DNA of 52,086 nt from a virus. Its lineage: Duplodnaviria; Heunggongvirae; Uroviricota; Caudoviricetes. The stretch lies in IMG/VR virus record IMGVR_UViG_2698536618_000020. One strand, 5' to 3'. The translations under genes were made by a program, and so were the position numbers. This document shows positions 1 through 52,086 of this stretch, piece after piece. The notes under the pieces are model-generated. The model was given only the letters and a program-made list of their open reading frames with translations, had not been told where the DNA came from and made no database searches. The stretch's first letter is position 1, and the number at the start of each line of letters is the position of its first letter.

Positions 1-243
1 TTATCTTGAAGGGTTAGTTGATGCGCCATTAACCTGAGCATTATTTCTTTCCCACTCCAGAATATCAGAAAGCCACCAACGATTGGGGTTTCCCTTTATT
101 GTTGGTTTAGGAAATGGTTTGCTGAGGGACTTTGGCTTTCTGTCTGGAGTACTCCAGAAATACAGAGTGCTTCGTGAAATTTTATATCGTTCCAGAATAT
201 CTTTGGTTAACAAGATTTCATTTGTTTTTGTAATGTCGTTCAT
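1..243 (-). CDS. xis: AlpA/Xis-family excisionase-like DNA-binding protein
   Basis: 80-aa ORF with stop at window edge; motif 'ISRSTLYFW...NRWWLSDILEW' typical of AlpA/excisionase HTH family; located at distal end of leftward early operon next to recombination genes. Confidence 0.6.
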   Translation of the reverse strand: MNDITKTNEILLTKDILERYKISRSTLYFWSTPDRKPKSLSKPFPKPTIKGNPNRWWLSDILEWERNNAQVNGASTNPSR

Positions 244-296
244 TTTATTCTCCAGTTGAATTGTTTAATCATCGAAAAACCGCCCGAAGGCGGTTG

Positions 297-548
297 TCAG
301 TTGATTGATGTGCGGCGCATTTTGCGAAGGCTGGCAATATGCTTTTCCTTCTCAATTTCTGCTTTAATCATGTGTAGTTCGTTGTGATCGATTCGCTCAA
401 ATTCTGCATTAAATGCGCTAATTGAAGCGGCTCTGGTTCTCCCATCCAGCCTTCGGAAGATTACCTGCGTCAGAGTGATTTTGCAGACTTCAACCGGATA
501 GTTGTTGGCATCGACGAAAGACTGCCCGCGCTGGATTAGAACGAACAC
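297..548 (-). CDS. hypothetical early protein
   Basis: 83-aa ORF (GTG start) with AAGGAA Shine-Dalgarno 9 nt upstream; between xis and exo; no recognisable motif. Confidence 0.4.
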   Translation of the reverse strand: MFVLIQRGQSFVDANNYPVEVCKITLTQVIFRRLDGRTRAASISAFNAEFERIDHNELHMIKAEIEKEKHIASLRKMRRTSIN

Positions 549-596
549 CGGTAGTATTCCTTAATTGTCATATCATTTGCACCTCGTTGCTACTGG

Positions 597-1277
597 CTAT
601 CGCCATTGCTCCCCAAATACAAAACCAATTTCAGCCAGTGCCTCGTCCATTTTTTCGATGAACTCCGGTACCATTTCGTCAAAAACCTCCATGTATTTTT
701 CATCCCGTTCGACCACGACATAATGCAGGCCTTCACGCTTCATACGCGGGTCATAGTTGGCAAAGTACCAGGCATCTTTTCGCGTCACCCACATGCTGTA
801 CTGCACCTGGGCCATGTAAGCCGACTTTATGGCCTCGAAACCACCGAGCCGGAATTTCATGAAATCCCGGGAGGTAAACGGGCATTTCAGTTCAAGGCCG
901 TTGCCGTCACTGCATAAACCATCGGGAGAGCAGGCGGTGCGCATACTTTCGTCGCGATAGATGATCGGGGATTCAGTAACATTCACGCCGGAAGTGAACT
1001 CAAAGAGGGCTCTGGCGTCGTTCTCGTACTGTTTTCCCCAGGCCAGCGCTTTAGCGTTAACTTCCGGAGCCACACCGGTGCAAACCTCAGCCAGCAGGGT
1101 GTGGAAGTAGGACATTTTCATGTCAGGCCATTTCTTTCCTGAGCGGGGTTTTGCTATCACGTTGTGAACTTCTGAAGCGGTGATGACGCCGAGCCGTAAT
1201 TTGTGCCACGCATCATCCCCCTGTTCGACAGCTCTCACGTCGATCCCTGTACGTTGCAGGATAATGTCCGGTGTCAT
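597..1277 (-). CDS. exo: lambda-type exonuclease (Red-alpha)
   Basis: 226-aa protein, nearly identical over full length to lambda Exo as I recall it ([36 protein letters not shown]...); stop overlaps bet. Confidence 0.95.
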
Positions 1278-2059
1278 GCTGCTACCTTCTGCTCTGTGAC
1301 TTTCTGTTTCAGGAATCCAAGAACCTTCACAGCTTCAGCCTGTGTTAGTTCTGAAGATGTGTAAATGTTGCGGCGAAAAATCTGGGAACAGAGCGGCAAC
1401 AGGTCGTCATCCCACGTTTTTTCTATGGAAGTAAGAAGGGCGTTAATTTCCGACATGGTTTCTTCGTTAACCGGGGTGATGTCGCGTTCCGGCTGACGTT
1501 CTGTAGTATATGCAGTATTTTCGACAATACGCTCGGCTTCATCCTTGTCATAGATGCCAGCAAATCCGAAGGCCAGGCGAGCACACTGAATCATGGCTTT
1601 GTGCCGTAACATCCGTTTGGGATGCGACTGCCACGGTCCGGTGATTTCTCTGCCTTCGCGGGTTTTGAATGGTGCGCGGCGACATTCATCCATCCACTCG
1701 GTAACGCAGATCGGGTGATTGCGATCTTTGCGGTAAATCCGGCATGTACAGGACTCATTGTCCTGCTCAAAGTCCATGCCATCAAACTGCTGGTTTTCAT
1801 TGATAATGCGGGACCAGCCATCAACGCCAACCACCGGAACGATGCCGTTCTGCTTGTCAGGGAAGGCGTAAATTTCTTTCGTCCAGGGATTAAGGCCGTA
1901 CTGGTTGGCGACGATCAACAATGCGATAAATTGCGCATCGCTGGCATCACCTTTAAATGCCGTCTGGCGAAGAGTGGTGATTAGTTCCTGTGGGTCGACA
2001 GAATCCATGCCGACACGTTCAGCCAGCTTCCCTGCCAGCGTTGCGAGTGCTGTACTCAT
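1274..2059 (-). CDS. bet: Red-beta single-strand annealing protein
   Basis: 261 aa, matches lambda Beta along whole length ([48 protein letters not shown]...); 4-bp overlap with exo start. Confidence 0.95.
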
Positions 2060-2064
2060 CCGTT

Positions 2065-2361
2065 TTATACCTCTGAATCAATATTAATTTGGTGACGGGC
2101 GATGGTTTCAGCCATGTAGCGGATGTGTTCTGCCATGCGTTCCTGAAAATCGACATCGTCATCAAATGCACGGGAAATAGCTTTTTTGCTGGCCCCGTGA
2201 CGTTGCAGATTATCGATGCATAGCGATTCAAACAGGTGTTGGGGCAGACCTTTTTCCAGGTCGTCTGCCAGCTCAGCTTCAGTTTCTTCACGGGCAATTT
2301 GCTGGTAGTGTCGTGCCCATGACTGCTCTTCAATGCGATCGGGGATAAGCCAGGCATTCAT
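2065..2361 (-). CDS. gam: Gam host-nuclease (RecBCD) inhibitor, short GamS-like form
   Basis: 98 aa; '...[14 protein letters not shown]...[12 protein letters not shown]...RHGASKK...[12 protein letters not shown]...IDSEV' matches lambda GamS. Confidence 0.9.
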
Positions 2362-4430
2362 GATTTATCACCTTCGAAATTTTCAAGCCTGTTGGCAATC
2401 ATGATGGCGATATCAGGGATTGCTGGCGCTGTGGCTATACATGCGGGGTTGGCGCACAAACCATAGACGGCGGCAATCACGAGCTGTCTTTTCCAGTCGA
2501 GAGTTACTGGCTCAGAATTGGCGTCATCGCCGGACGTATCACTGCCTGGCTCGTTCTGAACAACGGTTTCGCCCTCCTGAGCGGCATCAACAGAGTTTTC
2601 CTGAATGATCTTCTCCTCAGTTTGTGCTGAGTCTTCTCCATCAGCGGCGTCATTTTCTCCAAAAGTTTCAGCGTAAGTTTCATCTCCCATTACTGGACCA
2701 CAGTCAGGGCAATGGCCGCCACCGTTCTGACTGCATGTGGTGCTAACCTTTTCCACTTCCTGTTGCATTACTGGCCCTGGCTGTTGCTCTTCTGGCCCGT
2801 TTTGTTGCGTATCCGGGCTGTTTTGTCCCGCTTCTGGGGCAATTTGTTCCACTTTGGGCTGATTCTGGTCCTCAGTGTCGCGAGTCTGGATCCCCTTCAC
2901 CCACTTCGGATCAGCAGGGTTACTGATGCCTTCAACGAATTCTCCACGCGAGGCAGCCAGTAATTTGTCGGCATCGACTGGATTTTTTGGGGGGATGTTT
3001 TCCCTGGCTTTATTGAGTTCCTCCCTCAGTTCCTGGTATTTCGTTTCTACAGATGAGACATTTTCCAGTGATTGCGTGTCCTCATTATGTTTAACTGGAA
3101 TTTCTTCCACTGATTCAGGCGCTGCCTGTTCATTAGCCATTGTGTCCGATGCTTGTTGCTTTTCTTCATCGCCATGTTTTCCTTCTGCTGTTCCGCGCTG
3201 CGGCATCGGTGCTGATGAGCGACCGCAGGCAATTTCCACGATTTCCGGATCCGGGTTAGCGTGATCGGTTTCGGTCAACACTTTGTTGAGATATTCAGTC
3301 ACGCGTGCCGGGATGGCCTCAATGCCGATTGGTGCTTCTTTCACGGAAGCCACCACAATGGCGCGGGAATAATCCAGCCCACCGGGCATGGCGATAAATT
3401 TGTCGCGAAAAACAGAAAAGGGCGGCTTATTCTCTGACACGATTTCTTCAACGCGTTTTGCGTGTGCTGGGTGCAGGTTATAAATATCCACATCCATTGA
3501 ACGGGCCAGAACGCCGGTGGCTACATCTCGTGCGAGTGATGTCTTATCATGTTTGAATCCTTCACCACGATCGGTAATATTTCCGCCGCCAGCGTTAGCA
3601 CCGGAAGGCGTACGGGTAATGCCTGAAACATAATTTCCGTTCTGCCATTCTTTTGTCAGCAGGCCCTGATCAAGGTAGTCAGTTTTCATCCAGGTGGAAA
3701 TGAACTTGTCGAATTCAGCCGGGCTGATGCGATGATTTGCAGAGTGGGGGAATGCTTTCCCTACAGATTCAGCCAGGCGACTAAGGTGATAGTTCGTCAG
3801 TTTATCCAGTTCATGATGCGCGGCGCGCACAGCAGTAAGCAGGCTCTGAAGGTAACTGTCCTCTGTGTCCATCTCCATACGGATCACGTTATTGCGTTGT
3901 TCTGGTGTGGCATGATGCCGGTATTTTCCATCTTCATCTTTGCTGAATAAGAAGAGGTGAAGGAAGCGATGAGTAAGGCTCAGAGTGGCGACGGGAATTT
4001 CACACTCAGAACAGTCATCGTCGCTGTCCGGGGATTCGCTTTTCTCCACATCATCCGGAATAGTTCCGTCCAGGTTATCGTTGTCATCGCCAGCAGTTGT
4101 GGCATCTTCACCGTTGATGTTGTCATCGAAGGGGATAGCCATCATGGTGATGCCATCGTTACCGCCTTTTTCATAGCGGTTGCAGAATTCAGTATCAAAC
4201 ACGCCTTCCGGTGGAAGGTCATTCACGACGGGGAAATTTACGCGAACGGGTTTTTTGAAATCATCCTCGTCGTAGCCTGCATCGTCCATGGCTGCAATGC
4301 AGCGGGAAACTGCGACAGAAAGTTTTCTGGCCTCGGTCCAGAAAAAACCGCCTTTGATGCCAAGGCGTTTTCTGACTTTATCGTTTTTTGCTTCGCAGTG
4401 TAGTGCAAAAGTCTGTTTATCAGCGCTCAT
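2358..4430 (-). CDS. large acidic hypothetical early protein (690 aa), function unknown
   Basis: 2073-nt uninterrupted ORF, ATGA-coupled to gam; long D/E/Q-rich low-complexity segments, two CxxC pairs ([16 protein letters not shown]), hydrophobic C-terminal segment; occupies the kil/cIII/ea10 slot of lambda. Confidence 0.7.
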
Positions 4431-4537
4431 TGTATTTAAATCTCTGGCTGGATTAGAATTAGCGGCCCTTTGTCTGATTTCTCCGAATACGGTGACGCAG
4501 GGAGAAATCCGGTAGCCTGCGCTGCCGGATTTTTATT

Positions 4538-4924
4538 TCAGTGGAAGGTTGCCTGGTTTGCTGTTTTGTGAGTTGTTTTTCCCTTTTCGTGCTGGCATTC
4601 AGGGCAGTCGCACTCAGAATTTTCTCTTGCAAACTCAAGAGCCTGTGCAAGTGTATGGATTTGTTGTACTCCAATGTTGCTTCTGACAACTTCACGTGCA
4701 GCATGAATATATGGGCTTGGTGTTTTGCCATTTAACCCACATAAAACAAAACGACTGTCCTTATATTCGTTATTTCCAACTTCTGTAAGCACTGAAAAAG
4801 AAAATACAAAGTCGATTTTGTATTCTTTGCATATTTTACTGATGCGTTCTGCAATTTCTTTGAGTTCATTTATTGCATCAGGACTGGTTTTGGAAAATAT
4901 TTCATTTTGCGCAAGTTCTTTCAT
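4538..4924 (-). CDS. hypothetical protein, AT-rich moron, C-terminal Cys cluster (CDCPECQHE)
   Basis: 128-aa ORF in visibly AT-rich DNA; same strand as PL operon. Confidence 0.5.
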   Translation of the reverse strand: MKELAQNEIFSKTSPDAINELKEIAERISKICKEYKIDFVFSFSVLTEVGNNEYKDSRFVLCGLNGKTPSPYIHAAREVVRSNIGVQQIHTLAQALEFARENSECDCPECQHEKGKTTHKTANQATFH

Positions 4925-5007
4925 TTTGATTTTTCCGTGATTGATAATTAATGCGGTTTTATTTCGGCTTGTCTGTTACAGATATGGAAGGTGTATTTTA
5001 TTACTCG

Positions 5008-5229
5008 TCACAACGACGCTGCTTTTACGGGTAAGCCATCGCGCCCGATGAAAACTTTAATCATGCAGTCGGTAATGCATGTTTTTGTTGTGAAGTTACG
5101 AATATAGAGTTTTCTCTTTTCAATATTGTTTGCTGAAGCGATATATGTCCGACCTTCATGAAGAACATAATCGCCAGGCGTCACGCACTGACGTGGTATT
5201 TCATCAGTTCCGAAGTGATGAGCAATCAT
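5008..5229 (-). CDS. hypothetical small protein
   Basis: 73-aa ORF from ATG with GGAG 6 nt upstream (longer GTG-start version ends 5247); AT-rich. Confidence 0.4.
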
Positions 5230-5402
5230 AATTATCTCCATTTTCACAAATGAACTTTGTTGATGCGGTGCCTGGTGCCTCCAGGTGACGTTAACCAGTT
5301 AACAACTAACGCCGGGTCAGGGGACGATGACTTTCCGTGACATCCTGTCGGTTTAACTGTTCCGCGTGCGCATAGCCGCATTCACCGCATCACAAAATTC
5401 AC

Positions 5403-5446
5403 TTTAAAAAGGGCGGACATCAGCAATCGGCAAACCGATGTCCGCC
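5403..5446 (-). terminator. intrinsic terminator within leftward early operon (tL-like)
   Basis: 10-bp perfect stem GGCGGACATC/GATGTCCGCC (5412-5421/5437-5446), followed on minus strand by TTTTTAAAG. Confidence 0.55.
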
Positions 5447-5685
5447 AAGGGCTACACACAGCAATGTTGTTATTCACAACCGGAAGCGCACGGTCGAAGA
5501 AATCTAACGACAAGCCTTCAATGGGTAAGAGTCTTCGCCGTGCACTTTCGTGTTGTACCCTGGCTTTCAGGGTAATGTCTGTTCAGTAAACTGAGAGTGC
5601 CGGAACTCACCCGTGTCCGGCGCACGATCTCCACCTCACCCGTGGAGAACTCCTCAACTACAAACCCCGTAAGGAGAGTGAATTT

Positions 5686-5895
5686 ATGACACAAGAAGAA
5701 AAAGTGATGTTTCTGATGCGGCTGGCTGTCGATACCTACAACACACAATTCAGGGAGAAAGATATACCTCAAAAGGCAGTTCCTGCCGCGGTAGATAAGG
5801 GCGGTGCTATTGCCGTATTTTACGATGCATTTGAATCATTTTTTGATGAAAAACTCGACGCTGTTAGCGACTTCGGAACATCGAGTAATAAATAA
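5686..5895 (+). CDS. hypothetical small protein encoded opposite to the PL operon
   Basis: 69-aa ORF, strong SD AAGGAGAG 7 nt upstream of ATG; 3' end overlaps 3' end of convergent minus-strand gene. Confidence 0.45.
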   Translation: MTQEEKVMFLMRLAVDTYNTQFREKDIPQKAVPAAVDKGGAIAVFYDAFESFFDEKLDAVSDFGTSSNK

Positions 5896-6223
5896 CGTTC
5901 ATTACGGTTCTTAAACAACAATCAGTGGGTTTGATGTTGTTCTTTTCAAGCTCACTTGCCATCACTTCCATTATTCTTGCACTTACACGAATTATTTGGT
6001 GGCTGTAAGCGACGCAACTGTCGCTGATATTGCTGTTTATTTCTATTACTTCATTTTCACTGGCGGCGCTAAATTTGGATATGCCGTTTCCATTGTCCTG
6101 TTTCAGTGCTTTTTCTGCCATCTGGATGCGTGTCAGCGTTGCGGAATTTGGGCTAAGTCGATAAACCTGTCTGGCATCTTCCAGAAGCAGGGCGATAATG
6201 TGCTTCAGTTCTGTTTCATTCAT
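5864..6223 (-). CDS. hypothetical early protein
   Basis: 119-aa ORF from ATG (MNETELKH...) with GGAG 6 nt upstream; longer frame extends to 6244. Confidence 0.45.
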   Translation of the reverse strand: MNETELKHIIALLLEDARQVYRLSPNSATLTRIQMAEKALKQDNGNGISKFSAASENEVIEINSNISDSCVAYSHQIIRVSARIMEVMASELEKNNIKPTDCCLRTVMNVIYYSMFRSR

Positions 6224-6254
6224 AGTTAACTCCGGTAGTTGCAATTTATTAATA

Positions 6255-6440
6255 TCAGGCGGTCAGCTCTTTAAGCTTCTGAACTGCTTTATTCATTTCA
6301 TCCATACAGTCGATGAATTCGTCCAGTTTAAGCTGCATTTTTCCGGCGGCCTGAAGAATTTCAAGTTTTAAGGGCGCAAGTTTTTTGTTGTAATCGACGC
6401 AGGTTATTAACTCGCGGCCAGTAATATTTTGGCTTGGCAC
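6255..6440 (-). CDS. hypothetical small protein (GTG start), amphipathic helical
   Basis: 61-aa ORF; overlaps next upstream ORF by about 80 bp, so one of the two may be shorter or spurious. Confidence 0.3.
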   Translation of the reverse strand: MPSQNITGRELITCVDYNKKLAPLKLEILQAAGKMQLKLDEFIDCMDEMNKAVQKLKELTA

Positions 6441-6645
6441 GAGATCCGGGTCTTGAACCTACACAAACTATATAGCTCTCTTCTTTCCTCGGAAGGCCAG
6501 GTGCATCTAGCAGACGGCCTAGTTCGAATTTTTTTACGTTGACACCAGGAGGAATCACCTCGACGATAAACCCGATTTTTACCTTCGTTACACCGTTTGA
6601 TGAGCTTGACCATTTAACTTCATCGTTCAATTTGAACTTCATCAT
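6361..6645 (-). CDS. hypothetical protein immediately downstream of N
   Basis: 94-aa ORF from Met (MMKFKLNDEVKW...) starting 5 nt after N stop; position of ral/sieB in lambda. Confidence 0.35.
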   Translation of the reverse strand: MMKFKLNDEVKWSSSSNGVTKVKIGFIVEVIPPGVNVKKFELGRLLDAPGLPRKEESYIVCVGSRPGSRAKPKYYWPRVNNLRRLQQKTCALKT

Positions 6646-6650
6646 TAACC

Positions 6651-6956
6651 TCAATCGTAATAAGCCGGAATTGATTTTCCGCGTTGTTTCTGGCGGCCTG
6701 AGCAAGTCACACCCATTTCACTGCGTGGTTTGCGGTAGTAAATACGGTTCTGTTTACTCTCGACTTCTTCTGCCTTCTTGCAGCGAAGGCTTCCGAGTGA
6801 TACTGCTTTGTCTGCTCCGACGCAACCAGAGATCTTTAGCGCAATCTTCCGTGTCAGTCTTTCACTACTGCGCCGCTCTGCAATAAGTTCTTCCCTGCGA
6901 GCTTTATAGCGGCTTTTTGCCGTACCTTTGGATTCTTTCCAGATTATGGTTACCAT
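6651..6956 (-). CDS. N: N-like transcription antitermination protein
   Basis: 101 aa from ATG with AAGGAGA SD; N-terminal arginine-rich motif (GTAKSRYKARREELIAERR); C-terminus 'RIYYRKPRSEMGVTCSGRQKQRGKSIP' matches lambda N 'RTWYSKPGERGITCSGRQKIKGKSIP'. Confidence 0.85.
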   Translation of the reverse strand: MVTIIWKESKGTAKSRYKARREELIAERRSSERLTRKIALKISGCVGADKAVSLGSLRCKKAEEVESKQNRIYYRKPRSEMGVTCSGRQKQRGKSIPAYYD

Positions 6957-7066
6957 GATGGTCTCCTTTAAGTGGCTTTGGTGTATGACGCGTCGAGGTG
7001 TTTTTCTTCTCGATCGCGGCCTTGCAACTGAAATTCGCGTCATCCCCAAAACCACTTAGATTTTGG

Positions 7067-7108
7067 TCTCAACGGTTAGGTTGAGAGTCCATCAATGTTA
7101 AAGAGCCG
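7067..7108 (-). promoter_or_regulatory. nutL candidate (boxA + boxB hairpin)
   Basis: minus-strand boxA-like GGCTCTTTAAC (7098-7108) then boxB hairpin TCTCAACCTAACCGTTGAGA (7067-7086) in the N leader. Confidence 0.6.
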
Positions 7109-7154
7109 GCCAATCTGTTCCGTTTGGCTTCCAGCGTCCTGCTGTTGAATTGAA

Positions 7155-7229
7155 GATAACCTAAGTTATCTGGTTGCGCAATAACTATATTTATCATTTT
7201 ATGAAAAACGTTATAAATGACTGATAACA
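7155..7229. promoter_or_regulatory. OL operator cluster / PL promoter region
   Basis: GATAAC-CTAA-GTTATC (7155-7170), ATAACTATATTTATCA (7181-7196), GTTATAAATGACTGATAAC (7211-7229); same half-sites as between cI and cro; about 200 bp upstream of N. Confidence 0.55.
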
Positions 7230-7289
7230 AAAATATTTTATTTTTTGTGGTATCCGCGTGATATTTTCAAGGGGGAAAGGCTGATTGTT

Positions 7290-7511
7290 ATGGGTGATTG
7301 CATGTTAATCGAAGGGGAATTTGGTGTGTTGCACCAGCGGGTAGTCGAAATTCTAGGGGTGTCGTTGCTTGAGGTTATTGCTACTGGGGAAGCTATTTCA
7401 GCAGATGCTATTGCGGGAATGATCCGAGTGCTTCACCATGATGAATTGGATGATCTCGCTGTGAAGTTAGCTATAGATGTGTTACTTCAGGATATGCGAC
7501 TGTGTAATTAA
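7290..7511 (+). CDS. hypothetical acidic 73-aa protein between OL and cI (rexAB-equivalent position)
   Basis: ATG at 7290 with GGGGGAAAGG 9 nt upstream; longer frame from 7245; no motif recognised. Confidence 0.35.
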   Translation: MGDCMLIEGEFGVLHQRVVEILGVSLLEVIATGEAISADAIAGMIRVLHHDELDDLAVKLAIDVLLQDMRLCN

Positions 7512-7512
7512 G

Positions 7513-7540
7513 TAAATAAAACCCGGCACTGGAGCCGGGG
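7513..7540 (-). terminator. intrinsic terminator downstream of cI (minus strand)
   Basis: hairpin CCCGGC-actgga-GCCGGG (7522-7539) followed on minus strand by TTTTATTTACTT. Confidence 0.5.
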
Positions 7541-7663
7541 GATTTAGAAATGGCATTTTATGAATTGGCTACTTGGCGAATGGTTTACCATCGGTGGTAT
7601 TGAGCACAATAAAAGGCCGTTCTTCGTGAGTGTTCTTATAGCAAAAGTTCAGTTGGAGTCTGA

Positions 7664-8371
7664 TTACCAGCTATGTGATGACCAGAACACTCGCCCTATG
7701 ATTCTTACGTTTTTGTAGAATTCTTCTCTGTTCATTACTTCATCAGGATACTCTTCGCGGTTTATCGATCTGATAATTACCGATGTTGGCGTGGCTATGA
7801 GCGTTTTTACCCTTAACAAATCAGCTTGGCAAATTGCATATGTTTTACCATCCCTGATGCTCGTATCTTGCGTGTTTACCCCCACCACATCACCATCATG
7901 GAGTGTTGGCTCCATGCTTTGCCCAACAACCCTGACCAACTTTGCCGCTTTTTCTGGAACTCCCATTTTTTTCAGGTAATAGCGCCTAAAAACTAGAGAG
8001 AATTCTGCGGACTCCTCCAATGCACAACTTCCTCCGCCAGCTGAAAGTGAAATATTTAGAAGGGGGAGCGCAACAAATTCGTCATTATCATTTTGATGAT
8101 CATCCCAGGCGATAGCTTTTAAAGATGATTCCCGAGCATTAGATGGCTCTTCTGCGCTCTGTGGTCTCATTGACCCTATACCAGAGCTTAGCCATTCAGG
8201 GCGAACTCTTAACGCGTTGGCTAATTCGACCATTTTACGTGATCCGGTTGTTTTACCAGATGACATCTTTTGTATGGCTGGTTGTGATACCCCCACCATG
8301 TCTGCAAGTTGTGCTTGTGACAACCCGGCTGAACTCATGGCGGCATTTAGTCTTTCTGCGAATGTTTTCAT
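7664..8371 (-). CDS. cI: CI-type prophage repressor (HTH_XRE N-domain + LexA/S24 peptidase C-domain)
   Basis: 235 aa; N-terminal HTH (LSQAQLADMVGVSQPAIQKM), Ala-Gly cleavage region (LSAGGG), S24 motifs GQSMEPTL and K in '...LLRVKTLI...'; divergent from cro. Confidence 0.92.
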   Translation of the reverse strand: MKTFAERLNAAMSSAGLSQAQLADMVGVSQPAIQKMSSGKTTGSRKMVELANALRVRPEWLSSGIGSMRPQSAEEPSNARESSLKAIAWDDHQNDNDEFVALPLLNISLSAGGGSCALEESAEFSLVFRRYYLKKMGVPEKAAKLVRVVGQSMEPTLHDGDVVGVNTQDTSIRDGKTYAICQADLLRVKTLIATPTSVIIRSINREEYPDEVMNREEFYKNVRIIGRVFWSSHSW

Positions 8372-8383
8372 ACCTGTAATCTA

Positions 8384-8445
8384 TAACCACGGTTATCAAA
8401 AGTAAAACAACAATTGTTATTGCTCTGGTGTATAACTCATGTTAT
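8384..8445. promoter_or_regulatory. OR operator cluster with PRM/PR
   Basis: ATAACCACGGTTAT (8384-8397), AACAATTGTT (8408-8417), ATAACTCATGTTAT (8432-8445) in the cI-cro intergenic region. Confidence 0.6.
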
Positions 8446-8481
8446 TTTTGGTTATGCTTTATTTGCTGTAGAGGTATGCTC

Positions 8482-8706
8482 ATGAATTTAGTGATTCAGC
8501 GAGCCTTGAATATTGTTGGCAGTCAAAAACGACTTGCAGCTGATTGCGGCGTATCACAGCCCGCTGTTCATAAATGGTTGCGAGGCGGAAAAGTTTCTCC
8601 TGAAAAAGTTTTCGCTATCGTTAATGCCACCAATGGTCAGGTTAAGGCTTACGAAATTCGCCCGGACTTACCGCACCTGTTTCCTCATCCGAACCAGGCT
8701 GAATAA
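8482..8706 (+). CDS. cro: Cro-like HTH regulator
   Basis: 74 aa from ATG 7 nt after GAGG; HTH 'RLAADCGVSQPAVHKWLRGGK'; divergent from cI (alternative start 8476). Confidence 0.8.
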   Translation: MNLVIQRALNIVGSQKRLAADCGVSQPAVHKWLRGGKVSPEKVFAIVNATNGQVKAYEIRPDLPHLFPHPNQAE

Positions 8707-8713
8707 GTAACAC

Positions 8714-8754
8714 CGCTCTTTAACATTGCTGGTCGTTCACCTCTAACAGGGTGA
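8714..8754 (+). promoter_or_regulatory. nutR candidate (boxA CGCTCTTTA + boxB hairpin)
   Basis: boxA-like CGCTCTTTA (8714-8722) followed by hairpin TCACC-tctaacag-GGTGA (8737-8754) between cro and cII. Confidence 0.55.
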
Positions 8755-8822
8755 GCAAACATCAGTGGCAAACCCATTGGGGATTGCCGCTTAACCCCAT
8801 ATCAATATAGGAAAATTAACAA

Positions 8823-9119
8823 ATGTCACAAACAAGTTACAGCAAACTGTCACAGCGCGATATCGATCGCGCTGAAACGGATTTACTTATCAACCTGTCA
8901 GCTCTGACGCAAAGGGGACTGGCGAAGATGATTGGCTGCCATGAATCGAAGGTCAGTCGTACCGACTGGCGATACATCGCGGCGATTTTATGCGCGTTCC
9001 AGATGGCATCTGATATCAGTCCGATCAGCCGGGCTTTCCAGCATGCCATTAACGTTCATGCAAATAAAAAACGTCCGGTTGGGGCCGGACGTTCTGAGCA
9101 AATCCTGATGAACATCTGA
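8823..9119 (+). CDS. cII: CII-like transcriptional activator
   Basis: 98 aa; C-terminus 'NKKRPVGAGRSEQILMNI' matches lambda CII 'NKKRPAATERSEQIQMEF'; AGGAAA SD. Confidence 0.85.
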   Translation: MSQTSYSKLSQRDIDRAETDLLINLSALTQRGLAKMIGCHESKVSRTDWRYIAAILCAFQMASDISPISRAFQHAINVHANKKRPVGAGRSEQILMNI

Positions 9120-9190
9120 TATTCAGGCAGGGCATGGAGCAATACACGGGAATAATTCTGCCACATCTGGAAGAATTTCGCCAGCAACAA

Positions 9191-9339
9191 CACCAACCGC
9201 AGCAGCCTGAAGCCGATTGGGTTAACCCGGAGATACCGGGACCGTCTGTGAAGATGTGCAGTCACACCAATGTGCAGTCACACCAACCGCAGCAGCCTGA
9301 AGCCGATTGGGTTAACCCGGGAGATACCGGGACCGTCTG
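9191..9339. repeat. two ~58-bp direct repeats (90-bp period) plus 16-bp tandem duplication; iteron-like
   Basis: CACCAACCGCAGCAGCCTGAAGCCGATTGGGTTAACCCGG(G)AGATACCGGGACCGTCTG at 9191-9248 and 9281-9339; TGTGCAGTCACACCAA x2 at 9255-9286; a third diverged copy lies inside the replication gene at 10031-10114. Confidence 0.8.
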
Positions 9340-9372
9340 CGGTATGGAGTAAATCTTGTATGCGAGGGGACT

Positions 9373-10455
9373 ATGCGTAATTACGCAACAATTTCACCTC
9401 AGTTCTGGTTAGGCGATACAGGGCGAAAACTCAGGAAGTCTGGTCCGGAATGTATGGTAGTGGCGTTGTATATGATGACCTCGCCTCATTCCAATATGCT
9501 GGGCCTTTATTACCTGCCTGTTTTGTACATTGCTCACGAAACCGGACTTGATCCTGAAGGGGCTTCTAAGGGGCTTCAAATGGCTTGCGAGGCTGGTTTT
9601 TGCAGCTATGACCATGATTCTGAGGTTGTATGGGTGCATGAAATGGCAGCATGGCAGGTTGGTGAAGCGCTGAAACCTGGCGATAACCGTTGTGCTGGGG
9701 TAAGAAATGAATATTCCGCGTTGCTGGAAAATCCTTTTTTATCATCCTTTTATGATAGATATAAGGATGATTTCCACCTGGATGTCAGACGTGAATCATG
9801 TCGGAAAATTGAAGCCCCTTCAGAGCCCCTTTCAAGCCAAGAACAGGAACAGGAACAAGAACAGGAAAGGGATAAAACCCTTTTGGTCCATGGCGAAAAA
9901 ATCGCCACGGACCCACAGGGGGATTTTTGTCCTGTTCTGACTGAACGTCCAGGACCAGCTGGCACGACACCGGAAGCAGATTCCGGGCGTTGTGTGCAGC
10001 AGGTGCTGATCGTCGAACCGGAGCAACAACGCCAACCGCAGCAGCCTGAAGCCGATTCCGCGATGAGCGGGAAGCCGATTGGGTTAACCCGGGCGATGCC
10101 GGGACCGTCTGCGGGACGAGTTGATTATCCTGACGTGTTCGAACGGGTCTGGCGTGAATATCCGCATCGGGCAGGGTCAAACCCGAAGAAATCCGCGTTC
10201 AATGCCTGGAGGGCCAGATTACGCGAAGGGGTGTCACCGGATGTCGTGCTGGATGGCGTGAGGCGTTACGCAAGATACCTGGAGGCTACCGGGAAAGCGG
10301 GAACTGAATTTGTTCAGCAGGCATCGACGTTTTTTGGCCCGAACAGGAATTTCGAAAATCCGTGGTCGCTGCCGAAGGCTGGCGCAGTCAGCCTGCGTTG
10401 CGTGAATCACATTTCTGAACCGGACACCGAAATTCCGCCGGGTTTCAGGGGGTAA
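9373..10455 (+). CDS. replication initiation / replisome organizer protein (YdaU/DUF1376-like)
   Basis: 360 aa; sits in lambda O position directly upstream of DnaC-like gene; N-terminal region resembles DUF1376 proteins as I recall them; contains (EQ)n linker and the third repeat copy. Confidence 0.7.
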   Translation: MRNYATISPQFWLGDTGRKLRKSGPECMVVALYMMTSPHSNMLGLYYLPVLYIAHETGLDPEGASKGLQMACEAGFCSYDHDSEVVWVHEMAAWQVGEALKPGDNRCAGVRNEYSALLENPFLSSFYDRYKDDFHLDVRRESCRKIEAPSEPLSSQEQEQEQEQERDKTLLVHGEKIATDPQGDFCPVLTERPGPAGTTPEADSGRCVQQVLIVEPEQQRQPQQPEADSAMSGKPIGLTRAMPGPSAGRVDYPDVFERVWREYPHRAGSNPKKSAFNAWRARLREGVSPDVVLDGVRRYARYLEATGKAGTEFVQQASTFFGPNRNFENPWSLPKAGAVSLRCVNHISEPDTEIPPGFRG

Positions 10456-10461
10456 TCAGCC

Positions 10462-11202
10462 ATGAAAAACATTTCGACTGGAGGGATTCTTGAACGGGTG
10501 CGCCGTCTGGCACCACCGCACGTGGCAGCACCGTTCCGGACGACCGACGAATGGCGGGAATGGCAACTGGCTGAGGGCCGTAAGCGCAGCGAGGAAATTA
10601 ACCGCCTGAATCATCAGGCGCGGGTTGAAAAAATCCTGAACCGTGCGGGCATCCAGCCGCTTCACAGGAAGTGCTCATTCGGGAACTACCGGGTGCAGAA
10701 CGACGGTCAGCGCCATGCTCTGAGCCAGGCGAAATCCATTGTCGATGAATTGATGACCAGTTATACAAACTTCGTGTTCAGCGGGAATCCGGGAACCGGA
10801 AAAAATCATCTGGCGGCGGCTGTGGGTAATCGTCTGCTGAAGGCCGGTAAATCCGTGATAGTGGTCACCGTGGCGGATGTGATGAGCGCGTTACATGCCA
10901 GCTATGACGACGGACTGTCAGGGGAAAAATTTTTGCGTGAACTGTGCGAAGTGGACCTCCTGGTTCTTGACGAAATTGGCATCCAGCGTGAGACGAAAAA
11001 CGAGCAGGTGGTACTGCACCAGATTGTTGACCGCCGGACGGCATCACTGCGCAGTGTCGGGATGCTGACAAACCTGAATCATGCCGCAATGAGCACGCTT
11101 CTTGGTGAGAGGATTATGGACCGGATGACCATGAACGGTGGTCGTTGGGTGAATTTTAACTGGGAGAGCTGGCGGTCAAACGTTGGACGTCAGGGTATGT
11201 GA
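10462..11202 (+). CDS. DnaC/IstB-like AAA+ helicase loader
   Basis: 246 aa; Walker A GNPGTGKNHLAAAVG, Walker B LLVLDEIG; lambda P position. Confidence 0.9.
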   Translation: MKNISTGGILERVRRLAPPHVAAPFRTTDEWREWQLAEGRKRSEEINRLNHQARVEKILNRAGIQPLHRKCSFGNYRVQNDGQRHALSQAKSIVDELMTSYTNFVFSGNPGTGKNHLAAAVGNRLLKAGKSVIVVTVADVMSALHASYDDGLSGEKFLRELCEVDLLVLDEIGIQRETKNEQVVLHQIVDRRTASLRSVGMLTNLNHAAMSTLLGERIMDRMTMNGGRWVNFNWESWRSNVGRQGM

Positions 11203-11227
11203 GAATTTTTGACGAGGTAAATTTTCG

Positions 11228-11998
11228 ATGGAAACCGTATTGCATGCACTGAAAGCGATGGGAAAAGCCAATTCTGTTGAACTGGCGGCGCGGCTTGATA
11301 TCAGCCGTGAAGAAGTTCTCAACGAACTGTGGGAGCTCAAAAAAAATGGCGTTGTTGATAAAACGGGTCACACCTGGTTTCTGGCTGTCGAAGGTGAAGC
11401 CGGGGTAACCGAAGAGCGGCCAGTAAAATCTGAAACACAGGATATGCTGACCGAAGAGGTCGCTCCAAAAGTTAGCGCTGACATGATGATTGAGTTTATC
11501 TCTCAGGAGGGGGCTAAAACCTGTGAGGAACTGGCGGGGAAGTTCGGTGTCAGCACTCGTGAGGTTGCTTCCACGTTGGCGGTGGTAACAGCAACGAGAC
11601 GCCTGGTACGCGAGATCAGCAACGGAAAATTCCGTTACAAAATGCCTGATGTCGAAAACGGCGATTTGAGCGCCTTATCATCGCAGAATAAGCAATCACA
11701 CCATGACGCAGAAAACAGCGCGGCAGGCGATGAAATGAATCGTTTTCCGTTGGCATCAGAGAGCACGGCAAAGGCCAGTACAGATGAGTTTATCCGAGAA
11801 GTTCCATCATTCACCGAAAAATCTGCCAGTTCGGTGATGCTTCCATCGCTGCATGCTGCCAGTCGAGAACTTCGTCGCGCCAAAAAACAGGTCCAGAAGT
11901 GGGAGCGAGTCTGCGCCGCGCTGCGGGAGCTGAACAAGCACCGGGATATTGTTCGACAGATTGTCGATTCATCCGGTCGTATTGTGTCGGAAAAGTGA
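11228..11998 (+). CDS. hypothetical protein with two winged-helix-like segments
   Basis: 256-aa ORF; HTH-like stretches (NSVELAARLDISREEVLNEL; KTCEELAGKFGVSTREVAST). Confidence 0.6.
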   Translation: METVLHALKAMGKANSVELAARLDISREEVLNELWELKKNGVVDKTGHTWFLAVEGEAGVTEERPVKSETQDMLTEEVAPKVSADMMIEFISQEGAKTCEELAGKFGVSTREVASTLAVVTATRRLVREISNGKFRYKMPDVENGDLSALSSQNKQSHHDAENSAAGDEMNRFPLASESTAKASTDEFIREVPSFTEKSASSVMLPSLHAASRELRRAKKQVQKWERVCAALRELNKHRDIVRQIVDSSGRIVSEK

Positions 11999-12409
11999 TT
12001 GCCGGAGGCGCTTATGGCGAAACCTTTTACACACGAACAGCGGGAAGAACTGAAGGCACGAATTATCGGATTGGTACGCAAAAATGAACGCATGACGATA
12101 TCGCAACTGGAGAGAGCGACGGGAGCAGGCTGGCATTCAGTCAGACGTTGCCTTGTGGATGTACTGGCTTGTGGCGATTTATACATGTCCGGTAAATACG
12201 GTGTTTTTGCATCAGAACAGGTGTATCGCGTATGGCGTAAGACACCGGAGAAAACAACTGACCAGACATTGATTCGAAAGTTACCAGACGGAGAAATTCG
12301 CCGCTACGATAGACGCCTGAACATAATCTGTCGCGAGTGCCGGAATAGTGAAGTTATGCAGCGCGTGCTGGCTTTCTATCAGGGGAATTTTCAGGAGGCG
12401 GTACTGTGA
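11999..12409 (+). CDS. hypothetical protein with HTH-like segment
   Basis: 136-aa ORF (alternative Met at 12014); directly follows previous gene. Confidence 0.5.
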   Translation: MPEALMAKPFTHEQREELKARIIGLVRKNERMTISQLERATGAGWHSVRRCLVDVLACGDLYMSGKYGVFASEQVYRVWRKTPEKTTDQTLIRKLPDGEIRRYDRRLNIICRECRNSEVMQRVLAFYQGNFQEAVL

Positions 12410-12465
12410 GTAAATTAGCTATCAGGCTTCAATTGTCGCTGGCATTCGCATCAAAGGAGAATGAG

Positions 12466-13050
12466 ATGACCACTTTTACAAAAGAGCAGTTAATCAGTCA
12501 TGTTAGTGAAAATGTAAAGGCGATGAAATTTGCAGTAAAACAGACAGCATTCAAAAATTCTCTCGAGGCAATTGAGTTGGATTTAGCACTGGCCCTTGTT
12601 GCTCAGGCTTCGCTGGAAGCAGAGCCCGTGCTTTATATGAATCGATTTACCGGAAAGACATTCTCACTGGAAGAGCAACCCGGTGCTGATAAGGAACCGG
12701 AAATATACGTGCCGCTATATGCTGCCCCGCCAGACAGCGCCGCCATGCTTCAGGCTGGAAACTTTCGGGAAAAGAAGGGTTCGTCAACCAATAATTTTCG
12801 GGAAATCTCGGAAACGTCAACCAACCATCCGGTAACTCTGGATGGTTGGATAAGCTGTAGTGAGCGAATGCCGGATGACGGTCAGCACGTAATTATTTTA
12901 TGTGATGGCGCATTCGTTCTTTATGCGCAATATCGAGACGGTGAGTTTTTTGATGTAGTCCGTGATGGTGATGAATTTTTCGAAACACAGAGCCGCAATG
13001 TAACCGACTGGATGCCGCTACCAGAACCGCCGCAGGAGGTGCGCCAATGA
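12466..13050 (+). CDS. DUF551-like phage protein
   Basis: 194 aa from ATG with AAAGGAGA SD (longer GTG frame from 12406); C-terminal 'WISCSERMPDDGQHVIILCDGAFVLYAQYRDGEFFD...VTDWMPLPEPP' resembles DUF551. Confidence 0.6.
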   Translation: MTTFTKEQLISHVSENVKAMKFAVKQTAFKNSLEAIELDLALALVAQASLEAEPVLYMNRFTGKTFSLEEQPGADKEPEIYVPLYAAPPDSAAMLQAGNFREKKGSSTNNFREISETSTNHPVTLDGWISCSERMPDDGQHVIILCDGAFVLYAQYRDGEFFDVVRDGDEFFETQSRNVTDWMPLPEPPQEVRQ

Positions 13051-13130
13051 ACTGGCCTGAAGCATTTGCAATTACAGGCGTTGCTATGGCTATCACTTTT
13101 TTAGTATATGTTATTTGTCGGTGGGGGTAA
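13047..13130 (+). CDS. small hydrophobic peptide (27 aa) MNWPEAFAITGVAMAITFLVYVICRWG
   Basis: ATG overlaps upstream stop (ATGA); GGAGG SD 8 nt upstream; single predicted TM helix; not in supplied ORF track because under 60 aa. Confidence 0.4.
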   Translation: MNWPEAFAITGVAMAITFLVYVICRWG

Positions 13131-13165
13131 AAACGTTCGCCGGGATTAACACCAAAGGAGGGAAT

Positions 13166-13270
13166 ATGTCGGATGATATATCACTGGCAATGGAAGGTGC
13201 GCTGGCTGTTGTTGCTGTTGTGGGCGTTTACTGCCTGGTTGTGTTTTTGATGGATCGACTAGGGAACTGA
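13166..13270 (+). CDS. small hydrophobic peptide (34 aa) MSDDISLAMEGALAVVAVVGVYCLVVFLMDRLGN
   Basis: AAAGGAGGG SD 5 nt upstream of ATG; single predicted TM helix. Confidence 0.4.
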   Translation: MSDDISLAMEGALAVVAVVGVYCLVVFLMDRLGN

Positions 13271-13515
13271 ATTCATTACGATATGGGAATTCCCATATCG
13301 GGTAAAAACGGTTTGCGGTAAAGCGAGAGTTAAGTAGAATTGCTGCGGGTGCTTGAGGCTGTCTGCCTCGGGCATGCCACCGTAAGGCAGACAGAGAAAA
13401 GCCCCAGTTAACATTACGCGTCCTGCAAGACGCCTAACATTAATCTGAGGCCAATTTCATGCTAGACACATGTAGGTTAGCCTCTTACGCGCCGAAAGGC
13501 AAGGAGAAGCAGGCT

Positions 13516-13671
13516 ATGAAGCAGCAAAAGGCGATGTTAGTCGCCCTGATCGTCATCTGTATTACCGTCATTGTGACGGCACTGGTAACGAGGAAAGACC
13601 TCTGCGAGGTACGAATCCGAACCGGCCAGACGGAGGTCACTGTCTTCACAGCTTACGAACCTGAGGAGTAA
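13516..13671 (+). CDS. hok: Hok/Gef-family type I toxin
   Basis: 51 aa 'MKQQKAMLVALIVICITVIVTALVTRKDLCEVRIRTGQTEVTVFTAYEPEE', matches E. coli HokD/RelF as I recall it; AAGGAGAAG SD; longer in-frame upstream ORF (13459) is Mok-like. Confidence 0.85.
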   Translation: MKQQKAMLVALIVICITVIVTALVTRKDLCEVRIRTGQTEVTVFTAYEPEE

Positions 13672-13740
13672 GAGACCAGGCGAGGGAGAAATCCCTCGCC
13701 ACCTCTGATGTGTCAGGCATCCTCAACGCACCCGCACTTA

Positions 13741-13762
13741 ACCCGCTTCGGCGGGTTTTTTC
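13741..13762 (+). terminator. intrinsic terminator after hok
   Basis: ACCCGC-ttcg-GCGGGT hairpin followed by TTTTTTC. Confidence 0.7.
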
Positions 13763-13880
13763 ACGTACTGTGGTTGTGAATACGATCGGTATTAGGCTAT
13801 GCTAACAACATTAGCCTGACTAATTTTGTATTGACTTGATTTTTGTTAAAGAACAGGACGGAGAAGTAAGGGTACACCCA

Positions 13881-14060
13881 ATGAGCTACGCACTAAAAAA
13901 ACACCCGCGATTGACTATTCCCCCTCGCGATAAAAGCGTTGTGGCAGCTCCGCGCCCGGCTATCGATGAAAATTGCACTCATCGTGAGCAGGTGAAAAAT
14001 GCTTTCGATTTCGGTTTTTCTCGTTACGAGAAGGCAATGGAAGAACTTTCAAAAGTGTAA
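13881..14060 (+). CDS. putative antitoxin partner of Doc-family toxin (unassigned fold)
   Basis: 59-aa ORF from ATG (longer TTG frame from 13836), ends 18 bp before toxin start; no similarity to Phd recognised. Confidence 0.4.
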   Translation: MSYALKKHPRLTIPPRDKSVVAAPRPAIDENCTHREQVKNAFDFGFSRYEKAMEELSKV

Positions 14061-14078
14061 TGATGGGTATTGTGCTCT

Positions 14079-14564
14079 ATGGCTGAGATTGTTGAAGGAG
14101 TGCACTACCTTTCGTTTGATGATCTTACCGAAATTAATCGCCTTTTAATTGAGCTTCAAACACCAGATGAACCTGTTAGTGTGCTGAGTGTTGATAATTT
14201 AAGTTCTTCTCAGTCTCGTCCCAGCATGGTTCGATGGTATGAACAGACTAATGACATGTTTGTACTGGCATCAGTATTGATTGAAAGTCTGATTCAGAAT
14301 CATCCATTTGCTAATGCAAACAAACGAACAGCTATGATGGCTGGTTATGTCTTCTTGTTGTTGAATGGCTATGAGTTAACAGCACCAGGCGATGAAATCG
14401 TGGAAATGGCAGAGGGACTGGCCTGCAAAACCTATACTCGAGAAGATCTCGAGAACTGGTTGTGTTATTGGTCTCGTGCGTATGACAGCCGGGAATTATG
14501 TAAAACAGGCGCAACTATTGTTTTGTATGAAACTATCAAGCTTAAAATAGAACAGCAAAACTAA
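14079..14564 (+). CDS. doc: Doc-family (Fic fold) toxin
   Basis: 161 aa; Doc-type motif HPFANANKRTAMMAGYVFLLLNGY (HxFx[ND][AG]NKR). Confidence 0.8.
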   Translation: MAEIVEGVHYLSFDDLTEINRLLIELQTPDEPVSVLSVDNLSSSQSRPSMVRWYEQTNDMFVLASVLIESLIQNHPFANANKRTAMMAGYVFLLLNGYELTAPGDEIVEMAEGLACKTYTREDLENWLCYWSRAYDSRELCKTGATIVLYETIKLKIEQQN

Positions 14565-14577
14565 AGGTGCTTCTAAT

Positions 14578-14605
14578 GAAAACCCGCTTCGGCGGGTTTT
14601 GTTGT
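14578..14605. terminator. bidirectional intrinsic terminator between convergent doc and higA-like genes
   Basis: AAAACCCGCTTCGGCGGGTTTTGTTG; A-run and T-run flank hairpin. Confidence 0.7.
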
Positions 14606-14614
14606 ATTGGAGTA

Positions 14615-14932
14615 TCATGATATTACCTGGATTCCGTTTTTCTCTACGACTGAAAGAAGGCGAAGAGCGGCACCTCCCGGCCGTTTTACACCACGTTCCC
14701 AGTCTGATATCAGGTTTTTACTGACGTTGAGGTATCTGGCAAAAACAGGTTGAGACAGATGCTCTCGTTCGCGCAGTGCACGGATCCTTTCCGGAGACAT
14801 TACCGGCGCTGGCTGGAGACAAGTTTCATCGAATTCTCGCATAGTCTGTTTCGTTACTGCGCCGATATCATGAAGCGATTCCATCATTTCATGTACGGAT
14901 GCAAGCGCATCACTGCGGTAATTTTTACTCAT
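14615..14932 (-). CDS. XRE-family HTH antitoxin (HigA-like)
   Basis: 105 aa; C-terminal HTH 'LSQPVFARYLNVSKNLISDWERGVKRPGGAALRLL'; GGAGG SD; immediately downstream of RelE-like toxin gene. Confidence 0.75.
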   Translation of the reverse strand: MSKNYRSDALASVHEMMESLHDIGAVTKQTMREFDETCLQPAPVMSPERIRALREREHLSQPVFARYLNVSKNLISDWERGVKRPGGAALRLLSVVEKNGIQVIS

Positions 14933-14979
14933 TGGGTACCTCCGTAAACTGACCCTGTAGAATCAGTTGTGCCAGTTGT

Positions 14980-15294
14980 TCATCTGTTAGATTGAGTACG
15001 TGAGGAGCCCCTTCCGAAATGCACTTCCTCAGTAGCGGTTATATTTTCACGTTCATTTTTTGCGTATGCATATACGAAAAAGGCCCTTGTGCCGACGCGA
15101 TAGAAAATGATTGTGCGATAACCGCCAGATTTGCCGCCACCGACTCGTGGCAGACGTTGCTTGATAACGCCGTTACCCAGGTTTGCTGAGATAAGCCCGT
15201 TATCAGCCTGTTTAACAATTTCGCGCAGTGACTGGTCGGATATTTTGTTTTTGCGTGCAAATCGCTCAAACCAGGCGTTTTTAAAAATGCGCAT
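14980..15294 (-). CDS. RelE/ParE-superfamily toxin (HigB-like / DUF1044-like)
   Basis: 104 aa from ATG (longer frame to 15357); motif 'RLPRVGGGKSGGYRTIIFYRVGTRAFFVYAYAKNERENI'; toxin-then-antitoxin order; palindrome TAACAC-ATA-GTGTTA just upstream (15315-15329). Confidence 0.7.
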   Translation of the reverse strand: MRIFKNAWFERFARKNKISDQSLREIVKQADNGLISANLGNGVIKQRLPRVGGGKSGGYRTIIFYRVGTRAFFVYAYAKNERENITATEEVHFGRGSSRTQSNR

Positions 15295-15638
15295 TTTTTG
15301 TTCCGTTATTAATGTATAACACATAGTGTTACATTGCGTAGGGATCTGCAATGCCATCAGTTTGACAACGTCGCGTATCCGGGATTATATTCATCGCACG
15401 CCAGCAAAATCTGGCGTCGGGATTAGGAACCCCGGATAGAAACCGCGACAGAGACACGCCGCGAGCGTGTTTTTTATTGTCGTATGCACACGCACATCTG
15501 AATTATGGTGGGGCGTATAGGGGAGCTGAAAAGCTCGCCGGTTGGTTTCCCGGTAGTTCCTAACCCTGTACGTCTCGCCACCCGATGATTAGGAACCTGA
15601 CGGTGGTGATAGTTTAGAAACCACTCGAGGGCGTCATT

Positions 15639-16310
15639 ATGACAACTCAAGTTTCTGTTGAAACACTCTCCACGATTACTTACAAGCAGATCCCCGTTAT
15701 CACTACCGAACTTTTGGCGCACCTTTACGGCACAGAAGCTATTCGTATTCGCCAGAATCACCACGAAAACAAAGGTCGTTTCATTGAGGAAAAACACTTC
15801 TTCAAACTTGAAGGTGAAACTTTACGTGAGTTCAAGCACAGAGTAGCTTTTAACTACTCTGTGAAAATTGCCCGTAACGTTCGCTCCCTCATCCTATGGA
15901 CAGAACGCGGCGCAGCCCGTCACGCAAAAATGCTCGAAACTGATCAGGCGTGGGAGGTATTCGAAAAACTGGAAGACTGCTATTTCAGCCAGGGAAAAAC
16001 AGCACCAACCGAACAGCAGCCGCAGATTCAGCCACAATTCACAGCCGAAGAAATCATCCTCCTTTGCTACATGCAGCTCTGGATGGAAAAAGCCCAGGAC
16101 CTCAGCAAACACCTGTATCCCATTATGAAAGAGCTGAACTCCTCATACACGAACAAGCTGTATGACATTGCGTTTGAGACCATCTACATGGTGACGAAGA
16201 ACAGAGACGCGCTACTAAGGGAGGTAACACGTCTCGACATGTCAAGTTCCATTATCCAGCGGGCCATGCCAATGCTGAAAAGCCTGCGGGCAAGACAATT
16301 TGAATTCTGA
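15639..16310 (+). CDS. ORF6N/KilA-N-like domain protein (putative antirepressor-type regulator)
   Basis: 223 aa; N-terminal 'ITYKQIPVITTELLAHLYGTEAIRIRQNHHENKGRFIEEKHFFKLEGETLREF' resembles ORF6N domain. Confidence 0.6.
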   Translation: MTTQVSVETLSTITYKQIPVITTELLAHLYGTEAIRIRQNHHENKGRFIEEKHFFKLEGETLREFKHRVAFNYSVKIARNVRSLILWTERGAARHAKMLETDQAWEVFEKLEDCYFSQGKTAPTEQQPQIQPQFTAEEIILLCYMQLWMEKAQDLSKHLYPIMKELNSSYTNKLYDIAFETIYMVTKNRDALLREVTRLDMSSSIIQRAMPMLKSLRARQFEF

Positions 16311-16315
16311 AACTA

Positions 16316-16340
16316 AAGGAGCTTCGGCTCCTTTTTTGTT
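16316..16340 (+). terminator. intrinsic terminator
   Basis: GGAGCTTCGGCTCC hairpin + TTTTTTGTT. Confidence 0.7.
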
Positions 16341-16364
16341 GGGAAAATCCAGTGAGAGGGAATA

Positions 16365-16775
16365 ATGAACCAGACTATCTTCCTCCGAAGTAAGCAGCAG
16401 CAACAATTCGCCATTAACGCCATCCTTGCAACAACTCTCGATAAAGACAAACCCGTTACGATCCGCATCACCGATTACAAGCGGAATCTCGATCAAAATG
16501 CCAAATTTCACGCGATGGTCGCTGATATCTCCCGACAGGTTCAGTGGTGCGGCAGATGGCTAAAACCAGAACAGTGGAAAGTTTTGTTAATCAGCGGTCA
16601 TGCCGTGGCTACAAAACAGGAAGCTGATGTTTTGCCAGGTCTTGAAGGTGAATACGTCAATATCCGCGAAAGCAGTGCGCAGATGAGCGTGAAGCGTATG
16701 GCAAGCCTGATTGAGTACACAACTTCCTGGGCTGTGGAGCAGGGTGTCAGATTTACCGACAGGATGTATGAATGA
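16365..16775 (+). CDS. ninB: NinB (Orf family recombination protein)
   Basis: 136 aa; '[24 protein letters not shown]' matches lambda NinB 'DQNRKLWACLGDVSRQVEWHGRWL'. Confidence 0.85.
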
Positions 16776-16963
16776 GACGACAGCGACGAAGCATTACCGA
16801 TATAGTCTGTGAAAACTGCAATTACCTTCCAACGAAACGCTCCCGAAATAAACCCAGGCCAATCCCCAACGAATCTGATGTAAAAACCTTCAATTATACG
16901 TCTCACCTGTGGGATGTCCGGTGGCTCAGACGTCGTGCAAGATTTAATAGTCACTCCGGATAG
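16772..16963 (+). CDS. ninE: NinE
   Basis: 63 aa; '[52 protein letters not shown]' nearly identical to lambda NinE as recalled. Confidence 0.85.
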
Positions 16964-16983
16964 TTCAATGTACGAGGAATAAG

Positions 16984-17277
16984 ATGATGGCAAACCTACG
17001 CAAAGAAGCGCGCGGCAGAGAATGCCAGGTACGGATTTACGGCGTATGCAATGGCAATCCTGAAACGACAGTTCTGGCACATTACCGGATGGCTGGAATT
17101 TGCGGAACGGGAATGAAGCCTGACGACCTGATCGGTGCATGGGCTTGTAGTGACTGCCACGCGGAGATCGACCGACGCACCCGAATTCTCGACAACAACG
17201 ACGCCAGACTTTACCACCTGGAAGGCGTGATCAGGACGCAGGCGATATTGCTGAAGGAGGGGAAGATTAAGTCATGA
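16984..17277 (+). CDS. nin-region protein (DUF1364-like, Cys-rich)
   Basis: 97 aa; CxxxC...CSDCH pattern; GAGG SD. Confidence 0.6.
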   Translation: MMANLRKEARGRECQVRIYGVCNGNPETTVLAHYRMAGICGTGMKPDDLIGAWACSDCHAEIDRRTRILDNNDARLYHLEGVIRTQAILLKEGKIKS

Positions 17278-17636
17278 ATGAATATGAGTTTGTGCTTCCC
17301 TGGCCGCCGACGGTGAATACCTACTGGCGAAGACGGGGAAGCCAGTACTACATCAGCGATAAAGGCCAGAAATACCGAAAAGACGTACAGCAAATCATCC
17401 GGCAACTCAGATTAGACATTTTCACTAAATCACGACTTCGCATCACAATTATTGCTGAACCACCAGATTCCCGCCGTCGCGACCTCGATAACATCCTGAA
17501 AGGTTTACTCGACTCTCTTATCCACGCCGGATTTGCGGACGACGACGAGCAATTCGATGACATTCGCGTAATTCGCGGCGTGAAAGTGCCTGGCGGTAGA
17601 GTGGGGATAAAAATCACCGAACTGGAGAACATTTGA
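17274..17636 (+). CDS. rusA: RusA Holliday junction resolvase
   Basis: 120 aa; 'LPWPP..N.YWR....' and 'DSRRRDLDNILKGLLDSLIHAGF..DD.Q' match RusA. Confidence 0.9.
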   Translation: MNEYEFVLPWPPTVNTYWRRRGSQYYISDKGQKYRKDVQQIIRQLRLDIFTKSRLRITIIAEPPDSRRRDLDNILKGLLDSLIHAGFADDDEQFDDIRVIRGVKVPGGRVGIKITELENI

Positions 17637-17830
17637 TGAATGCTAAAATTCAAACGATACCTGAATTACTGATCTGCACCAGGGGAAATCAGACAGAAGT
17701 CGCCAGAATACTGAACTGCAATCGTGCTACAGTCAGAAAATACATTGATGATAAAGATGCGAAAAAGCACGCCGTCGTCAATGGCGTCCTTATGGTTCAT
17801 CGCGGATGGGGTAAAGATACTGATGCGTGA
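17633..17830 (+). CDS. ninH: NinH
   Basis: 65 aa; '[42 protein letters not shown]' matches lambda NinH. Confidence 0.8.
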
Positions 17831-18257
17831 TATCCGGCAGGTTCTTGAGCGCTGGGGGGCATGGGCGGTAAATAACTATGAGGATGTTACATGGTCGCCC
17901 ATTGCTGCCGGATTTAAGGGACTGATCCCCGAAAAAGTAAAATCACGTCCACAGTGCTGTGACGATGATGCGATGGTGATATGCGGGTGCATAGCCCGCC
18001 TTTACCGGAACAATCGCGATCTGCATGACTTGCTGGTTGATTACTACGTGTTGGGGGAGACGTTCATGGCGCTGGCACGGAAACATGGGTGCTCTGACAC
18101 CTGTATAGGTAAACGCCTTCACAAAGCGGAGGGGATTGTTGAAGGCATGCTGATGATGCTGGGAGTGAGGCTTGAGATGGATCGGTATGTTGAGCGTGAA
18201 TTGCCGGGAGGGAGAAGCTCTGTATTTTATCAGCGAAAAAATAGTTTACGATCGTAA
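17823..18257 (+). CDS. Q: late antiterminator Q (933W/Q21-like type, not lambda Q type)
   Basis: 144 aa from ATG overlapping ninH stop; '[24 protein letters not shown]...[16 protein letters not shown]' as recalled for Q of Stx-phage type; last gene before late leader. Confidence 0.75.
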
Positions 18258-18304
18258 AAATCTGCATATCATGATAAGAGTGGTTACATTGCCACGCAGC
18301 CGAA

Positions 18305-18327
18305 CCCGCCGATGCGCGGGTTTTTTT
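18305..18327 (+). terminator. tR'-like terminator of short late leader transcript
   Basis: CCCGC-cgat-GCGGG hairpin followed by TTTTTTT, about 50 bp after Q stop. Confidence 0.65.
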
Positions 18328-18506
18328 GTACCCAGAATCCTGTGAGCTATACGGAAAGTACACAGAAAGGAAGGTACGACCGCAATTAATAACAAAATCT
18401 TAAAAATCTCATATGGCACTATTAGTTTTCTAAATATTGTATATTTTAAGTATTGCAGGATAACCCTGTAACGAAGTTTGCGTAACAGCATTTTGCTCTA
18501 CGAGTT

Positions 18507-18537
18507 TGCCAGCCTCCCCTGGTGGCTGGCTTTTTTT
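18507..18537 (+). terminator. second intrinsic terminator in late leader
   Basis: GCCAGCC-tcccctggt-GGCTGGC + TTTTTTTGT. Confidence 0.65.
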
Positions 18538-19022
18538 GTATCCGTTCAACGGGAATGTTACATACCTCACAATTAAGTCAGTTGAATGTTGTCTGCCCGG
18601 ATGAGAATTTGTTAGAAAAAACTGCATGGTGAATCCCCCTGAGCGGAGGGGCGACTGGTGACGGTATAATCTCTGATTATCAAAACGAGAATGACGCGGG
18701 TTTAGTGGCACCGGGCTGAACTCACCGGGAGGCACCCGGCACCATGCAATGGCACATAGCGCCACTCTCCAGCCCCTCTCCGGAGGGGCTTTCTTATGGA
18801 CAAAAAAGCCCGCGCTGGGAGACGCGGGCGGCAAGGAATGAACAATGAAACGTGAAGTAATATTTCAGCTGGCGAATAATACCCCATAGTAATCACTCTG
18901 CGCAACTGCGCGACCTTTTTCGAATTGCGGGCTGTAGTCTCCCTTCTGCCATTGTCCTGTAACTTCCGGACTTCAGCCCGCTCCTTATTTTACTCACAAT
19001 ATTATCCCGGCCGGGAGGATTC

Positions 19023-20933
19023 ATGACATTTAAACACTATGATGTTGTCAGGGCGGCGTCGCCGTCAGACCTTGCGAAACGAATAACTCAAAAACTGAAG
19101 GAAGGGTGGCAGCCTTATGGTAGTGCGCTGATTTCGACAGCTGGTTATGGTGCGGAGTTCATCCAGCCAGTTGTGAGTGAGGGGAGCATCTCATCACCAG
19201 AGGAGCCAGGCAACCGTCCGACGACCTCAGCGCCTTCTGTTGCGCCAGAATATTACTATGTGATCGCGCTTGCTGGTCAGTCCAATGGTATGTCATACGG
19301 TGAGGGACTGCCATTACCGGATACATTCGACAGCCCTGATCCACGTATTAAACAGTTAGCGCGTCGCAGTACGGTGACACCGGGCGGTGCAGCATGCAAA
19401 TATAACGACATCATTCCGGCGGACCATTGTCTGCATGATGTGCAGGACATGAGCCGTCTTAACCATCCGAAAGCGGACCTGTCAAAGGGGCAGTACGGAA
19501 CCGTGGGGCAGGGGCTGCATATCGCCAAAAAACTGCTGCCGTTTATACCGGCGAATGCGGGCATTCTGCTGGTTCCGTGCTGTCGTGGTGGTTCAGCGTT
19601 CACCACCGGAGCTGATGGCACATACAGTGACGCGAGTGGCGCCTCGGAGAATTCAACCCGCTGGGGTGTGGACAAGCCGCTGTATAAGGACCTTATCGGT
19701 CGAACAAAAGCGGCACTGGAGAAGAACCCGAAAAATGTGCTGTTTGCCGTGGTGTGGATGCAGGGGGAATTTGATTTTGGCGGTACGCCGGCAAATCATG
19801 CCGCACAGTTTGGTGCGCTGGTTGATAAATTCCGTGCAGACCTGGCGGATATGGCAGGCCAGTGCGTCGGTGGCTCTGCTGGCGGTGTTCCCTGGATATG
19901 CGGGGACACGACGTATTTCTGGAAGCAGAAGAACGAATCCACGTACCAGACGGTGTACGGCAGCTATAAAAATAAAACGGAAAAGAATATCCATTTCGTA
20001 CCGTTCATGACCGATGAGAACGGGGTGAATGTGCCGACGAACAAACCGGAAGAAGACCCGGACATTCCAGGTATCGGTTATTACGGTTCGAAATGGCGTG
20101 ACAGCTCAGCCACCTGGACGTCACAGGACAGGGCGAGCCATTTCAGTTCATGGGCTCGCCGTGGGATTATTTCCGACCGTCTGGCAACGGCGATTCTGAG
20201 CTGCGCGGGTAAGTCTTCTGCGTTTGTTAATGGTACTGCCGGGGTGGTTGTTCCAGACAGACCGGTTACCACCTCAGAGTCTGTAATTTTTTACGATGCC
20301 AAAAAAGCTACAGACAATCAGCTGAAACCCTATGGCTGGGACGGCATGTATGGCAGACGCACACTGGTTGATGACAGCGGCAATAAAGCTCTGCGAATTG
20401 AGAAAAATAACAGCGCGAAATCCTGGTCAATGTACTGTGATATTGCTGCAGACAAGGCAAAACTTTTACTGGAAAAAGGCGGAGAAATTGCTGTCCGGTT
20501 TAAAATCCCCGAAAACGTCAATCTTGAGACAACCAGAAACAAGTATGCCTTTGGTTTGTACTGGCGAATAGCGGAATGGCCGGGTGAGGGTGGTGAAGGC
20601 CATCTGAGTTCTTTCTTTGTCCAGACAGATAAAGCCAGTATTAATGTTGCATACCATCATACAGTTAATCAACAAAAAGAACTTGGCACGTTTGGCGCAT
20701 TCGACCATGACTGGCATACGCTTGCATTTAAATTTAAGGGCAGTAACAGCATTAATGTTACTCCGGTGCTTGATGGTGTGGATGGACAGGCGTTTGACCT
20801 GGTGAAATGGGCCAATACTGCTAATGGACTCAACAGGTTTGTCATTACGGATATTACAGGTAGTGCAGAAACCTACCCTGTACTTATTGATACGGTGGAA
20901 GTTAAAGCAAACAAAGCTGGAGCAGCCGCATAA
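19023..20933 (+). CDS. nanS-p: NanS-p-like sialate O-acetylesterase (prophage-encoded)
   Basis: 636 aa; N-terminus MTFKHYDVVRAASPSDLAKRITQKLKEGWQPYGS as recalled for Stx-prophage NanS-p/DUF1737; central SGNH/SASA-like region; position between Q and lysis genes. Confidence 0.75.
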   Translation: MTFKHYDVVRAASPSDLAKRITQKLKEGWQPYGSALISTAGYGAEFIQPVVSEGSISSPEEPGNRPTTSAPSVAPEYYYVIALAGQSNGMSYGEGLPLPDTFDSPDPRIKQLARRSTVTPGGAACKYNDIIPADHCLHDVQDMSRLNHPKADLSKGQYGTVGQGLHIAKKLLPFIPANAGILLVPCCRGGSAFTTGADGTYSDASGASENSTRWGVDKPLYKDLIGRTKAALEKNPKNVLFAVVWMQGEFDFGGTPANHAAQFGALVDKFRADLADMAGQCVGGSAGGVPWICGDTTYFWKQKNESTYQTVYGSYKNKTEKNIHFVPFMTDENGVNVPTNKPEEDPDIPGIGYYGSKWRDSSATWTSQDRASHFSSWARRGIISDRLATAILSCAGKSSAFVNGTAGVVVPDRPVTTSESVIFYDAKKATDNQLKPYGWDGMYGRRTLVDDSGNKALRIEKNNSAKSWSMYCDIAADKAKLLLEKGGEIAVRFKIPENVNLETTRNKYAFGLYWRIAEWPGEGGEGHLSSFFVQTDKASINVAYHHTVNQQKELGTFGAFDHDWHTLAFKFKGSNSINVTPVLDGVDGQAFDLVKWANTANGLNRFVITDITGSAETYPVLIDTVEVKANKAGAAA

Positions 20934-21072
20934 TTGCTAAAAAAAGCCGCCAGCGGCAGGAATGGAAGCTGGCGGAGGTAATCCCAATGGAGAATGTAAA
21001 GAAAAGATGCTTTCGTACATTGGTTTTTTAAATGAAAACAATTCTCATTGTCAACCATAACGGTAAGAAATT

Positions 21073-21255
21073 ATGACATTTATTCATCAGGTGATGCTGT
21101 ACTTCTGTACGGCGGTCTGTGTGCTGTATCTTCTTTCGGGTGGGTACAGGGCTGTGCGCGATTTCTGGTGCAGGCAGATTGATAAAAGGGCCGCTGAGAA
21201 AATCAGCGCCAGTCAGTCAGCCGGAAGCAAACCCGAAGAACCCGTTACTCCTTAA
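21073..21255 (+). CDS. small membrane protein (one TM helix)
   Basis: 60-aa ORF; hydrophobic N-terminus then charged tail. Confidence 0.35.
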   Translation: MTFIHQVMLYFCTAVCVLYLLSGGYRAVRDFWCRQIDKRAAEKISASQSAGSKPEEPVTP

Positions 21256-21280
21256 CAACCCCTTTCAGCGAGAAAATCCC

Positions 21281-21526
21281 ATGTCAGAAATCACATCCCT
21301 GGTCACTGCAGAGGCAGTGAAGGAAGTCCTGCGCTCTGAAGAAGTCCGGAGCGCACTGAAACAGAAACTTCGCCAGAATCTTGAGTCGCGTCTTGATGCA
21401 GAAGTGGATGCCATTCTGGATGAGCTGCTGGGCGTACCAGCGGTTCCTGAGCCGGAAGGTATCGCGGGTGACGGGAGTGCTTCAGATGGCGGTGAACCTA
21501 CACCTGACAGCGACATGATGATGTAA
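21281..21526 (+). CDS. small acidic hypothetical protein
   Basis: 81 aa from internal ATG of ORF 21119; weak SD. Confidence 0.4.
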
Positions 21527-21602
21527 GCATGCGCAAGGGACCATCGGTGTGTGCCGGTGGTCTTTATATTGTTGTGAGCTTCCGGATTGCGGGAGACGGG
21601 GT

Positions 21603-21818
21603 ATGTACCAGATGGAAAAAATCACAACAGGTGTGTCATACACCACGTCAGCGGTGGGAACGGGCTACTGGTTCCTGCAGTTGCTGGACAGGGTTTCCCC
21701 GTCTCAGTGGGCGGCAATAGGCGTGCTGGGGAGTCTGCTGTTTGGGCTGCTGACGTACCTGACTAACCTGTATTTCAAAATCAAAGAGGACCGGCGTAAG
21801 GCGGCGCGGGGAGAGTAA
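21603..21818 (+). CDS. S: class II holin (pinholin S21-like) with dual start
   Basis: 71 aa; '[41 protein letters not shown]' matches S21 pinholin; Met1 and Met4 dual-start motif (MYQMEK). Confidence 0.9.
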
Positions 21819-21822
21819 GCTG

Positions 21823-22356
21823 ATGAGCAGGAAATTCCGCTATGGTTTATCAGCGGTCGTTCTGGCGCTGATTGCTGCGGGTGCTTCTGCGCCTGAAATC
21901 CTCGACCAGTTTCTTGACGAAAAAGAAGGTAACCACACCACGGCATACCGTGATGGTGCGGGTATCTGGACTATCTGCCGCGGTGCCATCCTGGTGGATG
22001 GCAAACCTGTCGTTCCGGGCATGAAGTTGTCGAAGGAAAAATGCGACCGGGTTAACGCCATTGAGCGTGATAAGGCGCTGGCATGGGTGGAGAAAAACAT
22101 CAGAGTGCCACTGACCGAACCGCAGAAAGCGGGCATCGCGTCATTCTGTCCGTACAACATCGGGCCTTCGAAATGCTTCACCTCAACGTTTTACCGGAAA
22201 CTGAACGCAGGAGACCGGAAAGGTGCATGTGCTGAAATCCGCCGATGGATATATGACGGCGGCAGGGACTGTCGGAACCGCTCAAATAACTGTTACGGGC
22301 AGGTATCGCGGCGTGACCAGGAGAGCGCGCTGGCGTGCTGGAGTATCGACAGATAA
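21823..22356 (+). CDS. R: SAR endolysin (T4-lysozyme-like muramidase)
   Basis: 177 aa; hydrophobic N-terminal SAR segment (YGLSAVVLALIAAGASA), catalytic 'EGNHTTAYRDGAGIWTICRG'. Confidence 0.9.
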   Translation: MSRKFRYGLSAVVLALIAAGASAPEILDQFLDEKEGNHTTAYRDGAGIWTICRGAILVDGKPVVPGMKLSKEKCDRVNAIERDKALAWVEKNIRVPLTEPQKAGIASFCPYNIGPSKCFTSTFYRKLNAGDRKGACAEIRRWIYDGGRDCRNRSNNCYGQVSRRDQESALACWSIDR

Positions 22357-22448
22357 GCAGAATATTCTGCTGAAAAATGCCGTTGACCAACGCGAACGGA
22401 TAACACGAAATCCTGCGAACTGGCAAAATTTAAGTGAGTAAAAGTAAA

Positions 22449-22484
22449 AACCCCGTTTGTTGGCAGCAAGCGGGGTTTTGTGTT
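22449..22484 (+). terminator. intrinsic terminator between endolysin and spanin genes
   Basis: CCCCG...CGGGG stem followed by TTTTGTGTTT. Confidence 0.6.
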
Positions 22485-22576
22485 TCTGACCTTGAATAAG
22501 GCAAGGGAGAAATTATGGGTAGGGAGGTTCTTTCCCTGTGAGGAAGTATAAAAGATTCTTTCTGAGGTTGTCCATT

Positions 22577-22690
22577 ATGAAAGGCATTGAGGTGGAGACG
22601 CCAGCAAGTCTGGATTTAACAAGAGCGGCAGCTTTTGCCATTCGTATTGTGGCAATTGCTGTTCTGGTCTGGGCAATCCGTTGGTGGTGA
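22577..22690 (+). CDS. small hydrophobic peptide (37 aa) [37 protein letters not shown]
   Basis: ORF ends 1 nt before Rz ATG; predicted single TM; below ORF-track length cut-off. Confidence 0.35.
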
Positions 22691-22691
22691 T

Positions 22692-23159
22692 ATGAACCGT
22701 GTTCTGTGTGTGGTGATTATTGTCCTGCTGGTAGCCTGTGGTGTGCTTAGTCTGGGGCTGAATCATTACCGCGATAACGCCATCACCTACAAAGCGCAGC
22801 GCGATAAAAAAGTCAGTGAGCTGAAACTGGCGAACGCGACAATTACTGATATGCAGATACGCCAGCGTGATGTCGCTGAACTTGATGCCAGATACTCGAG
22901 GGAATTAGCCGATGCGAGAGCTGAAAATGAAACTCTGCGTGCTGATGTTGCCGCTGGTCGTAAGCGCCTGCGGATCAACGCCACCTGCTCCGGTACCGTG
23001 CGTGAAGCCACCGGCACCTCCGGCGTGGATAATGCAACCGGCCCCCGACTGGCAGACACCGCTGAACGGGATTATTTCATCCTCAGAGAACGGTTGATGA
23101 CAATGCAGAAGCAGCTGGAAGGGGCACAGGAATATATCCGCACTCAGTGCCTGAAATAA
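22692..23159 (+). CDS. Rz: Rz i-spanin
   Basis: 155 aa; N-terminal TM then coiled-coil; Rz1 embedded in +1 frame. Confidence 0.85.
22927..23097 (+). CDS. Rz1: Rz1 o-spanin lipoprotein (embedded)
   Basis: lipobox LVVSAC, proline-rich mature part; fully inside Rz in another frame. Confidence 0.7.
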
Positions 23160-23453
23160 GTTTTGCTGATGCGCCGTATCGTCGCCGTATTCCCGCATTA
23201 ACAGAGACCGCAGCCACCTTATCTGCGTGAGTGTGCGGGGATAATCAAAAACGATGCACACCGGGTTTTCTCATTTTTCACGAGATGGGAGCGATTTCCC
23301 GCGAAGCCGCCTGTCCGGTGCGGTGGTGGAAGAAACCGGATAAAACAACCGCATTGTGCAAATATCGTTCAAATATGGTGCTGCTGTGTGAAATCTGAAA
23401 AATCACAGCGGTCATTATGCATCAGTTTTTAACACAGGACGTCAGAACGTGAC

Positions 23454-24260
23454 ATGGCAAAGCTGGACTGGAAAAAGCTGGAGCAGGCATTCCGACGCGA
23501 ACATGCCGAAACGGGAATAACATTACTGGACTGGTGCCGGAAGAAAAAGATTAATTACAACACCGCCAGAACCCGTATAAAAATGGGCAAAATCGATCAT
23601 GAAATTGATCATAAAACCGATCATGAAATCGATCATGACATCTCAGATGAAGAACCCTGCAATGACGCGGGTTCCGGCGATGAAAAATGCGCAAAAAACT
23701 CTGAAAAAAACTGCGCAAATTTGGCAGAAACGAAACGGACTCGTGGTTCCAGACTTTTGCCACCTTCAAATGCTTTTTCTCAGCGTAACACCCACGCCGT
23801 CAGACACCGTGGATACGCGAAGTATCTCGAGGCAGATAACCTCATAGATGATGCAGTCGGAATGGAACTTGCCGATGAACTGGTGTTTACCCGGGCCCGC
23901 GCACTTTCAGTAACAGGAACACTGAAAAAAATGTTCGCCGACCTGAAAGAGGCGGCTGACGTGGAAACCCGCGTTGCTCTGTACGACAAAATACTCAAAG
24001 CTGAACAGGCTCTTGACCGGAATATTGCCCGTATCGAGTCAATTGAACGCTCATTGCTGACGCTGGACGTTCTGGCTGAAACAGCACCAAAACTTCGTGC
24101 TGACCGGGAAAGAACCAACGCTGCCAGAGATAAACTCAGAGCGGAAACCGATATTCTGACCAGCCAGCGTCGGGGCGTTGTTACGCCTGTCAGTGACATC
24201 GTGTCATCGCTGCATGAAATGAGTAATTCGGGGAGACTGGATGACATTCCGGAAGAATGA
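23454..24260 (+). CDS. terminase small subunit (putative)
   Basis: 268 aa; N-terminal HTH-like region; first gene of packaging block, overlaps large terminase start; internal 4x12-bp tandem repeat. Confidence 0.65.
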   Translation: MAKLDWKKLEQAFRREHAETGITLLDWCRKKKINYNTARTRIKMGKIDHEIDHKTDHEIDHDISDEEPCNDAGSGDEKCAKNSEKNCANLAETKRTRGSRLLPPSNAFSQRNTHAVRHRGYAKYLEADNLIDDAVGMELADELVFTRARALSVTGTLKKMFADLKEAADVETRVALYDKILKAEQALDRNIARIESIERSLLTLDVLAETAPKLRADRERTNAARDKLRAETDILTSQRRGVVTPVSDIVSSLHEMSNSGRLDDIPEE

Positions 24261-25947
24261 ACCGCGATGTGATGAACCGTCAGAAATGACAGAGGCCGAA
24301 CAACGTCTGTTCATCATGACTAAACTGAGCAATCCCTGGTGGCGGCTCAATCATCTCTACAAGATACAGAACGAAAAAGGTGAGCTGGTCACCTTCAGAA
24401 TGCGACCGGCGCAGCGCCAGTTGTTCCGGAGCATGCACAATAAAAATATTATCCTGAAAGCACGCCAGCTGGGGTTTTCCACGGCCATTGATATTTATCT
24501 TCTCGACCAGGCATTATTCATACCGCATCTCAAATGCGGGATTGTCGCTCAGGATAAACAGGCTGCCAGTGAAATTTTCCGCACCAAAATTGCTGTACCG
24601 TTCGATCATCTTCCTGACTGGCTGAGAGCCTCATTCACCATCGTTGAACGTCGTAGCGGAGCCAGCGGTGGCTATATCCTGTTTGGGCACGGCTCGAGTA
24701 TCCAGGTGGCAACCTCATTCCGTTCAGGTACGGTGCAGCGCCTGCATATCTCAGAGCACGGCAAAATTTGCGCAAAATATCCGGCTAAGGCGAAAGAGCT
24801 GCGAACCGGTACACTTAATGCCGTCTCTGATGAGTGCATTATTTTTGATGAATCCACTGCTGAAGGTGTGGGTGGCGATTTTTACGAGATGAGTAACCGG
24901 GCACAGGAAATCACTGCATCAGGGCTGGCGCTGACGCCACAGGATTATAAATTCCATTTTTACGCCTGGTGGCAGGATCTCAAATACAGCGCCAGAGTGC
25001 CGGAAAGCGGACTTAAGCTGTCACGGGAAAAAACAGCGTATTTTTCTGCGGTTGAAAAAGCAATGAACATCACGCTTACCGATGAGCAGAAACACTGGTA
25101 CATCTGCAAGGAAACTGAACAGCGTGAGGAAATGAAGCAGGAGTTTCCCTCAACACCACAGGAGGCGTTTCTGACGTCCGGACGACGGGTGTTCAGTGCG
25201 GAAAGCACGCTGCAGGCAGAGTCATTCTGTTCGCCACCGCTGATTGTTTATGACATTGAACCGGTTACAGGAACGAAGACCAAAGCGCAGTCTCTGCGTG
25301 ACGGGAATAAAGCCGAACAGCACCGGACGCTGATGAATTATCTGCTGGTCTGGGAGCTACCGGATCCGGATGAAGAGTATGTATGCGGAGCGGATACCGC
25401 TGAGGGGCTGGAGCACGGAGACCGCTCATCGCTGGATATCATCAGATGTAGTAATGGTGAGCAGGTAGCCCACTGGTTTGGTCATCTCGATGCGGAGCTT
25501 TTCGCTCATCTCATTGCGCAGGTCTGCCGTATGTACAACAACGCGTTTGTGGGGCCGGAGCGTAACAATCACGGACATGCCGTTATCCTGAAACTCCGGG
25601 AACTCTATCCGACGCGTTATATCTACAACGAACAGCACCTTGACCAGGCATATGACGACGATACGCCCCGTCTTGGCTGGCTGACAACCCGCCAGAGTAA
25701 ACCGGTCCTGACTGAGGGAATGAAAACGCTGCTGAATAACGGCCTGTCGGGGATCCGCTGGACGGGCACATTATCAGAAATGAACACCTACGTTTATGAC
25801 GCGAAAGGCTCCATGAATGCACAGGAAGGCTGTTTTGATGATCAGCTTATGAGCTACATGATTGCCCAGGAGATGCGCGCCAGAATGCCGGTGAGGGTAA
25901 GACAGAAAACGGATAAACGCAGAACCACACACTGGATGGCTCACTGA
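24241..25947 (+). CDS. terminase large subunit
   Basis: 568 aa; Walker A-like GFSTAIDI region and nuclease C-domain acidic residues; position upstream of portal, ATGA overlap with portal. Confidence 0.8.
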   Translation: MTFRKNEPRCDEPSEMTEAEQRLFIMTKLSNPWWRLNHLYKIQNEKGELVTFRMRPAQRQLFRSMHNKNIILKARQLGFSTAIDIYLLDQALFIPHLKCGIVAQDKQAASEIFRTKIAVPFDHLPDWLRASFTIVERRSGASGGYILFGHGSSIQVATSFRSGTVQRLHISEHGKICAKYPAKAKELRTGTLNAVSDECIIFDESTAEGVGGDFYEMSNRAQEITASGLALTPQDYKFHFYAWWQDLKYSARVPESGLKLSREKTAYFSAVEKAMNITLTDEQKHWYICKETEQREEMKQEFPSTPQEAFLTSGRRVFSAESTLQAESFCSPPLIVYDIEPVTGTKTKAQSLRDGNKAEQHRTLMNYLLVWELPDPDEEYVCGADTAEGLEHGDRSSLDIIRCSNGEQVAHWFGHLDAELFAHLIAQVCRMYNNAFVGPERNNHGHAVILKLRELYPTRYIYNEQHLDQAYDDDTPRLGWLTTRQSKPVLTEGMKTLLNNGLSGIRWTGTLSEMNTYVYDAKGSMNAQEGCFDDQLMSYMIAQEMRARMPVRVRQKTDKRRTTHWMAH

Positions 25948-28091
25948 TGAAAAATGAAACTAATACCATGGCGACGAAAAACGACAACGGAGCCACGCCG
26001 CGTTTTTCTCAGCGCCAGTTACAGGCGCTTTGTTCTGATATTGACAGTCAGCCTAAATGGCGCGATGCCGCAAACAAGGCCTGTGCGTATTACGATGGTG
26101 ACCAGTTGCCACCAGAAGTTCTTCAGGTACTGAAAGATCGCGGTCAGCCGATGACCATCCATAACCTCATCGCGCCTACCGTTGATGGTGTTCTGGGTAT
26201 GGAGGCCAAAACGCGGACTGATCTGGTGGTGATGTCAGACGAGCCAGATGATGAAACTGAAAAACTGGCTGAAGCTATTAATGCTGAATTTGCCGATGCA
26301 TGCCGCCTTGGCAATATGAATAAAGCCCGCTCTGATGCCTATGCGGAACAAATCAAGGCGGGGCTCAGCTGGGTGGAGGTCAGACGGAACAGCGATCCGT
26401 TCGGGCCTGAGTTTAAGGTGTCTACTGTCAGCCGGAATGAAGTGTTCTGGGACTGGCTCAGCCGGGAAGCTGATTTAAGTGACTGCCGCTGGCTGATGCG
26501 CCGCCGCTGGATGGATACCGATGAGGCAAAAGCCACATTCCCGGGAATGGCTCAGGTTATCGATTATGCCATTGATGACTGGCGTGGTTTTGTCGATACC
26601 ACGGTTACTGAAGGCCAGCCCAGTCCGTTGATGAGTGCATGGGAAGAGTATCAGTCATGGGATCGTAAGGAGAACGAATGGCTTCAGCGTGAACGCCGTC
26701 GTGTGCTGCTTCAGGTGGTTTATTACCGTACATTCGAGCGTCTTCCGGTGATTGAACTCAGTAATGGACGGGTGGTGGCCTTTGATAAAAATAATCTGAT
26801 GCATGCGGTGGCTGTGGCATCCGGGCGGGTGCAGGTGAGAGTCGGGCGGGTAAGTCGTATTCGTGAAGCCTGGTTTGTGGGACCGCACTTTATTGTGGAT
26901 CGCCCCTGCAGTGCGCCGCAGGGGATGTTCCCGCTGGTTCCCTTCTGGGGATACCGGAAGGATAAAACCGGGGAGCCTTACGGGCTGATTTCCCGGGCCA
27001 TTCCGGCACAGGATGAGGTGAATTTTCGTCGTATAAAACTGACGTGGTTGCTTCAGGCCAAACGCGTGATTATGGACGAGGATGCCACCCAGTTGTCAGA
27101 CAACGAGCTGATGGAGCAGATCGAGCGTCCGGATGGCATTATTAAACTGAATCCGGCCCGAAAAAATCAGAAAAGCGTTGCTGATGTTTTCCGGGTTGAA
27201 CAGGATTTTCAGGTTGCCAGCCAGCAGTTTCAGGTCATGCAGGAGTCGGAAAAACTTATCCAGGACACGATGGGGGTTTATTCCGCATTTCTCGGGCAGG
27301 ATTCAAATGCATCGTCCGGCGTGGCGATCAGCAACCTGGTGGAGCAGGGAGCCACAACCCTTGCCGAAATCAACGATAACTACCAGTTTGCCTGCCAGCA
27401 GGTGGGAAGGCTGTTGCTCGCTTATCTTCTCGATGGCCTGAAAAAGCGGCGTAATCATGCGGTGGTGATTAATCGTGATGATCGCCAGCGTCGCCAGACC
27501 ATTGTTCTCAATGCTGAAGGTGATAATGGTGAACTGACCAATGATATTTCAAGGTTAAATACACATATTGCGCTGGCTCCTGTTCAGCAGACACCGGCGT
27601 TTAAGGCACAGCTTGCACAGCGAATGTCAGAGGTTATTCAGGGGCTGCCACCTCAGGTGCAGGCCGTCGTGCTCGACCTGTGGGTTAACCTTCTGGATGT
27701 GCCGCAGAAACAGGAATTTGTCGAACGTATTCGTGCGGCGCTGGGGACACCAAAATCACCGGATGAGATGACCCCGGAAGAGCAGCAGGCCGCTCAGCAG
27801 CAACAGGCCCAGGAGCAGCAACAACAGGAACTGCAGATGCGCGAAATGGCAGGCCGGGTGGCTAAACTGGAAGCAGAAGCTGCCAGGGCACAGGCAGCTG
27901 CGCAACGGGATAATGCTGGCGCACAACGGGATGTCGCCGCGGCACAGGGACAGCGTTATGTGGATGCGCTCAACCAGGCGCATACGGCAGAAATCATTAC
28001 CGGCATACAGAATATGGAACAGGAGCAGGAAGCTCTTCAGCAACAGATGCTACATACACTACAACAGCGGATGCATGAATTGCCGCTATGA
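25947..28091 (+). CDS. portal protein
   Basis: 714 aa, follows large terminase; C-terminal Q/A-rich coiled coil. Confidence 0.8.
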   Translation: MKNETNTMATKNDNGATPRFSQRQLQALCSDIDSQPKWRDAANKACAYYDGDQLPPEVLQVLKDRGQPMTIHNLIAPTVDGVLGMEAKTRTDLVVMSDEPDDETEKLAEAINAEFADACRLGNMNKARSDAYAEQIKAGLSWVEVRRNSDPFGPEFKVSTVSRNEVFWDWLSREADLSDCRWLMRRRWMDTDEAKATFPGMAQVIDYAIDDWRGFVDTTVTEGQPSPLMSAWEEYQSWDRKENEWLQRERRRVLLQVVYYRTFERLPVIELSNGRVVAFDKNNLMHAVAVASGRVQVRVGRVSRIREAWFVGPHFIVDRPCSAPQGMFPLVPFWGYRKDKTGEPYGLISRAIPAQDEVNFRRIKLTWLLQAKRVIMDEDATQLSDNELMEQIERPDGIIKLNPARKNQKSVADVFRVEQDFQVASQQFQVMQESEKLIQDTMGVYSAFLGQDSNASSGVAISNLVEQGATTLAEINDNYQFACQQVGRLLLAYLLDGLKKRRNHAVVINRDDRQRRQTIVLNAEGDNGELTNDISRLNTHIALAPVQQTPAFKAQLAQRMSEVIQGLPPQVQAVVLDLWVNLLDVPQKQEFVERIRAALGTPKSPDEMTPEEQQAAQQQQAQEQQQQELQMREMAGRVAKLEAEAARAQAAAQRDNAGAQRDVAAAQGQRYVDALNQAHTAEIITGIQNMEQEQEALQQQMLHTLQQRMHELPL

Positions 28092-28110
28092 ATATCCTGA
28101 ACTTAACGGA

Positions 28111-28137
28111 ACCCCGTCATCGTACGGGGTTTTTTGT
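28111..28137 (+). terminator. intrinsic terminator after portal
   Basis: ACCCCGT-catcgt-ACGGGGT + TTTTTTG. Confidence 0.7.
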
Positions 28138-28248
28138 CTCCGGAGATAAGCGTTCCGGGAGCGGTGCGCTTATTCGCGGGGGCAGCGATAAGCCTTATTT
28201 ACTCAACCATTCGGATCTGTCCGATAAACAGACCATGCGGAGTTATTT

Positions 28249-29256
28249 ATGGATTTTGAATTTACGGGTGAAGAAACCCCGGAACAACTGGAAAAAATGC
28301 TGGAAGGGCTTGGAGATGTGGATATTGACGGTCACGAACAGGACGGCGTGACAGAGGCCGCCACAGAAAATCATGCGGATGAGGCAGCACAGACACAGAC
28401 GGGCGATAACACTGCGGCACCGACGCCGGATGCCAGTGCTGAGCAGACGCAGGACGTGAAGGAGCCGGAGGCGAAGGGTGTGCTCACCCGCGATGGTAAA
28501 CACGTCATTCCCTATGAAGTCCTTGAGGCTGAACGTTCCGGTAAGCAGCGGGCCGAACAGGAAGCCGCACTTCTTCGGGGACAGATAGCCGAAGAAAAAC
28601 GCCTGGTTGAACTGCTGACGTCTCAGATCCACCAGGCCGGTATGAAACCCGCACCGTTACCGGAAAACGAAAAAATCTCTGATGAGAAGATTGCCCGTAT
28701 CAGGGAGATGTATCCGGAAATTGGCGACGCGGTGGCTTCGCTTATCCGTAAAAATAACTATCTCCAGTCCCGTGTTCAGCAATCAGCACAGCAGGCAGAA
28801 GGTCATGGTGGTGAGGATTTATCACCGGTTCTTGATGCAATGAATGACGTGCCGGTGCTGAAAACGTGGCAGAACTCCGATCCGGATCGCTTCTCGGTTG
28901 CCGTATCCATCGACGGGAAGCTCCAGAATGACCCCGCATGGAAAGACAAACCGCTCACTGAACGTTTCGCCGAAGTGGCCCGCCGTACGCAGCTCGCTTT
29001 CGGTGAAGCCAGTGAGCCGCCTTCTGATGACAAGGCAGACAACACGGATATCCGGAAAACGGCGGAAGAAAAAGTGAAAGCCGCTGAACGGGAGATGGCA
29101 GTGCCTGCTTCCCCGTCAGAGCTTGGCAACACGGCTTCCGTCGGAACCGGTGATAATTTTGAACGGTTACTTGGTGCTTCTCATTCAGAGGCAGAGGCGA
29201 TTATGCGCGGTATGACGAATGCTGAAATAGACGCGCTTCTGGAGAAGCTCGGGTAA
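28249..29256 (+). CDS. scaffolding protein (putative)
   Basis: 335 aa, acidic and helical, between portal and capsid gene. Confidence 0.6.
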   Translation: MDFEFTGEETPEQLEKMLEGLGDVDIDGHEQDGVTEAATENHADEAAQTQTGDNTAAPTPDASAEQTQDVKEPEAKGVLTRDGKHVIPYEVLEAERSGKQRAEQEAALLRGQIAEEKRLVELLTSQIHQAGMKPAPLPENEKISDEKIARIREMYPEIGDAVASLIRKNNYLQSRVQQSAQQAEGHGGEDLSPVLDAMNDVPVLKTWQNSDPDRFSVAVSIDGKLQNDPAWKDKPLTERFAEVARRTQLAFGEASEPPSDDKADNTDIRKTAEEKVKAAEREMAVPASPSELGNTASVGTGDNFERLLGASHSEAEAIMRGMTNAEIDALLEKLG

Positions 29257-29279
29257 CTTACTGAAGGAGAACTGAAGTA

Positions 29280-30494
29280 ATGACGACTGTAACATCAGCC
29301 CAGGCGAATAAGCTGTATCAGGTGGCGCTTTTTACCGCTGCCAACCGCAACCGCTCGATGGTCAATATCCTCACTGAACAGCAGGAAGCGCCAAAAGCGG
29401 TTTCGCCGGACAAGCAAAGCACGAAGCAGACCAGCGCGGGTGCGCCGGTTGTACGGATCACTGACCTCAACAAACAGGCCGGTGATGAAGTGACGTTCAG
29501 CATCATGCACAAACTCTCTAAACGTCCGACGATGGGGGATGAGCGCGTTGAAGGCCGTGGTGAAGACCTCAGCCATGCTGATTTTTCCCTGAAAATTAAT
29601 CAGGGCCGTCACCTGGTGGATGCGGGCGGACGTATGAGCCAGCAGCGTACGAAGTTCAACCTGGCATCCTCTGCCAGAACGCTGCTGGGTACGTACTTTA
29701 ACGACCTGCAGGACCAGTGTGCGATAGTGCATCTTGCCGGTGCCCGCGGTGATTTTGTTGCTGACGACACCATTCTGCCAACGGCAGATCACCCTGAATT
29801 CAAAAAAATCATGATCAACGACGTACTGCCGCCGACGTATGACCGTCATTTTTTTGGTGGTGATGCGACGAGTTTTGACGGTATTGATCAGTCAGACCTG
29901 TTCACCCTTGGGCTGGTCGATAATCTCTCGCTGTTTATTGACGAGATGGCCCATCCGTTACAGCCGGTGCGTCTGTCCGGAGATGAACTGCATGGCGAAG
30001 ATCCGTATTACGTCCTGTACGTTACGCCGCGTCAGTGGAATGACTGGTACACCTCAACTTCCGGCAAGGACTGGAACCAGATGATGACGCGTGCCGTGAA
30101 CCGTTCAAAAGGGTTTAATCATCCGTTGTTCAAAGGCGAATGTGCGATGTGGCGCAATATCCTGGTCCGCAAGTATGCGGGGATGCCGATCCGTTTCTAT
30201 CAGGGGTCAAAGGTTCTGGTATCGAAAAACGACCTGACGGCAACCACAGAAGAGAAGCAGGCCGCAACCAACATTGACCGCGCCATGCTGCTGGGTGCTC
30301 AGGCACTGGCGAATGCGTACGGTCAGAAGGGCGGCGGTCACTTCAACATGGTTGAGAAGAAAACGGATATGGATAACCGTACTGAGATAGCAATCAGCTG
30401 GATCAACGGTCTGAAAAAAATCCGTTTCCCGGAGAAGAGCGGCAGGATGCAGGATCACGGTGTGATTGCTGTTGATACCGCAGTGAAGCTCTGA
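29280..30494 (+). CDS. major capsid protein (putative, by position)
   Basis: 404 aa following scaffold-like gene, strong AAGGAGA SD; followed by terminator. Confidence 0.6.
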   Translation: MTTVTSAQANKLYQVALFTAANRNRSMVNILTEQQEAPKAVSPDKQSTKQTSAGAPVVRITDLNKQAGDEVTFSIMHKLSKRPTMGDERVEGRGEDLSHADFSLKINQGRHLVDAGGRMSQQRTKFNLASSARTLLGTYFNDLQDQCAIVHLAGARGDFVADDTILPTADHPEFKKIMINDVLPPTYDRHFFGGDATSFDGIDQSDLFTLGLVDNLSLFIDEMAHPLQPVRLSGDELHGEDPYYVLYVTPRQWNDWYTSTSGKDWNQMMTRAVNRSKGFNHPLFKGECAMWRNILVRKYAGMPIRFYQGSKVLVSKNDLTATTEEKQAATNIDRAMLLGAQALANAYGQKGGGHFNMVEKKTDMDNRTEIAISWINGLKKIRFPEKSGRMQDHGVIAVDTAVKL

Positions 30495-30510
30495 TTTTTC
30501 CTTTCCTCAT

Positions 30511-30534
30511 GCCGGGTTATCGCCCGGCTTTTTC
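30511..30534 (+). terminator. intrinsic terminator
   Basis: GCCGGG-ttatc-GCCCGGC + TTTTTC. Confidence 0.7.
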
Positions 30535-30548
30535 AGGAGTCATTAATT

Positions 30549-30941
30549 ATGGCAAAGACCATCCTTGCCCCGTCACTGAGTGAACGGGTCTATACGGGTA
30601 CGCACGGTAATGAGTCGGTGGCAGAAGGTGTGTTTACTGTGAATGCTGCGGAAGCGGACAGTGTTATTCATCTTCTTTCGTTGCCGATCGGTGTTCGTAT
30701 TAATGCGTTACAGCTGGTTTCTACCAAGGGACTTGGCGGCACAGCAACTGTCAGCGTTAAATCTGGCGAACATGAACTCATTGGTGACAGTGGTGCAGTA
30801 ACTGCCAGCTTTACCAAGTATGTGCCAGTGGAGCCGTACACCACACAGCGTGACGGAGAGCTGGTTACGGTCACCATTAAGACAGCAGCTGCAACCGGCA
30901 CCCTGAATGTTCTGCTGCGTTATACCGTGGTGGGTTACTGA
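30549..30941 (+). CDS. hypothetical virion protein (possible head decoration protein)
   Basis: 130 aa, Thr/Val-rich beta-like sequence, between two terminators after capsid gene. Confidence 0.5.
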   Translation: MAKTILAPSLSERVYTGTHGNESVAEGVFTVNAAEADSVIHLLSLPIGVRINALQLVSTKGLGGTATVSVKSGEHELIGDSGAVTASFTKYVPVEPYTTQRDGELVTVTIKTAAATGTLNVLLRYTVVGY

Positions 30942-30954
30942 TATAAACCTTCCG

Positions 30955-30979
30955 GCCCGCGTCATGCGGGCTTTTTTAT
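30955..30979 (+). terminator. intrinsic terminator
   Basis: GCCCGC-gtcat-GCGGGC + TTTTTTAT. Confidence 0.7.
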
Positions 30980-30991
30980 CCGGGGAATTAT

Positions 30992-31453
30992 ATGAGCGAA
31001 AAAATTGCCGTTGTCTATATCGGCCCCAAACCCGTGAAAAAGGATACCCTTACCGGGAGTCGTACACTGTTCCCGCGCCTTGAACCGGTGCATGTTGACA
31101 GTGCGCTCGCCTGGCAGTTGCTGGCCTTTCCTGAAGTCTGGATTCGTCATGAAGAGCTTGATGGTGTGCTCAAAAAGCAACAACAGGATGGGCAGTTGCG
31201 GCAGGCACAGCAGGAACAGGAAAGAGCGCTTGCCGCGCGGGAAGAAGCGGAGAGCAGTTTTGTTGTTCCCGTCAATGGAGAGAATGTGGATTTAAGTAAG
31301 CTCACCTCAGCACGGCTGGCAACGTTGTGTGAGGCAGAAGAGCTGAATATTCACAAAGACCCGAAAGAAACGGCTGATGCATTCCGTATCCGTGTGCGTG
31401 AGGCATTTCGCCGTCGTGTTGCGGAGACTGAACAACATGGCGGAACTGACTGA
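30992..31453 (+). CDS. hypothetical virion protein
   Basis: 153-aa ORF. Confidence 0.55.
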   Translation: MSEKIAVVYIGPKPVKKDTLTGSRTLFPRLEPVHVDSALAWQLLAFPEVWIRHEELDGVLKKQQQDGQLRQAQQEQERALAAREEAESSFVVPVNGENVDLSKLTSARLATLCEAEELNIHKDPKETADAFRIRVREAFRRRVAETEQHGGTD

Positions 31454-32000
31454 TTTTTTGCCTTATGTCCGTCGTCATATCAGCGGTCCACTGAGCATTA
31501 TGATGACGGATGCGTTATCCATGTCGGCAGTGGCATTCTGCCGTCAGTCCCTGTTGTGCCGCCGTGAGGCTACGTTGTCACCGTCAGCCGGAGAGGACTG
31601 TGTGCTGCCATATGACGCGGAGAATGAAGAGTGCGTACATATTATTCGTCTCCTCGCTGACGGGCGTGAGCTTTTTGCCGGTCATGATGTGGAAATCCGC
31701 CCGGGGCGGGTAATGCATTTTGCCTGTTCGCCCGGAGAAGTGAGTGTGCTTTATGCCATTGCTCCGAAAGCAGGGAGCCGTCAGGTGCCGGATGAACTGC
31801 GGGCATGGCCTGAAGAGGTGGCAGCAGGGGCGCTTGAACGGTTGTTTATGCAGACCGGGGTTTCATGGTCAGACCCGTCGCGTGCACAGTATTTCTCTGT
31901 GCAGTTTTCTGAGGGTATCCGTCGAGCATATCGCGATACACTGGCGACAAGTCCGTACTCCTCATACCGCAATCCTGTACGCAGGCAGAGGTTTTTCTGA
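31437..32000 (+). CDS. hypothetical virion protein
   Basis: 187 aa from ATG overlapping previous gene end (frame continues from 31377). Confidence 0.5.
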   Translation: MAELTDFLPYVRRHISGPLSIMMTDALSMSAVAFCRQSLLCRREATLSPSAGEDCVLPYDAENEECVHIIRLLADGRELFAGHDVEIRPGRVMHFACSPGEVSVLYAIAPKAGSRQVPDELRAWPEEVAAGALERLFMQTGVSWSDPSRAQYFSVQFSEGIRRAYRDTLATSPYSSYRNPVRRQRFF

Positions 32001-32650
32001 TGACGACGATTACAGAAATCATCGGACGTGTGAATACACAACTGGTTGACCCGATGATGGTTCGCTGGCCCCTGCAGGAATTGTGCGATTATTACAATGA
32101 TGCTGTGAGGGCAGTGATTCTGGCGAGACCGGATGCTGGCGCAAGCCTGGAAACAATCAGTTGTGTTCCTGGCGCCCGTCAGGTTTTGCCCGATGGTGTA
32201 ATACAACTTCTTGACGTGATATGCCTCAGTGACGGTAGTGCAGTCAGACCATTATCCCGGGAGGTGCTGGATGCGCAGTATCCTGAGTGGCCCACAATGA
32301 AGGGTATTCCTGAATGTTTTATCAGCAACGACCTGTCCCCGCGCGTATTCTGGCTGTTTCCTGCTCCTGACAAAGAGATAAGTATTGATGCAGTGGTAAG
32401 CCGGATACCGGAGGCAGAGTATGTTCTGACGCAGGACGATGATACGCCAGTTCCACTGGAAGAGGCTTATGTTAACCCACTGGTGGAGTGGATGTTGTTT
32501 CGCGCTTTCAGTAAGGATGCTGCCGGTGGCGCAGAATCGGGGCTGGCTGCGCAGCATTATCAGAGTTTTGTTGAGCAACTTGGGATCAAACAGGGGGCAG
32601 ACAGTGCATTGTCTGCCCGTAAAAAAGTGTTTAACGGAGGTGGAGTGTGA
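32000..32650 (+). CDS. hypothetical virion protein
   Basis: 216-aa ORF, ATGA-coupled. Confidence 0.55.
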   Translation: MTTITEIIGRVNTQLVDPMMVRWPLQELCDYYNDAVRAVILARPDAGASLETISCVPGARQVLPDGVIQLLDVICLSDGSAVRPLSREVLDAQYPEWPTMKGIPECFISNDLSPRVFWLFPAPDKEISIDAVVSRIPEAEYVLTQDDDTPVPLEEAYVNPLVEWMLFRAFSKDAAGGAESGLAAQHYQSFVEQLGIKQGADSALSARKKVFNGGGV

Positions 32651-34584
32651 GTGTTGTTGTTTCGGGGACGCTGAAATCTCCTGATGGTGAGGCGATATCA
32701 GGAGCAAATATTACCCTGACGGCGCTGACAGTTTCACCGGATGCGCTCAGCGGCACCAGTGCGTCGGCAGTGACCCGTGAAGGTGGATATTACGGAATGA
32801 CGATGGATCCGGGGGAGTATGCGGTTTCGGTGACGGTGAAAGGGAAGACTGCTGTCTACGGACGTGTGCGTATTGAGGGGACCGAAAGTACGGTGACGCT
32901 CAATATGCTGTTACGCCGCAGTCTTGTTGAGGTTAGCATACCCGGAGAACTGCTGACAGATTTCCGGCAGATACAGAATAATGTGGCTGATGACCTTGCC
33001 ACTATTCGTCGCCTGAATGAAGACACGGCGACAAAAAACGCTCAGGCCACACAGTCAAAAGAAAGTGCAGCAGCCAGTGCGAAGAGCGCATCTGACAGTG
33101 CAAAGACGGCAACCAGCAGGGCGGCTGAAGCCGGACAAAAAGCGACTGATGCCACTGAGGCTGCGACCCGTGCAGTCACAGCAGCGGGGAATGCAGAGGA
33201 AAGCTCGACCCGTGCCGGAGAGTCTGAAAAAGCCGCCGGAGCTGATGCAGAAAAAGCCAGACAGCATGCTGAAAAGGCCAGGCTGACGCAGGAGAGCGCC
33301 GGAGAGATCCTTAAGCGGGCAGAGGCTGCCACTGTCAGTGCTGAAGAGGCCAGACGTATGGCTGAGAATGCACGGGGGCCCCGGGGGCCTCAGGGAGAAA
33401 CTGGTCCGAAGGGGGATGTCGGTCCTAAAGGCGAAACAGGTCCAGTGGGCCCTCAAGGGCCCGCAGGGCCGAAAGGTGAGCGTGGTGACGTTGGTGCTCA
33501 GGGGGCTGTAGGGCCCGCTGGTCCGCGTGGTGAGAAGGGCGAACAGGGGGAGCGAGGACCGCAGGGAATACCAGGCCTGAAGGGGGATACCGGAGAGCGG
33601 GGGCCTAAAGGGGACCAGGGGGATATGGGGCCAAAAGGCGAGAAAGGTGATCCGGGAGGTCCTGCAGGCCCGCAAGGTCCTAAAGGCGAACGAGGAGAAG
33701 CCGGACCACAGGGACCGATGGGAGCACGAGGTGAGCGTGGGGAGACTGGCCCCCGAGGTGAACCTGGTCCTGCAGGTCCGAGAGGCGAACGAGGAGAGAC
33801 CGGACCTCAGGGACCTCGTGGAGAGCCAGGCCCGGCAGGCAGCGCTGCAAATGTGGCTGATGCAACGACGGCACAGAAGGGAATTGTGCAGTTAAGCAGC
33901 GCAACGGACAGTGATGATGAAACGAAGGCTGCCACCCCGAAAGCGGTGAAAGCGGCAATGGATGTGGCAAATGAAGCGAAAACAAAGGCAGAAGAGGCTG
34001 CAGCAGGAGGTGGTGTTCCCGGTCCGAAAGGAGATAAAGGGGACACGGGGCCAGCAGGTCCGGCTGGGCCGAAGGGTGATAAGGGAGAGCGCGGTGACAC
34101 CGGCCCTGTCGGGGCAACCGGCGAACGGGGACCGGCAGGTGATGCTGGTCCGGCAGGCCCGCAGGGGCCGAAAGGTGACATGGGAGAGCGGGGAGAGACC
34201 GGTCTGACGGGAAATGCAGGTCCACAGGGTCCAAAGGGAGATACCGGTGCGGCAGGCCCGGCAGGCCCACAGGGACCGAAAGGAGAAACAGGTGCGGCTG
34301 GCCCGGTAGGGGCAACCGGACCTCAGGGGCCGAAGGGCGACCCGGGGGAGACGCAAATACGGTTCCGTATGGGGCCGGGAAACATTATTGAGACAAACAG
34401 CAATGGCTGGTTCCCGGATACAGATGGCGCACTCATCACCGGACTGACCTTTCTTGACCCCAAAGATGCCACACGGGTTCAGGGTTTTTTTCAGCATTTG
34501 CAGGTCAGGTTTGGTGACGGGCCGTGGCAGGATGTCAAGGGGCTGGATGAAGTGGGCAGTGATACAGGCAGAACAGGAGAATGA
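32647..34584 (+). CDS. collagen-like triple-helix repeat tail fibre protein
   Basis: 645 aa; two long blocks of Gly-X-Y repeats ([38 protein letters not shown]...). Confidence 0.85.
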
Positions 34585-34585
34585 C

Positions 34586-34855
34586 ATGAACATACTAAAA
34601 AAACTTATGCAGCGTCTGTGTGGTTGCGGAAAGCATGATGACCGTGAACACGGGGAGTTACTTACAGCACAGCTGCGACTGGGGCCGGCAGACATCCTGG
34701 AGTCAGATGAGAATGGCATTATCCCGGAGCAGGACAGGGTAATCACGCAGGTGGTGATACTGGATGCGGATAAAAAGCAGATACAGTGCGTGGTAAGACC
34801 GCTGCAAATCCTGCGTGCTGACGGGACGTGGGAAAATATTGGCGGGATGAAATAG
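34586..34855 (+). CDS. small hypothetical protein (possible fibre-associated)
   Basis: 89 aa from ATG 2 nt after fibre stop; CGCG motif. Confidence 0.45.
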   Translation: MNILKKLMQRLCGCGKHDDREHGELLTAQLRLGPADILESDENGIIPEQDRVITQVVILDADKKQIQCVVRPLQILRADGTWENIGGMK

Positions 34856-34873
34856 CCGACAGCTTCACAAAAA

Positions 34874-34899
34874 CCGGAGCCGGGCTCCGGTTTTTGTTG
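34874..34899 (+). terminator. intrinsic terminator
   Basis: CCGGAGCC-g-GGCTCCGG + TTTTTGTTG. Confidence 0.75.
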
Positions 34900-35477
34900 T
34901 CATGTATAGGGGGGGGTATTAGAGAGTGAAGTAATAAACATGTTAATACGATGGAGTGAAGGATGCCGTGTAATTCTGGTTCAAGAGTTTTTTATGCCGG
35001 AAAATCGCAGGATTATTCTGGATAGTAAAGAATCCTGGTTAATAATCTGTGATAGTCAGTTGGGCCATTTAATGCGCAGTATGTATCAGGGACGCCGTTT
35101 TATTCAGCTGAATCTGGAAAAAATTGAAAGGGGTACATGATGTCGCCTTGCCAGTGAAATGGGAATTCACACGAAGACAGTGAATAGCTTTCTGTATACG
35201 GGAATGGCGAAAAATGGACTGTATGGTGTGAGTGTGAAACATCTTGCGTGTGCGGAGTGATGCTTCTCGTTGCTACAGCGGCAATGATAATGCAGTGAAA
35301 AAAGGGGAGCAATATGCTCCCCCAAACCGAAAGAAAATTGCAATAATCAATGAAGTTATTTAGTCATCATCAGAATGTCATGCAAGGCATTTTGTTTCAG
35401 TGATGCCGATCGCGATTTTAGCGAATTCCATCATAAATCCCCTGATTTTTAAGCCTGAAGCAGTCAAAGGAATTTCT

Positions 35478-37103
35478 ATGCCCTATATCGATATCACCAC
35501 GATGCGTGGGATGATGCCGCGCGTTGTGACATCCATGCTGCCCGAGCATTCCGCTGTACTGGCGGAGGACTGCCATTTCCGGTTTGGTGTTATTACACCA
35601 GAACGTCAGATATCCGGGTTAGAGAAAACATTCACAATTAAGCCAAAAACAATTTTTCATTACCGTGACGATTTCTGGTTTGCATGGCCGGATGTGGTGG
35701 ATGTGATCCGCAGTCCGATCGCTCAGGACCCCCACGGGCGTATTTACTACACTGACGGGCGTTTTCCTAAAGTGACGGATGCGACTATTGCCACAAAAGG
35801 GGACGGGAATCACCCGACATCATCGTATCGTCTGGGGATCCCCGCGCCGACGACAGCTCCTGTCTGTACTGTTCAGCAGGGCGGTGATGTTTCTGACGAT
35901 AACCCGAATGATGATGAAACCCGGTTTTATACGGAAACCTTTGTCTCAGATTATGGTGAAGAAGGTCCGCCAGGTCCGGCGTCTCTGGAGGTAACACTCC
36001 GTACTCCGGGAACTGCGGTACAACTGACGCTGGCTCCGGTGCCATTGCAGAATGCCAGTATTAAACGTCGCCGGATTTATCGCTCTGCATCAGGTGGAGG
36101 GGAGGCGGATTTTTTACTTGTGGCTGAACTGGATGCATCCGTGCTCAATTACACGGACAAAATACCGGCGAAAAACCTTGGGCCTTCCCTGGCGACATGG
36201 GATTACCTGCCGCCGCCAGAGAATATGACAGGCCTTTGCCTGATGGCTAACGGTATTGCCGCCGGGTTTGCCGGTAATGAAGTGATGTTTTCGGAAGCGT
36301 ATCTGCCGTATGCATGGCCGGAAGTGAATCGTCACACGACGGCAGAAGATATTGTAGCTATCTGTCCGCTGGGAACGTCACTGGTGGTGGCGACAAAGGG
36401 GGAGCCTTATTTGTTCAGTGGGGTATCACCGTCCACAATTTCTGGTTCCAAAATCCCTTCAATGCAGGCGTGTCTGAGCAGGCGGAGTATGGTTGCGATG
36501 GAGGGCTTTGTGCTGTATGCAGGAACAAATGGCCTGGTGTCTGTTGATGCAAACGGTAATGTCGCGCTGGCGACGGAACAGATTGTTTCACCGGAACAGT
36601 GGCAGAGTCAGTTTAATCCGGCCTCCATTGTGGCTTATTCCTGGCGTGGTGAGTACATTGCCTGTTACACGAAACCGGATGGTAAGCAGGATGTGTTTGT
36701 ATTCAGTCCGGTGAACATGGATATCCGTTATCTCAGTACACCGTTTGACTGCGCATGGGTTGATCTCGCGAAAGATATGATGCGCGTGGTGACAGGAGAC
36801 AAAATGTCAGTGCTTGCCGGGGGCTCTCTGCCCTCCACGATAAGGTGGCATTCAAAAATTTTTTCATTACCTGAAAGAACCTCTTTTTCCTGTATCAGGG
36901 TGAAATCTCCGGCGCCTGAGCGGGTGGGGATCACCATTATGGCTGATGATGTTCCTGTGATTCATTTTGCGCCGGGTACGTTTAAGGGAAGTGTGGTGAG
37001 ACTTCCGGCAGCAACCGGGCAAAACTGGCAGGTGATGGTATCCGGATTCGGGCAGGTGGAACGAATAACCCTGAGTACATCGATGTCGGAGATGCCGGTA
37101 TGA
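35478..37103 (+). CDS. hypothetical tail-associated structural protein
   Basis: 541 aa from ATG with AAAGGAA SD (GTG frame from 35400). Confidence 0.6.
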   Translation: MPYIDITTMRGMMPRVVTSMLPEHSAVLAEDCHFRFGVITPERQISGLEKTFTIKPKTIFHYRDDFWFAWPDVVDVIRSPIAQDPHGRIYYTDGRFPKVTDATIATKGDGNHPTSSYRLGIPAPTTAPVCTVQQGGDVSDDNPNDDETRFYTETFVSDYGEEGPPGPASLEVTLRTPGTAVQLTLAPVPLQNASIKRRRIYRSASGGGEADFLLVAELDASVLNYTDKIPAKNLGPSLATWDYLPPPENMTGLCLMANGIAAGFAGNEVMFSEAYLPYAWPEVNRHTTAEDIVAICPLGTSLVVATKGEPYLFSGVSPSTISGSKIPSMQACLSRRSMVAMEGFVLYAGTNGLVSVDANGNVALATEQIVSPEQWQSQFNPASIVAYSWRGEYIACYTKPDGKQDVFVFSPVNMDIRYLSTPFDCAWVDLAKDMMRVVTGDKMSVLAGGSLPSTIRWHSKIFSLPERTSFSCIRVKSPAPERVGITIMADDVPVIHFAPGTFKGSVVRLPAATGQNWQVMVSGFGQVERITLSTSMSEMPV

Positions 37104-38368
37104 CCAGAAAACCGTGGCGTGCGGGGAAGGATTTATCCACAGTTGTGGAGAACATGGAAATTGGCACCGGGCAGCGTGGTGACGGACGCCACGCATTTGT
37201 GACCCGTGAGGAACTGGTTGGTCTTAAACTCGCCCGGCGTCGAACATCGGGTGGTGCCTCATATGCACTGAATCCGGGTATTGAGATTGACAGTACTTTA
37301 ATGACTGTTGATTTTCCCACAAAACCGCTGAATTTTAAGGCGGCCGGTGGATTTGGCTCGGTTCTTCTTGAATGGGATATGCCTAATTATCGCGGACATT
37401 CACTGACTGAAATCTGGCGGGGTACGGAGGATGACCTTGCTGATGCAGTGCTTGTTGCCACGACGCCGGGGCAGGTTTACGGCGATCCGGTTGACCCTGG
37501 CTGGTCGGGATTTTACTGGATACGTTTTGTTAACGCGGCAGGAGTGAAAGGTCCATGGAATGCTGAAAAAGGCACTCAGGCACAAACACAGATCGGCGTG
37601 AAGGCCATCATTGACCAGATCCGCGATGAGGCTGCAAAGTCGCCGGTTGTGTCCGAGCTGCGTAAAGAAATAAAAAACGCGCAGGGGCAGGCTGTAAAGG
37701 ATGCTGCAATTAAGACAACCGAAGTTGTGGGGACTCTCAGGGAAGAAACGACAAGAACGATTGGTGGTATTGAAACCCGCATTAGCACACTGGATTCGTC
37801 AACCAGTGAATCGCTTAATGAGGTCGACAAGCGCATCACTAAACTGGATAAAGAAGGCGGTGAGGCGTTTCTGGCAATGTGGTCAAAAAAAGCGGGAGTT
37901 GATGGTATCACTGCGGGGATCGGGATTGTCGCCGGAAAAGACAGTGAAGGCAGGCCTGTAAGTCAGGTTGCAATTTCTGCGTCGCAGTTGTTTGTCTTTG
38001 ACCCGAACAACCCGGATAACACCGCCTATCCGTTTGCGGTATCAGGTGGCAAGGTTGTGATCCCGAAAGCGATGATTTATGACGCGGTGATTGAAACACT
38101 GGTGTCGCGGAAGGTTGTGGCGGATGAGGTAAAAGCCGGGGTAAGTATCACTTCGCCAGTTATCCGGAGTGCCGTTATTCAGAACGGAAACTTTCAGGTT
38201 GATTCTCAGGGTAACCTGAATATTGGAGGCCTTTTCAGTGTTACGTCACAAGGGCAACTGACAATTCGTTACTCTAATCAGAATGTAGGACTGGTGATCC
38301 GCAATGATAAAATTGAGGTTTATGATCAGAATGGACGACTGGCTGTTCGCATAGGCAGATTACGCTGA
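37100..38368 (+). CDS. tail fibre / host-specificity-like protein
   Basis: 422 aa; ATGA-coupled; Gly/Val/Ser-rich C-terminal beta-rich region typical of fibre proteins. Confidence 0.6.
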   Translation: MTRKPWRAGKDLSTVVENMEIGTGQRGDGRHAFVTREELVGLKLARRRTSGGASYALNPGIEIDSTLMTVDFPTKPLNFKAAGGFGSVLLEWDMPNYRGHSLTEIWRGTEDDLADAVLVATTPGQVYGDPVDPGWSGFYWIRFVNAAGVKGPWNAEKGTQAQTQIGVKAIIDQIRDEAAKSPVVSELRKEIKNAQGQAVKDAAIKTTEVVGTLREETTRTIGGIETRISTLDSSTSESLNEVDKRITKLDKEGGEAFLAMWSKKAGVDGITAGIGIVAGKDSEGRPVSQVAISASQLFVFDPNNPDNTAYPFAVSGGKVVIPKAMIYDAVIETLVSRKVVADEVKAGVSITSPVIRSAVIQNGNFQVDSQGNLNIGGLFSVTSQGQLTIRYSNQNVGLVIRNDKIEVYDQNGRLAVRIGRLR

Positions 38369-38382
38369 TCAGGAGGTGAGTA

Positions 38383-38661
38383 TTGGAATACGGTTTTGCC
38401 ATTTATAACAGAAATAACGTTAATGTTACGGGCGTGCTTACTCCCATATTTTTCCTGGACAGGTTTACGGCGGAGTCGGGATCAAAAACGTATACGAATA
38501 AACCAGAAGGGAAAACATTGCAGGCAGTCTGTTCATTATTTCCGTGGAATAATGTATTTAAGGACCGGAAAGTACCGAAGATAACCATTAATGGCAATAC
38601 GGTGACGTGGTCAAATCTTGAGCAGGGGATGGGGTCATATATTTATACATTCTGGGGGTGA
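38383..38661 (+). CDS. hypothetical protein, AT-rich
   Basis: 92-aa ORF directly after fibre gene. Confidence 0.45.
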   Translation: MEYGFAIYNRNNVNVTGVLTPIFFLDRFTAESGSKTYTNKPEGKTLQAVCSLFPWNNVFKDRKVPKITINGNTVTWSNLEQGMGSYIYTFWG

Positions 38662-39284
38662 GTTGTATGTATGGTTTAAGCATTACGAAACCAGATGGCA
38701 GCTTGTGGATAAGCCCGGGGTTTACGCCTCAGTGTCTGATCAATAAGGGAACTATTCCGGCGACTGAGAAGGCTTTTTTTAAAACGTCAATTCCGTCAGG
38801 AAAAAGTTGTTTTTTCTTTATCAGAACAGAGAATAAGGCCGATGTCATGTACACGCATGAACAGATTGATGGATATCATGCCTTAAGGCTTCATCAAATT
38901 GTCAGGGGAACGAATCCTGGTGTTACGACTGTTTATGCTTTTGCGAATATGGTTACTCAACCTTCTGAGTATGGTATCGCCATGTATAACCCGTCGGGTG
39001 AGATGATTTACCATGGCGAAATGATGCTGCTTGACGCGAAGTTAATACCAGTTGATATCAAGTTTGAGAAGGACCTTGGATATCCATGCGCAATTATGCC
39101 TGCACTGGTTGGATATTATAACTGGAAACGAACACCTTATGACCGACCGATTTACACCACATCCACTGGTGCTACAGGAAATAAAATATATTCCTGTGAG
39201 CATTATTCCGGTGGTGCAACATGGGATATCCGAAAGCCGTATATAGATAAAGTTCTGGTTATTAATTCCTCAATATATGATTAG
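38658..39284 (+). CDS. hypothetical protein, AT-rich (possible tail tip / receptor-binding accessory)
   Basis: 208-aa ORF, ATGA-coupled to previous. Confidence 0.5.
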   Translation: MSCMYGLSITKPDGSLWISPGFTPQCLINKGTIPATEKAFFKTSIPSGKSCFFFIRTENKADVMYTHEQIDGYHALRLHQIVRGTNPGVTTVYAFANMVTQPSEYGIAMYNPSGEMIYHGEMMLLDAKLIPVDIKFEKDLGYPCAIMPALVGYYNWKRTPYDRPIYTTSTGATGNKIYSCEHYSGGATWDIRKPYIDKVLVINSSIYD

Positions 39285-39363
39285 CGTAAGAAAAACTTTA
39301 ATAGTGTAAAACGAAAGCGTTCCTTTCAGACATCGCATCCTTTAATTCAGAGAAATACTTAAA

Positions 39364-40101
39364 ATGAAAAGTATCATGAAATTTTTTGCGTGTGCAGTTC
39401 TGGTGATGAGTTGCTTAACTGCACAGGTAAATGCAGCATCAGGCGATAGTACGGTATCTCTCGGGTTTGCACACATACGCTTCCCCGGGCTGAAGGATTT
39501 TGTTAGAGACGCGGGTGTTTATAACCGGGATACGTTCAGGAATGTTGTAAACGTAAACCATTTTAATTCATCAGGTGAATACGAAAATGCTATTGCCCGG
39601 GGGCATGACGGCACAGCCAAAAGCCCCCTGGGGATGAGCATCAGGTATCGTTACGAGATAACTGATGAACTGGGTGTTATAGCCTCTTTTACATGGGCGC
39701 GCTCCATGACTAATGCGCAGGCATTTATTGATGTTAAGCCTTCCGATCCATCACGAGAGGTAAAAAAACCGGCAGCTTCAGCGAGAACTGATATCAGGGC
39801 TAATTACTGGAGTCTACTATCCGGTCCTTCGTGGCGGTTTAACGAATACCTCAGTGTGTATGCAATGGCTGGTATGGGGGTTGCAAAAGTCACCACTGAC
39901 TTGAAAATTAACGACAATCTTAATCATGGTGCCGGTAGTTTTTCTGAAAGTAACAGCACCAAAAAAACGTCTATTGCATGGTCTGTCGGCGCGCAATTTA
40001 ACTTCAATGAAAGTGTTACTATGGACGTCACTTATGAAAGCTCAGGCTCTGGCGACTGGAAAACTGATGGTTTATTTGCAGGCATTGGCCTGAAATTCTG
40101 A
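39364..40101 (+). CDS. lom: Lom/Ail/PagC-family outer membrane beta-barrel protein
   Basis: 245 aa; signal peptide (MKSIMKFFACAVLVMSCLTAQVNA); C-terminus 'YESSGSGDWKTDGLFAGIGLKF' matches lambda Lom '...GSGSGDWRTDGFIVGVGYKF'. Confidence 0.85.
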   Translation: MKSIMKFFACAVLVMSCLTAQVNAASGDSTVSLGFAHIRFPGLKDFVRDAGVYNRDTFRNVVNVNHFNSSGEYENAIARGHDGTAKSPLGMSIRYRYEITDELGVIASFTWARSMTNAQAFIDVKPSDPSREVKKPAASARTDIRANYWSLLSGPSWRFNEYLSVYAMAGMGVAKVTTDLKINDNLNHGAGSFSESNSTKKTSIAWSVGAQFNFNESVTMDVTYESSGSGDWKTDGLFAGIGLKF

Positions 40102-40124
40102 GTAATACCCGACAACATGTCATA

Positions 40125-40150
40125 ACCCGCTGTGATGGCGGGTTTTTTGT
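40125..40150 (+). terminator. intrinsic terminator after lom
   Basis: ACCCGC-tgtgatg-GCGGGT + TTTTTGTTG. Confidence 0.7.
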
Positions 40151-40333
40151 TGCCCGTGCAGGGCAAAAATCGTAGATTATGCGCGGGTGCCTTTCGGCTG
40201 ATGGCTGGAGGGAGAACCTGAAGGCCTGATGTGGAAAGGCCCCGAGTCAAACATTTTGTTTAACCCGAGGCCCTAACCATCATACCTTAAGCAAGTAGAA
40301 GGTTAGCGCCTCTCCACTCAGGAGGCAAGCGCT

Positions 40334-40474
40334 ATGTCGCAAAAATCGCTCATCACCGTCACAATTTGTATGACGGTAATCTTCACCATCTGGATGTTAC
40401 ACGGCTCGTTGTGTGAGTTCCGGCTGAATTTGTGGGGAGCGGAGTTTGCGGCGTTCTTACAGTGTAAGCAGTAG
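40334..40474 (+). CDS. Hok-family type I toxin (HokA-like)
   Basis: 46 aa 'MSQKSLITVTICMTVIFTIWMLHGSLCEFRLNLWGAEFAAFLQCKQ', resembles HokA (FTWMIRDSLCEL...AAFLACK) as recalled; AGGAGG SD; stable stem-loop GACGGGGAC-gaaa-GTCCCCGTC at 40488-40509. Confidence 0.6.
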   Translation: MSQKSLITVTICMTVIFTIWMLHGSLCEFRLNLWGAEFAAFLQCKQ

Positions 40475-40530
40475 GAAAACCGCGACGGGGACGAAAGTCC
40501 CCGTCAACTGGTTGCTGAGGTTCAGCCGAT

Positions 40531-40932
40531 ATGGCACCCGTTTCTGGTGAGAGAATGGACGACACAATTTTCCGGTATATGCAGCGTGTTGTGAGAAATT
40601 CCCGCAACCCTGAATTTATGAATGAAGTTAAAGACGCCTGCCTTAAAAAGCAGGCGTTTTGCTTTGAGGCACCGGATGGTTTTCTGGTGCTGCGTTCTGT
40701 GCTCAGTGACGACGGTATCCCTTATGTTCTGGTGTTGCTGGGTGTGTGTACGGGGAGTGCCGGTGTTGAGCGTTATCTGCCGGAGGTGAAGACATTAACC
40801 CGTCTGGCTGGCGGACGCTGGGCTGAATTCCACACGGCAAGGCGGGGATTTATCCGGCTGGGAAAACGTCTGGGCTTTGAGCGAATGCCGGATGATGAGG
40901 ATGGCTTCATGGTGTTCAGGATAGCGGTCTGA
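40531..40932 (+). CDS. hypothetical protein
   Basis: 133-aa ORF (alternative Met at 40555) followed by terminator. Confidence 0.45.
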   Translation: MAPVSGERMDDTIFRYMQRVVRNSRNPEFMNEVKDACLKKQAFCFEAPDGFLVLRSVLSDDGIPYVLVLLGVCTGSAGVERYLPEVKTLTRLAGGRWAEFHTARRGFIRLGKRLGFERMPDDEDGFMVFRIAV

Positions 40933-40982
40933 CTGCCACTGTATTCATTATCGTGTGTAAACCAATTGCAATTCACATTCTG

Positions 40983-41008
40983 ACCCTGCCCCGGCAGGGT
41001 TTTTTGTT
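40983..41008 (+). terminator. intrinsic terminator
   Basis: CCCTGCC-ccgg-CAGGG + TTTTTTGTT. Confidence 0.7.
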
Positions 41009-41023
41009 ATCCAGGGGGCCATA

Positions 41024-41680
41024 ATGGGCGGAAAAAAAGGCGGTGGTGATACCAAAGTAAAACCAACAGCAGCGCAAATAGCACAGGAAGAAGTGGCCTG
41101 GAAAGGGTGGCAGGATTATCAAAAAATCCTCCGCCCGGCTGAAGATAACTTCATGGAAAAGGTCGATGACCTGAACAGTGAGCAGCAGTACGACAATATT
41201 GCTGGCACCACAAATCTGGGGTATCAGAAACAGTTTGGCGAAGCACGGAAGGAGCTGGCGGGTAATCTTGCTCAGTCCGGTGTTGACCCGTCCAGTGGTC
41301 GCTTTAACGCGGTAATGAATGCGAACCAGAGTGATCAGGTAACCGGGCAGATTGACACAACCACACGGGGGCAGGTATCGCAGGCAGATAAGTATGTTGC
41401 CGGGCTACAGGATGTTGCTGCTCTCGGTTCTGGTCAAAAGGCGGATGCGTTACAGAGTTTTAACTCGCTGGCAGACAGCAGTCTGGTAAAAGCTAAATCG
41501 GACGCACAGGCTGCGTTTACGAAACAGCAGGGGCGAGCCTCTCTTGTTGGCGCTGGTTTGGGTGCGGTAGGTGCATATGCGATGTATAAGGCTGGCGGTA
41601 GCGGAGGAAGTGGCGGTGCTAAAACACCTGGCACCGGCGCTAATGCCATTCAGCATCAGGCTCAGAACTGGAGACTGTGA
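41024..41680 (+). CDS. hypothetical virion-internal protein
   Basis: 218 aa; Gly-rich C-terminus. Confidence 0.55.
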   Translation: MGGKKGGGDTKVKPTAAQIAQEEVAWKGWQDYQKILRPAEDNFMEKVDDLNSEQQYDNIAGTTNLGYQKQFGEARKELAGNLAQSGVDPSSGRFNAVMNANQSDQVTGQIDTTTRGQVSQADKYVAGLQDVAALGSGQKADALQSFNSLADSSLVKAKSDAQAAFTKQQGRASLVGAGLGAVGAYAMYKAGGSGGSGGAKTPGTGANAIQHQAQNWRL

Positions 41681-42129
41681 TTATGGAGTACGGTAAATAC
41701 GAAACACTTGCGAGATACGGTTATACCGGAGCTGCCCGTCCACAGGGTGACTGGCAGACGTCAGCAGCGCTGACACGCCAACAATACGACGACTGGCGAA
41801 CCAGATATTTGCCCCGCGTGGCAAGGCTGGCTGACCTTGGCGAGAACAACAGCCTGATGAGTGCCCAGCTTGCCCGGGTGGGCGGCCTTGCCACTTCCAG
41901 TCTCCGTACAGCGCAGATGGCGCAGGATAACCAGATGGCGAGATACGGGGTAAGCCGCCCGGATAATCCCAACAGTAACACACTGGGTTTGCGTAATGCT
42001 CTGGCAATTGCTGGCGCGAAAAATGGTATCCGTGAAGCAGAGCAGGATCGCCAGATGAACATACTGACGGGGGCTTCTGCACCTGCAAGACAACAACTGA
42101 GTGTTGGCGGAAAACTGGTGTCAGCGTAA
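41677..42129 (+). CDS. hypothetical virion-internal protein
   Basis: 150-aa ORF, ATGA-coupled. Confidence 0.55.
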   Translation: MIMEYGKYETLARYGYTGAARPQGDWQTSAALTRQQYDDWRTRYLPRVARLADLGENNSLMSAQLARVGGLATSSLRTAQMAQDNQMARYGVSRPDNPNSNTLGLRNALAIAGAKNGIREAEQDRQMNILTGASAPARQQLSVGGKLVSA

Positions 42130-42138
42130 GGGGGCAAT

Positions 42139-42390
42139 ATGGGATACGGTTTACTGGATATTGCGAATCAGTCGAGGCGTGAGGTATTACAGGGAATAAG
42201 TGATGCCGACAGACGACGTGAAGAAATTGAGGCCGCGAACAAACAGATGGCGGCGCAACAGAAAGCGCAGAACAAACAGAATATCGGCACGGGAATTGGT
42301 ACGGGTGCAGCTATGGGCGCTGCTGTTGGTGGTCTCCCCGGTGCGGCTATTGGTGCTGTCATAGGTGGTATTGCTGGTTCTTTGTTTTAA
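42139..42390 (+). CDS. small glycine-zipper membrane protein
   Basis: 83 aa; C-terminal 'GIGTGAAMGAAVGGLPGAAIGAVIGGIAGSLF'. Confidence 0.5.
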   Translation: MGYGLLDIANQSRREVLQGISDADRRREEIEAANKQMAAQQKAQNKQNIGTGIGTGAAMGAAVGGLPGAAIGAVIGGIAGSLF

Positions 42391-42400
42391 GGAGTGGTGA

Positions 42401-43666
42401 ATGAGCGGATTTGCACAGGGTTTACTTGCCGGATTCAGCACGGTTGACCAGGCAATGACCCGTCGTAAGGAACTTGGTTTGCGAGAAGCACAGCTTGCTC
42501 AACAACAGAAAAATAACGAGCGCGATTTTGAATTTGCACAGTCGCAGTTTGAACATAATAAAGACGTTGATCAGCGGAACTTTGATTACAGAGCCAAAGT
42601 CGACGACCGTAATTATGCACTGCAGGAAAGGGAGTTTAACGCCAACCAGAATTACCGGAATGCGTCGCTGGGTATGGAGCAGCAGCGACTCCGGATGCAG
42701 AAATACAACCAGCGACGGCTTGAGTATAACGATATGCTGGCGCGCGATCAGCCTGTGATGGCGGCGCTTGGAAAGGCTGTGGATGCTGGCGATCGGGATG
42801 CAGCAATGCGTCTTTACGGCCAGTTGTCAGAGGGTAATCCGCTGAGGCTGATGGCGAATGATGGCTATGTAGCGAAAGCGGGTCAGGCCGTGAACAACCT
42901 GCAAAAAATCTTTGATGACAAGCCAGACAGGGCTATCGCTTCACTTAATACGCCGGAGAATCTTGATGTCCTTTCCGGGGTGTTTGGCCCGGAACTGCAA
43001 CAGCGTATTGGCATGCCCGATTCAACCGGGAAAAAGACGATAAAAGAGGCCAGGATTGGCAGTATAGTACCGGCACAGCAGGAAGGGTACATACTTATCG
43101 GCCTTGATCTCACATACAGTGATGGCTCTACAGCACATAAACCCGTTACGGAATACGGCAGTGCACATCCTGATGATCAAACCGTGCTGGCGGTGCCTGT
43201 TGATAAGGCTGTTGAGCTTGTCAGGGATCGCAGTAAATTCGCGGAAATTTCGAAAAATTTCGGCTATTTCACGCCGAAGCAGCAGGGACTTTCTGCGGAT
43301 CAACTTCAGAAAGGAGCCAGCCAGGTAGCGATAAAGGTTGCACAGGACGGCGGTGATGCGCAGGGAGCAGTGACGCAATATTATGCTTCGATGGGACTGC
43401 CGCAGTATCAGCAGCAAATTCAGCAGCAAAAAATTCAACAAGGGATTACCAGTTGGGCGGGTGATGATCCGGATAAGCAGGCATTTGCCAGAGAAGTGGC
43501 CTCCCGTCAGCCAGAAATGCTGGAGCCTCAGAATCAGAAATTGCTGGAACACGGGTATGCGAATTTTCTCCGTATTCAAAAGGCCAGGGGGGAACAGGCC
43601 AGGGATGATAGCGCGGCCTCTGCATCTGAGTTTATCCGTGGTCTGAAACAGAATTACGCGCAGTAA
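42401..43666 (+). CDS. hypothetical virion-internal protein
   Basis: 421 aa, coiled-coil rich, AAGGAG SD. Confidence 0.6.
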   Translation: MSGFAQGLLAGFSTVDQAMTRRKELGLREAQLAQQQKNNERDFEFAQSQFEHNKDVDQRNFDYRAKVDDRNYALQEREFNANQNYRNASLGMEQQRLRMQKYNQRRLEYNDMLARDQPVMAALGKAVDAGDRDAAMRLYGQLSEGNPLRLMANDGYVAKAGQAVNNLQKIFDDKPDRAIASLNTPENLDVLSGVFGPELQQRIGMPDSTGKKTIKEARIGSIVPAQQEGYILIGLDLTYSDGSTAHKPVTEYGSAHPDDQTVLAVPVDKAVELVRDRSKFAEISKNFGYFTPKQQGLSADQLQKGASQVAIKVAQDGGDAQGAVTQYYASMGLPQYQQQIQQQKIQQGITSWAGDDPDKQAFAREVASRQPEMLEPQNQKLLEHGYANFLRIQKARGEQARDDSAASASEFIRGLKQNYAQ

Positions 43667-43699
43667 TTCACCATTCCCGTTAATACTATTTCCTGATAC

Positions 43700-43726
43700 C
43701 CGGTCATTGTGCCGGGTTTTTTTATG
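43700..43726 (+). terminator. intrinsic terminator
   Basis: CCCGG-tcattgtg-CCGGG + TTTTTTTAT. Confidence 0.7.
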
Positions 43727-43734
43727 GAGTCTGT

Positions 43735-46700
43735 ATGGCTTATTCCGATGAACAGCGCCCTGAAGCGCAATTTGGCAACCAGAGCCGCAACAGCCTGAAC
43801 ATTCAGCAGCCGGGAGAGACTGACAGCTATGATGTGTTTTTCTCCGATCCCAATCGCTGGAAGGACAACAGCACGTCGTTCAGCCTGGGCGATGTATTGC
43901 CAACTATGGGGAAAGGTGTCGCCCAGTCCGTCCGGGGGACAGGGGAAATGGCCCGTGGACTCGGTGATGCGATGATTCAGAGCCCGGTAAAAACAGGGGC
44001 ACGTATTTTAAATGAGTTCAGCCGTATGGGGCTGCCGGGAGTAGCAACTGTTCAGGATATTTTTGTCGGTGGCAGCAAGGGGGCGGATGAGGTCATCGAC
44101 ACTCTGCCTGATGGAAAAAATGCGGTTACTGATACTGTCGGTAAAGGTCTGAAGGTCACAGGCAAGGCAGTCAGTGGCGGCGCTAAAGCCTCGGATGAAT
44201 GGCTGACTGGCAAGATGTCGCCGGGGGCGCAGCGGGCGCTGAATACACCGATGACTGAAGGATATGATGATTCAGCGGTCTGGGTAGCGAAAGGGGTTAA
44301 CCTGATTGGTGCGCTTGTACCGGATATGGTTGCAGGCGGTGTGACTAAAAAGCTGGGTGATGTCACTCTGCGAAAAGTGCTGACCGCCGGGCTGGAGAAA
44401 AAATACATCGCGGCAGGGATGCAGCCGGAAAGAGCCACAGCACTGGCAGCCGAAGCTGTCGATAAAAAAATGCCGGATTTTTTCCAGGCAGGCCTGATCA
44501 CCCATTCCACTGTCAGTGCGCAAGGGCGGAGTGCAATGGCAGCGGCAGATGCTGTTCTTAACGCGGATTATTCTGAGCTGGCGAAGTCACCGAAATTTCA
44601 GCAGACCTTTTTGTCAATTGATGCAGATCCGCAGCACGCGCAGCTTACTGACCGCCAGAAAATGGACCTGGCAAAAGAGCGTGTTGCCGATGAGGTGCGT
44701 GCGCAACTGGCAACCGATCCTGAATTGCTGGCTGTGAATGCCATGGCGGCAAAACTGGGCGATGCTCAGTTGCTTAATCTGGCGATGCGGGGCACGGCGA
44801 AGACCGTTAAAAGCGGCATTGTCAGAAATGCCACGGAACAGGGGACGATTAATGCGGCGCAGGGTGGCTATTCACGCTATCAGGAAAACACGGCATTGCG
44901 TGAGACCGCCGGAATGGATGTGTCACCGTGGGAGGGCGTGGCTGACGCAACGATCGAAGGTGCAGCCCTTGGTGCTGCAATGGGGGCACCATTCGGTGCG
45001 GCTGCCGGATATCGTGGAAAACGTCAGGCGGCAGATGAAGCAGCCATGCGTGAGGCTGAAAGCGTTCCTCAGGACGAATCGGCTCCGCAACCCGAACCGG
45101 TTGATCCGGTGGCACAGCATCGTGAATCTATGCAGGGGATGAATCGCGAGCAGCTTCTGGAACAGTATGCTGATGCGGATATGGCACATGAGGGAGACAC
45201 GTCTGCCGTTCATCGCCGGGAAGCCGCCAGCCAGCTGTTGAATGAACTGGATGAACAGGCGAAGCGACAGGCGGTGATGGATGAGCTGAAGGCGAAGCCG
45301 CGCCCTGAACTGCTTGAGGAATACCGAAAACTCAGCCAGAAGGAAGGGCGTACTGATACTGAAGAGCAGCAGTTACAGGCAATACGTGATGTGCTTCGCC
45401 CTCAGCGGGAGGCCAGACCGGAGGCACAGCCACAGCCGGAAAATGCGGATGATGGCGACGGGAGTATTTACCCGACGGTGCGGTTCCGCGATCCGGATGA
45501 AGTTCGTATTGAAATTAACGAGAGTGGTGCGTCCAGACCAGCAGAACGCATTGAAAAGGTGCGTCCGGACAACCGTTATTTCACGGATGAAAAAAGTGCT
45601 CTGGGGAGCGACGTTTTCCGCAATGCCAGCGCCACCGGCCTGAAACCGTCCGTAGTGAAGAAAGGCGAGAATCAGTATGCCGTTGAAATGGATAATCCTG
45701 CGTTCTCTGAAGATGTGGCAACGGAGACCATTAACACTCTGGCTGACGGAGAGCGTATTACTGATGCTGATCCGATGGAACAGCCCGCGTTCATGCGTGA
45801 CCCGCGATTCCGTGGTTTTACGGGGGATGATACAGAAGTGCAGGCCCGTCTTGCCCGTGGCAACGCGCCGACGGCGGAAGAACTGGTGCGTTCCCAGATG
45901 GCTGAAGGTGATGCCGGTCCGACAGCACAGGAGTTAACTGAGCGTCCACGCCTTCCCGCTCCCGGCGATATTCATCCCGGACAGGGATATCCGTTACCAG
46001 GAGAAGTGGCGCGTACGCCGGATGAAAATCAGGCCGGACGTGGTGGTCGTTTTACCACAACCGGTGAGGTGAAGGGCCAGAGTTTCCAGAAAGGACGTGC
46101 GCAGGCACCGGAAAATGCCGCTGGTCGCCAGGGGGAAATACTGGAGGGCGAAACAGTTCGTCGTGGTCTGCCGTCACCGGATGAGCAGAACGCCACAGCA
46201 CCAGTGCGTGAAGGACTTCCTGCACCTGAAAGTCAGCGTGGGGTTGATATGCCACAGCCTGAATCACTCCCTCGTATGGTTCGTGACTCCCTTCCGGAAC
46301 TGGCACAGCAGGCAGAAGCACGCAGACAGACCGGGGATAATCGCCAGACCATAACCGATGTTCCGGATACTGAGGTGCCGGTGCCGGTAGATAAACCGAG
46401 CACTCACCAGCAGGTGCGTGGTGCGAAAATTGAAGACTTTGGCGAGGAGATTAAGGGCGCGGCAAAACACCGTTATGCGCAGCTTGCTGAAGCTATGGGT
46501 AAAACGCTGGAGGATGGGGAGTACGCGACACAACCACTGAGCAAACTGTTTCCAAAGCCGGATTATGCCCGTCTGGAAAAAGAAGGTGTGGATAGTGACA
46601 CGCTGGCAATGATGGCGTTGTATCGCAGTGAAATTCCCACCAGAACAAGCCGTAACATGCAGAAATGGATCAGCATTGTTAAAAGCGGTCGCGAAGCTAC

Positions 46701-49700
46701 TGCCGGTATGCTGGAGGGGAAAATTCCGGCAGCGAAACTGGCTGATATGATGGACAGTAAGCCGGGGTTACGGAGCATGTCGGATACCTGGAAACTGCTC
46801 CGTACGCTTTCTGCATTGCAGATTGATAAAGCATCCGGCTATCGTGTCAGGTCCGGTGTTTATTCGTTTGTCGGGGGAAAACGTTACGATCCGCCGCAAA
46901 TGATGTATTCGCTTCGTGATAGCAAGGGGCGCGACCTCTTTTTCTCGGAAAGCCGGGATGAGTTACTGAAAAAGGCGAAAGCATATTTCGATGAACAAGG
47001 CTCCAGAGAAAGGGAAACGCCAGCAACCTCTGCTGATGACAGAATAACCTTTGACGTGTACCGGCATAAGGCCAGTGGCGACATTTTTATCGGTTATGGC
47101 AAAAACAGGCAGAAACTGAAGGGCGGTTTTGAGTCTGCCCGTGATGCACATGATTATGTGCGCACACATCGTGATGAGCTGGTTAATCAGGTGAAGGCGC
47201 TGCGTGAAGTCTCGCGTGAGGAGCAGCGTAACGCCACCAACCGCGATCGTACCGGACCAGAACGCCGCAAGGGGGATGTTTCGCCGGAGCAGTTCAGTGA
47301 TGCGTTTGGTTTTCGTGGTGTGCAGTTTGGTAATTATGTGGAAAGTCCGCGTCGTCAGGCTGATTTGAACCGGGCTTATGACTCGCTGCATGACCTGGCT
47401 GACGTGCTGAACGTGCCGACAAAAGCGCTTTCTCTGAACGGTCGTCTTGGGCTTGCTTTTGGTGCCCGTGGTAAGGGTAAGGCGGCGGCACACTATGAGC
47501 CGGGTGAGGTGGCAATCAACCTGACAAAAGGTAACGGACCGGGGGCGCTGGCCCACGAATGGTTCCATTCACTGGATAATTATTTTGGTCGTTATGATGT
47601 TTCCACTGACGGGAAGATCACGTCAGGTGGCGACTATATGACGGAAGCACAGCGTGCCGGGCGCGTATTTAAAGACGGCAGGTATGTTGATGCGGAATAT
47701 CCGGTACGTCAGGAGGTTTACGACGCGTTTAAAGGCGTGATGAAAGCCATTAACAGCAGTGACATGTTGCGTCGTTCTGAACGCCTGGATGGCGTTCGTT
47801 CAAAACCGTACTGGTCAACGGATGTTGAAATGGCGGCGCGAGCCTTTGAGCGTTATGTTCAGGATAAAGCGCGTATGGCTGGCGTGGAGAATGATTATCT
47901 GGTCAATATCCGTAAGGCACCTGAGCACAACACAGATAACACCTGGGCTTATCCGACGAATGCGGAACTGGATGGCGGTATTCGTGATGCATTCGATCAC
48001 CTGTTCAGTACGCTGAAAACCCGTGAGACGGACAAGGGCGTTGCGTTTTATTCCCGTAAGGGCGTGACCCGCACACCTGAAGGCAATCTCATTTCGGATG
48101 TTAACCGCAGTGCGGAAGCCAAAGGCAGCCCGGTCCCGCAGGTTGAAGCGGTTGCCCGTGGCGTGATGAGTGGCATTAAGGACAGTGACCTGAAGGTCCG
48201 CGTGGTGAAGTCACAGAAAGAGGCTGAAGCGCTGGCGGGTGAATCGTTCGACGGTTACGGCAGGGTGCATGCGTTCTATCGTCCGGATAAACGTGAAATT
48301 GTCCTGGTGGCGGATAACATCCCTGACGGGCGGACCGTTCGCGAGAAGCTGCGTCACGAGATTATCCACCATGCAATGGAGCATGTAGTCACGCCAGCGG
48401 AATATCAGACGATTATTAAGACCGTGCTGAAAACCCGTGACAGTGATAACGCCACCATCCGTGAAGCCTGGCGTAAGGTTGATGCGTCTTATGGTAAGGA
48501 ATCACCGGAAGTGCAGGCGGGTGAATTTCTGGCACATATGGCGGAGAAACAGCCGAATAAATTTGTGGCGGCGTGGGAGCGTGTTGTTGCCCTGGTCAAA
48601 GGGGTACTGCGTCGCACGGGGTTACTGAAGCCGACAGAGCTGAACGATATCAGACTTGTTCGCGAAACTATTCGCACGTTAGGCCAGCGTGTGCGGGAAG
48701 GTTACACGCCGCGTGAGGATGGCGCTGGCGCATCGTCTCAGTACTCCCGTAGCGGTAAGCCTGATCCGTTCAAAGTGCCGGAAGGTGAGGGCGAGCGTTA
48801 TCGTGATGACCTTGCCAGAATGATGAAGTCTCTGCGCTCAACGGATTTAACGGTAAACATCGGGCGTACGCCGCCGGTATTGCGTCACCTTGGCGCACCA
48901 GATTTGCCGCTGGTTATCTCCCGCGACACTGTGCGTAAGGCCACCAATGGTGTGAAACATGTGGTGCCGATGGATGTTATCGAGAGACTACCGGAACTGA
49001 TGCACGATCCGGATGCAATTTACCGCTCAGCGACAGAAAGAAATGCGGTTGTGATGCTGCTTGATGCCGTGGATAAAAATGGTGATCCGGTGGTGTCAGC
49101 GGTACACATGAAGGCTGTCCGGTCGCGTCTGGAAATCAACAAGGTAGCTTCTGTTTACGGTACAGAAAATGGAAAAAAACTGAAGAGTATGGAAATGACC
49201 GGGTTAACGTTGTACCGGAGAGAAAAATTAAGCCGCGATAACCTTCTGCACAGAGGGCTCCAATTGCCCAAAGGGGAACATTCTTATCGCGGCTCTGCGG
49301 ATAAAATACTCTATCCTGAAGATATTCGCAAGGGGCCGCATTACTCCCGTACCAGCAGTCTGACACCGGAAGAGACAATTGCATCGCGTTTTGTGCGCCA
49401 GATGCAGGATAAATTCCAGGTGCTGAAAGCTGTTCAGGAGAATATCCGTAAAACTGGCGGAAAAATAGACGACAGTAACAACGCTTATATGGCGGAAGAA
49501 CTCTTCCACGGGAAGGCGGAAAACGACCTGAACGTGATGAAGGAGCGCTACGTTCAGCCACTGGCTAAATTACTGGCGGACTACAAAATTGCGCAGGCCG
49601 ATCTGGATGAGTACCTCTACGCCCGTCACGCGCCGGAACGTAACGCGCATATCGCGAAAATCAACCCGAAAATGCCGGACGGCGGTTCGGGGATGACCAA

Positions 49701-52086
49701 CGCGGAAGCGGCGGAAATCATGCAGCGTGTGCGTAACAGTGGCAAACAGGCACAGTATGACCGTCTGGCAGGGATTGTTGACGATATGCTGGCTCGTCGC
49801 CGTGAGCTTATCCGTGAGGCCGGACTGGAAGAGAGCGGTGTGGTGGATGCCTGGCAGAACGCCTACCGTTACTACGTTCCTCTGAAAGGCCAGGATGTTG
49901 ACGGTGTGGTGTCACTGCCCCGTACAGGTAAAGGCTTCACTATCGGCGGACGTGAAAGCAGGCAGGCCATGGGGCGTGCATCCCGCGCACAGTCTCCGTC
50001 CACTCAGGCGATACAGGACTTGAGCGAATCGCTGATCCGCAATCGCAAAAATGAAGTAGGTAACGCCTTCCTGAAACTGGTACAGGATAATCCAGACAAG
50101 GATTACTGGCAGGTATTCACCAATGAGCGACCGGACACCATGCGTGCGATTGCAGAGCGTGTTGATCCGGAAACCGGTGAAACCCGTCACGAAGTTGTCG
50201 AACGTCCTGTACCGATGGCAATGATGGCAGACCGGTACTTCACCACCAAAAAGAACGGCAAAACGTACTACATCAAACTCCATGATCCGCGCCTGATGCG
50301 TGCGATGAAGAATATGGGACCGGAAACCAGTAACGCCGTAATCCGCACGCTGGGGAAAGTTAACCGCTTCCTGGCAACGGTGAACACGTCGTATAACCCG
50401 GAATTCCTGGTCAGTAACTTCATCCGTGACGTGCAGACGGCGGTGATGAACCTGAAGGCGGAGCAGGGAAGGAGCGACGGTAAACTGAAAGGGCTCGATA
50501 ACTTATCCGCCCTGGCTGTGGTGAAAGACAGCCGGTCTGCCATGTCTGCCGTATACGCCCGTCTGCGTGGTAAAACCCTCACGGGCAACGGTGCGCAGTG
50601 GCAGAAGGTGTGGAAAGAGTTTGTTGAGGACGGAGGTAAAACCGGCTGGTTTAACATGGGTGACCTTGAAGGCCAGCAGAAGGAAATGGATCGCCTTGTA
50701 TCGCTGGCGAAGGGAGGATGGAAAGGCCAGAGTATCGGTGCATGGAATTCGTTCCTTAACCTTGTCGAGGATGCCAACGGGGCGGTTGAAAACGCTCTGC
50801 GTCTTTCTGCCTATAAACACGCCCGTGATGCTGGTTTGTCACGCCAGCAGGCGGCGTCTCTTGCCAAAAACATGACGGTGAACTTTAACCGTCGTGGTGA
50901 GCAGGGAGCGCTGATGAACTCGCTGTATATGTTTGCCAACGCCAGCATTCAGGGGACCGCAAACCTGGTGAGAACGCTCGGACATCTTAATGGCGACGGG
51001 CCGTTACCGGAGCGCCTTCGCTGGAAGAATCTCAATGTACCGCAGAAAATCGCGCTTGCAGCTGTGGGAGCGGGTTATCTGCTTGGCTCGCTTAACCGCA
51101 GTGTTGCGGGGGAGGATGATGACGGGGTTAACTGGTATGACAAGGTGCCGTCTCATGTGAAAGAGCGTAACCTCGTCATTATGAAATCGGTGTTCGGGGG
51201 CAAGGCCGGAGAGTACTGGAGTATTCCTCTGCCTTACGGGTACAACGTTTTCTTCCTGCTCGGGCATACTGCTGAAGGTGTGGCAGCGGGCGACCTGACT
51301 GCTTCACGTGCTGCCGGTAATGTTGTCGGTGGTATCCTGGGGGCATTCAGTCCTGTGGGCAGTGAAACGTCGGAAACACTGTCCGGGGCATTGCTGAAAA
51401 ATGCAGCGCCGACCATTCTGCGTCCGTTTGCGAACCTTGCCATGAATGAAAACTTCATGGGGGCGCAGATTTACCAGGAGAACATGCCATTTGGCACACC
51501 GAAACCGGACAGCCAGCTGGGCAGACGTTCAACGCCTGAGGCGTACAAGGCGTTTGCATCCTGGCTGAATGCGTTCTCAGGTGGCAGCCAGTATCGTCCC
51601 GGCGCGGTGGATATTACACCGGAATCGCTGAAATTCTGGATTGACTATATCTCCGGAGGGACAGGGCGCTTCATTTCCAAAACCACAGATGCGGCGGTGA
51701 AATCGCTGAACGGTATTGATATACCGGAACAGCAGGTGCCCTTCCTGGGGAAAATTTCGGGTGAGGTGATGCCGTATGCTGACCAGCAGAAGATGTATGA
51801 CCGGATGACGGAGGTTGCGCAGTACCACGCAGAGCTGAAGAGTCTGACCGGTGCAGAAAGAACGGCATTCATTGACGAGAACAACGGAAAATTGTCGATG
51901 AACGGGCTTATGCAGGATACCCGGAAGAGACTGAAGGATTTGCGTAAACAGCGTGATGCCATTTATGCCGACAGTTCTCTCAGTCTGGCGCAGCAGGCGG
52001 CGATAGTGAAATCGGTAGAGCGGGATATGAAGGTTGCCGTGGATCGCTTTAACCGCGAGTACAACAAAAAAGTGGGAGTGGAGTAA
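43735..52086 (+). CDS. giant 2783-aa protein, candidate polyvalent virion/ejected protein with two HExxH motifs
   Basis: 8352-nt uninterrupted ORF (cannot be chance); HEWFH at 47554-47568 and HEIIH(H) at 48355-48369; follows internal-virion-protein-like genes; stop TAA at window end. Confidence 0.85.
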   Translation: MAYSDEQRPEAQFGNQSRNSLNIQQPGETDSYDVFFSDPNRWKDNSTSFSLGDVLPTMGKGVAQSVRGTGEMARGLGDAMIQSPVKTGARILNEFSRMGLPGVATVQDIFVGGSKGADEVIDTLPDGKNAVTDTVGKGLKVTGKAVSGGAKASDEWLTGKMSPGAQRALNTPMTEGYDDSAVWVAKGVNLIGALVPDMVAGGVTKKLGDVTLRKVLTAGLEKKYIAAGMQPERATALAAEAVDKKMPDFFQAGLITHSTVSAQGRSAMAAADAVLNADYSELAKSPKFQQTFLSIDADPQHAQLTDRQKMDLAKERVADEVRAQLATDPELLAVNAMAAKLGDAQLLNLAMRGTAKTVKSGIVRNATEQGTINAAQGGYSRYQENTALRETAGMDVSPWEGVADATIEGAALGAAMGAPFGAAAGYRGKRQAADEAAMREAESVPQDESAPQPEPVDPVAQHRESMQGMNREQLLEQYADADMAHEGDTSAVHRREAASQLLNELDEQAKRQAVMDELKAKPRPELLEEYRKLSQKEGRTDTEEQQLQAIRDVLRPQREARPEAQPQPENADDGDGSIYPTVRFRDPDEVRIEINESGASRPAERIEKVRPDNRYFTDEKSALGSDVFRNASATGLKPSVVKKGENQYAVEMDNPAFSEDVATETINTLADGERITDADPMEQPAFMRDPRFRGFTGDDTEVQARLARGNAPTAEELVRSQMAEGDAGPTAQELTERPRLPAPGDIHPGQGYPLPGEVARTPDENQAGRGGRFTTTGEVKGQSFQKGRAQAPENAAGRQGEILEGETVRRGLPSPDEQNATAPVREGLPAPESQRGVDMPQPESLPRMVRDSLPELAQQAEARRQTGDNRQTITDVPDTEVPVPVDKPSTHQQVRGAKIEDFGEEIKGAAKHRYAQLAEAMGKTLEDGEYATQPLSKLFPKPDYARLEKEGVDSDTLAMMALYRSEIPTRTSRNMQKWISIVKSGREATAGMLEGKIPAAKLADMMDSKPGLRSMSDTWKLLRTLSALQIDKASGYRVRSGVYSFVGGKRYDPPQMMYSLRDSKGRDLFFSESRDELLKKAKAYFDEQGSRERETPATSADDRITFDVYRHKASGDIFIGYGKNRQKLKGGFESARDAHDYVRTHRDELVNQVKALREVSREEQRNATNRDRTGPERRKGDVSPEQFSDAFGFRGVQFGNYVESPRRQADLNRAYDSLHDLADVLNVPTKALSLNGRLGLAFGARGKGKAAAHYEPGEVAINLTKGNGPGALAHEWFHSLDNYFGRYDVSTDGKITSGGDYMTEAQRAGRVFKDGRYVDAEYPVRQEVYDAFKGVMKAINSSDMLRRSERLDGVRSKPYWSTDVEMAARAFERYVQDKARMAGVENDYLVNIRKAPEHNTDNTWAYPTNAELDGGIRDAFDHLFSTLKTRETDKGVAFYSRKGVTRTPEGNLISDVNRSAEAKGSPVPQVEAVARGVMSGIKDSDLKVRVVKSQKEAEALAGESFDGYGRVHAFYRPDKREIVLVADNIPDGRTVREKLRHEIIHHAMEHVVTPAEYQTIIKTVLKTRDSDNATIREAWRKVDASYGKESPEVQAGEFLAHMAEKQPNKFVAAWERVVALVKGVLRRTGLLKPTELNDIRLVRETIRTLGQRVREGYTPREDGAGASSQYSRSGKPDPFKVPEGEGERYRDDLARMMKSLRSTDLTVNIGRTPPVLRHLGAPDLPLVISRDTVRKATNGVKHVVPMDVIERLPELMHDPDAIYRSATERNAVVMLLDAVDKNGDPVVSAVHMKAVRSRLEINKVASVYGTENGKKLKSMEMTGLTLYRREKLSRDNLLHRGLQLPKGEHSYRGSADKILYPEDIRKGPHYSRTSSLTPEETIASRFVRQMQDKFQVLKAVQENIRKTGGKIDDSNNAYMAEELFHGKAENDLNVMKERYVQPLAKLLADYKIAQADLDEYLYARHAPERNAHIAKINPKMPDGGSGMTNAEAAEIMQRVRNSGKQAQYDRLAGIVDDMLARRRELIREAGLEESGVVDAWQNAYRYYVPLKGQDVDGVVSLPRTGKGFTIGGRESRQAMGRASRAQSPSTQAIQDLSESLIRNRKNEVGNAFLKLVQDNPDKDYWQVFTNERPDTMRAIAERVDPETGETRHEVVERPVPMAMMADRYFTTKKNGKTYYIKLHDPRLMRAMKNMGPETSNAVIRTLGKVNRFLATVNTSYNPEFLVSNFIRDVQTAVMNLKAEQGRSDGKLKGLDNLSALAVVKDSRSAMSAVYARLRGKTLTGNGAQWQKVWKEFVEDGGKTGWFNMGDLEGQQKEMDRLVSLAKGGWKGQSIGAWNSFLNLVEDANGAVENALRLSAYKHARDAGLSRQQAASLAKNMTVNFNRRGEQGALMNSLYMFANASIQGTANLVRTLGHLNGDGPLPERLRWKNLNVPQKIALAAVGAGYLLGSLNRSVAGEDDDGVNWYDKVPSHVKERNLVIMKSVFGGKAGEYWSIPLPYGYNVFFLLGHTAEGVAAGDLTASRAAGNVVGGILGAFSPVGSETSETLSGALLKNAAPTILRPFANLAMNENFMGAQIYQENMPFGTPKPDSQLGRRSTPEAYKAFASWLNAFSGGSQYRPGAVDITPESLKFWIDYISGGTGRFISKTTDAAVKSLNGIDIPEQQVPFLGKISGEVMPYADQQKMYDRMTEVAQYHAELKSLTGAERTAFIDENNGKLSMNGLMQDTRKRLKDLRKQRDAIYADSSLSLAQQAAIVKSVERDMKVAVDRFNREYNKKVGVE

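What the first reader, a model, noticed from the sequence alone, without database searches (positions are those of the whole stretch)
13836..14605. Doc-family toxin with a non-Phd-like upstream partner
The Doc motif HPFANANKR is clear, but the 59-aa protein encoded just upstream does not resemble Phd/YefM by eye. Either the antitoxin is of a different fold (a possibly novel pairing) or the cognate antitoxin is missing (orphan toxin).
Basis: partly seen in the sequence, partly recalled or inferred. Interest (0 to 1): 0.5.

Follow-up and report, generated by a model that had tools for sequence, protein, structure and literature searches.

The report
Doc toxin with a minimal antitoxin
An E. coli prophage carries an 841-bp insert encoding a Doc-type toxin and a conserved, unnamed 59-residue partner that looks like an antitoxin reduced to its toxin-binding helix, with no recognisable DNA-binding domain.

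Summary
ORF 14079-14564 is a Doc-family toxin (TIGR01550 E 1.3e-35) with an intact HPFANANKR motif. The 59-aa ORF 13881-14060, 18 nt upstream, matches no Pfam or NCBIfam family.

The "orphan toxin" reading is rejected. A 55-59-aa homolog lies directly upstream of Doc in 21 of 21 related loci, from Serratia, Providencia and Yersinia to Pseudomonas and Gilliamella, and in two Pseudomonas phages examined. It is the only other conserved gene there, and it is under purifying selection.

The partner is not Phd/YefM (no PF02604 match; hhalign finds nothing). Its invariant C-terminal amphipathic helix (residues 34-57 in the AF2 model) weakly resembles the Doc-binding C-termini of AbrB- and RHH-type Doc antitoxins, always in the same register. 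Residues 1-33 are proline-rich coil with a near-invariant IPxRDK motif. No family member carries a DNA-binding domain.

Best reading: a two-gene type II toxin-antitoxin module with a minimal antitoxin, carried as an insert bounded by an exact 20-bp terminator repeat. Genomes with the empty site exist. Binding, toxicity and regulation are inferred, not shown. I rate it a new variant of a known kind, of moderate interest.

The parts
13740..13759 (+). Copy 1 of the exact 20-bp direct repeat AACCCGCTTCGGCGGGTTTT. It is the terminator hairpin of the resident hokD gene and marks the left boundary of the inserted cassette.
   Evidence: the repeat finder family D2: two identical copies 841 nt apart. 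Only 2 matches in the window against 0 expected. An artificial junction made by deleting 13760-14600 is found contiguous in other E. coli genomes.
13760..13880 (+). 5' non-coding leader of the cassette, the presumed promoter and operator region. It contains the inverted repeat AGGCTA (13794-13799) N12 TAGCCT (13812-13817). No strong sigma-70 consensus was found.
   Evidence: The consensus scan found no promoter here. The inverted repeat is not significant on its own (p 0.31). Across 20 loci, upstream palindromes are enriched (summed arm length 136 against 108 +/- 4.3 in shuffles) but are not conserved in sequence.
13881..14060 (+). Gene for the 59-aa putative minimal antitoxin (phrog_2208; RefSeq WP_000119356.1 'hypothetical protein'). 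Residues 1-33 are basic, proline-rich coil with the motif RLxIPPRDK. Residues 34-59 form an amphipathic helix, HxxQVKNAFDFGFSRYEKAMEELSKV.
14079..14564 (+). Gene for the 161-aa Doc-family toxin (WP_000818160.1). It has a subfamily-specific C-terminal extension (YDSRxLC followed by a variable tail).
14301..14327 (+). Codons for the Doc active-site motif HPFANANKR (H75-R83).
   Evidence: Read directly from the sequence. H75, F77, N79, N81, K82 and R83 are invariant in A2. The signature HXFX(D/N)(A/G)NKR is quoted in PMC13034048.
14579..14600 (+). Intrinsic-terminator hairpin after doc. It contains copy 2 of the 20-bp repeat (14581-14600) and marks the right boundary of the cassette.
   Evidence: Terminator scan and repeat search. 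The same 14-nt hairpin core follows doc in Citrobacter L005 and Xenorhabdus L012 and L014.

Best explanation
This is a self-contained two-gene type II toxin-antitoxin module carried as an 841-bp insert (a 'moron') in the nin region of a lambdoid E. coli prophage.

The downstream gene encodes a Doc kinase. By family inference it phosphorylates EF-Tu and arrests translation.

The upstream 59-aa protein is its cognate antitoxin in a minimal form. Its C-terminal about 26 residues (H34-V59) form an amphipathic helix that docks in the Doc groove, as the C-terminal bent helix of Phd or EFPhd does. Its N-terminal 33 residues replace the usual DNA-binding domain with a disordered, basic, proline-rich segment carrying a conserved IPxRDK motif of unknown role.

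Shown here: gene identity, intact motif, strict two-gene synteny, purifying selection, absence of any known DNA-binding domain, the helix prediction, and the insertion boundaries. Inferred: toxicity, neutralisation by helix docking, and the lack or non-canonical nature of autoregulation.
For: - **Doc identity:** TIGR01550 E 1.3e-35 and an intact, invariant motif. The closest solved relative is E. faecalis Doc 9VZC, E 1e-12.
- **Strict pairing:** a 55-59-aa homolog ends 11-19 nt upstream of Doc in 21 of 21 loci across Enterobacterales, Pseudomonas, Gilliamella and Entomomonas, and in Pseudomonas phages Sirocco and LPPA56.
- **Only two conserved genes:** the small ORF and Doc are the only ORF clusters shared by at least 4 loci within about 2.2 kb upstream and 2.7 kb downstream of the Doc start; flanking genes otherwise differ.
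- **Selection:** dN 0.14-0.38 with dS saturated.
- **Decay pattern:** Doc is frameshifted in 2 loci while the small ORF stays intact, the pattern expected for a toxin and its antidote.
- **Helix:** AF2 predicts helix 34-57 at pLDDT 84-93 and coil for 1-33. The hydrophobic stripe V38, F42, F46, Y49, M53, L56 is invariant or nearly so in A1.
- **Similarity to Doc antitoxin C-termini:** hhalign against AbrB-type Doc antitoxins gives P 0.0011 over 46 columns, ending at both C-termini; against RHH-type, P 0.004.
- **Enrichment test:** a family HMM run against 1384 ORFs from distant Doc loci places Doc-upstream antitoxins in 7 of the top 11 ranks (hypergeometric 5e-12). Six of the seven align at their extreme C-terminus.
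- **Register with a solved complex:** from the conserved His to the C-terminus is 26 residues both here (H34-V59) and in EFPhd (H54-79). EFPhd 52-79 is the bent helix seen in the Doc groove.
- **Register with Salmonella Phd:** hot spots F56, M60, H63, L67, L70 (PMC9207808) align with F42, F46, Y49, M53, L56. HMMER picks this same register, but the score is not significant.
- **No DNA-binding domain:** all 39 clusters found among 1.8 billion representatives are short, 38-95 aa apart from two long repetitive proteins hit over 25-29 residues only, and none is fused to a known DNA-binding domain.
- **Discrete insert:** it is bounded by an exact 20-bp repeat, and the empty site is present elsewhere.
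Against: - No experiment and no complex model supports binding.
- Similarity to the canonical P1 Phd C-terminus is not detectable statistically (0.4 bits to the Salmonella peptide).
- The similarity to AbrB/RHH-type C-termini is weak (best single E 0.026 in a 1384-ORF database; hhalign probability 21%). It could partly reflect shared composition of short K/E-rich helices, and some of the enriched hits are near-duplicates of each other.
- The AF2 model of Doc was poor (pLDDT 52.5), so no structural comparison was possible.
- The conserved IPxRDK motif is unexplained by this model.
- Palindromes near the likely promoters in many loci hint at some operator-binding activity that a domain-less antitoxin would not obviously provide.
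Confidence: 0.75

Rival explanations
1. The 59-aa protein is a complete antitoxin that also autoregulates. Its basic N-terminal segment (K6, K7, R10, R16, K18, R25, with the IPxRDK motif) would be a novel minimal DNA-binding element, for example a beta-ribbon formed when two antitoxins are brought together by Doc. It would bind a palindrome at the cassette promoter.
For: The N-terminal motif is near-invariant across the family: I13, P14 and R16 are each present in at least 90% of 37 members, even in the shortest ones that start right at the motif. The segment is basic. Best inverted repeats upstream of the antitoxin start are longer than in shuffles across 20 loci (136 against 108 +/- 4.3). 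Several sit between or over promoter hexamers, for example TTGACT-TAATGTAgcttaactTACATTA-TAAT in Providencia. hhalign tentatively aligns RLTIPPRDKSVVAAP with the last beta-hairpin of AbrB-type antitoxins.
Against: The palindromes differ in sequence and spacing between loci while the protein motif is constant. That is not expected if the motif reads the bases. Some of the inverted repeats are terminators of upstream genes. In this window the repeat is not significant (p 0.31) and no consensus promoter was found. AF2 gives coil at pLDDT 58-72. No known DNA-binding family matches.
Confidence: 0.2
2. The N-terminal IPxRDK segment is a second toxin-contact element. It would bind the C-terminal extension specific to this Doc subfamily, or plug the active or substrate site, so that neutralisation needs two interfaces.
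For: In this sample the association is perfect. All 21 Docs paired with the short antitoxin carry the extension (YDSRxLC plus a tail of alternating hydrophobic residues). Docs paired with AbrB or RHH antitoxins end a few residues after the WxxxSR-type position. Both the motif and the extension are conserved.
Against: This is correlation only. No structural model of the complex could be made, and the AF2 model of the Doc tail is low-confidence.
Confidence: 0.25
3. Doc is an orphan toxin, and the upstream ORF is an unrelated or non-neutralising small protein.
For: Neither Pfam nor NCBIfam nor any annotation names the ORF as an antitoxin.
Against: Adjacency is conserved in 21 of 21 loci and in two phages across divergent genera and different flanking contexts. 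The ORF is under purifying selection and its C-terminus resembles other Doc antitoxins. An unneutralised, intact Doc would be expected to be lethal.
Confidence: 0.03
4. The upstream protein is a diverged but standard Phd/YefM antitoxin.
For: It sits upstream of Doc. Its C-terminal residues can be placed in register with Phd hot spots.
Against: There is no PF02604 match for any of 37 members. hhalign against the Phd alignment aligns 7 columns at probability 1%. The protein is 14 residues shorter than P1 Phd (73 aa). Residues 1-33 are proline-rich, with no predicted strands.
Confidence: 0.02

Closest known systems
Phd-Doc of phage P1 and of Salmonella (PDB 3K33, 3DD7; PMC9207808)
   Same: It is a two-gene operon with the antitoxin first, on a prophage. 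The toxin is Doc-family with the NKR-type motif. The antitoxin's last about 22-26 residues are a hydrophobic-striped helix, with aromatic or aliphatic residues at the positions of Phd hot spots F56, M/F60, H/L63, L67 and L70, followed by three residues to the C-terminus.
   Different: There is no Phd/YefM N-terminal DNA-binding domain, and no statistically detectable sequence similarity to Phd. Doc is 161 aa against 126 aa, with an extra C-terminal extension, and matches P1 Doc only at E 1e-4.
E. faecalis EFPhd-EFDoc (PDB 9VZC; PMC13034048)
   Same: This is the closest solved Doc (E 1e-12). EFPhd residues 52-79 form a bent helix in the Doc concave surface. The 26 residues from its His54 to the C-terminus align without gaps to H34-V59 here (KHNELYKEL against RYEKAMEEL).
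   Different: EFPhd (79 aa) has an AbrB-like beta-dome DNA-binding domain at residues 1-55 that recognises a palindromic operator. The protein here has only a 33-residue proline-rich segment. Only 3 of the 26 aligned residues are identical.
AbrB/SpoVT-type and RHH-type Doc antitoxins (upstream of Doc in loci L024-L045)
   Same: They share a C-terminal motif of the form (F/Y)xxAxxxVxx(K/R)(Y/H/N)xxx(L/M)xxL(A/S)x at the extreme C-terminus. hhalign gives P 0.0011 and 0.004, and HMM rank enrichment is 5e-12.
   Different: Those proteins are about 62-89 aa, with a recognisable GNS-loop AbrB domain or an RHH strand-helix-helix. That domain is absent here.
Phd-C neutralising element fused to Panacea (C. 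doosanense Doc:PanA; PMC10440598)
   Same: It shares the concept that a short linear Doc-binding C-terminal element is sufficient for neutralisation and can be attached to different N-terminal parts. That paper also notes single-domain antitoxins consisting of the neutralisation element alone.
   Different: Here the element is attached to no globular domain at all. The isolated Phd-C in that study needed a SUMO tag to be stable, whereas this family is naturally short.
PaaA2 of the paaR2-paaA2-parE2 module of E. coli O157 prophages (from my own knowledge, not tested here)
   Same: It is a small (about 60 aa), largely disordered prophage antitoxin without a DNA-binding domain.
   Different: Its toxin (ParE) is unrelated, and that system has a third gene encoding the regulator. 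No conserved third gene exists here.

Membership tests
Doc (death-on-curing) toxins, TIGR01550 / Pfam PF02661 Fic/DOC | Profile match above the curated cut-off | tested here: met
   TIGR01550 scores 122.2 bits against a cut-off of 38.65. PF02661 scores 44.5 bits against 24. phrog_577 'Doc-like toxin' E 1e-50.
Doc (death-on-curing) toxins, TIGR01550 / Pfam PF02661 Fic/DOC | Doc-type active-site signature HXFX(D/N)(A/G)NKR | tested here: met
   HPFANANKR at residues 75-83 (nt 14301-14327). H, F, N, N, K and R are invariant in 16 homologs. The signature is as quoted in PMC13034048.
Doc (death-on-curing) toxins, TIGR01550 / Pfam PF02661 Fic/DOC | Fic/Doc all-helical fold | tested here: inconclusive
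   The AF2 model from a 16-sequence alignment is all-helical but has mean pLDDT 52.5, too poor for a fold search. Sequence matches to solved Doc chains 9VZC, 3K33 and 3DD7 support the fold indirectly.
Doc (death-on-curing) toxins, TIGR01550 / Pfam PF02661 Fic/DOC | Kinase activity on EF-Tu and growth arrest | not testable with these tools
   Inferred from the family only.
Phd/YefM antitoxins (PF02604) | Profile match, with an N-terminal YefM-like DNA-binding domain | tested here: not met
   No Pfam or NCBIfam match for the window protein or for any of 37 members. hhalign against the P1-Phd alignment gives probability 1% over 7 columns. AF2 shows coil for residues 1-33.
AbrB/SpoVT/MazE-type antitoxins (PF04014) | N-terminal swapped-hairpin domain of about 45 residues | tested here: not met
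   No Pfam match. Only 33 residues precede the helix. hhalign aligns residues 7-26 to the last hairpin of AbrB-type Doc antitoxins with low per-column confidence.
Doc-binding C-terminal neutralisation element ('Phd-C'-like) | Amphipathic helix of about 22-28 residues at the extreme C-terminus of the protein encoded upstream of Doc | tested here: met
   AF2 helix 34-57 at pLDDT 84-93. Invariant hydrophobic stripe. Position directly upstream of Doc in 21 of 21 loci.
Doc-binding C-terminal neutralisation element ('Phd-C'-like) | Sequence relatedness to C-termini of established Doc antitoxins | tested here: inconclusive
   Weak but consistent for AbrB and RHH types (hhalign P 0.0011 and 0.004; rank enrichment 5e-12). 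Not detectable for P1 or Salmonella Phd.
Doc-binding C-terminal neutralisation element ('Phd-C'-like) | Physical binding in the Doc groove and neutralisation | not testable with these tools
Type II toxin-antitoxin module | Conserved, closely spaced two-gene operon that moves as a unit | tested here: met
   21 of 21 loci plus 2 phages, with a gap of 11-19 nt and differing flanks. In E. coli it is an 841-bp insertion/deletion, and the empty site exists.
Type II toxin-antitoxin module | Autoregulation through an antitoxin DNA-binding domain | tested here: not met
   No DNA-binding domain is detectable in any member. Whether the module is regulated in some other way is unknown.
Three-component TA (regulator + domain-less antitoxin + toxin, such as paaR2-paaA2-parE2 or omega-epsilon-zeta) | A third, conserved regulator gene next to the pair | tested here: not met
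   Within about 2.2 kb upstream and 2.7 kb downstream of the Doc start in 21 loci, only the two genes form clusters shared by at least 4 loci.
Class I Fic antitoxins (YhfG/FicA type) | Inhibitory motif (S/T)xxxE(G/N) | tested here: not met
   Reading the 59-aa sequence directly, no S or T is followed at +4 and +5 by E and G/N. The motif definition comes from my own knowledge of the Fic literature.

The most novel reading that the evidence does not exclude
This would be a previously undescribed antitoxin family (phrog_2208, no Pfam or NCBIfam model) that neutralises Doc without any DNA-binding domain. In this reading, its conserved N-terminal IPxRDK segment is a new functional element. It could be a second clamp on the Doc C-terminal extension specific to this subfamily, or a minimal DNA- or protease-recognition motif. 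The module would then be regulated and triggered differently from the Phd-Doc paradigm of conditional cooperativity.
Probability: 0.3. Interest if true: 0.55.

Novelty: new variant of a known kind. Interest (0 to 1): 0.4.

Why it matters
Doc modules are the textbook case of antitoxin-mediated autoregulation through conditional cooperativity. A widespread prophage-borne Doc subfamily whose partner is only about 59 residues long, with no DNA-binding domain, would be a natural minimal antitoxin. It would test whether a linear neutralising element alone is enough in vivo, and how such a module is kept in check and triggered.

It would also give a functional name to a protein family that is 'hypothetical' in RefSeq, including in the O104:H4 outbreak strain, and 'unknown function' in PHROGs. 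The clean 841-bp insertion bounded by a duplicated terminator is a tidy example of how such inserts enter the lambdoid nin region, next to two other toxin-antitoxin modules.

Tried and rejected
- **Complex prediction.** No complex model exists.
- **Doc structure.** AF2 from 16 homologs gave pLDDT 52.5, so I did not run fold searches on it.
- **PDB search with the antitoxin profile.** Only chance hits appeared (ribosomal protein S25 at E 0.19).
- **PADLOC.** No defence-system model matches either protein meaningfully.
- **Phage DNA search.** Only the hok terminator flank matched, at 7% coverage. A protein-level search was needed to find phage copies.
- **Literature.** Searches for the RefSeq accessions and for a described Doc partner of this kind found nothing. 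The library is incomplete, so this is not proof of absence.
- **Promoter.** The consensus scan found nothing in 13760-13880. By eye, TTGTGA-N18-TATGCT is possible but matches only 8 of 12 positions, so I left it unresolved.
- **Alternative Phd register.** An alignment of FSRYEKA with Phd F44-A50 was dropped because it is too short and non-significant.

Full report
**What is there.** The window is a lambdoid E. coli prophage. The stretch 13700-14650 is 99.8-99.9% identical to prophages in 120 of 5426 complete E. coli genomes, including the O104:H4 outbreak lineage. In O104:H4 strain 2011C-3493 it lies in the nin region, between hokD and a RelE/HTH pair, downstream of the replication genes and upstream of ninB...Q.

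ORF 14079-14564 (+) encodes a 161-aa Doc-family toxin. It matches Pfam Fic/DOC at E 2.9e-11, NCBIfam TIGR01550 at E 1.3e-35, and phrog_577 'Doc-like toxin' at E 1e-50. The motif HPFANANKR (nt 14301-14327) fits the Doc signature HXFX(D/N)(A/G)NKR as quoted in PMC13034048. Its key residues are invariant in 16 homologs of 63-95% identity. The closest solved relative is E. faecalis Doc 9VZC (E 1e-12); P1 Doc matches at E 1e-4.

The 59-aa ORF 13881-14060 ends 18 nt upstream of the Doc start and is in the same frame. It matches nothing in Pfam, NCBIfam, PADLOC or the PDB sequence set. It matches only phrog_2208, 'unknown function'. RefSeq calls it a hypothetical protein.

**Is the small ORF a real partner?** A scan of one genome per species found 45 loci with Doc relatives. 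Twenty-one of them carry close relatives, at 45-77% identity. In all 21 a 55-59-aa homolog of the small ORF ends 11-19 nt before the Doc start. These loci come from Serratia, Providencia, Citrobacter, Yersinia pestis, Morganella, Hafnia, Xenorhabdus, Kluyvera, Proteus, Arsenophonus, Pseudomonas, Stutzerimonas, Gilliamella and Entomomonas.

The flanking genes differ from locus to locus. Clustering all ORFs in a window of about 2.2 kb upstream to 2.7 kb downstream of the Doc start gives only two clusters shared by at least 4 loci, the small protein and Doc, each present in 21 of 21. The same pair sits next to the integrase or the genome end of Pseudomonas temperate phages Sirocco and LPPA56.

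Against homologs from other genera, dN is 0.14-0.38 while dS is saturated, so the protein sequence is under purifying selection. In two loci (Proteus penneri and Arsenophonus nasoniae) the Doc frame is split while the small ORF is intact. That is the decay order expected for a toxin and its antidote, although sequencing error in draft assemblies cannot be excluded. 'Orphan toxin' is therefore rejected.

**What kind of protein is the partner?** A profile search of 1.84 billion cluster representatives found only 39 clusters. Apart from two long repetitive proteins hit over 25-29 residues, all are 38-95 aa, and none is fused to a known domain. None of 37 members matches a Pfam family beyond isolated chance hits.

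The family alignment shows three parts:
- a near-invariant N-terminal motif, (R)LxIPxRDK;
- a variable proline-rich linker;
- a conserved His followed by QVKNAFxFGFxRYEKAMEELSKV, which runs to the C-terminus.

AF2 with the family alignment predicts one helix, residues 34-57 (pLDDT 84-93), and coil for residues 1-33 (pLDDT 58-72). Conserved hydrophobic residues V38, F42, F46, Y49, M53 and L56 fall at i, i+4, i+8, i+11, i+15, i+18, close to a heptad-like spacing, and so form one face of the helix.

The protein is not Phd/YefM. There is no PF02604 match, and hhalign against a P1-Phd alignment returns only 7 columns at probability 1%.

**Relation to other Doc antitoxins.** In the more distant Doc loci, the upstream genes are ordinary AbrB-type antitoxins (MIKxLxKxGNS...) or RHH-type antitoxins of about 62-89 aa. 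They share a C-terminal motif, for example ...EAFQSALAKVNNRYPKALKTLAE and ...DFxxAxEYVLKKNAELYKRLA.
- hhalign of the 59-aa family against the AbrB-type set gives P 0.0011 over 46 columns, ending at both C-termini. Against the RHH-type set it gives P 0.004.
- As an independent check I ran the family HMM against all 1384 ORFs of at least 35 aa in the 24 distant loci. Seven of the top 11 hits are Doc-upstream antitoxins, out of 18 such ORFs (hypergeometric 5e-12). Six of the seven align the profile's C-terminal end to their own last residues.
- Individual scores are weak (best E 0.026), and some of the enriched hits are near-duplicates. I read this as consistent but modest evidence that the C-terminal helix is the same kind of Doc-binding element.

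Two published systems give a register.
- In E. faecalis, EFPhd residues 52-79 form the bent helix seen in the Doc groove (PMC13034048). The PDB chain confirms HQKKLQQMMENSKQKHNELYKELVT at 54-78 of 79 residues. From that His to the end is 26 residues, the same as H34-V59 here, and the two align without gaps (KHNELYKEL against RYEKAMEEL).
- In Salmonella Phd, alanine scanning found hot spots F56, I59, M60, H63, L67 and L70, with F56 and L70 as 'gatekeepers' (PMC9207808). In the gapless C-terminal alignment, five of the six correspond to F42, F46, Y49, M53 and L56. HMMER chooses this register, but at 0.4 bits.

The NetFlax study showed that such a 'Phd-C' element is modular. When stabilised, it neutralises Doc on its own (PMC10440598).

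**Mechanism proposed.** This is a type II module. Doc would phosphorylate EF-Tu (family inference). The 59-aa protein would neutralise it by docking its C-terminal helix in the Doc groove.

The usual DNA-binding half is missing, and there is no conserved third gene that could supply a regulator. Autoregulation is therefore either absent, provided by the prophage or host, or carried out in an unknown way by the basic N-terminal segment.

Two observations remain open.
- Upstream regions of the 20 loci are enriched in palindromes, several of them inside apparent promoters. These palindromes are not conserved in sequence, and the one in this window is not significant.
- This Doc subfamily has a C-terminal extension (YDSRxLC plus a tail of alternating hydrophobic residues) that is absent from Docs paired with AbrB or RHH antitoxins. 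It co-occurs perfectly with the IPxRDK-bearing antitoxin, which suggests a second interface.

**The cassette as a mobile unit.** An exact 20-bp direct repeat, AACCCGCTTCGGCGGGTTTT, occurs at 13740-13759 (the hokD terminator) and at 14581-14600 (the terminator after doc). The two copies are 841 nt apart, and there are only 2 matches in the window against 0 expected.

A synthetic sequence joining 13560-13759 to 14601-14800 matches other E. coli genomes as one contiguous piece at up to 99.5% identity. In all, 168 genomes cover at least 80% of it. The Doc pair is therefore a precise 841-bp insertion or deletion: leader, two genes and terminator, the classic layout of an added prophage cassette.

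The same hairpin core follows doc in Citrobacter and Xenorhabdus loci. It therefore travels with the cassette, and its identity with the hok terminator probably provided the recombination point.

**Comparison and novelty.** The toxin is an ordinary member of the Doc family. The module works like Phd-Doc, but the antitoxin fails the membership tests for Phd/YefM and for AbrB-type antitoxins. Its only link to known Doc antitoxins is the probable shared C-terminal element.

Antitoxins without a DNA-binding domain are known in principle: PaaA2 and epsilon (from my own knowledge), and the general statement in PMC11869752. I found no description of this family or of a Doc partner of this form, but the searchable library is incomplete.

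I rate it a new variant of a known kind. It is interesting to toxin-antitoxin specialists and easy to test, but not surprising in concept. Confidence in the main reading is about 0.75.

Noticed in passing
window 13519-13671 (+), 13881-14564 (+), 14615-15357 (-): Three toxin-antitoxin modules sit in tandem within about 2 kb of the prophage nin region. They are hokD (type I, PF01848 E 1.2e-22), the Doc pair, and a RelE-like toxin (PF06296 E 1.4e-37) followed by an HTH antitoxin on the minus strand, in HigBA-like gene order.
   Followed up: partly
window 14980-15357 (-): The RelE-like ORF matches only positions 1-95 of the 120-position Pfam profile. It then ends in an unrelated tail (…HFGRGSSRTQSNR). 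RefSeq annotates only 85 aa in the O104:H4 copy. It may be C-terminally altered or decaying.
   Followed up: no
window 13740-13759 and 14581-14600; L005 4496-4509, L012 4494-4507, L014 4415-4428: The terminator hairpin core CCCGCTTCGGCGGG follows doc in Citrobacter and Xenorhabdus as well, and is identical to the resident hokD terminator in E. coli. It looks like the crossover point by which the cassette entered or left the prophage.
   Followed up: partly
L020 4001-4455 (Proteus penneri) and L021 3998-4442 (Arsenophonus nasoniae): The Doc homolog is split into two reading frames while the small upstream ORF is intact. This may be toxin-first decay of the module or an assembly error.
   Followed up: no
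window 14475-14564 (Doc residues about 133-161): This Doc subfamily has a conserved YDSRxLC segment and a variable tail with alternating hydrophobic residues (for example IKLKIE or FKIKID). Docs paired with AbrB or RHH antitoxins lack both. The feature co-occurs perfectly with the short IPxRDK-bearing partner.
   Followed up: partly
L003 3672-3802, L007 3675-3805 and L008 1505-1635 (the 131 nt before each antitoxin start codon; Providencia, Morganella): These loci have a clear TTGACT-N17-TATAAT/TATAAG/TATAAC promoter with a palindrome filling the spacer (TAATGTAgcttaactTACATTA; TAATGAAAGttagCTTTCATTA). The outer TAATG/CATTA arms are conserved but the centre is not. The layout looks like an operator, but the binder is unknown.
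   Followed up: partly
L047 1450-2181 (Pseudomonas phage Sirocco) and L048 1501-2175 (phage LPPA56): The same small-ORF-plus-Doc pair sits at the integrase or attachment end of Pseudomonas temperate phages. In LPPA56 both genes, including the Doc homolog, are annotated only as hypothetical proteins.
   Followed up: partly

Follow-up and report, generated by a model that had tools for sequence, protein, structure and literature searches.

The DNA analysed here (the window; 52,086 nucleotides, IMG/VR virus record IMGVR_UViG_2698536618_000020) belongs to a virus of the Caudoviricetes, and the features around the start of its late genes are listed in Table 1. An interval of 765 bp (18258-19022) separates the stop codon of the antiterminator gene Q (18255-18257) from the ATG of a nanS-p-type gene at 19023, exactly the bounds given by an earlier reading of the sequence, here called the first-pass annotation. 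Translated from the ATG at 17823, Q is a protein of 144 amino acids that scores 170 bits with the Pfam family Phage_antitermQ and is identical to the Q protein of the Shiga-toxin (Stx) phage 933W at 142 of 144 positions (99% at the protein level); it is the stx-associated Q933 allele, as the first-pass annotation had presupposed when it took the locus for that of a Stx-phage relative. On the far side of the interval, the first late gene past the leader encodes a sialate O-acetylesterase of 636 amino acids whose Pfam domains (DUF1737, SASA and DUF6645) mark it as the nanS-p type. Its 5' portion aligns with the homologues of 933W, a Stx2a phage (LC645409) and the Sakai prophage Sp15, and its counterpart in Escherichia coli O104:H4 appears in RefSeq as a 'SASA family carbohydrate esterase'.

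Table 1. Features in and around the Q-to-nanS-p interval (positions in the window)
Feature	Position	Strand	Basis
Q antiterminator gene, Q933 allele	17823-18257	+	Comparison with 933W Q; Pfam Phage_antitermQ
Late promoter PR' (-35 TTTACG, 16-nt spacer, -10 TATCAT)	18245-18272	+	Promoter scan
StxS long form, predicted PR'-to-tR' transcript, 258 nt	18280-18537	+	Alignment and published end points
T1, promoter-proximal GC-rich hairpin and U run, terminator-like	18302-18331	+	Terminator scan
StxS short form, predicted stable sRNA of 74 nt; contains the tR' hairpin (about 18508-18530) and U tail	18464-18537	+	
Unoccupied cargo junction	18541-18566		BLAST breakpoints; junction sequences read directly
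STnc100-family sRNA gene (EcOnc27/sRNA103 family; related to PasD)	18596-18801	+	Rfam RF02076
Candidate short sRNA: unpaired 5' arm of roughly 29 nt, then convergent terminator (stem 18829-18808 and U run)	18801-18858	-	Terminator scan, fold, alignments
Upstream part of a longer putative minus-strand RNA, EcOnc21/EcOnc42 Hfq-peak homologue	18859-18994	-	Promoter scan, identity to Sakai
nanS-p-type sialate O-acetylesterase gene	19023-20933	+	Pfam DUF1737, SASA and DUF6645

The leader opens with the late promoter PR', from which transcription would start near 18280, 8 nt past the -10 element, with the qut site just downstream. This position agrees with that of pR' and qut in the 933W annotation; the region is identical to 933W in alignment columns 1-58, and the 933W record lists pR', qut and two possible terminators in the same order as the window. 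Terminator-like hairpins are enriched across the interval (six found by the terminator scan vs 1.3 expected), and the two intrinsic terminators already noticed in the first-pass annotation correspond to T1 and to tR' (18506-18537). A feature named tR' in the phage Nil3 record maps to 18381-18449, where the window has no terminator; it was disregarded, and the placement of tR' follows the annotation of 933W and the Term-seq position.

T1 combines an 8-bp GC-rich stem with a U run of 7-8 nt, lies 23-52 nt past the PR' start and folds with a z-score of -4.05; in 933W it is annotated as a 'possible rho-independent terminator'. It is retained in all relatives, even in the O103 strain RM8385 where a different Q gene precedes it. 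The appearance of a strong terminator so close to the start sits awkwardly beside the published primary transcript of 258 nt, and T1 may yield an RNA so short that RNA-seq overlooked it, or may form part of the Q-loading or pause architecture.

That primary transcript is the precursor of the small RNA StxS. In both Stx phages of strain Sakai, dRNA-seq and Term-seq place the start at PR' and the 3' end at tR' 258 nt apart (PMC7547250), and RNase E cuts the PR' transcript to a stable Hfq-binding RNA of 74 nt, for which the Sakai copies showed activation of rpoS and repression of stx1 (Sy et al. 2020, PMC7547250). In the window, counting from the predicted start at 18280 to the last U of the run at 18537 gives exactly the published 258 nt. 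The unit shows a mean column identity of 98% across the window, 933W, Sakai Sp15, the Stx2a phage and phage phi296, and its 3' 74 nt (fold z-score -2.7) differ from those of 933W and Sp15 at two bases of the terminator loop and by one extra U. The promoter, the spacing to tR' and the near-identical 3' part are thus those of the published RNA; the Sakai copies form the 5' leader of stxAB, whereas the prophage in the window has no toxin gene. Judged by its sequence, this is a complete StxS gene in a toxin-free prophage, and Hfq binding, processing by RNase E and activation of rpoS would be expected here by extension from the Sakai copies.

Immediately beyond tR' the alignments to relatives break off. 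From 17702 to 18536 the window aligns without gaps, at 95-98% identity, to 933W, the Stx2a phage, Sakai Sp15 and the stx-negative phi296; homology to the Stx phages then stops at tR' and restarts just past stx2B, about 45 nt beyond its stop codon, with the flanks 93-98% identical to those of Stx2a phages. The BLAST breakpoints fall at 18536 and 18554 against phi296, which holds a 473-bp module with ileZ-argN-argO in between, and at 18536 and 18567 against the Stx2a phage and 933W, in which roughly 1.8 kb consisting of a methylase fragment, three tRNAs, stx2A and stx2B occupy the same place. Alignment to 933W-type Stx phages, proposed earlier as a means of finding the insertion point, thus locates it, although not as the whole 765 bp for which the site had been taken: as drawn from these breakpoints, the slot proper comprises just a few bases of junction sequence around 18546-18553, at most 18541-18566 (about 8-26 bp).

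The searches for cargo agree that the slot is empty. ARAGORN finds no tRNA gene in the entire 52-kb window, while the same search recovers three tRNAs in each of the relatives used as positive controls, and Rfam likewise reports none. When the Stx1 and Stx2 A and B subunits are compared with the window by tblastn, the best match has an E value of 0.11 and none lies inside the interval; the full cargo modules of four relatives give by blastn only chance matches of 13-24 nt, all outside it. The absence of stx and tRNA genes from the interval, asserted in the first-pass annotation with the proviso that fragments of either would overturn it, holds in each of these searches, and with the Q933 allele and flanks that align on both sides of the tRNA/stx module its description of a toxin-free Stx-phage relative with an empty cargo slot is borne out.

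The interval likewise contains no convincing open reading frame, in keeping with the same annotation. None of its nine ORFs reaches the cut-off of a Pfam family, and their frames are not preserved in close relatives; a protein-coding reading of the nine was rejected on these two counts. The proposal that a small protein is encoded here, for example by the minus-strand ORFs of 67-134 amino acids that some phage annotations list as 'hypothetical protein', draws on the several ORFs called at this place in phi296 by PHANOTATE and on a YmjE-like Pfam match (14.2 bits, E 0.044) at about 18631-18741 on the minus strand, antisense to STnc100. This match lies on an ORF of 134 amino acids, the longest on the minus strand, but its score remains below the curated cut-off of 27 bits and the frame is not kept in the Stx2a phage. 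The ORF also runs across the cargo junction and therefore cannot exist in relatives whose slot is occupied; the ORF of 67 amino acids is framed differently in the close Stx2a phage, and the RefSeq record of 933W has no CDS at the matching position. The YmjE-like frame is probably not a gene here, and we consider a protein product of the interval very unlikely.

Past the junction the interval is far from blank. A full-length match to the STnc100 family (165.1 bits vs a gathering score of 47, E 1e-38, model positions 1-206 of 206) lies at the place that STnc100 also occupies in 933W, the Stx2a phage, phi296 and Nil3, and the sequence folds with a z-score of -2.9. STnc100 has been described 75 nt downstream of stx2B, where it overlaps the Hfq-bound sRNA EcOnc27/sRNA103 (PMC12370729, PMC12711010, PMC4104026), and a 2026 preprint has linked it to PasD. 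The sizes of EcOnc27 on northern blots (235-247 nt) would place the 5' end of STnc100 at about the junction itself. An Rfam search of the interval, suggested at the outset as a check on its emptiness, thus confirms the lack of tRNA genes and at the same time shows that the interval is not empty. Weaker Rfam matches (Qrr, VqmR, anti-hemB, OmrA-B, snoZ13 and others) fall far under their gathering scores, are driven by terminator hairpins and were taken as chance.

A second RNA locus converges on STnc100 from the opposite strand, and its terminator (fold z-score -3.9) abuts the STnc100 3' end. Homologues of this region in strain Sakai are the sites of the RNAs EcOnc08, EcOnc21 and EcOnc42, which in that strain, the only source of such data, measure about 271 nt on northern blots and are bound by Hfq according to CRAC. 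Identity to Sakai Sp15 and Sp4 amounts to 85-87%, and the upstream part is conserved in six of six relatives. The Sakai coordinates published in 2014 and 2020 misfit NC_002695.2 until a shift of +134 between record versions at Sp15, derived from the position of tR', is applied; so mapped, the EcOnc08 peak of Sp4 corresponds to about 18801-18875 and the EcOnc21 and EcOnc42 peaks together to about 18881-18968 (EcOnc42 about 18886-18968), all on the minus strand. The crosslinked sites of all three RNAs thus have homologous sequence in the window. The segment 18801-18858 is a candidate short Hfq-type sRNA at the position of AsxR, homologous to the EcOnc08 peak of Sp4, and by homology with the Sakai sites the expression of a longer, Hfq-bound RNA of about 271 nt would be a candidate here as well. 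A promoter predicted at 19029-19001 would give 194 nt, vs the roughly 271 nt published for Sakai. Within the region of the minus-strand Hfq peaks the plus strand carries a small hairpin, TGCGCAACTGCGCG, followed by a T-rich run (18899-18912).

The anti-sRNAs AsxR, AgvB and EcOnc03 (Tree et al. 2014, PMC4104026) provide the closest precedent; AsxR, which holds this position in 933W, has been described as the convergent partner of STnc100 (PMC4104026). The locus in the window resembles them in its position upstream of nanS-p, in its orientation towards STnc100, and in the combination of a short unpaired 5' arm with a terminator in about 55-58 nt; it differs in sequence, which is unrelated beyond the terminator core and lacks the conserved 3' 42 nt of the family. 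Neither AsxR (RF02703) nor AgvB (RF02702) matches 18760-19030 in Rfam even at E<=10, while 933W, the positive control, scores 88.1 bits, and with the alignment also unrelated an AsxR or AgvB identity of the minus-strand locus was rejected. An identity with HnrS (EcOnc10-12) was set aside on position only, as the coordinates published for it in Sakai are some 5 kb away from where Sp9 and Sp10 carry their convergent sRNA loci. A sharp mosaic boundary separates window positions 18801-18895 from positions 2975-3060 of the 933W locus, the cassette of AsxR promoter, sRNA and terminator. The non-AsxR cassette of about 95 bp is common to the window, Sp15, Sp4, phi296, Nil3 and Stx2_EC3283 (genus Oslovirus); it resembles the AsxR cassette of 933W in length and architecture, and towards nanS-p the sequence is conserved in these and in 933W alike.

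Viewed together, these features bear on whether the interval does anything at all. A functionally inert spacer made of nothing but terminators and hairpins would be consistent with the lack of protein family matches and with a RefSeq annotation that is blank at this place in O104:H4. It would leave unexplained the 165-bit match to STnc100 over its full length, an almost unchanged version of the StxS unit that has been characterised by experiment, the homology to the Hfq-crosslinked EcOnc08/21/42 sites and the strong conservation of non-coding sequence across mosaic phages, and we regard it as extremely improbable. The first-pass annotation, which saw only terminators and hairpins in a non-coding empty leader, was right about the terminators; STnc100, the StxS unit and the convergent minus-strand sRNA locus are present as well, and known regulatory RNA genes flank the slot on both sides.

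Comparison with characterised prophages places the locus more precisely. In 933W and Sakai Sp5 the late region runs in the order Q933, PR', qut, T1, tR', ileZ argN argO, stx2AB, STnc100/EcOnc27, AsxR and nanS-p. The window shares with them a Q identical at 99%, an identical PR'/qut, a StxS unit of about 96-98% identity and equal positions of STnc100 and nanS-p; it departs from them in lacking the methylase fragment, the tRNA genes and stx2AB and in carrying another convergent cassette in exchange for the roughly 95-bp AsxR cassette. Its region past the slot is 82% identical to 933W as opposed to 93% to the Stx2a phage Stx2_EC3283. The phages phi296, TL-2011a, PPwrbA, Nil3 and Lahn2, which are stx-negative and carry only tRNAs, share Q, StxS, STnc100, the convergent cassette and nanS-p at about 96%; their slot is filled with the 473-bp ileZ-argN-argO set and methylase fragment that are absent from the window. 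Closest of all are the stx-negative prophage of O104:H4 (2011C-3493, C227-11) and its relatives, which are 99.9-100% identical to the window over the interval and junction. Over about 23-25 kb the prophages of the O104:H4 lineage are 98.6-99% identical and carry one of the strain's nanS-p genes; the window is identical to no complete genome in the collection and represents a mosaic relative of these prophages. In O104:H4 2011C-3493 the RefSeq annotation is blank between Q and the esterase, and stx-negative prophages with nanS-p have already been described in O104:H4 (PMC8065619).

The empty junction itself is widespread. A probe of 161 nt across the slot matches uninterrupted in 90 of 5,426 complete E. 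coli genomes, which belong to several serotypes and include the O104:H4 outbreak lineage; the tR' side is present in 682 genomes of the same set. The deposited phage records that contain the Q-PR'-tR' module number 291, all of them occupied and none with the empty junction, in a collection skewed to toxin-converting phages. In the O103 strain RM8385 (NZ_CP028112.1, 1713088-1715050) the succession T1-StxS-tR'-junction-STnc100 is preceded by another and longer Q gene and by another promoter region; the sequence is homologous to the window from T1 onward only, with a divergence of about 10%. It follows that the leader module is exchanged independently of the Q allele and that the adjacency of tR' and STnc100 is common to diverged backbones.

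This distribution speaks to the age of the empty state. The prophage could be a recent stx-loss derivative, in which the tRNA and stxAB module was deleted from a Stx phage, as opposed to a backbone that never carried it. Such a history would fit the 93-98% identity of both flanks to Stx2a phages and the occupied state of 291 of 291 phage records, and repeated chromosomal loss of stx has been proposed (bioRxiv 10.64898/2026.05.13.724894). Against it stand the absence of any leftover sequence from the methylase fragment, the tRNAs or stx, junction sequences in which no repeat or microhomology is seen at the breakpoints, and the skew of the phage collection. The same junction, moreover, recurs in backbones that have diverged by about 10%, follows another Q gene and is shared by 90 genomes from several serotypes; this pattern speaks for an old configuration that has been maintained independently. 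Since the tR'-STnc100 adjacency is common to diverged backbones, the sequence comparisons favour an old or ancestral empty slot over a recent loss of stx, which we consider improbable; a single ancient deletion is possible.

Elsewhere in the window Rfam identifies further RNA features, all on the plus strand. A sok antitoxin RNA (13347-13521, 116.9 bits) implies a hok/sok-type toxin-antitoxin module in the early region of the prophage. At 15398-15585 isrK (69 bits) and a C4 antisense RNA (66 bits) form a tandem closely preceding an ORF6N/antirepressor-like gene (ORF 15639-16310), and together with this ORF the pair resembles a P1/P7-style c4-ant immunity module ahead of the nin region.

The anatomy of the interval, its homologies, the absence of cargo and the distribution of the junction among genomes together make it very probable that a lambdoid prophage with a 933W-type Stx backbone has its late-operon leader in this interval, the moron slot between tR' and STnc100 being unoccupied. 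How such a leader would operate can be projected from published homologous copies, from which transcription, processing, Hfq binding and targets are taken over, the RNA ends being transferred from Sakai/EDL933. In the lysogen PR' would fire constitutively and, without Q, RNA polymerase would halt at tR' (18537) to leave the 258-nt StxS precursor, which RNase E would trim to the 74-nt Hfq-binding StxS that activates translation of rpoS. After induction, Q of the Q933 allele would load at qut, and polymerase would read through T1, tR' and the terminator of STnc100 and go on to transcribe nanS-p and the lysis genes. Past the slot, STnc100 on the plus strand and the EcOnc08/21/42-type RNA at the AsxR position on the minus strand would converge, each with its own terminator, and either might be expressed independently or arise by processing.

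The arrangement as such is already known: earlier work describes stx-negative prophages that carry nanS-p, and likewise StxS, STnc100/EcOnc27 and the occurrence of convergent sRNAs at the moron site. What the present locus corrects is an annotation habit, in that the Q-to-nanS-p interval of Stx-type prophages, blank in RefSeq, carries three sRNA loci, at least one of which, StxS, has been shown in its Sakai copies to affect host RpoS. A more far-reaching set of consequences, held jointly, appears doubtful at present: that the prophage acts in trans on a co-resident Stx2 prophage, that its flanks serve as a recombination site for the stx cassette, and that the minus-strand RNA is an uncharacterised variant of the anti-sRNAs. 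The first two are suggested by a Q that is 99% identical, and a PR'/qut region that is identical, to those of Stx2a phages. Were they true, in a polylysogen such as O104:H4 the Q of the window could antiterminate the toxin transcript and the extra StxS copy would raise the dosage of the sRNA, while the two highly similar flanks, one of 835 bp and the other longer than 600 bp, would act as acceptor or donor in homologous recombination of the stx cassette; the convergent minus-strand RNA would have its own target. The locus also shows that these sRNA genes move with the phage backbone independently of the toxin, and that toxin-free prophages may add to the dosage of StxS and STnc100 and may supply a Q933 able to act on a co-resident toxin phage.

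Follow-up and report, generated by a model that had tools for sequence, protein, structure and literature searches.

A cysteine-free giant protein of a Shiga-toxin-type phage relative with two parts related to the N4 virion RNA polymerase

Introduction

What use has a short-tailed phage for a protein of 2783 residues encoded at the very end of its structural genes? The phage type concerned is a podovirus with a tail of ~22 nm, and its giant gene has been labelled 'hypothetical' since 1999. The protein was found in virions only in 2026, when a preprint reported gp47 of phage phi24B to be abundant in purified virions by mass spectrometry (MS) and absent from the cryo-EM map, and proposed that it is an ejection protein. 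A polyvalent ejection-protein reading has therefore already been published in outline for the orthologs. The window studied here is a stretch of 52,086 nucleotides from a tailed-phage record (IMG/VR IMGVR_UViG_2698536618_000020), in which a first-pass annotation had singled out one giant open reading frame (ORF) with two HExxH motifs as a candidate injected protein of many domains. Here, we describe the layout of this protein, separate its conserved parts from its variable ones, and relate two of the conserved parts to the virion RNA polymerase (vRNAP) of phage N4. No paper was found that draws this link for the giants in question.

Results

The gene and its setting

The features of the locus are as follows, all of them on the plus strand.

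41024-43666, +: four cysteine-free, Gln/Ala/Gly-rich ORFs (218, 150, 83 and 421 aa) directly 5' of the giant ORF
43698-43729, +: terminator-like hairpin (stem 43698-43717) and T-run, followed by the GGAG ribosome-binding site of the giant ORF
43735-52086, +: giant ORF, 2783 aa, ATG at 43735, stop at 52084-52086
43822-45108, +: N-terminal module (N-module), aa ~30-458, homologous to the N-terminal domain (NTD) of N4-type vRNAPs
45109-46428, +: linker, aa 459-898 (~440 residues), low-complexity, acidic, Pro/Gln/Ala-rich
46429-47304, +: start of cargo cassette 1, a conserved 'IxDFGE' extension (aa 899-1046) and LPD5 (aa 1047-1190)
47320-48039, +: predicted zincin 1, aa 1196-1435, with HEWFH at 1274-1278 (nt 47554-47568)
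48142-48714, +: predicted zincin 2, aa 1470-1660, with HEIIHH at 1541-1546 (nt 48355-48372) and conserved E1597/E1604
48832-49224, +: MuF-C/PBECR domain (Pfam aa 1740-1829), with conserved H1742 and S1806
49231-52083, +: C-terminal module (C-module), aa 1833-2783, about 105 kDa, mostly helical

The single frame reported at 43735-52086 was confirmed, and its stop codon forms the last three bases of the window. GGAG at 43726-43729 lies 5 nt 5' of the ATG, and the same start is used by PGAP in a 97.8%-identical O104:H4 prophage, whereas the annotation of 933W L0134 starts 13 codons further upstream, through the hairpin. The hairpin itself is a candidate terminator, the one site in 700 nt not being above chance when set against a shuffle mean of 0.8. 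The ORF is the full-length, colinear ortholog of 933W L0134 and phi24B gp47 (90-98% nucleotide identity), and the gene is present at this level of identity in 186 phage records and 427 E. coli genomes. Orthologs go by the PGAP name 'LPD38 domain-containing protein' (or LPD5), and those of the phi24B, 933W and Sp5 type agree with the giant in their Pfam domains, in both His-Glu motifs and in their position at the end of the module. In the window this is a terminase-portal-capsid-tail module of which the giant ORF is the last gene; the capsid protein of this phage type belongs to the N4-gp56 family. No stx operon and no tRNAs were found in the window, and the source phage is an stx-negative relative of the Shiga-toxin (Stx)-type (933W-like) phages.

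The giant protein contains no cysteine against 32.8 expected (P about 6e-15), a property shared by 57 of 63 related giants and 9 of 10 vRNAPs. Two of the four cysteine-free upstream ORFs end in glycine-zipper tails, and these ORFs are candidates for co-ejected proteins; a 'three-gene ejectosome operon' is hinted at solely by their cysteine-free, glycine-zipper composition, and comparison with N4-family gp51 and gp52 profiles gave no detectable similarity (at most 0.3%). The first-pass description of the preceding genes as resembling those for internal virion proteins holds in a loose sense only. The sole PHROG match labelled 'internal virion protein' lies at 35400-37103, 6.6 kb upstream, and corresponds by gene order to the phi24B nozzle, whereas the five genes directly upstream match PHROGs of unknown function.

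Domain layout of the giant protein

Pfam recognised LPD5, LPD1, MuF_C and LPD38 in the giant ORF (E-values between 1e-17 and 1e-48), each of them well clear of its gathering cut-off, and the two zincin domains come in addition to these four. Several distinct domains, four of them polyvalent domains of Pfam, are thus found in one chain encoded in a virion-structural, late-gene context, and the proposal of a multi-domain (polyvalent) protein is borne out. LPD1, LPD5, LPD38, MuF-C/PBECR, zincin metallopeptidases (MPTases) with HExxxH variants and the virion-gene context are exactly what was described for large polyvalent proteins by Iyer, Burroughs, Anand, de Souza and Aravind (2017). In that work the MPTases appear as hubs of a domain network, in contrast to the fixed chassis and the N4 link of the present family.

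The N-module is best conserved in a core at aa 258-430, and it contains a weakly hydrophobic helix (aa 181-199, 44275-44331) and a glycine-zipper (aa 409-426, 44959-45012). Hydrophobic residues fall to 14-23% in composition windows over aa 401-900, and the linker (aa 459-898) was without match in the Pfam search. At the other end, the C-module contains LPD38 (aa 2466-2671, nt 51130-51747), a weakly hydrophobic segment (aa 2435-2457) and long terminal helices, and at ~950 aa it is without a solved structural relative. AlphaFold2 models of parts of the protein were of medium confidence (pLDDT 77-80), and Foldseek found no match to either of the two models in the PDB with E of 0.001 or below; weaker matches to lethal factor, HigB2 and ParE2 were set aside as evidence. 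Searches of the PDB sequences with phmmer and with profiles by hmmsearch returned low-complexity noise only.

Two zincins and a predicted RNase

With 40 His and 198 Glu in the protein, 0.04 HExxH matches would be expected by chance from composition. Both motifs pointed out in the first pass, HEWFH and HEIIHH, are real, are kept in distant homologs and are placed in zincin folds. The conserved residues of zincin 1 are H1253, the HEWFH motif, D1281, E1365, R1369 and E1372; in a set of 68 sequences, H1253, H1274, E1275, H1278 and D1281 each reach a conservation of 93% or more. This pattern matches the phage-type MPTase signature (His-strand2/Asp+3) of Iyer et al. (2017). As in gluzincins, HExxH is located on a helix that follows a small beta-sheet, and a later helix provides a Glu ligand within a zincin fold. 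The NCBIfam CLCA_X zincin (NF041907) covers residues 1172-1427 with E = 3.8e-45, but its 154.3 bits are under the family cut-off of 260, so that homology holds at the level of the domain and not of family membership; the LPD1 stretch of Pfam (1351-1430) falls inside zincin 1 within this single match. Zincin 1 is predicted, from sequence and model, to be an MtfA/lethal-factor-like zincin. It differs from MtfA, anthrax lethal factor, the Pro-Pro endopeptidase gluzincins and CLCA_X in that it forms part of a giant protein and is joined to LPD5.

Zincin 2 had no match to a curated family, Pfam M76 appearing only at E = 0.23, yet it has the features of a zincin, with the motif in a helix of the model (497-516) after strands (478-490) and a downstream Glu. 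Among 55 domains the His/Glu/His triad is kept by 52 and E1597 by all, and the triad persists together with E1597 and E1604 in homologs of as little as 19% identity. The spacing in the family is HExxxH, with His at +5 in the same 52 domains, while HEIIHH of the giant protein has His at both +4 and +5 and fits either pattern. Its original description as HExxH is thus correct for this sequence and does not extend to the family. The preference for H1546 over H1545 as 'the' ligand is weakened, since only the +5 spacing is family-wide and both His are present here. Loss of the motif in the remaining three domains hints at a partly structural role. Zinc-dependent proteolysis may be expected of either zincin.

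The MuF_C domain scored 64-69 bits in Pfam, where the cut-off is 27.6. Conservation is 93% or higher for both H1742 and S1806, the latter standing at the end of the fourth strand of the model, and this, together with the profile match, gives the MuF-C/PBECR configuration of a His in the N-terminal helix region and a Ser/Thr in strand 4. The domain is a predicted RNase of the BECR fold, its activity being presumed from sequence, and the label of metallopeptidase given to MuF-C in the phi24B preprint was rejected.

Chassis and cargo in 63 related giants

Conserved ends and a variable middle characterise the architecture of the family. The N-module was present in 63 of 63 related giants and zincin 2 in 59, compared to 19 for LPD5 with zincin 1 and 16 for MuF-C; ParB, helicases and methylases make up other cargo. 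Where present, zincin 2 invariably lies some 0.9-1.1 kb of protein before the C-terminus, and all the C-modules are homologous (E = 4.6e-42). A chassis of N-module, zincin 2 and C-module, ~1,600 residues in all, is therefore found in nearly all relatives whatever their cargo. LPD5 with zincin 1, as an optional cassette, and MuF-C/PBECR are the cargo of the present protein, and zincin 2 is a conserved part of the chassis rather than an accessory effector. Between alleles of Stx phages the divergence is greatest in the IxDFGE/LPD5 stretch, and an allelic hot-spot over the LPD5 cassette (aa 801-1200) constitutes the main difference from 933W.

Other giants, those of Bcep22 (gp75), JC1 (gp69) and the GP4-like phages of Ralstonia, share a C-module of roughly 900 aa with the giant protein (27% identity over 83-85%). 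With about 4,500 aa each, they carry the label 'DarB-like antirestriction', and related giants have helicase and methylase cargo. Like the giant ORF, they lie at the end of the morphogenesis module, and they, JC1 gp69 among them, have been detected in virions by MS; portal, capsid and head-closure proteins of their phages also have homologs in 933W. A word-indexed homolog search with the N-terminus returned Escherichia and Salmonella fragments only, the copies in that database being mostly fragments and none longer than about 1,670 aa.

Relation to the N4 virion RNA polymerase

A plain BLASTP comparison of the giant protein with N4 vRNAP gave nothing significant, and the link emerged only with family profiles. 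By hmmsearch the N-module matched N4 residues 87-446 with 25.9 bits (E = 2.9e-10), and in a shuffle control the real sequence scored 27.5 bits, whereas none of 2000 shuffles exceeded 16.1. Despite a biased composition (42.7 bits of bias), the N-module passed the controls. In hhalign the N-module aligned to the N4 NTD at 98.4% (E = 9.9e-15) and zincin 2 to the HExxH subdomain (C1) at 88.6% (E = 2.6e-6) over 142-150 columns with the motifs in register, a match that is good rather than overwhelming; nine off-target controls reached at most 0.4%, and the giant ORF was the top match in the reciprocal search. The N-module is thus homologous to the NTD of N4 vRNAP, which binds membranes, and zincin 2 to its HExxH subdomain. 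Searches with the N-terminal region of N4 by Iyer et al. (2017) had recovered only related phages.

No such similarity was detectable in the remaining parts. Against the C-terminal 1,400 aa of N4 the C-module scored 0.2%, and larger profiles and a transitive route via divergent tails at most 2.3%, so that a claim of homology to the N4 CTD-C2 was dropped; what the C-module has in common with C2, a helical subdomain of ~110 kDa on which encapsidation depends, is its size, its helical make-up and the absence of relatives among known structures. None of the four vRNAP domains of Pfam that are matched by N4 gp50 was present in the giant, and hhalign of the three chassis profiles against the RNA polymerase region of N4 gave at most 0.3%.

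N4 gp50, the vRNAP of the Schitoviridae, resembles the giant protein in its size, its lack of cysteine and the place of its gene, which closes the structural module of a phage with an N4-gp56-type capsid protein; it is packaged in the capsid and ejected, as the giant probably is too. It has the homologous N-module, a long low-complexity tether after the NTD and a homologous HExxH-type zincin, which is followed after about 900-1,250 residues by the C-terminus, and its C-terminal domain is large, helical and likewise without relatives of known structure. The two differ in cargo, an RNA polymerase in N4 as opposed to LPD5 with zincin 1 and the predicted PBECR RNase in the giant, and in zincin spacing, HExxH in N4 as opposed to HExxxH in the family of the giant. 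The NTD of N4 binds membranes and is implicated in injection of genome and protein, whereas its CTD is required for encapsidation. N4 vRNAP is reported to be packaged unprocessed, which makes an autoprocessing role for the chassis zincin doubtful.

Discussion

The giant is probably packed in the capsid and ejected, bringing enzymes into the cell on a chassis that it shares with N4 gp50. From N- to C-terminus the layout reads as a membrane-active N-module, a disordered tether of roughly 440 residues, LPD5 with zincin 1, zincin 2, MuF-C/PBECR and a C-module of roughly 950 residues. By analogy, a few copies would be packed in the head via the C-terminal part, and upon release of the tail needle the cysteine-free chain would be threaded domain by domain through the short tail. 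The N-module might then insert into, or complete, a trans-envelope conduit, and the tethered enzyme domains would refold on the cytoplasmic side, where the zincins may cut the polyprotein, host proteins or both and the RNase domain may act on RNA. The detection of phi24B gp47 and JC1 gp69 in virions supports the earlier suggestion of an injected protein; ejection as such, entry into the membrane, the protease and RNase activities and every target are inferred.

That the giant is instead a dispensable carrier of anti-defence effectors, a DarB-like accessory injected only against restriction or host immunity and without a role in delivery, is unlikely. The polyvalent-protein concept speaks for such a carrier, as do the 'DarB-like antirestriction' label of PHROG relatives, the methylases, helicases and ParB nucleases of related giants, and the hot-spot at aa 801-1200, which suggests diversifying exchange. 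P1 DarB, the namesake of that label, is likewise large, head-packaged and delivered with DNA, as the giant presumably is, but DarB is defined by methyltransferase and helicase domains and P1 is a myovirus with another pathway of head incorporation. Pfam and NCBIfam gave no match to an N6-adenine methyltransferase or a helicase in the whole giant protein or its overlapping segments, and orthology to DarB was rejected on this ground; the 'DarB-like' PHROG is matched only by the LPD38 region. About 1,600 residues are, moreover, conserved irrespective of cargo, the N-module is related to an N4 domain implicated in injection, and phage PTXU04 depends critically on its LPD38 giant to infect efficiently. 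The role in countering host defences put forward in the first pass is an unproven hypothesis.

A second alternative, still less probable, is a peptidoglycan-digesting conduit protein, in which a metallopeptidase degrades the wall so that an extended tail channel reaches the inner membrane. A cell-wall hydrolase is found in ejection proteins of podophages, T7 gp16 for one, which counts for this alternative, as do the two zincin domains of the giant. It was proposed for gp47 by the authors of the phi24B preprint, but the metallopeptidase they had in mind is MuF-C, the predicted RNase. The zincins proper look like enzymes that cut proteins and peptides (MtfA, Pro-Pro endopeptidase, lethal factor, SprT/Wss1, minigluzincins), no match to the common families of cell-wall peptidases (LAS, M23, M15) or to lysozyme was obtained in the Pfam searches, and the homologous zincin of N4 stays joined to the cytoplasmic RNA polymerase.

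Very improbable is a purely structural protein (tape-measure-like, scaffold-like or a head-internal core) with the His-Glu motifs as non-catalytic relics: the unprocessed packaging of N4 vRNAP with its related zincin and the three motif-less zincin 2 domains would fit it, but a tail of this length needs no tape measure, no tape-measure family was matched, metal-ligand and general-base residues are conserved (52 of 55 for zincin 2, at least 93% of 68 for zincin 1) down to 19-46% identity, as is the PBECR His/Ser pair, and the cargo varies like an effector set, so that the tape-measure identity was rejected.

If the giant is an ejection protein on an N4-type chassis, the comparison may be taken further, and we lean, by a modest degree, towards regarding the giants of the Stx/933W, Vibrio, Bcep22 and GP4 types and the vRNAPs of the Schitoviridae as divergent forms of one ancient delivery chassis with exchangeable cargo. 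Such a chassis would consist of a membrane-inserting N-module, a disordered tether, swappable cargo, a zincin and a helical packaging domain of ~1,000 residues, free of cysteine for threading through the tail. The second His-Glu motif would then belong to the delivery machine and not to an anti-defence effector, and the RNA polymerase of N4 would be one cargo among proteases, RNases, nucleases, helicases and methylases. Homology to the N4 NTD and C1 would allow the ejection model of N4 to be transferred to the medically relevant Stx phages; conversely, the N4 polymerase may ride on a general delivery platform. Sorting the parts into chassis and cargo turns the vague label of 'polyvalent protein' into testable predictions concerning infectivity, host dependence and membrane binding. 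Should the chassis tolerate exchange of cargo, it could possibly be used in the engineering of phage-delivered proteins. In the commonest Stx-converting phages, this one gene accounts for ~14% of the genome.

Setting and reading frame of the giant gene

The giant gene at the end of this genome and the concept of polyvalent proteins are already known. Polyvalent proteins were defined, together with LPD, MPTase and PBECR domains, by Iyer et al. (2017). In a 2026 preprint on phi24B, MS placed the 2811-aa ortholog gp47 in virions, the cryo-EM map did not show it, and the protein was proposed to be a capsid-packaged ejection protein. JC1 gp69, a Bcep22-like giant, is likewise virion-associated. The suggestion of the first-pass annotation that the gene encodes an injected multi-domain virion protein is supported, and is essentially in print for orthologs, found in virions and proposed to be ejected. 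Residual interest lies in the parsing of the protein into chassis and cargo and in a previously unreported relationship to the virion RNA polymerase (vRNAP, gp50) of phage N4.

The window is a lambdoid 933W-type genome with a cI-like repressor, Q, NanS-type esterase, lysozyme, terminase, portal, N4-gp56-family capsid protein and tail genes, and its structural module ends with the giant gene. This member of the 933W/phi24B type is stx-negative: neither an stx operon nor tRNAs were found in the window. Features around the giant gene and at the stx slot are:

17724–18257, Q antiterminator gene
19023–20933, NanS-like esterase/DUF1737 capsid-decoration gene
38383–40101, three moron-type genes (small outer-membrane protein, membrane-associated protein, Lom), between the tail-needle gene and the small-ORF block preceding the giant gene
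41024–43666, four consecutive ORFs (218, 150, 83 and 421 aa), adjoining the giant gene upstream, all Cys-free and Gln/Ala/Gly-rich
43735–52086, + strand, giant ORF (2783 aa)

The gap of ~765 nt between Q and the esterase (within 17724–20933), which holds tRNAs and stxAB in Stx phages, is here without tRNA genes. A Fic/DOC-family ORF of 164 aa lies in the early/nin region (14070–14564; Pfam E = 3e-11).

The 2783-aa frame with two His-Glu motifs noted at first pass is real. It begins at an ATG at 43735, with GGAG 5 nt upstream, and its stop codon takes up the final three bases of the window. PGAP chose the same ATG in a 97.8% identical E. coli O104:H4 prophage. HEWFH occupies residues 1274–1278 and HEIIHH residues 1541–1546, where the composition of the protein predicts 0.04 HExxH matches by chance. 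Full-length copies occur in 186 phage records at 90–96% identity (megablast), all short-tailed Stx-converting phages and relatives. Of 5,426 complete E. coli genomes, 427 carry the gene. PGAP labels it 'LPD38 domain-containing protein', while its 933W ortholog L0134 is a 'hypothetical protein'. The 933W annotation (L001, 11026) begins 13 codons further 5' (MPGHCAGFFYGVC...). This start is probably over-extended, since the extra codons run through a terminator-like hairpin with a T-run, downstream of the 421-aa ORF and ahead of the giant ORF's ribosome-binding site (43698–43729), and hold the only two cysteines of the annotated protein.

Domains of the giant protein

Domain parsing, proposed at first pass, resolved four Pfam domains and two zincin domains:

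aa 1047–1190, LPD5 (Pfam)
aa 1196–1435, zincin 1, with HEWFH
aa 1351–1430, LPD1 (Pfam)
aa 1470–1660, zincin 2, with HEIIHH
aa 1740–1829, MuF_C (Pfam)
aa 2466–2671, LPD38 (Pfam)

LPD1 probably corresponds to the helical C-terminal portion of the zincin 1 peptidase domain, as it falls within one continuous match to the NCBIfam zincin family CLCA_X (residues 1172–1427; E = 3.8e-45, below the family cut-off). Among 68 distinct homologs with identities as low as 46%, zincin 1 conserves H1253, H1274, E1275, W1276, H1278, D1281, E1365, R1369 and E1372 at 93% or more. These residues include the phage-type MPTase signature of Iyer et al., in which strand 2 ends in a His and an Asp stands three residues past HExxH. 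The second motif is kept as HEAVGH, HEILGH or HELIGH in homologs at 19–23% identity, with a downstream A-x-E...A-E helix. A His at +5 (HExxxH) is present in 52 of 55 zincin 2 domains, 29 of these reading HExxxHH; the giant protein has His at both +4 and +5, and E1597 is invariant in all 55. These counts speak against the possibility, raised at first pass, that the motifs are not conserved among homologs. MuF-C, labelled a metallopeptidase in the phi24B preprint, is by its sequence a predicted RNase of the BECR fold with the diagnostic His (H1742) and strand-4 Ser (S1806) conserved, and the earlier label was rejected.

Conserved ends and variable cargo

A single module, the C-module (aa 1833–2783), makes up the C-terminal ~950 aa, with 42% identity in Vibrio phages, 27% in Ralstonia GP4-like and Burkholderia Bcep22-like phages and weaker matches in Bacillus and Pelagibacter podophages. 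In metagenomic proteins it is preceded by quite different domains, and in several it seemingly stands alone. Its AF2 model, of medium confidence like the other model of this protein, is largely helical (pLDDT 80, pTM 0.77) and had no significant Foldseek match in the PDB (best E = 0.1). At the other end, residues 1–460 retrieved 99 relatives in an exhaustive HMMER search, the match sitting N-terminally in giants of 2,000–4,665 aa. Module HMMs mapped on 63 proteins with 1,500 aa or more gave:

N-module (aa ~30–458), 63 of 63
zincin 2, 59 of 63, in most with 850–1,160 residues remaining to the C-terminus
LPD5 + zincin 1, 19 of 63, always one unit directly N-terminal to zincin 2
MuF-C, 16 of 63

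Tails found by the C-module HMM and tails missed by it are mutually homologous (100%, E = 4.6e-42). Zincin 2 is therefore a fixed chassis element with the N- and C-modules, and LPD5 + zincin 1 and the predicted RNase are cargo. Other cargo in related giants comprises LPD39, DdrB-type ParB, SNF2/ResIII helicases and methyltransferases. Apparently complete proteins of ~1,600 aa with only MuF-C and the C-module (Salmonella P0131–P0148, 72–76% identity; E. coli P0121, 100%, one record) may be shortened or split giant genes, or frameshifted assemblies. Substitutions relative to the 933W allele peak at aa 801–1200 (46135–47334), with 24–40 per 100 aa against 0–17 elsewhere. This concentration in the linker end, an 'IxDFGE' extension and LPD5 suggests allelic exchange or diversifying selection acting on the cargo cassette.

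Relationship to the N4 virion RNA polymerase

As the capsid gene is of N4 type and the N4 structural module also ends with a giant gene, the giant protein was compared with N4 vRNAP. BLASTP and a first profile-versus-sequence test between the two were negative. A 63-member N-module profile matched N4 vRNAP residues 87–446 colinearly (25.9 bits, E = 2.9e-10 for a single comparison); in the shuffle control the real sequence scored 27.5 bits against at most 6.3 for 1,000 global and 16.1 for 1,000 local shuffles. With an alignment of ten diverse vRNAPs, hhalign paired the N-module with the N-terminal region of vRNAP at 98.4% (E = 9.9e-15) and zincin 2 with its HExxH region at 88.6% (E = 2.6e-6), against at most 0.4% for nine non-corresponding pairs. 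The C-tail gave only 0.8% with the vRNAP C-terminus, and homology of the C-module to C2, the helical C-terminal subdomain of vRNAP, was not detected. Reciprocally, a vRNAP N-terminal profile searched against the window's 210 six-frame ORF fragments gave the giant ORF as top hit (E = 5e-4). These profile matches indicate that the N-module and zincin 2 are related to the N-terminal and HExxH regions of N4 vRNAP. Our literature search found no paper linking the two families, and searches with the N4 N-terminal region by Iyer et al. retrieved nothing outside related phages.

As recent studies of N4 show, its vRNAP NTD binds lipid, has membrane helices predicted at 224–278 and inserts into nanodiscs; a low-complexity linker of ~100 residues joins it to the remainder, and the CTD, required for encapsidation, is divided into C1, the HExxH subdomain, and the ~110 kDa helical C2 without structural relatives. 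The giant protein shows corresponding features in identical order: a weakly hydrophobic helix (181–199), offset upstream of the conserved core equivalent to N4, a glycine zipper (409–426) followed by a low-complexity tether of ~440 residues, and the chassis zincin preceding a helical C-module of ~105 kDa. The four upstream ORFs (41024–43666) resemble the N4 gp52/gp51 ejection genes in position, with no detectable sequence similarity to gp51/gp52; glycine-zipper hydrophobic tails terminate the 83-aa and 218-aa products, and the 133-aa ORF preceding the four has three cysteines.

The giant protein contains no cysteine where 32.8 are expected (1.18% in the phage's other proteins; Poisson P ~6e-15), and 57 of 63 related giants and nine of ten vRNAPs (3,240–3,785 aa) are also Cys-free. 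Plausibly, this absence could arise because the chain travels through the tail unfolded and is exposed to oxidising conditions in the periplasm. Three more virion genes encode Cys-free proteins, a 335-aa ORF beside the capsid gene (28249–29256), a 645-aa tail fibre (32647–34584) and a 422-aa needle (37100–38368), compared with 2–11 cysteines in terminase, portal, nozzle and non-structural proteins.

Proposed delivery role and alternatives

N4 vRNAP is proposed to follow the ejection proteins gp52 and gp51 through a tail channel of ~35 Å in beads-on-a-string fashion. Given the same features in the same order, the best explanation is that the giant protein is a delivery protein which would be packed in the capsid, threaded through the tail and anchored in the envelope, presenting the putative protease cassette and the predicted RNase to the cytoplasm. 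A dispensable anti-restriction protein like DarB is a weakened alternative, as methylase and helicase domains are absent, the chassis is conserved, and efficient infection by coliphage PTXU04 depends critically on its LPD38-bearing relative (CRISPRi-ART knockdown). The peptidoglycan-digesting role proposed for gp47 fits poorly: it was based on the mislabelled MuF-C, the zincins look like protein peptidases and the related N4 domain ends up cytoplasmic. A purely structural protein is contradicted by the conserved catalytic-type residues, except in part for zincin 2, where three of 55 domains (P0303, P0305, P0309) have lost the His-Glu and kept the domain; together with the packaging of N4 vRNAP in unprocessed form, this hints that zincin 2 may also have a non-catalytic, partly structural role.
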